From a virus (lineage: Duplodnaviria > Caudoviricetes): a stretch of DNA of 24,440 bases. This document shows, piece after piece, positions 1 through 24,440 of this stretch. Numbering within the stretch: the first letter of the stretch is position 1; each line of letters starts with the position of its first letter. The position numbers were made by a program, and so were the translations under genes. The notes under the pieces are model-generated. The model was given only the letters and a program-made list of their open reading frames with translations, ran no database searches and was not told the origin of the DNA. The stretch covers positions 1 to 24,440 of IMG/VR virus record IMGVR_UViG_3300038379_000739. One strand, given 5' to 3'.

Positions 1-112
1 AAGCGAAACCCGATGATTTTGAACGACCTCGAAAACCTAATTGGCCGATTTAACGACTTGCTTTTGGAAAAACTCAATTTGCTCAAAATCAAGGTATAAC
101 TGCGCTTAACGT
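1..112 (+). repeat. Exact copy of 21552..21663 (3' end of the YqaJ gene plus the array anchor ...GCTTAACGT)
   Basis: Direct comparison: identical for 112 nt, diverges 2 nt after the AAC core. Confidence 0.97.
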
Positions 113-190
113 TTGCTTCCCCGCCCGTGCTGCGCGTTGAGGTTTGCGCGTTGGCTTGGGCAGCATGGTCGGGGAAGCGGTGTTTCGTGC
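104..190. other. attC-like recombination hairpin A1
   Basis: gcttAAC gttt gcttccccg c ccgtgctgc ... gcagcatgg t cggggaagc ggt GTTtcgtgc. Confidence 0.8.
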
Positions 191-416
191 ATCTTATTTA
201 TTTGGTTTTCAGGGTCCGGACAAAACTTGGACAGGGATTAAGGGTATTTACATCGCTTGTTGGGAGGGCGACCAAATTCAATGGGTAGAGGAAATTTTGA
301 GCAAAGTCAGTTTGGTTCAAACTATGCTCCCCTTCTACGAACAAGAACCCGCCGAGAAACGTGTCAAAATCAAAAATCAAAATCAGTCTGACGTTAAGAC
401 TGGAACAGACGACTAA
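191..416 (+). pseudogene. 5'-truncated gene remnant directly upstream of the XRE-ImmA gene
   Basis: The 144..416 ORF begins inside the hairpin and has no credible start after the cassette boundary. The sequence (GIKGIYIAC...IQWV...KRVKIK) looks like a protein C-terminus and ends 9 nt before the next ATG. Confidence 0.5.
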
Positions 417-425
417 AAACACATC

Positions 426-1487
426 ATGGTAAAGTTCAATTCTGAAATGCTTATTCTGGCTCGTGAGGCACGGGGGTTGTCGCAGGAGGAACTTGCCGCA
501 CAACTTGGAATAAAGCAAGGCACATTGTCAAAAATCGAAAATGGGTACTTAGATGTTTCAGAGTATCTTGACAAGATTTGCGACACGCTGAATTTTCCCC
601 AACTCTTTTTTCTAAGAGAAGGAAGGCGATTTGAGGTAAATACTCATTATTATCGCAAAAAAATAAGTGTTCCTAAAAAAGAACTTTCCCGGGCAAAAGC
701 AATAATCAATATTTTAAAATTCAATATTGAAAAATTGCTTTTGTCTATTGAACTGCCGGAATGTAATCTACCAAAATGGGATGTTTCAAAGAACGGTTCG
801 CCCTCTTTGTATGCCAACTATTTACGGGAATATTGGCGTATTCCAAAAGGCCGGATTGACAATTTGACTTCTTACGTTGAAAAAAATGGCATTATAGTTA
901 TTCATGTAGATTTTGGCACTACTAAATTAGATGGATTAAGCATTTATACCGAAGATAATCAGGCTGTTATTTTTTTGAACAAAGCGTTTCCGGGCGACAG
1001 GATGAGACTTACCCTCGCTCACGAAATCGGACACTTGGGAATGCACTTTTCCCAAATTGTTGACATGGAGCGCGATGTTGAAAAAGAGGCTCCTGAATTT
1101 GCTTCTGAACTTCTTGTGCCATCAAACGAAATTTTGCCACATCTTTCAAGGCTGAATTTGGAAAAACTTGCAGACCTAAAAAGATATTGGAAGGTTTCAA
1201 TGGCCGCAATCCTTTACAAAGCCCAAAAACTAAATCTTGTAAAAGATAATACGGCACGTTATTTATGGACGCAGTTTCGCAAACTGAACTACCATATTCA
1301 AGAACCCGTTGAACTTGAAGTCCCAGTCGAAAAACCAACATTGGTTAAAGAGGTCATTGATTTGTATTTGAATGATTTGGAGTATTCAAAATCTCAGTTG
1401 GCCGATTTGCTTTGTTTAAATTTGGCTGATTTTGAGGATTATTATTTTCAATCAAGGGTCAAGTTTAAAGTCATAATGATGCGTTGA
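426..1487 (+). CDS. XRE-family HTH fused to an ImmA/IrrE-family Zn metallopeptidase
   Basis: N-terminal HTH (AREARGLSQEELAAQLGIKQGTLSKIENG); R.RLTLAHEIGH HExxH motif; LK.YWKVSMAA segment. Confidence 0.92.
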   Translation: MVKFNSEMLILAREARGLSQEELAAQLGIKQGTLSKIENGYLDVSEYLDKICDTLNFPQLFFLREGRRFEVNTHYYRKKISVPKKELSRAKAIINILKFNIEKLLLSIELPECNLPKWDVSKNGSPSLYANYLREYWRIPKGRIDNLTSYVEKNGIIVIHVDFGTTKLDGLSIYTEDNQAVIFLNKAFPGDRMRLTLAHEIGHLGMHFSQIVDMERDVEKEAPEFASELLVPSNEILPHLSRLNLEKLADLKRYWKVSMAAILYKAQKLNLVKDNTARYLWTQFRKLNYHIQEPVELEVPVEKPTLVKEVIDLYLNDLEYSKSQLADLLCLNLADFEDYYFQSRVKFKVIMMR

Positions 1488-1505
1488 TATTTATTTCTTC
1501 TTTTT

Positions 1506-1573
1506 GCACGGAACTGAGGCATGAACGCCGTGCAAGGTTTACGAAGCCTGGGCGGCCATGCTGGGTTAGCCGA
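1506..1573. other. attC-like recombination hairpin A2
   Basis: gcacggAAC tgag gcatg aa cgcc ... ggcg gc catgc tgg GTTagccga; gcacggaac is complementary (1 mismatch) to the cassette start gtttcgtgc at 182. Confidence 0.75.
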
Positions 1574-1584
1574 ATTCTAACATC

Positions 1585-2298
1585 ATGAAAAAACTCCTCG
1601 ATCTATACAGTGGCGCAGGACTTGCGGCAATCGGCTACAAGCAATCCGGGTTTCATGTTACAGGCGTTGACATAGAGAAAAAAACGTGCTATGCTGGTGA
1701 CACCTGGATACAGGCTGACGCGCTTAAAATTTTGGCAGATGTAAGTTTTTGCCGCCAATTCGATGCAATACACGCCAGTCCTCCGTGCCAGAAATACAGC
1801 CAATCAACGGCGATGTTTCGAGCGGCAGGAAAAGTGTATGCAGATTTGATTGAACCGACCCGCGATGCACTTGAATTGATAGGGCTGCCATACGTGATGG
1901 AGAATGTACCTACTGCGCCGGTTCGGCCTGATATTGTTCTACATGGATGGATGTTTGGCCTCAATGTGATGCGCAAGCGACATTTTGAACTTGGCAATTG
2001 GTGGATGATGCAACCGGGAGTAAGCAAGCGGATTGGCTCGGTAAAGGCTGGGGATTTTTGCACCATAATAGGAAAGCAAGGCTACCGAAAATACAAAGGG
2101 TTGCCGAAAAATTGGCGGCCTAAGTTCGACCAGGGTAGCGGAATTAAAACCTGGCATTTTGCTATGGGCATACCGATTCAATACAAGTTCAAGGATGTAG
2201 AAATTGCCGAAGGCATTCCGCCAGCCTATACAGAATACATTGGCGGCTACCTTGCCGAGTACCTGGATCGAGTGGCCACGCTTTCACTTGTCGGCTAA
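1585..2298 (+). CDS. DNA (cytosine-5)-methyltransferase, short phage type
   Basis: Motif I DLYSGAG, catalytic SPPCQ, motif VI ENV, R.R.F; the stop codon lies in the AAC core. Confidence 0.88.
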   Translation: MKKLLDLYSGAGLAAIGYKQSGFHVTGVDIEKKTCYAGDTWIQADALKILADVSFCRQFDAIHASPPCQKYSQSTAMFRAAGKVYADLIEPTRDALELIGLPYVMENVPTAPVRPDIVLHGWMFGLNVMRKRHFELGNWWMMQPGVSKRIGSVKAGDFCTIIGKQGYRKYKGLPKNWRPKFDQGSGIKTWHFAMGIPIQYKFKDVEIAEGIPPAYTEYIGGYLAEYLDRVATLSLVG

Positions 2299-2357
2299 CT
2301 CCAAGCCTGTTGCATTGCGACATTAGGAGCATTGCCAACAGGCGGCAGTTAGCCACA
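2291..2357. other. attC-like hairpin at the backbone start (shared by both arrays)
   Basis: tcggctAAC tccaa gcctgttg cattgc ... gcattg c caacaggc ggca GTTagccac; tcggctaac is the exact reverse complement of gttagccga at 1565. Confidence 0.82.
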
Positions 2358-2404
2358 ATATTTCAACTCTAAACAGCCCAGAAACGGGCATAAAAAAATG
2401 CACC

Positions 2405-2857
2405 ATGAAAAATTGGCAACCATATGAAATAGAAGATGGCTTCTTGGTCGTCATATTAGACGACCAAGGAAAGCCCATTAGAAAAACCTGCAAATGTGGC
2501 GGGAACAAAAAAACCGCGCTTGAAAACGCTCGCCGCATAGCCGCTTGCATAAATGCGTGCGAAGGGATTGAAACAGAAGATTTAGAAACACGCCCGCCGT
2601 CCACCGGAAGTGTTTTCTGGCTATCAAAAAATTTTCAAAAACTCGGCATTGAAAATGCCGCCCTTCGACAGCAAAACAAGGAGTTGGCAGAGGCATTGAA
2701 AATGATGAAAAAAGTAACCAATGTACTCGGCGCTGGAATTGGGAAAATAAAAACGCCCGACAACTTTTTTGAATTTTGGAACGACACCGAAATAATGGCT
2801 GCAAAAGCAATTGCAGCAAACGCAGAGCCACCGAACACCCAAGCACAAATTCTCTAA
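2405..2857 (+). CDS. Phage hypothetical protein
   Basis: 150-aa ORF with NARRIAACINACEGI, a motif I recall from phage proteins, followed by a coiled-coil segment. Confidence 0.75.
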   Translation: MKNWQPYEIEDGFLVVILDDQGKPIRKTCKCGGNKKTALENARRIAACINACEGIETEDLETRPPSTGSVFWLSKNFQKLGIENAALRQQNKELAEALKMMKKVTNVLGAGIGKIKTPDNFFEFWNDTEIMAAKAIAANAEPPNTQAQIL

Positions 2858-2860
2858 ACC

Positions 2861-3700
2861 ATGAAACACCCACACCCGCTCCGCGTCATCAACTACACCG
2901 AACTCGCGTTCGCGTTCGTCGCCCACGTCATCACTATCCCAATCCTTGGAGTGCTGACAGGCCTCATCTGCGGCTGCGCCGTGCTCTACACCATTCGGAT
3001 TCAAGCCGACGCCGCCAAACCACGCACCAGCCGCGCCGCGTTCTACGGAACACTCGCTTTCAAAACCGGCCAACTTTGGATTCACCAAACCTCGTTCCTT
3101 TTTATCTTCACATGGTCGGGCAAAACCCTCCCATTTGGTTGGTCACTCGATTCATGGGCATGGATAACCACCGCGTTCATTTTCATCATTGACATTTGGG
3201 CGCTCTACACCACCGCACAGGAAGCCAAAGAACAAGCCGCCGAAGTCATCGCCGCAAACGCCCACGAAGAACAGCAAAACCGAGAAGAAAGAGCCGAGCG
3301 CGAACGCAAAGCACAACGCGAACGCGACAGCCAAGAACGTATCGAACTTGCCCGCATCCGTGCAGAACACAAAACAACCGCCAAACTCGCGGCAGAGGAA
3401 ACCGAGCGGAAGCGATTGGAAAACGAAAGAATCACTGCGGAACTCAAGTGGAAAGCCGAAGAAGATGCGCGGAAACTCGCGGAAGCCAAGTGGAAAGCCG
3501 AAGAAGATGCACGGAAACTCGCAGAACAAGAGCGGAAAGAAACGGAACGTGTGAAGAAAGAGGAAGAACAGATGCGGAAGGCTGCGGAACTTGAGCAGAC
3601 GCGGCGGGAAGAAGCAGAGAAGAAAAAACAGCGCGAAATCTGGCGATTGCAGAAGCAAAATCGGAAAATCAATCACTCTCTACCTGTTGAAGCAACCTAA
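2861..3700 (+). CDS. Membrane protein with a long C-terminal charged coiled coil
   Basis: 3-4 hydrophobic segments in the N-terminal ~115 aa; E/K/R/A-rich tail. Confidence 0.75.
   Translation: MKHPHPLRVINYTELAFAFVAHVITIPILGVLTGLICGCAVLYTIRIQADAAKPRTSRAAFYGTLAFKTGQLWIHQTSFLFIFTWSGKTLPFGWSLDSWAWITTAFIFIIDIWALYTTAQEAKEQAAEVIAANAHEEQQNREERAERERKAQRERDSQERIELARIRAEHKTTAKLAAEETERKRLENERITAELKWKAEEDARKLAEAKWKAEEDARKLAEQERKETERVKKEEEQMRKAAELEQTRREEAEKKKQREIWRLQKQNRKINHSLPVEAT
3446..3526 (+). repeat. 42-bp tandem duplication (KWKAEEDARKLAE x2)
   Basis: aagtggaaagccgaagaagatgc.cggaaactcgc.gaa occurs at 3446 and 3488. Confidence 0.9.
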
Positions 3701-3819
3701 ACTTTCACCCCGCCCCGTCCGACGAGGCTACAAACGAAAAGGAAAAATGACCAATCAATCCCACAAACGCGCCCAGCGCCGACGCCAACCGTCGCCGAAT
3801 ACTTCAAAATCTTATAGCC

Positions 3820-4020
3820 ATGATTTACAAATGTAATAACGAACTCGCCACCCTACTTGAACTCCTGAGAAACAACCAGAAAAACTTTTTCAAAAGCCAA
3901 CCGGGTAGCAATGAACGGTTTGTATTCCTTGCAGAATCCAAACGCCTCGAAAAAGAACTCGACAACTTTCTGAAAGCACGGAAAGAAGAAGAAGAAAGGT
4001 TGCCAAACTTGCTTTCGTGA
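3820..4020 (+). CDS. Hypothetical protein (66 aa)
   Basis: ATG ORF co-directional with the early operon; helical composition. Confidence 0.6.
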   Translation: MIYKCNNELATLLELLRNNQKNFFKSQPGSNERFVFLAESKRLEKELDNFLKARKEEEERLPNLLS

Positions 4021-4065
4021 TTCAAACAGACTATTTTTGTTGCAGTTTTCATTTGGTTTTTTTGG

Positions 4066-4140
4066 GGTTAGCCCTGGCGTCTCCGACGTTGGGGCTTTTT
4101 TGTTGAATAAAAAAAGCCCGCACTTTCCAGCACGGGCGCC
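4066..4140. terminator. Terminator region between convergent operons
   Basis: gccctggcgtc-tcc-gacgttggggc followed by a T-tract (+ strand); A-tract then gcccg...cgggc (- strand). Confidence 0.6.
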
Positions 4141-4200
4141 CTAATTGTTGAAAAAAACCAATTAAAATACCTTTGCTCAGCCTCTTTCGGCCAAACTCTT

Positions 4201-4458
4201 TCACGCAATGAATTTCGTGGCCGTTTTGCGAAAGTAAATCGCCAGCGACCCGCCAACCAAAACAAGCGCATCCATCCACCGGCCAGCCTTCAACATCAAA
4301 ACGCCGCCATCCAAATCAGGATAAACCGCCTGCGCGTGCTGCAGGTCGTTCCAGTCAATAACTCCAAAAGAAGCCAGAAAATGAGCCACCGCGCCAGCCA
4401 TCAAAGCCAAAACGGCCTGAACGGTACGGCTTTGGAAAAGTTTTTTTGTTTGTTCCAT
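4201..4458 (-). CDS. Small membrane protein, putative holin (start at MEQTKK)
   Basis: 85 aa, two hydrophobic helices, KK.FQSRT N-terminus, basic C-terminus, last gene of the late operon. Confidence 0.55.
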   Translation of the reverse strand: MEQTKKLFQSRTVQAVLALMAGAVAHFLASFGVIDWNDLQHAQAVYPDLDGGVLMLKAGRWMDALVLVGGSLAIYFRKTATKFIA

Positions 4459-4550
4459 GATATGAGTAGATTTTGATTTCCAAAAGACCGCCCCCGGCTC
4501 GTTCGCCGAGGGCTTGAACAACAAATTATGAAAACCCGTGAGTGAAACGG

Positions 4551-4721
4551 CTATTTTTTCTCATCGCCAACTGGAAGCGTGTTCAACTTATCTTTCAACT
4601 TGTGCAACCGCACGGCAAAAGCCCGCAAATCCTTAGCCAAACCAGCAAGTTCCGTGCTGATTTCTTCTACTTGAGACGCTTCTATCAAGAGCATTTCCAC
4701 TAATTTAGAAATAGAATCCAT
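4551..4721 (-). CDS. Small coiled-coil protein, 56 aa (not in the ORF track)
   Basis: Manual translation MDSISKLVEMLLIEASQVEEISTELAGLAKDLRAFAVRLHKLKDKLNTLPVGDEKK; fills a gap in the operon. Confidence 0.6.
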   Translation of the reverse strand: MDSISKLVEMLLIEASQVEEISTELAGLAKDLRAFAVRLHKLKDKLNTLPVGDEKK

Positions 4722-4767
4722 TTTTCGGCAGTTTAGCCCATTTCAGGCCAAAAACGTGCCGTTCAGG

Positions 4768-7278
4768 TCAATAAACGCTATAAAACTGCATTGTCGCAAT
4801 CTGTGCGCTTCGGATCGTTGTGCCTACGCTCTTCCAAATGCCCGCTCGCTGACCCACCGCCACCGCACTTGGCAAATTCGATGACACCCGCCCAGCATAA
4901 GCGCCATTCACATAAAAACGCGCCTCGGTCGCCTCGTCGGCATACACCACCGTCAACAAATAAAGCGTGTTGGCAGCAACTGTAATACCCAAATCCACCG
5001 TACTTTCTGTGCCACTATTGTTTCGACTATAACCCTCGAATTTGCCAGAATTTATGCCGCTCGAATATCGAATTGCAACCGTGTTGTTCACAGCCAACGT
5101 CATGCTATTCGGTGAAGGAACAAACCCAAACTGAAACGTATAAGTCTGCGTTCCGTCGCTCAACGTCGGAAAATAAACCCACGCGCTCGTCGTCAAATGC
5201 GCAGAGGTATAGTAAGAAGGATTGAGAACAGTTTTGGAAAAATAAAGCGTCGCAGCGCCACTGGCGCTCGATGCTGTGTTCACCTCCCACGTGCCGGGAA
5301 AACTCGCCGAGCCTGCAACAGTGCCGTTGCCGCCGCCCGAAATCCCAAACCCAACCGTCCCCCAGTCCGCGCCCGTTGTAGCGCCAACCGATTCGAAATA
5401 GTGGTGTCCTTTCACATTCAGCGAAGGGTCGAAAGTGTTGCTCACAACAACCCACCGGCTCAACGTGCCGTCGTACTCGATGACAGACGACCCGCCAACC
5501 TGCAAAATGTAGTCCTGTCCGCTCTCCGAACACGCCACGCGCTGCGCAGCAGTACCACCAGCATGTTCGCAGGGAATGTAAATCGGATAAGAACCGACAT
5601 TCCGCAATTTCTTTTGCTCGCCGGAAGTAGCCGCAGCGAACGACTGTATACCGAAAAAACCGCTCGCCGAGAGCCGGACAGTCGTAGCGTCGTCCCACCC
5701 GGTCGGCGCATAATCGGTTTGAGTGACGGTAATCTGGCTCGGCGTTATCACCGATGGCGACGAGCCCCCACTCGGTGTCGCCCAAGTGCCATCTCCGCGC
5801 CAGAATGTCGAACCACTTGCGCCAGTACCGCTATTCAAGTTCGTCACCGGAAGATTGCCGGTCACATCGGCACTCGCAAGGTCAACCGACCCGTTCGCCA
5901 ACTCAGTGCCTGTCACAGCATTGGTCGCAATCTCTGACGAGCCAACAGCGTCCGCAACGATTTCGTCAGACCCTACCCCATCCGTCGCTATTTCCGTAGC
6001 CGTCACACCACCATTTGGAATATTGAAACTGACATCCGTTTCGTCGTTGCCAGAATCATCAGTAAGCGCTGCATTAATAGTAGACGTCGTTACGAAATTC
6101 AAGCCAGTCCGCGCAGTCATCGCCGAACCGTCATCTTTGATAGTGTGACCACCAGCGCCACCGCTCGGAGTCGCCCAAGTGCCATCGCCGCGCCAAAACG
6201 TACTACCCGAAGCACCCGACCCCGAGTTGAGATTTGTAACTGGCAAATTACCCGTCACGTCAGCACTCGCCAAATCCACCGCGCCAGTCGCCAACTCGTT
6301 GCTGCTAACCACGCCCGCGTCAATCTGCCAGTTGGTCCCGCTACTCGAAACAATGATGTCGCCCTTATCGCCATCACTTGTGCCGCCAGCCACGCCGTCC
6401 ACATAGGCTTTATCGGTCAACCAACGCGCAGTTGAACCGCTTGAATGGTCGGAAATATAATAAAGCCCATTCTCACCTATCAATAAGCGCAACGTCGAAG
6501 TCGTCGAGCCAATCGGCGTTACCCAAAACTCAATCTCGGTGCCTCGGGCAGTATTTGTCCATGTTTCAGTGGAACGGGCAAGCATTTCAGCGCCAACACC
6601 AAGAGTAGATGATACACCACGGGACTTCCACTGAGTGCCGCCAAGAATATGATTATCTTCCAACGCAGCGCCATCATTTGTGACCTGCAACAGAATTGGA
6701 TTCGACGGCAATGTAGCCACCGTACTCGATGAAGCGTTTTCGCTGCGCTGCAAAACATACGCAGAGCCGGAAGTAAATTGCACATCAAAAAGCCCACCAC
6801 CGCCATTCATATTAATTGCCGCGCCAGCCGCACCATTGCCAATGCCAAGCGCATCGTCAATGACAACAGTAGATGGCAATGTAAACGAAACGCCACCAAC
6901 CGAATGAGTTACAGAAACCTTATCTGACGTGCCACTAAGCGTTTTCCACTCACCAGCCGTCGCACCAGAATTAACGCCCCACACCCGATTCGCAGAGCCA
7001 AGCGTGTTCGGCAAAACGACAGGGTTGGCCAGCAACACCCACGTTGAGCCGGTCGAATGATAGTAAAGTAGCTTATTCGTATAGTCCCACGCAATTTTGC
7101 CACCGTAAGTCGTCGGAGTCCAATTCGGCACAGCATCGGTGTGTGGAACACTCGCCGAATACTGAATGCCGGAAAAATCCACAGACAACAACGGCGCCCA
7201 GCGCGCAGGTTGATATTGACCGAAAGCAAAGGCCGCAACCGCAAGAAAAAAGGAAAGGAAAAGTAGTTTTCTCATCAA
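4768..7278 (-). CDS. Large fibre/adhesin-like protein with an N-terminal signal peptide
   Basis: 836 aa, G/S/T-rich; AVT..EIA repeats; duplicated ~46-aa module; beta-rich C-terminal domain; N-terminus [21 protein letters not shown]. Confidence 0.7.
5768..6297 (-). repeat. Two copies of a ~137-bp module within the fibre-like gene (5768..5904 and 6161..6297)
   Basis: [44 protein letters not shown] occurs twice; DNA differences are mostly synonymous. Confidence 0.85.
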
Positions 7279-7730
7279 ATAAGACGTTTTGTAAGTGAAC
7301 CATAGGCTGCGCGGTCATGTCCACTCCCAGCCCAATAAGCATCGCCAATATCCAAACCATCCGCTTGAGCCGCTTGGTCGCTGTCATAAGTCCCCAAATC
7401 GCCCAACGTTGGATTTCCGGTGCTAAAACTCGCAGCATGAGCCTCTACGAAAACAAATTGCCCCGAAGTTGTATCGTCAAGCCAATACTGATACCAGTAG
7501 TAGTTTTTGCCGCCATACACGAAATACCAGTTCGGCCATTCATCCTCTCCAATCAGCACGGTAGGAGTGCGAATCAAAAAACCCAACGCACCGGAAGTCC
7601 AATATGTAAATTCAGGAAAGGCTGAAATTTGCGCCCAAATTTCCGTGTCAGCAGTGACAAGGCTCACGACCGTGCGAAGCGTCACACGCCGATTCATTGC
7701 GCCAATTTCAACCTTTGTCGGGAACGACAT
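7275..7730 (-). CDS. Head-closure (SPP1 gp16-like) protein with a C-terminal extension
   Basis: [10 protein letters not shown]...IWAQI N-terminus and position after the connector gene; extra [19 protein letters not shown] tail. Confidence 0.55.
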
Positions 7731-7755
7731 CTTTACTTAATTTTTACTCAATTGT

Positions 7756-8373
7756 TCACTTGTGAACTCGATATGGGTCAATCAGAGTTTTTACAATCAT
7801 ATCATCATCGTTGTGGCCGCTACGGAAATTGTACCAAGAGCCAATGAGCCGCCGCATCGCCTCCCTCAATCCGCCCGGAATATTGCTGCCAGCCGAGCCA
7901 TAGCCAGCATCATACACAACCTTTATCGCATTGGTGTAAGGCTCGATTGGCGGCCAGTCTACACCGGATGCCTTGCAAATCCGCGCAGGACCTTGACCAT
8001 TTAGACCAGAAACAAGGTCAGAAAAGTAATTAGCCGAATTCCACGTTGTGTAAGATGAAGGTGTTCCGCCAGTAGCAATATAAGAAACACTCGTAATTAT
8101 GCGGACTGGCGCAATGTACAACTTCAAAACCCTGCTATCCAACGCTTTAGGGTTTGGCGGCAAGGGCGGAAATTCATCAAAATATTCCGTAATGGATTGA
8201 TTTATCAGTGCGCGGGCAGTGGCACGCTCTACAACCATTCGAGCGTCACGAATCATCGCAGTTATCAAATCATCGTCCGTTGTCACAGTTGAATCAACTT
8301 TCAAATAAACCTTCATCTCCGCAACCGTGAACGGCTCCGACGCAGGCTCACTATGTACTTGCCAAACTGCCAT
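7756..8373 (-). CDS. Head-tail connector (gp6/gp15-like)
   Basis: PASEPFTVAEMKVYLKVD...DDDLITAMIRDARMVVE..T.RAL; Y.AGYG; position in the head module. Confidence 0.85.
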   Translation of the reverse strand: MAVWQVHSEPASEPFTVAEMKVYLKVDSTVTTDDDLITAMIRDARMVVERATARALINQSITEYFDEFPPLPPNPKALDSRVLKLYIAPVRIITSVSYIATGGTPSSYTTWNSANYFSDLVSGLNGQGPARICKASGVDWPPIEPYTNAIKVVYDAGYGSAGSNIPGGLREAMRRLIGSWYNFRSGHNDDDMIVKTLIDPYRVHK

Positions 8374-8430
8374 TGGTCAGAAATTTAAAAGCGGCTGCCG
8401 TCAGTCGCCCAACAACAGCCGATACCCGCG

Positions 8431-8652
8431 TTATTTTTTCGATTCTTTTTCGGCAGCCACCAAAGCGTCATAAACATCGGCCTCATCTTTCGTGGCAAGG
8501 CGGCAAACACCGAGCGACTCGAGGCCTTTTTTGATGACCTTGCCCTCCAATTTTTGGTCGGCAAAATCTTCGGCAATCACTAAGCCGGTTTCCCCAGCGA
8601 TATAACCGTAACCATAAGCCGTTCCGGCCTTGAGAAAAAAAACTTTTTTCAT
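8431..8652 (-). CDS. Small capsid-adjacent protein
   Basis: 73 aa between the capsid and connector genes. Confidence 0.65.
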   Translation of the reverse strand: MKKVFFLKAGTAYGYGYIAGETGLVIAEDFADQKLEGKVIKKGLESLGVCRLATKDEADVYDALVAAEKESKK

Positions 8653-8697
8653 GGAAAATTTTCAGTTTTAATGTGAAAAATGAGTTCAAGCAGCCTT

Positions 8698-10074
8698 TTA
8701 TGCCGGATTGATTTCGTTGCAAATACAGAACGACGCCGCGTGTTTTACAGCCACGTCCCACCACGAGTTGACGATGAATTCAACAATGGCTTCTTTGCCT
8801 TTCGTATAGGGATTGATAAGCAGTTCGACACCACCCCATTGACCAATCATCAGTTCTTCCCAATTGCCAAAAATCATCGCATGCAAAATGCCAGACGACG
8901 CGCCTTTCGACAAGGTACTGGGCACTTGGGTAGAAACACGTGCTTTATAGCCATTGATGTCGCCGGTATCGCCGTTGTTGCCGGTCCAAATAAACTGTGC
9001 GGTTGAAGATGCTTTTTCAGTCGTTTTCAGTTTTCCCGCAACGGCAGGAGTAGTCAGATAAGCCAGTTTGCCGAAATCAGCATTATCGGTTGCCGTCTCG
9101 GTTTCAAAAAGGACCGTCAACGCCCAGGTCAAAGGCCCGCCGTCCGTTCCAATCGTGATGTCATTCACGCCGGAAGTGTTCAGGATGCCAAGCGGTTGGT
9201 CGGAAGAGCCAGAACCATTGATGGCTGCCGAATCCAAAGCCTTGCGAACAGCAAAGTTGAGCCGTTGACGAACAAAGGTTTCCATGGCAATTGTCGTTTG
9301 CCGAAGGTTCTGCTTCGAGACATCTGTAAAAGCGCAAAGACGTTCAGGATTCATCTGCACACGGTCGAATGTTGGCGAGGTTTCGGTTGCACTGGCAACT
9401 TCCGACGCCCACAAAGCAGCCGCGTCCGCATCATTGCGTGGGAAATCCATGTTGTCACGCAAACCACGCATCACCGTTGCGCCCAATGCTTCCACTTGCA
9501 ATTTCGGCTCGAGTATCGGAATCAGTTTTTGAACGGAGGTTTGAACGGTAAAGCCGCCAGCGGTCGTCGTTTCAGCCAGAATGTCGCGCTTTTCGGTTTC
9601 AGAATAGCCACCAACGAGCATTTCAGGGAGAACGAATTGCTCGCTTGAGCCGGGCAATTTTAGCGCGCGGACTTCTTTCAGGCCTTCTTGGTGCATTTCG
9701 GCTTCCAAACCGTCGAGACGTTCGTTACCTGCCAAAATCTGGTAGGCACGAATCAGACGGAACTCATCGCGCTTTTGCCCCCACTTGTCACCAATGCGGC
9801 CATGCGGCAACACATTGATTGTCACCGGCAACTTGTCGTCCAAGTGCCGTTGCTCGGCCAACTTCGATTCGATGCTAAGTTTTTCTGTCAAATCGTCGTA
9901 AATTTTCAGCGCGTCATCGTAATTGCGCCGCTCCGTGTCGAGCAACAAACGGTCGGTTTCTTCATTCCAGTCATCAGTGCCAAGCCGGCTTGTGACTGCG
10001 TTGAAGTTTTTGAGTGCAGTCGCCCGTTGCTCACGCGCTTTTTTCAGGGCTTCGGCGGTTGATGTTTGTGACAT
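8698..10074 (-). CDS. Major capsid protein, HK97 family
   Basis: N-terminal coiled-coil delta domain; AGGFTV, INGSGSSDQPLGILN, IFGNW, D.AVKH..SF motifs. Confidence 0.95.
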   Translation of the reverse strand: MSQTSTAEALKKAREQRATALKNFNAVTSRLGTDDWNEETDRLLLDTERRNYDDALKIYDDLTEKLSIESKLAEQRHLDDKLPVTINVLPHGRIGDKWGQKRDEFRLIRAYQILAGNERLDGLEAEMHQEGLKEVRALKLPGSSEQFVLPEMLVGGYSETEKRDILAETTTAGGFTVQTSVQKLIPILEPKLQVEALGATVMRGLRDNMDFPRNDADAAALWASEVASATETSPTFDRVQMNPERLCAFTDVSKQNLRQTTIAMETFVRQRLNFAVRKALDSAAINGSGSSDQPLGILNTSGVNDITIGTDGGPLTWALTVLFETETATDNADFGKLAYLTTPAVAGKLKTTEKASSTAQFIWTGNNGDTGDINGYKARVSTQVPSTLSKGASSGILHAMIFGNWEELMIGQWGGVELLINPYTKGKEAIVEFIVNSWWDVAVKHAASFCICNEINPA

Positions 10075-10086
10075 TTTTTGAAAAAT

Positions 10087-10728
10087 TTATTGGTGAACAA
10101 AGCCCCGAAAGCCGATGAATTTCTCCACCTCCAACTTCCGAGAATTAAGTAGTTTTTGTACTTCTGTCAGTTCATGGATGTCGTCGTCGGGAAAATCGAA
10201 ATTGCGAACATTAGTAGTTGTAATGGAATAGGCGGGCGTTATCACTGGCCCCAACTCTATAATGCGAGGAAATCTTTTAATGCTACGCAAAGGAATTTCA
10301 CCTTCTTTGCTCAAATCATAACAATCTGACGGAAGCGGCAAAAATTGGAACGACGAACCTTTGGCATCGCGGCGCTGGATTCTGCGGTAAGCCGAACGAT
10401 GGCTTGGGTCCTCTTTATCGTAATCAAACTCGTACCACAATCCACGAGCGTCCACGCCATAGCGAAGCGTCGGCTCAGCCGCCAAAAAATCAACGTGGTC
10501 AAAATGACACCGAACATCCGAAAAATCGGTTTCATTAAACGCGCCCGGTAATATCACTTCAACAAACTTTTGTCCTTTTTTTGTCATCAATGTCCGGCTG
10601 CGCACATTGAACAACGCCGCGTAGCCATACACGACCTGTTTGCCGCCTTCGACACTACGGATTTCCGGTGCCTCATCGGTAAAAAAAGGCTCATTGTTGA
10701 GGAGCGGGTTTGGGTTGTTTTTTTCCAT
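10087..10728 (-). CDS. Prohead protease, HK97 family (probable start MEKNN)
   Basis: GYAALFN, F.EVILPGAF, DH, D.RGL, GSSF.F, ELGPV..PAY motifs. Confidence 0.92.
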   Translation of the reverse strand: MEKNNPNPLLNNEPFFTDEAPEIRSVEGGKQVVYGYAALFNVRSRTLMTKKGQKFVEVILPGAFNETDFSDVRCHFDHVDFLAAEPTLRYGVDARGLWYEFDYDKEDPSHRSAYRRIQRRDAKGSSFQFLPLPSDCYDLSKEGEIPLRSIKRFPRIIELGPVITPAYSITTTNVRNFDFPDDDIHELTEVQKLLNSRKLEVEKFIGFRGFVHQ

Positions 10729-12082
10729 TTTCGTCAGTTTTACCTTCGGCTTCGCCGCCGAGACTTTTACCGCCAACGGCTTTTTCGCCTTCGGCACTCA
10801 AATATTTCGCAAATGCTATTCTCAAAGCGTCTTTCAATGGCAGAAGATTGATGTCAACCATTAAGTCGTCGCCACCTTCAACAGGCGGCAATCCCTTGCG
10901 TTTTCTTGCTTCATTTGGAGTTATTTGGGTAGCGCGAATTCCTTCGGCAAGCATAGAGGATTCGGCGGCTTCATCTTTACTCACATACAGGCTCGTATCG
11001 AACTCAAAAAGATACTCGCTTTGCTCACTGTCGAAAAAAGCCTTTGTCTTGATTTCATCTTGAGTTTTTTCAAGCCACGGGCCGAGACAATGTGTAAGAA
11101 AATCCAACGAACGTTGCACACCAGCGCCATACGTTCCTTCTGCACCCAACATGAGCAAATCCCTCGGCACTTTGGTTATCCGACACACATCCTCAACGTT
11201 CATTGTACGAACGGCTTCCAAAGCCACATCAAGCGGACTCCATTGCAGATATTGGACGTTTTGACCCTTGGGAATGACAAGCGGCCTGCCTGCGTTGTTT
11301 GAGCCGCCAATCCGCGCCATCACATTATCTTCTACATTCTTGACCTCAGTCGGGTCCAATTCTTGGTCAATACTTATCGCAATACTTGGAAAAGCGCCTT
11401 TGCCCATCACGCCAGCAGAATACCGCGTAGAGGCAATTCCTACTCCATGCGTATCACGATGAAGCCACTCGGTTTGCAAACCATTAATTCCATCGAGTGA
11501 CAGCCCACGAATATGAATCATATCAGTATAAGGCAGCCGCTCAAAAACCGAAAATTTTCCATTCATCGAACCACTTATCAAGTACCAAAGCGCTCCACTT
11601 TCATCAAATTCAGGCCGCACATACATAGACGGGATATGCTCAAACCACATCGGCCTACCAGTTTGTTCGTCCCAATGAATTTTTGCATAACCATTACCTA
11701 AACAGGCGTTTGTAAGCAACGCACTGAAAAAATCAAACCATGAGTAGTAAGGGTGAGGCCGTCGCTGAAAAAAATCATACATCGGATGGTCGGTAGCCTC
11801 CTCCAATCCGTCTTTTGTTCTCCGCTTGACTGTACGGTCAAGCATCGAAATCCCTTCCGAAATATACCGAACGGCTGAATAAAATGGGCTTGTACCCAAC
11901 ACCGCCTCCCAATTTACCTCGACATCCGCCAACGTGGTAGAGCCAAGATTGAAATACTTCCAAAAATACGGGTCTTGAAGCGTGTAGGAGCGCTTTTCAG
12001 TCGCAGGCGCTTCTGTTTTTTCCTCAACAAGCCCCAAAGATTGAGACTCGAACCATTGTGTAAGAAAGGAGTTCCAAGCCAT
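10691..12082 (-). CDS. Portal protein, HK97 family (probable start MAWNSF)
   Basis: GNGYA.I, MIHIRGLSLDGING, GGSNNAG.P, ITPNEARK..GLPPVEGGD motifs. Confidence 0.95.
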   Translation of the reverse strand: MAWNSFLTQWFESQSLGLVEEKTEAPATEKRSYTLQDPYFWKYFNLGSTTLADVEVNWEAVLGTSPFYSAVRYISEGISMLDRTVKRRTKDGLEEATDHPMYDFFQRRPHPYYSWFDFFSALLTNACLGNGYAKIHWDEQTGRPMWFEHIPSMYVRPEFDESGALWYLISGSMNGKFSVFERLPYTDMIHIRGLSLDGINGLQTEWLHRDTHGVGIASTRYSAGVMGKGAFPSIAISIDQELDPTEVKNVEDNVMARIGGSNNAGRPLVIPKGQNVQYLQWSPLDVALEAVRTMNVEDVCRITKVPRDLLMLGAEGTYGAGVQRSLDFLTHCLGPWLEKTQDEIKTKAFFDSEQSEYLFEFDTSLYVSKDEAAESSMLAEGIRATQITPNEARKRKGLPPVEGGDDLMVDINLLPLKDALRIAFAKYLSAEGEKAVGGKSLGGEAEGKTDENGKKQPKPAPQQ

Positions 12083-12129
12083 TTCAATGCAAAACTCCAC
12101 CAGAATTAAGCCAAACCAAAAATTTTAAG

Positions 12130-12369
12130 TTAAACAGTTTTAATTGGGCGAAATCTTGCCCTGTGTGGATTGCGAGATTTGCTTGCAGAGAACGAAAGGT
12201 AGGTAGAGTAGCGCATAACCCCATGCTGTTCACGAAGTTCACTCTCAACGCAATTTAAAGCGTTTTTCATTGGAGCACGTTCGTTGCGTTTTTCCGCAAC
12301 CAACTCCCGAAACCTTTTATTGTAACCGTCGTTTGTCTTAAGGTCGTGCATCTGCCATGAGTTTTTCAA
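12130..12369 (-). CDS. Small basic hypothetical protein between terminase and portal
   Basis: ORF fills the gap in the operon; start uncertain. Confidence 0.6.
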   Translation of the reverse strand: MKNSWQMHDLKTNDGYNKRFRELVAEKRNERAPMKNALNCVESELREQHGVMRYSTYLSFSASKSRNPHRARFRPIKTV

Positions 12370-13585
12370 GTTCAGCAGGAGGCAATGCGAGGTAGAGCCG
12401 GCTTTTGCGTTTCAAATAAGTTACCGCCCAATACCTCGCAGCGTCCCAAGTGTGATTGAAAGCGTCAACAGGAACATTCAGAATTCTGCCGCTTTTGTCC
12501 ACACGAAACATATATTTCAACCGCTCACGCAACATATCAACGCTGTTTTGTGTAACGTGCAGGTTGTAAGAGTTCAACAAGGTTATTCCGTGTGTCACGC
12601 TATCAGGTCCTTTTTTTGCAGGAAAAATATTGAGACGCATCGATTTCAAATGTTCGATTGCCCACTCACCAGCAGAATCAGCCACAACAGGGAAACGCCC
12701 CACCCCACTCGACAACATAACTTCTCCCATTTCCTGAGGTGTCATGCCTCGTTGGTAAAAAACTTGATTGAAATACACGTCTTTTTCGTTCTGAAAACCA
12801 CACTCAATAAGCGTTGTAATACCATTACTATACCCGAAGTCCATGCCAAACCCACGATACTTGAGATTTTCAGGCATTTTTTCCACGATTTTGATATTCG
12901 GAAAAACCAACCCGGTTACTTGCCCATATTCTCCAAGCCCATAAACCCGCCAGTAATTCAAGTCTTCGGTTTCCAACAACTCAATTTCCCGAACTTGCGC
13001 AGATGACAAGTAAGGATTGTCTCGATAGGTGGAAATAATGGTTTCTACATCATCTTCCGTCACAGCACGACCCAACTCAAGTTTCTCACGCGCCCATACA
13101 TACGGGTCAGATGGATTGAAATCAATTATCATTAGTTCTTCCGTACGCAACTTGAGTTGAAGCACTTCTAAATCCCAATCCAATTCATTCGCTTCATTCA
13201 ACCATGTTATCGTTGCAGCAAAACCCCTGATTTTTTGTTCATCATCAGCGCCAAAAAATTCTACCATGCGCTTTCCACATCGATACTGCCGCCGCTGATT
13301 ATTCACTTTCACGAAACGACGAAGACCACAAGTGTCGAGGGCTTTTTCAAAATCCCGCATCACGGTGGACTCCAAAGTGGTTTTATACTTACGAACAATC
13401 GCCGCATTGCCTGTTGGTATATGCTGTTTCTCCCGTATTTGCCCAGTCACAAGCCACACCGCCAATTGCTGACAAATCGAAGTGGTCTTACTGCTTCGCG
13501 TCCCACCCCGATTTATCACCCAACGTTTTTCAGGCGAAACTTTCCAGTTCCGCAAAAAAACCGGCGTGACTTTCAAATTATTCAT
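12338..13585 (-). CDS. terL: Terminase large subunit, PBSX/SPP1-like (probable start MNNLKV)
   Basis: Walker A GGTRSSKT, Walker B WLNEANE, FNP, GMDFG, DSA, NHTWDAARY. Confidence 0.95.
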   Translation of the reverse strand: MNNLKVTPVFLRNWKVSPEKRWVINRGGTRSSKTTSICQQLAVWLVTGQIREKQHIPTGNAAIVRKYKTTLESTVMRDFEKALDTCGLRRFVKVNNQRRQYRCGKRMVEFFGADDEQKIRGFAATITWLNEANELDWDLEVLQLKLRTEELMIIDFNPSDPYVWAREKLELGRAVTEDDVETIISTYRDNPYLSSAQVREIELLETEDLNYWRVYGLGEYGQVTGLVFPNIKIVEKMPENLKYRGFGMDFGYSNGITTLIECGFQNEKDVYFNQVFYQRGMTPQEMGEVMLSSGVGRFPVVADSAGEWAIEHLKSMRLNIFPAKKGPDSVTHGITLLNSYNLHVTQNSVDMLRERLKYMFRVDKSGRILNVPVDAFNHTWDAARYWAVTYLKRKSRLYLALPPAELEKLMADARP

Positions 13586-13973
13586 CTTGCTCAAACACGT
13601 TTTGTTCAACAATGAACTTGAAACCAACCAAAGGAAGTTCGCTGTTTTCATCATCAAGCAAAAGAGGCCTGCCATACGCAGTTTCAGAAAGCCACTTTGC
13701 GGCTTGAACGTCATGTTTCGCTCGTTTCATTTGTTCCAACACGATTTCCTTCACCTTCGGCATTTTTACCCAGACTTTCACCTTTTGATTTGTGCGACCA
13801 CCCTTACCATCACACAAAACGCCATCCATAAGAAAATAATCATCACCGCTTTCAGCAATTTCACGAATAATCGCACGAAAAGGATTGCGTTTGCGTCCAG
13901 CCCCTTCTAAACCGGCATCGCCCTTTTCTCGCACTATAAGCGTTCCACCATTTCTTCCCTTGACTTGTTTCAT
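13578..13973 (-). CDS. Putative terminase small subunit
   Basis: Overlaps the terL start; KG..G..GAGRK N-terminus and D.QAAKWL..TAYG.P helix. Confidence 0.65.
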   Translation of the reverse strand: MKQVKGRNGGTLIVREKGDAGLEGAGRKRNPFRAIIREIAESGDDYFLMDGVLCDGKGGRTNQKVKVWVKMPKVKEIVLEQMKRAKHDVQAAKWLSETAYGRPLLLDDENSELPLVGFKFIVEQNVFEQDE

Positions 13974-14062
13974 AATCCAAAAATTCAAAAATGTAAAATC
14001 GAATCAGCGCGAACGAATCGAAGTTAGTGTTAGTGATTTTGACCCGCCCCGGTCGCCAAATG

Positions 14063-14233
14063 TCAGCGCCGCCGCGCATCATTGAACGCAGACAGACCCG
14101 GCACGTCCAACATGATTAAAGACCAGAACCGACCAAGCCGACGATGATTAACGAAACACCATGCCAAAACAATGAGAATTTGGCGCTCAGTCATTGTGTC
14201 GAAAGCGTTGTAAAGTTTGTCGAGTTTGCTCAT
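14063..14233 (-). CDS. Hypothetical protein, 56 aa (not in the ORF track)
   Basis: Manual translation MSKLDKLYNAFDTMTERQILIVLAWCF...; starts 3 nt after the upstream stop. Confidence 0.45.
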   Translation of the reverse strand: MSKLDKLYNAFDTMTERQILIVLAWCFVNHRRLGRFWSLIMLDVPGLSAFNDARRR

Positions 14234-14236
14234 TGG

Positions 14237-14365
14237 TCAGTTATTTTTCGCCTGATGGTCGTCAAAAAGATTGTCTTGTTCTTTGCCCGCGCGAGCCGCG
14301 CCGCCAAGAATAAAGCAAAACGCACACGCAAGCAGCGTCAATAATATTTGCAACCAACAAGGCAT
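14237..14365 (-). CDS. Small membrane peptide, 42 aa (not in the ORF track)
   Basis: Manual translation MPCWLQILLTLLACAFCFILGGAARAGKEQDNLFDDHQAKNN. Confidence 0.5.
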   Translation of the reverse strand: MPCWLQILLTLLACAFCFILGGAARAGKEQDNLFDDHQAKNN

Positions 14366-14383
14366 TAGAGCAGAACTTTAAGT

Positions 14384-14827
14384 TCAATCATTGTACTGTG
14401 GCTGATGCTTGCGCATCCAACCGGATTTGAATGAATCAATTTCACGAACAAGCCAATACTCGGCGTGTTCGGTCGCTTTCACAGTCGAGGCAAATATTTC
14501 TTGTTCAGGACGCAAGCGGTCAGCGCCAACCTTAACTTCAACAGCAATCAAATTGCCCGTTCGCAAGTCAAAACCAATCACATCCGCAACACCTTTCAAC
14601 GAACACGGCACAGGGCGATATGCTTTATGTATCGCTTCACGAAAGAGTTTTGCCTTTTGAGCATTGTCGTAACTCACGAAACTCAACGCATCAAATAATT
14701 TCAAAAGGTGCAACACCAGCGCCGGTTCATCTATCCTACCGTTGTTTTCGCAGCGCCAAGACAAGCAACCATTCTCATTCAAGAACTTCACCACTTGGGC
14801 TATCAAAAAGTTTTGATTTGCTTGCAT
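14384..14827 (-). CDS. VRR-NUC-like PD-(D/E)xK nuclease / Holliday junction resolvase
   Basis: GVADVIG...AVEVK...LRPEQ..F. Confidence 0.82.
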   Translation of the reverse strand: MQANQNFLIAQVVKFLNENGCLSWRCENNGRIDEPALVLHLLKLFDALSFVSYDNAQKAKLFREAIHKAYRPVPCSLKGVADVIGFDLRTGNLIAVEVKVGADRLRPEQEIFASTVKATEHAEYWLVREIDSFKSGWMRKHQPQYND

Positions 14828-14892
14828 AACAACGATTTAAAAAAAACGGCACCCCCCCAAAAAAAGAGGCACCGGCTGTGAAAAAGAGATAA

Positions 14893-15297
14893 TCATTCAT
14901 CAGGTTCATCGCTAAGGCTTAGTTCAAACGCACCCGCTTTGGCAACCACATACTCATTCACGCTGACAATTTCTATCGTTTCCAGCGTATCGGGATGATT
15001 GTAAGTCGCCACGATTTCAACCCTGTATTGGCGTCCAACTTTCGATTGATACGCCACATCACCAAACGGGATTACAAAAACCAAGCGGCGCTCATTCGTC
15101 GGAGAAAGCAATACAACAATCGAACGGGCAACATTCACGTCGTCAGCAGTAGCCATAATCTGAACCTGCAAATTCGGCAACGGCATCGGCGCATAGTCAG
15201 GAATCTCGAGGACAAACCCAACGCCCGGGTCGCCAACATGGACTTTTTTTACTTTGACAGGACCGCGCGTGCCACCCTTTTTTTTATTATCAGCCAT
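14893..15297 (-). CDS. Hypothetical protein (134 aa)
   Basis: ATG ORF with an AT-rich leader, within the operon. Confidence 0.7.
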   Translation of the reverse strand: MADNKKKGGTRGPVKVKKVHVGDPGVGFVLEIPDYAPMPLPNLQVQIMATADDVNVARSIVVLLSPTNERRLVFVIPFGDVAYQSKVGRQYRVEIVATYNHPDTLETIEIVSVNEYVVAKAGAFELSLSDEPDE

Positions 15298-15308
15298 TTT
15301 GAAAAAGT

Positions 15309-15602
15309 TTAGTTGTCACTCGCAAGAGCGACGGGTTCAAACAAATCGGTTTGTGTGCCAATGCCGGCCTCCTCGCGGTACTTCTGCAAACGAGCCTTGC
15401 ATTCTTCGACACCCGCGAAAATCAATTCGGAAAAAACTTCCTGAACACCTTCGTCCCATCCATGCACCAACGTTACAACCGGCTGCACTTTAAAGGTCAG
15501 GCGCTCATAATTGACGTAGCATTTCACGTCTTCGCTGTTAATATTGACGAAATCCTCAAATTTGAAGGTTTCCTTTTCGCGGGTCATTTTGATTGTTGTC
15601 AT
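15309..15602 (-). CDS. Hypothetical protein (97 aa)
   Basis: ATG ORF with an AT-rich leader, within the operon. Confidence 0.7.
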   Translation of the reverse strand: MTTIKMTREKETFKFEDFVNINSEDVKCYVNYERLTFKVQPVVTLVHGWDEGVQEVFSELIFAGVEECKARLQKYREEAGIGTQTDLFEPVALASDN

Positions 15603-15614
15603 GATTTTTAAATT

Positions 15615-16448
15615 TTATTGATGAACTGATTTTTGAATTGAAACCCACGCGATTACAAGCAGCCGTTTGTACCAGTTAATGCGCGACAAATTAAACCCGG
15701 CATCTTTCAATGGGTCTCTCAAAACACACCGCGCCGAATAATCACCGCGAGCCGCCCTATTTTGATAATCGCCCAAAGCCAACCCATACGCATTTGACCA
15801 AAGTAACCGCTTTTCATCCTGCGTAAACGTCAACCTACCAGCACAAAAAAACTCAAAATCGAAAATTGTGCAGTCATTCGCGCTCAAATCTTCTTTGCCA
15901 CACAAATACTCCAATCGCCGCCGACCCCACGCATCAAAGTCATGATTGCTCGAAGCCAACGCTTTCGCTTGCGCAAATTCAACCCGCTTTTCCGCCTGAA
16001 CAACCTCCGCCACCACAGCATTCCGAACTTCTTCAACATACGCCGACAGCACCTTGCCAAGCATCCCAACCGTGAAAGTGCCATAATACGCATCCAAACT
16101 CACACCCAACTCGCCAGCAGCCGCACGACGAAAAGCCTGACGAATTTCAGATATGTTTAAAAATCCAAACCGCTCAATGACAAACTCAACACATTCATCA
16201 AAAACAAAATCATCTGTCTTTGGGCAACTGGTAAATGACTTCACACAAAACTCTAATTCGGCGCTCAAGGCAATCAACGCACGTTCGCCACTTTGGGTGA
16301 CATCCACTCGAATTGTATTTTTGCTCACAGCAGCCGACACCGCCAGAACTAAATCAACACTAACTCCCATTTTGGAAGCCAAGACGCTGGGCAATACGGC
16401 CAGCGCGTTCACGGATGCGGTCTCGATTGATAATTGGTTGTTGTCCAT
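15615..16448 (-). CDS. Replication-module protein downstream of the initiator (probable start MDNNQL)
   Basis: Occupies the slot usually held by a helicase loader; helical EIRQAF...YG.F...LGKVL.AY segment; function not established. Confidence 0.6.
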   Translation of the reverse strand: MDNNQLSIETASVNALAVLPSVLASKMGVSVDLVLAVSAAVSKNTIRVDVTQSGERALIALSAELEFCVKSFTSCPKTDDFVFDECVEFVIERFGFLNISEIRQAFRRAAAGELGVSLDAYYGTFTVGMLGKVLSAYVEEVRNAVVAEVVQAEKRVEFAQAKALASSNHDFDAWGRRRLEYLCGKEDLSANDCTIFDFEFFCAGRLTFTQDEKRLLWSNAYGLALGDYQNRAARGDYSARCVLRDPLKDAGFNLSRINWYKRLLVIAWVSIQKSVHQ

Positions 16449-17187
16449 CTTGTGTAGGTATTTTTTTTCGCAATTGAGAACTTCGTTTATCGCCAGCAAC
16501 AAAGCCAGCAGCCGTGGCCAACCAATTCGCCGACCTGTTCCCGCCTTGGGCACTCCAATCGCGACACCGAAGCCAATAATAATCAAGATCGGCACCTGCC
16601 GTTTCAGGAGCATATTTAATCAGGGCGACGCGCCACAAATCAGGAGCAATGTTCGCCCACTCACTTTCTGAAAATAAAATCGGGACTTGTTCAAAAATCG
16701 GAGCGGGGGGGGGCGGCGCAATAGGGGGGGGGGCTTTTTTTTCGTTTTTAAAACCAAGGGAATTTTCATCGTGCGCGTTACTCACTGTATTACTCAATGT
16801 AGTATTAACTGTATTATTATGCTTGCGCTTTTCCGCAAGAGGTCTTGCGCTTTTCGTCAATAGGGTCTTGCGCTTTTCCGCAAGAGGTCTTGCGTTTTTC
16901 GTCAATAGGGGTACTAAATCACTGATATAGATAATGCGCTGATTACCAGCATCTTTGTCAATCTGCGTTCGGATAAAACCTTTTTTCTCAAGTTGTGAAA
17001 TCCACCGCGAAACGGTGAAATCCGAAACATTGTAAAGTTTCGCAAAATACGAGTTGCTTGCCCAACAATACCCGCGCTCGTTCGAAAGCGCGGTAATTTC
17101 ACCATAAAGCAGTTTCGCCGTCGGAATCAAGTCCTCGCAGTAGCGAACAGTGGCAGGAATGACAGCGTAGAAATTAGGTTGGCTCAT
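16360..17187 (-). CDS. Phage replication initiator with an N-terminal winged HTH
   Basis: YAVIPATVRY...AKLLYGEITAL...GYCWASNSYFA.LY.VS..TVSRWISQL...GFI; internal DNA repeats. Confidence 0.85.
   Translation of the reverse strand: MSQPNFYAVIPATVRYCEDLIPTAKLLYGEITALSNERGYCWASNSYFAKLYNVSDFTVSRWISQLEKKGFIRTQIDKDAGNQRIIYISDLVPLLTKNARPLAEKRKTLLTKSARPLAEKRKHNNTVNTTLSNTVSNAHDENSLGFKNEKKAPPPIAPPPPAPIFEQVPILFSESEWANIAPDLWRVALIKYAPETAGADLDYYWLRCRDWSAQGGNRSANWLATAAGFVAGDKRSSQLRKKIPTQDGQQPIINRDRIRERAGRIAQRLGFQNGS
16787..16911. repeat. Iterons and AT-rich tract: probable lambdoid-type origin inside the initiator gene
   Basis: cttgcg(c/t)ttttc at 16822, 16844, 16867, 16889 (22/23-bp period; 45-bp unit x2), beside AT-rich 16787..16820. 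Confidence 0.8.
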
Positions 17188-17393
17188 TGCTTTTTCTCAT
17201 TTGTAGAGATTCCAATCAATACTCCGACGAGAACACCAATAATGTTCTCACGAAAGGCTTGCCCAATGGAAAAAAGAAAAAAATCCCACCACTCGACCAA
17301 GCCGGAAAAAATTCCAAGAATTATCATAGAGAATAATTTAAAAATTTAGGAATAATTGTTTGACAAACCAACGGCTGACATCGCCGCGTCAAT

Positions 17394-17615
17394 CTAATTG
17401 TCCAAAGAGAGAGTTCGACCAAAACCGGAAAACGGTATATCCGATACCTCATAATCGGGAAGCCAGGCCACAGAATCGACCACGTTTGATTTTCGACCAT
17501 TCTCTCTACGGCGAACATTTTCAGCATCCGAACAAGAAGCCGAATGTTCAGCCGCTTTTCGAGCGTAGTAGTCGCCATCGCGGAATTCATGAAAATCGGT
17601 AGTTTCCTTACCCAT
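17394..17615 (-). CDS. Hypothetical protein (73 aa)
   Basis: ATG preceded by a typical AT-rich leader. Confidence 0.45.
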   Translation of the reverse strand: MGKETTDFHEFRDGDYYARKAAEHSASCSDAENVRRRENGRKSNVVDSVAWLPDYEVSDIPFSGFGRTLSLDN

Positions 17616-17654
17616 CTTGAAAAGTTTTTAAAAATGAAAAAATGAAATGACTTA

Positions 17655-17939
17655 TCATTGACCAGAAGCGTCTGGAACACCCATAACCGCCAAACCACAA
17701 TCAAAAACTTGCTTCGCCATCAAAGCCAACCGCGTTTGTTCAGGTAATGAGCGTTTAGGTACCACAAAATCCATACTCAATTCTTCGCGCAACACAGGCA
17801 AACCATACTTAACCGCACGAACAATCAACGACGACCGCGAAACAAAACTATTTTCCTTCTGTGAAAAAGAAATAACCAGCGCTTCAATTTCGTCCAACAG
17901 TTCATCTGAAAACAACACACTCGTAGGAGACTTGCTCAT
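17655..17939 (-). CDS. Ribbon-helix-helix-like transcriptional regulator
   Basis: TSVLFSDELLDEIEAL...VSRSSLIVRAV pattern; first gene after the leftward promoter. Confidence 0.65.
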   Translation of the reverse strand: MSKSPTSVLFSDELLDEIEALVISFSQKENSFVSRSSLIVRAVKYGLPVLREELSMDFVVPKRSLPEQTRLALMAKQVFDCGLAVMGVPDASGQ

Positions 17940-17982
17940 AAAAATAGGTTTGAAAAGGAAGCGAATTTGTAATAACGTCCGA

Positions 17983-18012
17983 CAAAAGTAACAACTTTTT
18001 AATACTATGCAA
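17983..18012 (-). promoter_or_regulatory. Bacteroidota-type promoter, leftward
   Basis: TTG-N19-TACTTTTG on the - strand (-33/-7 consensus TTG...TAnnTTTG). Confidence 0.7.
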
Positions 18013-18700
18013 CACTTTTTTAAAAAAAAATTACTAAAAAATAATGGCGCGCCCCTCAGTTGTCAGCCCTGCTTCGCCATTCCGCTAACGCACCTTTCGC
18101 GTCGCCTCTCCTTCGTCAAGCGAACGCTTAGGTGCGAACGCTCCAAGTCTTGCAGCGCTTCCGACATCGGGTCGGGCTGCTACGGGTTTCGCTTCGCTCC
18201 AGCCACGTCAGACGTGGTAAAAAAACCACGTCCACGTGTCCAAGCCCTCCGCATCCCTCGCGCAAAACACCAACACGCGCAAACCTCAACAAAAAAGCCA
18301 CACGCGGCAGCCTACCGACCTCAACCCCAACTCAAAAGCCCGCTTGGCAGCCGCTTACACAAAACCTCAACTACAAACCAGCCAACACGCATTTGCGGCC
18401 TGCGAATCCCTCGCGGCTCAACACGGTCGGCATCGGCGGCTCGGCGGCGTAGGCTCGCGGCAGCCCGCGCGCTTCGGCGGGCTTATTGCCGCAGCCAGCG
18501 CGCCGCAACACTCGCCGCCTTGCCTCCACCAACATAAAATTTCGGGGTTTAGGTTTTTTGGGGGTTTGTGTTTTGTCGTCGTCGGCTTTCGCCGTCGCCT
18601 GTTTGCTATTTTCAGCGTTTTTGCGCTTTTTATTTGGTTTTCTCGTTGGTTTTCGTTAGTTTTGTCTTGCGTTTCGGCTTTTTCCCCGTCGCTTTGTCCC

Positions 18701-19279
18701 GTGTCAGCCTCTCTTTTCGCCCCTGTTTCCTCGCTCGTTTCGGGCTTTCCGGTTGTCGGTGTTTCCGGCTGCCGTTCTTGCGCTTCCGCTTCCGCTTCCG
18801 CTTCCGCGTTCGTTTCTTCCCTTCCGGCCTCCCTTCCTGTTTTTGTGGGCTGCGCTTCCGGCGTGGATTCGGCCGCACGCGCTGCCCGGCCTTCCGCCCG
18901 CGTGTTTCGGGTTTCTGTTTCGGGTGGCTCGCCGTCGTTCGGTGGCGCTTCCGGTCGCGCGGCCTTCGCCGCTCGTTCGGCTGCTTTCTTGGGCGCTTTG
19001 TCCGCTTCTGGTGGCCTGCTGGTTTCTTTTCCGTCGCGGCCTTGCCCCGCCGCTTGCGTTCCTTCTCGCTCGTTCGCTGGTTTTGGCTCCGGTTCGTGGG
19101 GTTCTGTCTGCATGGCGCTTGGGCTTGGGTTGCCCGTGCTGGTTTTCGTTCCGGCTTCGCTCGGTCCGCAGTTTCCCGCCCCCGCGCGTGTTCGTTCGCG
19201 TTTTTCCCTTGTCGCTTCGCTTGCTTCCGGCTCGTGGTGGCTTGCCGCCGCCGCGCCGGCGCCGCTTTCTTTGTTTTAG
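18701..19279 (+). CDS. DprA/Smf-like SLOG-fold protein encoded by adenine-depleted DNA (probable GTG start)
   Basis: VGVSGCR, VFVGCASGVD, AFAARS, LVSFP, GSGSWGSV..AL.LG.PVLVF follow the DprA/SLOG Rossmann motif order; same frame as ORF 18236..19279. Confidence 0.65.
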   Translation: MSASLFAPVSSLVSGFPVVGVSGCRSCASASASASAFVSSLPASLPVFVGCASGVDSAARAARPSARVFRVSVSGGSPSFGGASGRAAFAARSAAFLGALSASGGLLVSFPSRPCPAACVPSRSFAGFGSGSWGSVCMALGLGLPVLVFVPASLGPQFPAPARVRSRFSLVASLASGSWWLAAAAPAPLSLF

Positions 19280-19298
19280 TTTTCTCTTTTTCAGTGAG

Positions 19299-19307
19299 TT
19301 ATCCACA
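19299..19307 (+). promoter_or_regulatory. Single perfect DnaA box
   Basis: TTATCCACA, intergenic, upstream of an AT-rich tract. Confidence 0.35.
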
Positions 19308-19361
19308 TTTTTGGCGGGCGCTTAGTGGAAAAATTTTTTTAAAAAAAGTATTAAAAAAGTA

Positions 19362-19391
19362 TTGCTTTTTTCGGAAAAGGTAGTAAATTTG
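19362..19391 (+). promoter_or_regulatory. Bacteroidota-type promoter, rightward (early operon leading into the cassette array)
   Basis: TTG-N19-TAAATTTG. Confidence 0.7.
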
Positions 19392-19419
19392 TATATCAGT
19401 TCACCAAACAACAGCCGCT

Positions 19420-19695
19420 ATGTTCTCTCCTTCTTTTCATGTGCCCGACTTGGTCGTTTTCAAAATTTCAATTCCAACAGCCTTTCAATTACCCGAATTT
19501 TCCAGCGTAGGCGACCGCCCCACCTTTGTGAGTGATTCCATAAGGGCAATTTTTCTCGAAAATGAAACCCCTTTTTTTAAGTGGTACCACATTGTAACAA
19601 GTTGGCCGGGCGCTGTTTCGGAAAACAGCCTCGAAATATGGGCAAATGAATATCAAAAAGCCGCCCACTCAAAAGAAGCGTTTGAAGTCATTTAG
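19420..19695 (+). CDS. Hypothetical protein (91 aa)
   Basis: ATG ORF just after the promoter. Confidence 0.55.
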   Translation: MFSPSFHVPDLVVFKISIPTAFQLPEFSSVGDRPTFVSDSIRAIFLENETPFFKWYHIVTSWPGAVSENSLEIWANEYQKAAHSKEAFEVI

Positions 19696-19753
19696 CCCCC
19701 GCCACTCCATACCCCGAAAAGCCTTTTTTCTTTCACCTTTTAAATCATTAAAA

Positions 19754-20029
19754 ATGAACGCACATTATTTCTTTTTTGCAATCAACTTGAACACTGCAGA
19801 AGTTGAATGTTTCGCCACAAAATACCTGCCCACAACAAACCAAAAAGGCAGCCGATTCAAATTCTGGCAGATAAATGCCGGATTTGAGACTATTGGGAAG
19901 CCCATAACAATAAATTGGAGCTACAGCGCGACAAGTCAGCAGGAGCAGTTACAGGAGGCCTTGGGGTCGGATTGGAAAGTGTTGTCATTATATCAAGCAT
20001 GCACCCGTATTTCATCGCCCTCAAAATAG
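19754..20029 (+). CDS. Hypothetical protein (probable start MNAHY)
   Basis: ATG after an AT-rich leader; TKYLPTTN.KGSR.K segment. Confidence 0.65.
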   Translation: MNAHYFFFAINLNTAEVECFATKYLPTTNQKGSRFKFWQINAGFETIGKPITINWSYSATSQQEQLQEALGSDWKVLSLYQACTRISSPSK

Positions 20030-20037
20030 CCCAAAAA

Positions 20038-20361
20038 ATGAAAAATCGCCACATTTCCACCCGCACCACCTTAGAGCCTTACGGCCTTGTTCGCATTAGC
20101 GGCACGGTAGCCCGCAACCCTTTCTACACTTTCGAGGAAAGACAGTTTGAACCGCTTTACGACATTCAAAACTTGCGCGTAGAAATAAAAAACGAGGTTT
20201 TGCACTCGCCCACCTGTTGCCAGTTTGAGCAATGGGAAATAGAAAAGTGCGAGGAGGTTTTGATTGAAAAGTTTGTCGAGAATGAAGGTTTTGAGCAAGA
20301 CAGCCTAATTGATGAAATGATTGAACGCGGGCGCGAACTCGCCCACCGAGCATACGAATAA
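20038..20361 (+). CDS. Hypothetical protein (probable start MKNRH)
   Basis: ATG 8 nt after the previous stop; acidic C-terminus. Confidence 0.65.
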   Translation: MKNRHISTRTTLEPYGLVRISGTVARNPFYTFEERQFEPLYDIQNLRVEIKNEVLHSPTCCQFEQWEIEKCEEVLIEKFVENEGFEQDSLIDEMIERGRELAHRAYE

Positions 20362-20417
20362 AACAACCCCAAAAAACCTTTTCACACACATTTTTTCACC
20401 TCCTAAATTTTCAAACC

Positions 20418-20858
20418 ATGCCAACCAGCAACGAAACGGCAGTCGCCTTGACCAACAGAAACACCGACCTGATTCCAGCCCCGACATTTTCGCCCGATAC
20501 GCCCGTAACCGTCAACAAAGAGGCTTTGAAAGAAGCGCCTCGTTCAGCCCTGAATATCTGCCTTGAATACCATGAATTTGAAATTGGCCAGCCCGTGCGC
20601 GGCATCTTCTTGGGCTTGACACCCTACAAATGCGCCGACAAACAGAGCGGCGAAGAAGTTGTTCTCACAGGCGCTGTTTTCGTGGATGAAAACGGCAGCG
20701 TAAAAATCAACTGCGCGGTAAAATTTGTGACGACACTATCAATGTTCGGCCTAAAAACGGCATTTGAAGCCACATTTACCCGCACAAAAAAGACAGGAAA
20801 CGGAGGAAATATGCAGTTATTCGACATCCGACCGCTTGCCTACAATGAAAAGAAATAG
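20418..20858 (+). CDS. Hypothetical beta-rich protein, possible ssDNA-binding/recombination partner
   Basis: 146 aa immediately upstream of the exonuclease; function inferred from position only. Confidence 0.6.
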   Translation: MPTSNETAVALTNRNTDLIPAPTFSPDTPVTVNKEALKEAPRSALNICLEYHEFEIGQPVRGIFLGLTPYKCADKQSGEEVVLTGAVFVDENGSVKINCAVKFVTTLSMFGLKTAFEATFTRTKKTGNGGNMQLFDIRPLAYNEKK

Positions 20859-20870
20859 CGGAGGTTGTTA

Positions 20871-20905
20871 GCCCCGCGTTTGCGCAATGCGGCGCGGGGT
20901 TTTTT
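20871..20905 (+). terminator. GC-rich hairpin with T-tract
   Basis: gccccgcgtt tgc gcaat gcg gcgcggggt ttttt. Confidence 0.55.
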
Positions 20906-20927
20906 CTCTTTCTCAAACTCTTTTGCC

Positions 20928-21650
20928 ATGCTCTACAGAAATTTTGAAATCCATCCAAGCCTAAGATTCGATAGCGCAGTTCCGTCAAAAGCCACCAACG
21001 TCGTTTTATCCGAACTCCAAGCCGCCGAAACGACGCTTTCCGAATTCCAACGCGAAAGGCTCGGCAAAATCACCGCCTCGCGCTTCGGCCTTATCAAGCC
21101 CCTGAAAAACGGCGAATGGAGCGAAACCGCATTGTCATACCTGTACGACCTATTAGGCGAACACCTCACCGACCAGCCGTCACAGACATTTACCGGCTCG
21201 GACGCGACCGAATGGGGAAACAAATACGAAGCCCAAGCCATCAATGAGTACACAAAACGCACAGGCCGCAAAGTGCAACAACGCAACACGTTTATGCAGC
21301 ACCCGGAACTGCAATTTGTCGGAGGCACACCCGATGGATTGGTTGGAGAAAAAGGCTTGATTGAGGTGAAATGCCCTTTCACATTCAAAAACCACCTTCG
21401 CACAGTCGTTACCCGCATAGTCCCCGACGAGTATTTGGCGCAAGTTCACGGGCATTTGTGGCTGTCAGGTCGCCAATGGTGTGATTTTGTGAGTTACGAC
21501 CCGCGTATTCCAACCAAACACAAACACGCAAGGCTTGTCGTCATTCGTGTCAAGCGAAACCCGATGATTTTGAACGACCTCGAAAACCTAATTGGCCGAT
21601 TTAACGACTTGCTTTTGGAAAAACTCAATTTGCTCAAAATCAAGGTATAA
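20928..21650 (+). CDS. YqaJ/lambda-exonuclease family recombination nuclease (probable start MLYRNF)
   Basis: RLGKITASRF, WG..YE..A, GGTPDGLV, IEVKCP, Y.AQV, WCDFVSYDPR. Confidence 0.92.
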   Translation: MLYRNFEIHPSLRFDSAVPSKATNVVLSELQAAETTLSEFQRERLGKITASRFGLIKPLKNGEWSETALSYLYDLLGEHLTDQPSQTFTGSDATEWGNKYEAQAINEYTKRTGRKVQQRNTFMQHPELQFVGGTPDGLVGEKGLIEVKCPFTFKNHLRTVVTRIVPDEYLAQVHGHLWLSGRQWCDFVSYDPRIPTKHKHARLVVIRVKRNPMILNDLENLIGRFNDLLLEKLNLLKIKV

Positions 21651-21654
21651 CTGC

Positions 21655-21720
21655 GCTTAACGTGAGCGTGAGCGCTGTGCGACGTATAGGAAGCATAGAC
21701 GCACACGCATAGTTATCTAC
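21655..21720. other. attC-like hairpin B1
   Basis: gcttAAC gtga gcgtgagcg ctgtgc ... gcatag a cgcacacgc ata GTTatctac. Confidence 0.8.
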
Positions 21721-21744
21721 TTTTTTCACTAAACTTTTTCAAAA

Positions 21745-22110
21745 ATGAACAGATATTTTGAAGGAGATAAGCAAGTCACCGCCGAAATATGTGCGCAACC
21801 AGAGCCAGATAAAGTGGTTTTGGCTTGGGCAAGCCGGAAGCGGCATTTGTTTGTCAACGGCGTTTTGTTGTGCGAAAAAAAGCACAAGACAGGTGACGGG
21901 TATAATCACAAAGGCGGGCATTATATGTCGTACCAACTTGAATTTCCAACATGGGAAAAGAAGGCGCCTGATGAAAAATATGCACATCTTGACGGGATAA
22001 TACCTGCGAAGCCGCTTGATGAGATAGGCGGAATTATCCGTTCATCCATTTGCTCCGCTTGCCAAAAGCGATACGACAAGATTTTTATGCCTACTTCATT
22101 TTGTAGATAA
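21745..22110 (+). CDS. Cassette B1 hypothetical protein (121 aa)
   Basis: Fills the cassette; stop TAA lies in gtagaTAAc; C-terminal CSAC motif. Confidence 0.75.
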   Translation: MNRYFEGDKQVTAEICAQPEPDKVVLAWASRKRHLFVNGVLLCEKKHKTGDGYNHKGGHYMSYQLEFPTWEKKAPDEKYAHLDGIIPAKPLDEIGGIIRSSICSACQKRYDKIFMPTSFCR

Positions 22111-22193
22111 CTGATGCATTGCTGATGTGGCGGCGTGGGTTGGCTTTGAGCGTTGGCTTTCGCCGCCATGTGCAGCAATGCTTTGTTAGCAGA
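22103..22193. other. attC-like hairpin B2
   Basis: gtagatAAC tgat gcattgctg atgtggcggcg ... cgccgccatgt g cagcaatgc ttt GTTagcaga; gtagataac is the reverse complement of gttatctac. Confidence 0.85.
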
Positions 22194-22279
22194 ATTTTTT
22201 ACGTCAAAGCCGAACACCGTTTTAAGAAGTAGGCAAATTATCGGAATGGGGAAGCCGTAACCAAGTACCCACATTTAAC

Positions 22280-22954
22280 ATGAAAGTTCAAGCAATCCGC
22301 ACCGACAAAGGCAATTTCCTTGCAAACTACAACGGTTATTTTTTCTTCGTCGGCAGCAACCGAAAAACGCCCCTTCGCATGAGCAACGCAAGCGAATTTG
22401 AAAACGCTTTGGCAAATTGGGGTCAAGTGGAAGAACCTCTCCACATTTCCAAAATCAGGGAAATAATCGAATTGTCGGCTATGTCGGCTAAAATCGGTTG
22501 CTACGTTGACTCCATGAGCAAAGCCGATTTGTCGCAACTCTACATCGAAAATTTCCGCGAAGAATTTTCGTATGTGAACAACGATTTTAATTATGTCGTT
22601 GGCTTTTACGCCAACGGCGAGTACCAAAAGTTTTCGCCAAAGTGCGGCAAAGGCACGTTAGAGTATGGCAATTTCGGAACACCGACTTCGTGGGACGGTG
22701 AAACCTACGTCGAAACGCTGCAACGGTTCATCGCCAAAACTTCGACTTACCCCGAAGTGATGGTTGTTAAAAATTCAAATCACGACAGCCGTCAAGGTGA
22801 CAGGTACAAATCCGAAATTCACGCCTACGTCCTGCCTTCGCAGGAAGCAATTGAGGCGTTTTTCGGCAGCGTACTCGAAGCCTACGAAACGCTGAAAAAA
22901 ATGCCTACTGCCTTTATTCTTGTATTTATTATTTTCTTTTTTTATTGCGGCTAA
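22280..22954 (+). CDS. Cassette B2 hypothetical protein (224 aa)
   Basis: Fills the cassette; stop lies in the core site. Confidence 0.75.
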   Translation: MKVQAIRTDKGNFLANYNGYFFFVGSNRKTPLRMSNASEFENALANWGQVEEPLHISKIREIIELSAMSAKIGCYVDSMSKADLSQLYIENFREEFSYVNNDFNYVVGFYANGEYQKFSPKCGKGTLEYGNFGTPTSWDGETYVETLQRFIAKTSTYPEVMVVKNSNHDSRQGDRYKSEIHAYVLPSQEAIEAFFGSVLEAYETLKKMPTAFILVFIIFFFYCG

Positions 22955-23037
22955 TCTGGCACTCACGCAGCCCCGCCCTGTTAGGCTTTCGAGCGCGGGC
23001 ATTGGGCGGGGTTGGCGTTGAGTGCATTGTTCGACGA
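22947..23037. other. attC-like hairpin B3 (degenerate core: AAT instead of AAC)
   Basis: gctAAT ctg gcactca cgc agccccgccc ... gggcggggtt g gcg t tgagtgc att GTTcgacga. Confidence 0.75.
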
Positions 23038-23067
23038 TTTTATTTTTACTTTTTTTTGATTTAGGTA

Positions 23068-23099
23068 TTGCGCGAAAACAAAAAAAGTGTTTACCTTTG
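23068..23099 (+). promoter_or_regulatory. Bacteroidota-type promoter inside cassette B3
   Basis: TTG-N21-TACCTTTG, 19 nt upstream of the ATG at 23119. Confidence 0.65.
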
Positions 23100-23118
23100 T
23101 GTCATAAATTTTTTTAAA

Positions 23119-23499
23119 ATGGCACACAGAATCAATACTCGAAATTTTGAAAACGGCATGGATAGCCGCCTCGAAACTGCCGACTGGAAAAAATATATTT
23201 CACGCCATTGCCAATTTTGGTCAAAGGCTGAAATGATGGATGCTTTTGGCAATGACCCCGCAGCAAAAAAGGCGATTGAGGCAAAGTTTTCTCCATTTTT
23301 GCTCGGAGAACACCTTTACTACAATTTGCCAGACGGTCAATCGCAGGTGTGCGTCGGCTACGTTGATGAGCAATCGGAAAGAGGCTATTACATGATTCAA
23401 CTTGCCTCCGAATTTGGTGAGGACTGCGAAGTGTGCAGGGGTAAAAAAGCGGCGTGTGAACGCCTGTTTGAAATCTACCAACAAGCGACGGCGGCATGA
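23119..23499 (+). CDS. Cassette B3 hypothetical protein (probable start MAHRIN, 126 aa)
   Basis: ATG after promoter and AT-rich leader. Confidence 0.72.
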   Translation: MAHRINTRNFENGMDSRLETADWKKYISRHCQFWSKAEMMDAFGNDPAAKKAIEAKFSPFLLGEHLYYNLPDGQSQVCVGYVDEQSERGYYMIQLASEFGEDCEVCRGKKAACERLFEIYQQATAA

Positions 23500-23846
23500 G
23501 CGAAAAAAAGCGCGGCGGCGCGGGGCGCGGGCAGGGGCGAAAGCCCAAAAAGGACGGAGAAAAACTTGTCAAGCGGCAAGTTTTTTTTCGCCCTGACCAA
23601 CTCGAAAAAGTGATTGGCAGAAACTTGTCTGACCACATCCGGCGAATTTTTGACCACTTCCACGATTTGGAAGCGCAACCCGAAAAAAAGCAATTTGTCG
23701 AACCAAGTCGAAAAAACCATTTTTGGGTTGGTGGCGACACCTGTATTTTTTGCGGGGTCAAAAAGGTCGGGAAACAATTTTTCGATAAAAATGAAACGTT
23801 GTTACCTTCAAAACCAGACTGCACAAAAGCATTGACGAAATTCTGA
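23496..23846 (+). CDS. Cassette B3 putative DNA-binding protein
   Basis: ATGA overlap with the previous gene; RGGAGRGQGRKP N-terminus followed by an RHH-like segment; CIFC near the C-terminus. Confidence 0.65.
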   Translation: MSEKKRGGAGRGQGRKPKKDGEKLVKRQVFFRPDQLEKVIGRNLSDHIRRIFDHFHDLEAQPEKKQFVEPSRKNHFWVGGDTCIFCGVKKVGKQFFDKNETLLPSKPDCTKALTKF

Positions 23847-23865
23847 TATTTATTTATCTTTTGTT

Positions 23866-23932
23866 TCGTCGAACTGAAGCATCCACGCTGCGCAACGTAT
23901 AGGCAGCGTTGGCGGGGATGCAGGGTTGTCAA
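23866..23932. other. attC-like hairpin B4
   Basis: tcgtcgAAC tgaa gcatcc a cgc ... gcg g ggatgc agg GTTgtcaa; tcgtcgaac is the reverse complement of gttcgacga. Confidence 0.8.
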
Positions 23933-23960
23933 TATTTTTTCACACTCTAAAACAAAAAAA

Positions 23961-24305
23961 ATGGCATCAATCACGCTAAAATTTGAAGGATATTCGGACG
24001 ACACTTTTTCGGAGGTCGCATTTAATTCAATTTCGCATGATAACTGCGCTAATGGAAAGCCGATTGTGTTTGAGGTTACATCGGAAGAAGATGAAATGAA
24101 AGAGGGCTTATTTGTTGTCGGAATATACAATTGCCCCGCGTTGCCAAGAGGTTTGCCCGGTAGTTGGCTCATCGGTATTCAGCCACTATACGATGAAGGC
24201 GGGCTGCCAGATTGGAATGCAAGATTCACAGATGGAGATTGTGACTACTCTCCCTGCCTTGAATTAGACGTGCCAAAAAATTACCAAATACGCCTTTTTG
24301 AATAA
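23961..24305 (+). CDS. Cassette B4 hypothetical acidic protein (114 aa)
   Basis: Fills the cassette; F.GYSDDTF N-terminus. Confidence 0.75.
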   Translation: MASITLKFEGYSDDTFSEVAFNSISHDNCANGKPIVFEVTSEEDEMKEGLFVVGIYNCPALPRGLPGSWLIGIQPLYDEGGLPDWNARFTDGDCDYSPCLELDVPKNYQIRLFE

Positions 24306-24308
24306 TTG

Positions 24309-24374
24309 TTGACAACTCCAAGCCTGTTGCATTGCGACATTAGGAGCATTGCCAACAGGCGGCAGTTAGCCACA
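24309..24374. other. attC-like hairpin at the backbone start, second copy
   Basis: ttgacAAC is the reverse complement of gttgtcaa at 23925; hairpin identical to 2297..2357. Confidence 0.82.
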
Positions 24375-24440
24375 ATATTTCAACTCTAAACAGCCCAGAA
24401 ACGGGCATAAAAAAATGCACCATGAAAAATTGGCAACCAT
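24314..24440 (+). repeat. Exact copy of 2297..2423 (last hairpin plus start of the 150-aa gene)
   Basis: Identical for 127 nt, starting exactly at AAC; upstream flanks differ (tcggct vs ttgac). Confidence 0.97.

Follow-up and report, generated by a model that had tools for sequence, protein, structure and literature searches.

An integrase-less array of attC-type cassettes in a phage, with genes on the bottom strand and sites akin to those of Saprospirales chromosomal arrays

To our knowledge, integron cassettes have been assumed to have a single polarity, and recombination of attC sites has been assumed to require the IntI insertion. In the classical integron, exemplified by IntI1 and attCaadA7, the sites have AAC and GTT cores, a 6/5 spacer on the bottom strand and bulged bases in the right arm, the ends of cassettes are complementary, and it is a textbook rule that the bottom strand is recombined within AAC (Nivina, 2016; PMC5027507). 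The IntI insertion is described as essential, yet not fully conserved (Smyshlyaev, 2021; PMC8138268), and recombinases near attC sites that are without it are not counted as IntI (Cury, 2016; PMC4889954). In the IntegronFinder 2.0 survey, one complete integron was reported for Bacteroidetes proper (PMC9024848). Integrase-less clusters of attC sites (CALINs) have already been published from virulent phages (Qi, 2023; PMC9892861), anti-phage genes are reported to be stored in chromosomal integrons (bioRxiv 10.1101/2024.07.02.601686), and the de novo formation of cassettes has been described as largely unknown (Loot, 2017; PMC5371416).

The stretch of DNA analysed here (the window) is one complete virus record of 24,440 nt, and its array resembles the phage CALINs of Qi (2023; PMC9892861) in that attC sites without an integrase are found in a phage, carry methylase cargo and imply a host enzyme. 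However, phage TJE1 of that study has the canonical polarity, whereas all cassette genes in the window lie on the bottom strand and natural swaps are seen. At PH101_attC2 of phage H101 (L437:2027-2089), the strand that was taken as the bottom one is the annotated coding strand of both neighbours, which are hypothetical genes; this IntI1-validated site may itself be inverted, apparently without remark in Qi (2023; PMC9892861). Compared with the classical integron, the genes of the window are antisense to the top strand, the sites have one bulge about 7 bp past the spacer and none at 3 bp, and the element has no attI, Pc or intI. The inverted-integrase integrons of Treponema are alike in that the recombinase gene of the likely host also faces its array, but there the term refers to the orientation of the integrase gene and not of the cassette genes, and Treponema integrases have the IntI insertion whereas the Saprospirales enzymes do not (Cury, 2016; PMC4889954). 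Chromosomal arrays of Saprospirales (Bacteroidota) have the same site family and the same crossover rule as the window; their polarity is canonical, whereas that of the phage is inverted. A literature search, with most subscription journals outside its scope, returned no description of inverted phage arrays or of this insertion-less Bacteroidota system. What the window adds is a natural mapping of the crossover, a direct tie in sequence from inverted phage sites to canonical chromosomal sites, and cargo genes that have been cut.

Profile matches identify a capsid protein, portal, prohead protease, terminase, head-tail connector, YqaJ and a helix-turn-helix protein, which is probably the replication initiator. 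Positions 1-112 duplicate 21552-21663 (the 3′ end of YqaJ, with the copy of the gene end at 1-99), and the final 127 nt duplicate 2297-2423. The phage is also present in contigs from a single public run, which is possibly the source of the window and is treated as a second assembly, not a second sample. These contigs fork exactly where the terminal repeats begin or end, with depths of 9.1 for array A, 6.4-11.2 for array B and 13.1-15.8 for the common backbone. The contig is thus a circle of about 22 kb (21,551 or 22,017 nt) in two genotypes that differ solely in the array after YqaJ. That the two repeats represent two loci on one molecule was ruled out by depth; the assembler had unrolled alternative genotypes of a single locus. 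One site of the same type also occupies the corresponding place in G001, a terminally repeated relative (22,149 nt; terminase 68%). Relatives of YqaJ have only 34-44% identity, and a model scan of 9 among 80 such loci gave zero sites.

Some features of the genome lie outside the array. The region 4204-13714 encodes capsid, portal, terminase, connector and one 836-aa fibre-like protein, with no tape-measure or tail-tube gene recognised, and G001 is similar; this genome of about 22 kb may belong to a short-tailed phage or to a capsid-forming satellite. The region 18236-19279 is pyrimidine-rich with an extreme strand bias (AT skew -0.8) and has long open reading frames (ORFs) overlapping on both strands without a family match. 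An Rfam scan of the window gave six matches, every one under its gathering score.

Table 1. Features of the cassette array in genotypes A and B (positions are those of the window).
Feature	Positions	Strand	Match or score
YqaJ-like exonuclease gene, constant left neighbour of the array	20865..21650	+	PF09588, E 9e-27
Constant entry core ending in AAC, then either of two hairpins	21655..21661 (copy 104-110)	+	
Site A1, long hairpin, bottom-type strand on +	108..184	+	38.5 bits
Cassette A1 cargo: 3′ part of a chromosomal gene and a whole XRE-ImmA/IrrE gene (426-1487)	185..1511	+	PF06114, PF01381
Site A2, short hairpin belonging to the methylase cassette	1512..1567	+	27.2 bits
C5 DNA methylase gene; stop codon contributes to the next AAC core	1585..2298	+	PF00145
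Last hairpin of the array (AAC 2297, GTT 2348), common to both genotypes	2291..2357 (copy 24308-24374)	+	
150-aa ORF after the last hairpin, without closing core	2405..2857	+	
Site B1, short hairpin, bulged A in right arm	21659..21714	+	45.6 bits
B1 gene; stop codon sits in the next core	21745-22110	+	
Site B2, long hairpin	22109..22187	+	56.7 bits
B2 gene, 224 aa, cut near its 3′ end, runs into T-rich cassette tail	22280..22954	+	
Site B3, long hairpin, damaged core	22953..23031	+	20.2 bits
B3 cargo, two genes, TAnnTTTG promoter-like motif at 23092	23068..23846	+	first gene: homologues 58-66%
Site B4, short hairpin	23872..23927	+	29.2 bits
B4 gene	23961-24305	+	homologues 32-51%

Counted from the first base of AAC, the sites start at 108, 1512 and 2297 in genotype A and at 21659, 22109, 22953, 23872 and 24314 in genotype B (Table 1). 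The motif at 23092 is one that we take to be a Bacteroidota-type promoter motif. To judge from its absent closing core, the 150-aa ORF is probably a fixed former cassette. No related loci were found for the B1 gene, the B2 gene or the 150-aa ORF (for the last, in viral contigs), so the hairpin at 2291-2357 is not traceable with its downstream gene in another genome. Sites are absent both near the distant homologues of gene B4, for which 6 of 19 loci were scanned, and near the 81% homologues of the methylase. A minus-strand ORF of 346 aa (23132-24172) that crosses site B4 was treated as a shadow because the + strand genes there have homologues.

The + strand layout of the sites is AAC, 6 nt, a 7-bp stem whose right arm usually has a single bulged base, and 5 nt ahead of GTT, and the AAC and GTT cores that close the imperfect hairpin are intact in seven of the eight site copies. 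The exception is the site at 22953, where the core reads AAT and is one base short. The sequence-only reading had noted that, wherever the core is intact, the left spacer exceeds the right by 1 nt, and this holds in seven copies (six by scan, that at 1512 read from the sequence). It had also placed the unpaired bases in the right arm; this stands for five sites (21659, 22109, 22953, 23872 and 2297), and at A1 (108-184) the usual bulge position is empty. The hairpin at 2291-2357 folds with z = -5.5 against 200 shuffles, five weaker sites (z -1.1 to -3.0) are not significant by folding alone, and folding energy cannot distinguish the two strands. A loose geometric scan gave 8 hits in the window, 6 of them inside the arrays, against 0-3 in five shuffles. 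Covariation was seen at 19 of 22 pairs over 56 sites, in an alignment that was itself fitted to the model.

Membership of the attC family, and the strand, were addressed with a covariance model built from nine chromosomal sites only, a better test than folding or the geometric scan. This recovers all eight window site copies on the + strand (18.6-56.7 bits, E 1e-11 to 0.02), with a top minus-strand score of 15.8 and no matches in a class 1 integron. The 6/5 spacer asymmetry of the attC bottom strand is found on the + strand of the window. A class 1 control has the bottom-type geometry on the non-coding strand at two of the three sites found, the other being ambiguous, and this control together with the aadA7 primer (Qi, 2023 supplement; PMC9892861) equates the + strand geometry of the window with that of an attC bottom strand. 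The extra base of the L″ box (G16 of aadA7/VCR) is absent: bulges fall at 3 and 9 in class 1 sites and solely at 6-7 in those of the window. On this comparison the window sites are a subtype without the 3-bp bulge, one that chromosomal sites have in common with them. The right core of a site and the left core of the next are complementary over 9 of 10 nt in five of six cassettes and over 7 of 10 in the other. Averaged over 33 phage inserts, 8-9 of 10 nt are complementary between cassette ends, compared with 6 for the core of the same site (p 4e-6). Core complementarity was considered as a test of polarity and discarded; it fits either polarity and shows only that these are cassettes. In layout the array is a CALIN, with three sites in genotype A and five in genotype B, all on a single strand, less than 4 kb apart and with no integrase nearby. 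It is not a complete integron, there being no intI and attI beside it: PF00589 has zero matches in the whole window and recovered 14 of 14 controls. Nor does it have classical cassettes, in which the gene lies 5′ of attC on the top strand, as its genes are on the bottom strand behind the hairpin. From its sequence, then, the array appears to work like integron cassettes, being a CALIN by layout and not classical by gene polarity.

The position of the crossover can be read from present-day variation in the array. The YqaJ-side copies are identical through AAC (108/21659) and 2 nt beyond it and then enter two different hairpins, and the copy of the last hairpin at 24314 is the same from AAC onward and different ahead of it. 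In the run, other upstream DNA joins the hairpin at 22953 (loose end there), and an 878-nt contig departs 8 nt past the AAC that follows the B4 gene into a third, related hairpin (loose end 24324). Hence, of four junction swaps in one sample, three break at the AAC core or no more than 2 nt away, and the fourth 8 nt into the hairpin. The methylase cassette is also present in two 40-kb phages (L093 and L094; 96% and 94%). Over the 40 nt that lead up to the closing AAC, its three copies show 1-2 mismatches; over the 40 nt beyond AAC they show 24-30. The hairpin upstream of the methylase has 0/52 mismatches between L093 and L094, with DNA ahead of it that differs at 24 of 40 positions, and site A2 is 65-67% like it. 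Across phages, the hairpins of four pairs that share only downstream DNA are 100, 96, 67 and 65% identical, the last two falling within the background of hairpin identity (median 52%, 95th percentile 71%), and those of five pairs that share only upstream DNA are 46-52% identical.

Taken together, these junctions bear out what had been read from the window alone. One upstream gene with two hairpins and two upstream cassettes with one hairpin, meeting at AAC, recur in the window repeats, the run contigs and the methylase cassette of three phages; the travel of each hairpin with its downstream gene is seen in the four swaps and again in the methylase cassette; and both the model hits on the + strand and the mapped crossovers place the site 5′ of its gene, with the coding strand as the bottom-type strand. 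Genes that keep their downstream hairpin were sought, and in none of the five upstream-sharing pairs was the hairpin shared. The methylase cassette of three phages and the two co-occurring genotypes are exact substrates for the standard assay.

The cargo and the sites both point to Saprospirales. The closest relatives of the XRE-ImmA gene in cassette A1 come from Saprospirales genomes (78% and 70%), site B2 (22109) is 84% identical to a chromosomal site of G091 when the latter is read on its bottom strand (58% on the opposite one), and phage sites are up to 84-88% identical to chromosomal ones. From this similarity a Saprospirales host is probable; neither a prophage nor a spacer ties the phage to it, and terminase relatives were not found in genome contigs. 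With a wider covariance model, sites were detected in 54 of 101 genomes of the Saprospirales family, and chromosomal hairpins likewise follow the DNA on the GTT side (17 vs 17 pairs, nearly all from one array). A pattern built from B1 and B4 had no matches; two degenerate patterns, which mostly match by chance, led to 8 of 23 and 1 of 41 viral loci that passed the geometry scan, and among genome loci 2 of 120 were examined, both from Saprospiraceae.

Phage and chromosome differ in polarity. Chromosomal sites outside the training set (n = 29) comprise 14 canonical, 0 inverted and 15 unclear; a further 111 chromosomal inserts, 99 of them from one genome, comprise 23 canonical, 1 inverted and 87 that are gene-less or less than 60% ORF. 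Gene-filled chromosomal inserts are thus canonical in 23 of 24 cases, the exception being an ISKra4 transposase. By contrast, the sites of other phages (n = 18) are inverted in 13 cases, canonical in 0 and unclear in 5, and 31 of 33 phage inserts from 9 records are sense on the bottom strand (Fisher p 3e-6 vs 21 host inserts, inserts of the same array not being independent). Orientation was not selected for in the phage set, since both strands were scanned in the searches that yielded these loci. Chromosomal arrays turned up no inverted phage cassette, and no cassette was found in exactly the same form in both pools. The phage pool has genes of the opposite polarity, carried on sites of the kind that make up arrays with an insertion-less enzyme at their head.

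The sequence-only reading had taken the reversed polarity to suggest a distinct cassette system or recombinase family. Special chemistry is not needed: the classical rule likewise puts the crossover in the bottom-strand AAC, as do the chromosomal arrays, so the gene is inverted and the reaction is not. Judged from site geometry and mapped junctions, the + strand of the window is an ordinary attC bottom strand, and "inverted" describes gene orientation. The proposal of another recombinase family falls in so far as it relied on reversed chemistry, but may hold for another reason, since the IntI insertion is missing from the recombinase found next to the chromosomal arrays. In the Saprospirales genome G002 a 548-aa tyrosine recombinase is followed by a conserved junction and then by cassettes on the same strand, and G091 has the same layout. 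The chromosomal recombinase scores 220.6 bits against TIGR02249, below the cut-off of 265, and is annotated as "site-specific tyrosine recombinase/integron integrase", with NF040815 also below its cut-off; the insertion of IntI1 in the catalytic domain is a gap in all four chromosomal recombinases aligned. Insertion-less homologues occur in 69 of 151 genomes of the Saprospirales family and a true IntI in 1 of 151 (G049). The host-type recombinase has 50% identity to TnpF-like proteins on Acinetobacter and environmental plasmids. A search of five other array phages with one host-type query, which is blind to distant enzymes, found no such recombinase (0/5); two array phages (G005 and G006) encode weakly matching tyrosine recombinases (E 5e-10 and 1.5e-8), about 10 kb or more from their arrays.

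The reading that we prefer, and consider quite probable, is that of an integrase-less phage array of attC type, with genes on the bottom strand and a hairpin that precedes and travels with each gene, which is likely to be shuffled in trans by a chromosomal recombinase of the probable Saprospirales host. The folded + strand would be cut within AAC like any attC bottom strand, which the natural junctions fit, cassettes would leave and be taken up in circular form through attC x attC junctions that lie between YqaJ and the final hairpin, and early-operon transcription of the phage would read them. From site kinship and prevalence, the catalyst on the phage array is likely to be the insertion-less tyrosine recombinase that heads the chromosomal arrays. 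The same inverted cassettes could instead be recombined by the canonical IntI of some host, as IntI1 recombined five of six phage attC sites in the account of Qi (2023; PMC9892861) and G049 has a true IntI. We think this unlikely, given the rarity of IntI beside the insertion-less type in the genomes counted above, and given that the window sites do not have the class 1 bulge 3 bp into the stem and match those of arrays with the insertion-less enzyme at their head. A distinct cassette system that has its own recombinase and reverses the choice of strand, as the earlier reading had it, would fit the opposite polarities of the phage and chromosomal pools and the failure to find a shared cassette. 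However, phage and chromosome use the same strand and the same AAC crossover relative to the site, their sites reach the identity given above, and no recombinase was found in the window or in the five other array phages (with the one host-type query, which a distant enzyme would escape), which makes such a system distinctly improbable. Action on the sites by a recombinase that a helper or co-infecting phage supplies is very improbable: G005 and G006 do encode tyrosine recombinases, and the genome is small with no tape-measure gene seen, but those matches are weak and distant from the arrays, and the sites are host-like. Least credible is the absence of any site-specific enzyme, with microhomology mosaicism at terminator-like hairpins or an assembly artefact in its place, for although the contig is an unrolled bubble, the phage has a YqaJ exonuclease and T runs follow several hairpins, the breaks fall at AAC in three phages that were assembled independently, cassette ends are more complementary to each other than to the core of their own site, and the strand asymmetry is kept.

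Two cassettes carry cut genes, whose junctions are of use for the study of de novo cassette formation. The A1 cargo begins with the final 76 codons of a 281-aa Saprospirales gene (71% identity to residues 206-281 of L098), followed by the gene that neighbours it on the chromosome, and no hairpin or site is found at the chromosomal copies of this cargo (L098 and L099). An ATG within hairpin A1 is in frame with the cut host gene (144-416), and site A1 could supply its start codon. The B2 gene diverges from all six aligned homologues 3-4 codons before their stop and then enters its T-rich tail. In 30 nt of such tails, long-hairpin phage cassettes average 16.2 T (n = 10) and short-hairpin ones 10.4 (n = 23; p 3e-4); the average is 17.4 for gene-filled chromosomal cassettes (n = 23), whose tails are the A-rich leader read backwards. 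In short-hairpin cassettes the leader is A-rich and the closing core often contains a stop codon; by these features they look streamlined, and the long-hairpin ones recent. A cassette of G207 has the same first bases as A1 and a different cargo. These patterns suggest, and no more than suggest, that cargo was replaced within host cassette frames and that selection then favoured the orientation read by the phage operon: AT-rich spacers could arise by convergence, and all donors are too distant for the junctions to be fixed. It is possible that A1 and B2 are snapshots of cassette formation, in which cut genes sit inside host-like ends. A broader scenario, put forward tentatively and in our view rather doubtful, is that of a private phage pool on host sites, in which DNA is pasted antisense into host frames (A1 and B2 being caught mid-way), polarity acts as a firewall that silences host defence cassettes in the phage array and phage cassettes in the host array, and all is run by the insertion-less tyrosine recombinase. 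By analogy with the anti-phage genes of chromosomal integrons, which offer a testable motive for the reversal of polarity in phages, a firewall against host defence cassettes may be a further reason to keep the polarity.

Several observations concern individual arrays. The core at the 22950-22956 junction of the window is short by one base, another contig has AAA there, and AAA is seen in L093 too (L156 near 2000); recombination at sites with damaged cores may be error-prone. In G060 (C1, about 3.39-3.82 Mb; L190, L450-L455) a huge array behind an insertion-less recombinase has many repeated gene-less cassettes of about 465 nt with 130-nt sites, and in G002 one reversed site lies between the recombinase gene and the first cassette (L152:19156-19215). 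Finally, G207 has a gene-less cassette (L427:16117-16168) whose entire insert forms a perfect inverted repeat of 22 bp, both cores included; it resembles a fold-back product and hints at how complementary ends arise.

Follow-up and report, generated by a model that had tools for sequence, protein, structure and literature searches.

Near one end of the 24,440-nt phage record that we analysed (IMG/VR IMGVR_UViG_3300038379_000739, the whole of which is termed the window here) lies a region of hairpin-headed gene units that, with a probability of roughly 0.7, enter and leave the phage as single-stranded folded circles, cut at AA/C by an I2-less host Bacteroidota tyrosine recombinase. We regard this as an integron-like system and not a canonical integron, in which reversed cassettes would be moved in trans, by way of presumed circles, through the putative activity of a candidate host enzyme. 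The contig represents an HK97-type phage of about 22 kb in which two alternative arrays, A (two units) and B (four units), lie between identical flanks (Table 1).

The backbone is C-rich on the plus strand (skew -0.13), and neither a tape measure nor a major tail protein was recognised in it. The claim of an initial annotation that the element lacks an integrase was borne out, as the record contains no PF00589 recombinase candidate and tblastn with four recombinases returned only matches at E 0.55 and 0.89. Its placement of the array at the end of the early operon was mistaken, because the terminal site is followed by three more plus-strand genes (2405-4020). The B1 to B4 proteins have no family or function in Pfam, PHROGs, NCBIfam or PADLOC, and ESM Atlas queries with a B2 homologue and with B4 gave nothing usable. 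B1 has 18 homologues (59-90%), B4 a single viral one (34%) unaccompanied by sites, and at the B2 C-terminus read-through of a T-rich tail substitutes for the last residues of 214-aa homologues. In array A, the clipped gene is likely, from its position, to encode the partner of the antitoxin. The promoter-like pattern in unit B3, matched to the Bacteroidota -33/-7 consensus, recurs at 19362-19391 ahead of early genes; it has 8 matches in the window (shuffle mean 2.5, maximum 8) and is weak because shuffles reach the same maximum.

Table 1. Features of the phage record and its two alternative arrays (window coordinates).
Feature	Position	Strand	Remarks
Site A1, 77 nt	108..184	+	heads unit A1 (1404 nt, core 5/6) of array A
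3' third of a 205-aa gene	192..416	+	81% over 74 aa; begins right after core
XRE-ImmA/IrrE protein	426..1487	+	like RmrA (RosmerTA antitoxin), E 1e-61
Site A2, 56 nt	1512..1567	+	heads unit A2 (785 nt, core 6/6)
DNA cytosine methyltransferase	1585..2298	+	array copies in two other phages, 96% and 94%
Terminal site of array A	2297..2350	+	same as 24314..24367
Phage backbone	2351..21658		capsid, protease, portal, terminase, connector, fibre-like protein, replication initiator
YqaJ-like exonuclease	20931..21650	+	final backbone gene ahead of array; PF09588, E 9e-27
Left shared flank	21552..21663	+	end of YqaJ gene through AAC-GT; identical to 1-112
Site B1, 56 nt hairpin	21659..21714	+	heads unit B1 (450 nt, core 6/6)
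B1 gene, 121 aa	21745..22110	+	no family; stop codon overlaps next AAC
Site B2, 79 nt, long type	22109..22187	+	heads unit B2 (844 nt, core 4/6)
B2 gene, 224 aa	22280..22954	+	no family
Site B3, degenerate	22953..23031	+	AAT for AAC; heads unit B3 (919 nt, core 6/6)
Promoter-like motif	23068..23099	+	within unit B3; Bacteroidota -33/-7 consensus
B3 genes, 126 and 116 aa	23119..23846	+	no family; 23119-23499 and 23496-23846
Site B4, 56 nt	23872..23927	+	heads unit B4 (442 nt, core 5/6)
B4 gene, 114 aa	23961..24305	+	no family
Right shared flank	24314..24440	+	starts at first A of AAC; identical to 2297-2423
Terminal N5/N4 site	24314..24367	+	common to both arrays

Differences between the two arrays are confined to the interval 21663-24314: divergence begins 2 nt past one AAC (AAC(GT), 21663), and the sequences rejoin exactly at the AAC at 24314. 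Contig depths in one sequencing run, from which the window itself may derive, are 15.8 and 13.1 for the backbone and 8.9, 6.4 and 11.2 for pieces of array B, while a contig of depth 9.1 that links 21663 to 24314, its filling not being given, is taken as array A; no variant letters are listed for the contigs of that run. Two cassette loads apparently coexist in one sample. No RNA data set was listed as containing this DNA, which has no bearing on expression. That unrelated pieces were instead joined at repeats during assembly is the least probable account considered here: the contig does unroll a bubble in the graph, and none of those listed runs the full length of the stretch, but the sites are not identical repeats, the summed depths of A and B are roughly that of the backbone, and the same layout occurs in independent phages, including the cultured Polaribacter phage P12002L.

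The units are defined by their ends. Comparison of the six bases after GTT with the six that precede the following AAC gives self-matches for the six units (Table 1) that total 32/36, a value attained by 2/720 core permutations (binomial ~1e-14 at p=0.27), while cores on either side of any one hairpin agree at 0-3/6, as had been claimed. The hairpins and cores named in the initial annotation all lie where it placed them; its extension of the pattern to each unit was too broad, since B2, which it passed over, is the poorest match and has an AAT site on its right. AAC/GTT triplets surround an imperfect hairpin in 6/7 distinct window sites, B3 being the exception. A strict detector gives seven matches, all on the plus strand and all within the arrays (20 shuffles: mean 0.35, maximum 3), and a looser threshold applied to 160 control loci (1.3 Mb) yields 81 matches with no consecutive pair above 3/6. 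Moreover, the sites share a covarying 9-bp stem in which 89% of cells are paired and 41 are compensatory, a result matched by 0/500 shuffles (slid controls, 28-35%). The terminal N5/N4 site keeps the register of the N4/N3 sites, lacking just the outermost stem pair, and its class forms the last site of the array in four other phage records.

Folding is consistent with the prediction that cassettes excise as circles with a restored site: the folds of junctions from cassettes circularised in silico are more favourable than those of array junctions by 3.2-7.0 kcal/mol. The strand starting with AAC, which would be the recombining (‘bottom’) strand, folds better at 13/16 phage sites and 13/15 host sites. 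Excision as circles would leave backward joints; none was seen at a cassette among the listed contigs of one run, an assembly form that drops rare variants. The identification of these sites with the integron cassette signature holds in its AAC/GTT hairpins, complementary ends and exchange at AAC, and fails for canonical attC, as the bulged G is absent, the hairpin precedes the gene, the candidate enzyme is without the IntI insertion, and a model built from these sites found 0 canonical attC arrays in two integron control genomes. Rfam returned nothing relevant. GTTRRRY, the attC core and a weak criterion, occurs in 0/7 distinct window sites. The extrahelical G of the L-box is likewise absent: bases 4-12 form stem, and mismatches at bases 9 and 10, in 5/14 sites each, produce no bulge. 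By our own reading of Table S3 of Qi et al. (PMC9892861), the bottom strands of aadA7, TJE1_attC1 and PH101_attC1 carry this G at the ninth position ahead of GTT.

Exchange of discrete units at the AAC core, another element of the initial annotation, was upheld by the breakpoints between A and B, by the changing neighbours of the methylase and by a chromosomal cassette in G063 that lies at two places, with no difference between one AAC and the following one. The annotation had reasoned that breakpoints away from this core, or the want of any cassette in a new context, would count against it; the breakpoints lie at AAC, and the array A methylase, not itself an array-B unit, occurs with other neighbours in two other phages, its unit ending at AAC ahead of three different neighbours. 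A crossover at AA/C would be consistent with these comparative breakpoints, with one exception. In L183 and L184 the methylase is headed by a different site (core 4/6), and the A2 site of the window heads another gene in L183; because this pairing of hairpin and gene changes, some exchange occurs at the other edge or by homology. We think it quite unlikely that the units are simply old cassette relics with no present site-specific activity, moved by YqaJ/Red-like homologous recombination via identical flanks and similar hairpins. The YqaJ gene adjoins the array, the methylase site swap fits homology of two similar hairpins, the window, L183 and G004 all have degenerate sites, and in two relatives (L081, L082) the locus varies without hairpins; against this, the points at which neighbours change lie at AAC, between sequences that are unrelated, five of the six cores still match at 5-6/6, and the stems covary.

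For the array-B cassettes, no second DNA context was found in any of the searches made. Array B gave two blastn matches in GenBank phages, both trivial, and none of seven B3a candidates gave another context. Its DNA matched 25 of 401 family genomes, none along a gene and nearly all at the B2/B3 hairpins, hairpin flanks or a 33-nt element. At the protein level, B1 and B2 had matches in 0/401 of these genomes in a search run without a positive control. The B2-type pattern was found in 0 viral contigs, and the loop pattern in four, one already known and three weak, low-GC matches; of five matches to the terminal-site pattern, L192 was false. Among 160 YqaJ loci the detector found no arrays, and the closest three (67-70%) were short.

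The same hairpin family builds chromosomal arrays in Bacteroidota genomes, 3' of a tyrosine recombinase, and site B2 is 74-92% like such chromosomal sites. Host arrays begin 20-228 nt behind the recombinase at a GTT without a detected hairpin site (7/7), and the first cassette self-matches at 5-6/6 in all seven cases examined. Sites lie 3' of the candidate recombinase at 6/22 loci (5/9 with at least 1 kb available) and at 0/17 XerC/D and integrase control loci (Fisher p 0.027), and longer stretches place arrays beside it in G009, G063 and G094. A related prophage with such sites lies inside a Bacteroidetes MAG that encodes the candidate, for which 40/61 family genomes have no match at E 1e-60. 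Its I2-region segment is 71 aa, compared with 112-114 in two IntI (41-43 residues shorter), its match to 2A3V is split, and it scores 207 bits against TIGR02249 (cut-off 265). In the tree it forms a group of its own (support 100/99) apart from XerC/D; sisterhood with IntI is not supported, because the tree holds three groups and no outgroup. The proposal of a host or helper tyrosine recombinase acting in trans thus gained a plausible host candidate, albeit one without the IntI insertion, and it is by position that this enzyme would be linked to the sites.

It is unlikely that the same cassette mechanism is served by a different enzyme, whether a helper phage's short Xer-type recombinase, XerC/D or canonical IntI. 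The element may need a helper, because it has no recognised tape measure or major tail protein, and IntI1 recombined one P12002L site (Qi et al., 2023; PMC9892861). Against this, four of five related phage records have no match to the candidate enzyme and the fifth only a weak one to an ordinary prophage integrase, the 17 control loci have no site nearby, and P12002L attC1, which belongs to this hairpin family, is the one that IntI1 did not integrate. The candidate does not correspond to chromosomal XerC or XerD, given the separate tree group and the siteless control loci; G009 has separate XerC-like and XerD-like genes.

Phage and host arrays run in opposite senses. Among 14 non-terminal phage sites, 12 are sense, one antisense and one uncalled, so that the site precedes its gene, whereas among 56 host sites 37 are antisense, two sense and 17 uncalled, the gene preceding its site as in integrons. 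Replication direction was considered as the cause and not adopted, because other phages do not agree in the sign of the skew when it is taken relative to the site strand, and the G008 sites lie in the opposite operon. T-rich flanks are suggestive at most of host-type shells, phage flanks (0.40/0.36) being less T-rich than those of the host (0.48/0.45). It is very unlikely that the whole phage is a giant cassette that uses its terminal hairpin to enter a host array and takes adjacent host cassettes along when it leaves. The lack of an integrase in the element and a Vibrio prophage flanked by attC sites, described by Qi et al. (PMC9892861), fit such a scheme, but the backbone ends (agccac and gcgctt, 3/6) fit poorly, host cassettes point the opposite way, the B1 and B2 proteins have no match in the 401 family genomes searched, and three other array-bearing phages have their own prophage integrases.

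In the cassette mechanism that we favour, cutting would fall between AA and C at the 5' edge of the hairpin, and the terminal N5/N4 hairpin would take over the role of attI as an acceptor resident in the phage, so that insertion would be hairpin x hairpin; no double-stranded attI heads the array in the phage, where a hairpin holds the equivalent position. The reversed direction would let the early phage transcript read the cassette genes, and the payloads would be fragments of phage or host DNA between host-type cassette ends, not copies of whole mRNAs. Several observations weigh against this explanation: I2 is absent, yet second strand exchange would need avoiding; B2 and the B3 site are degenerate; array B has no second context; and in a syntenic G004 cassette TTC replaces AAC, with no terminal hairpin.

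The nearest described elements are phage-borne CALINs, above all that of P12002L, with hairpin-bounded small genes including DNA methyltransferases in a phage that has no integron integrase (Qi et al., 2023; PMC9892861). Cultured P12002L, published as a CALIN, has the same reversed layout: its attC1 (21.6 bits, E 0.004 against the model of our sites) lies on the gene-sense strand ahead of gp35, in a unit that self-matches at 6/6. In the parts seen, that paper takes the sites as ordinary attC for IntI and notes ‘divergent directions’, naming neither a host enzyme nor a reversed layout; the breakpoints here come from a pair of arrays that occupy a single locus and from a cassette shared by three phages. 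A reversed integron-like phage system was not found in print in the literature searched. Classical integrons (class 1, Vibrio) share the AAC/GTT triplets, self-complementary ends, AA/C crossover, strand asymmetry, a 5' spacer one base longer than the 3' one, toxin-antitoxin and methylase cargo and, in host arrays, the site after the gene; they differ in the bulged G ninth before GTT, whereas here the enzyme is I2-less and co-oriented with the array, the phage genes are reversed and a hairpin takes the place of attI. A bare GWT can serve as the landing point of a cassette in attG insertions and SALINs (Loot et al., 10.1101/2022.09.11.507474), and the single G004 cassette likewise ends in a bare AAC with no hairpin; those insertions, however, are IntI-based without orientation bias, in contrast to these uniformly reversed multi-unit arrays with a conserved terminal site. 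CTXphi and other Xer-exploiting elements also combine an integrase-less phage, an I2-less host recombinase and folded single-stranded DNA (Escudero et al., 2016; PMC4792948), but CTXphi integrates its whole genome at dif via XerCD, whereas the exchange described here concerns individual genes within the phage, and the candidate enzyme belongs to a different clade from XerC/D.

In published surveys, a tyrosine recombinase that lacks the IntI domain does not count as an integron integrase (PMC4889954), only one complete integron is listed in Bacteroidetes proper (PMC9024848), and the origin of I2 and attC has been called a chicken-and-egg problem by authors who also state that how cassettes arise has no reliable model (Escudero et al., 2016; PMC4792948). 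A tentative wider reading, more doubtful than the mechanism itself, is that Bacteroidota possess a platform of I2-less recombinase and bulge-less hairpins that may be a living counterpart of a pre-integron step, and that phages without the enzyme may maintain their own stock of reversed cassettes, docked at an acceptor hairpin specific to phages, and build them from arbitrary fragments (a clipped gene end, a toxin-less antitoxin) in host-type ends. If this is a parallel Bacteroidota system, the gene-capture arrays of a whole phylum would have been overlooked. A recombinase that lacks I2 and has hairpins of its own, together with cassettes whose payloads are clipped, would make the origins of I2 and attC, and the genesis of cassettes, testable, and a 22-kb phage without a recognised integrase would have a site-specific route for swapping likely counter-defence genes, among them a methyltransferase and an orphan RmrA-like antitoxin.

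Seven hairpins bounded by an intact AAC and by GTT were detected in the window, all on the plus strand and all inside its two alternative gene rows, arrays A (two units) and B (four units), where shuffled sequence gave a mean of 0.35; an eighth, that of B3, carries AAT in place of AAC. Comparing the six bases beyond each GTT with the six before the next AAC, the units match themselves at 32/36 bases, a level reached by only 2 of 720 permutations, and the folded junctions of circularised units are 3.2-7.0 kcal/mol more stable than those in the array. The hairpin-separated units with self-complementary ends proposed in the initial annotation are thereby borne out, as is the folding it anticipated for circularised cassettes; the units it listed held up, but its list left out the weakest, B2 (4/6). 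Across 14 aligned short phage sites, a 9-bp stem lies at a constant distance from AAC and GTT and its cells covary (89% paired, 41 compensatory), while 0 of 500 shuffles match and slid controls reach 28-35%, with the caveat that the stem model derives from the same 14 sequences, biasing these controls in favour of structure. The AAC-first strand is the better folder in 13/16 phage sites and 13/15 host sites, which fits the expectation for the bottom strand.

The boundaries of the units follow from comparison of the arrays. On the left, the sequence common to A and B ends after AAC-GT, and on the right it resumes with the first A of AAC, placing the divergence at the AAC core, as had been predicted. 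Since the hairpin past the left AAC is array-specific and the terminal hairpin is common, a unit consists of hairpin, core, gene and AA, and the site travels ahead of its gene. Two complete phages, 40 and 41 kb long, have copies of the array-A methylase (A2), 96% and 94% identical, within similarly built arrays, and the methylase ends at AAC in front of three different neighbours. The predicted occurrence of cassettes beside other neighbours is thus realised for the methylase, but no second DNA context was found for array-B cassettes. Counter to a strict unit rule, the hairpin leading the methylase differs in the two other phages (core 4/6); the window's A2 hairpin precedes a different gene in one of them, L183, and an 81% methylase homologue in prophage G008 has no site detected close by. 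That relic units were moved through homologous recombination is the alternative to be weighed against these boundaries and exceptions, and we regard it as rather doubtful.

In two phages with a 63% identical capsid (G002 and G004), YqaJ is followed at the corresponding position by a hairpin of B1 type; the G004 copy has lost its AAC and precedes a gene with a 6/6 core, a homologue of which is present in locus L082 without the hairpin. One B1 homologue (P0024, protein sequence only) has an N-terminal extension matching read-through of an upstream site. This extension and one contig of array B (see table) are hints of a second array-B context, the contig ending as if B3-B4 were common to a second phage; error tips could also lie behind its breaks.

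No family was found for B1-B4. The B2 protein is missing the C-terminal residues seen in its homologues of 214 aa and runs on into a T-rich tail, A1 begins within a 205-aa gene, keeping its last third, and continues with a complete RmrA-like antitoxin, and B3 holds a weak internal promoter-like motif. The clipped ends and the weak motif are more readily reconciled with captured DNA fragments than with copied mRNA, later deletion being an alternative origin of the ends. Methylase and antitoxin may serve in counter-defence.

The window, an entire virus record of 24,440 nt, carries genes for an HK97-type capsid, protease, portal, terminase, connector, replication initiator and YqaJ, and no tyrosine recombinase was found in the record, in agreement with the earlier claim of an element without integrase. 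The contig runs flank X, array A, flank Y, backbone, flank X, array B, flank Y; as the copies of each flank are identical, it resolves into a circle of 21,551 nt with array A or of 22,017 nt with array B. A single public run containing the window sequence may be its source. Depth in that run's contigs, which list no variant letters, is 15.8 and 13.1 for the backbone and 8.9, 6.4 and 11.2 for array-B pieces, and a contig of depth 9.1 connects 21663 to 24314 across an unknown filling, read as array A because AAC-GT is included on its left side. The simplest reading is two versions of the same phage at similar abundance in one sample; judged from the contigs, the arrays may also stand in tandem, and an assembly artefact is scarcely credible. 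Neither a tape measure nor a major tail protein was recognised among the window genes, and in view of its structural gene set the 22-kb element would be either a short-tailed phage or a tail-less satellite.

Coordinates of features in the window and in related loci
Location	Feature	Observation
1-112; 21552-21663	Flank X	Identical copies
2297-2423; 24314-24440	Flank Y	Identical copies
3437-3520	279-aa gene	42-nt tandem in-frame repeats
4201-13714	Structural genes	Capsid, protease, portal, terminase, connector, one 836-aa fibre-like protein
16822-16910	Replication initiator	45-nt tandem in-frame repeats; possible origin iterons
18400-19300	Between divergent operons	T-rich, strongly strand-skewed; long low-complexity frames on both strands
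22207-22239	33-nt element past B2 site	Two exact (100%) copies on the G197 chromosome, separated by 2 kb; 91-97% identity to several other genomes of that host family
22953-24324	Contig of depth 11.2	Covers exactly B3 site to end of prefix common to other phages' terminal sites
L195:3964-4788; L310:31312-30952	Genes starting inside long hairpin	Cross the GTT core; site encodes N-terminus
L202:1453-2283	Candidate recombinase	51-53% identity to recombinases of Acinetobacter plasmids, presumably linked to tet(X) loci
G062:C260 (L220/L233); L211; L222	Short palindromic "empty" unit	GTT to AAC, recurrent in host genome G062
G063:3800000-3819999 (L293)	Super-integron-like stretch	Repeated gene-less/insertion-like units of ~600 nt between sites; toxin-antitoxin-like pair

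The last array site is of the N5/N4 class in the window and in loci L183, L184, L191 and L195. Among species-representative genomes, the terminal-site pattern has one match, prophage G008 from the MAG Bacteroidetes bacterium SAP1. This prophage has replication, portal and protease genes in common with the window (65-73% DNA identity), a likeness that points to probable Bacteroidota hosts. Sites of the same family occur in host chromosomes: a covariance model built on the phage sites matched 10 of 61 genomes of the SAP1 family, and a 450-kb stretch of a single chromosome, that of G063, contains 12 of the matches. These genomes encode XerC, XerD and a further recombinase, matched in 21/61 (E 1e-60), that scores under both the NF040815 and TIGR02249 cut-offs. 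It forms its own group, separate from XerC/D and IntI, and spans 71 residues from catalytic lysine to HxxR in 12/12 sequences versus 112 and 114 in two IntI. The host search suggested for IntI-like recombinases thus did return a candidate, one without the I2 insertion. Linkage was seen with a second model, which placed sites downstream of this enzyme at 6/22 loci (4 loci not parseable) versus 0/17 control loci (Fisher p 0.027), and at 5/9 loci with at least 1 kb of sequence. In longer stretches, G094, G009 and G063 show gene-site-gene-site arrays co-oriented with the enzyme; that of G063 has 19 site matches in 20 kb. The first cassette begins 20-228 nt past the stop codon of the enzyme with a GTT that agrees with the cassette's own end at 5-6/6 (7/7 loci), the position held by attI in integrons; in G062 the first site runs in the opposite direction and is preceded by a short palindrome. 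One cassette has two copies in the G063 genome, with no difference between its AAC and the following AAC; this crossover coincides with that of the phage.

With a probability of roughly 0.70, we infer that the I2-less recombinase of the host exchanges gene units in the form of folded single-stranded circles, the terminal site probably acting as acceptor and the units presumably being expressed. Exchange by another enzyme is conceivable though unlikely, and the phage as one giant cassette is very improbable.

Gene direction was scored for the gene beyond GTT, relative to the AAC-first strand. Antisense genes follow 37 of 56 host sites (2 sense, 17 uncalled; repeat copies in G063 and two wrongly parsed sites are part of this count), and sense genes follow 15 of 20 phage sites (4 antisense, 1 uncalled). 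Non-terminal phage sites are sense in 12/14, the lone antisense call being a frame that overlaps the B3 genes. Together with the folding of the AAC-first strand, these counts put host arrays in the textbook direction and phage arrays in reverse. The cultured Polaribacter phage P12002L has the same reversed layout: the attC1 published for it is a sense-strand site ahead of a methyltransferase (unit self-match 6/6) and, according to PMC9892861 (Qi 2023), is the only one of six sites without integration by IntI1.

The system works as an integron cassette array does, and to that extent the initial annotation stands, but it departs from integrons in IntI, L-box bulge and site position; the phage-site model gave 0 matches in two canonical integron phage genomes. 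Neither the Bacteroidota system nor reversed phage arrays were described in the literature covered, mostly titles and abstract openings with few subscription papers, including accessible portions of PMC9892861, PMC4889954 (Cury 2016), PMC9024848 (Neron 2022), PMC5371416 (Loot 2017), 10.1101/2022.09.11.507474 (attG), PMC8138268 (Smyshlyaev 2021) and PMC4792948 (Escudero 2016). The window contributes an identical backbone with two different loads in the same sample, a terminal site specific to phages, and payloads with clipped ends.
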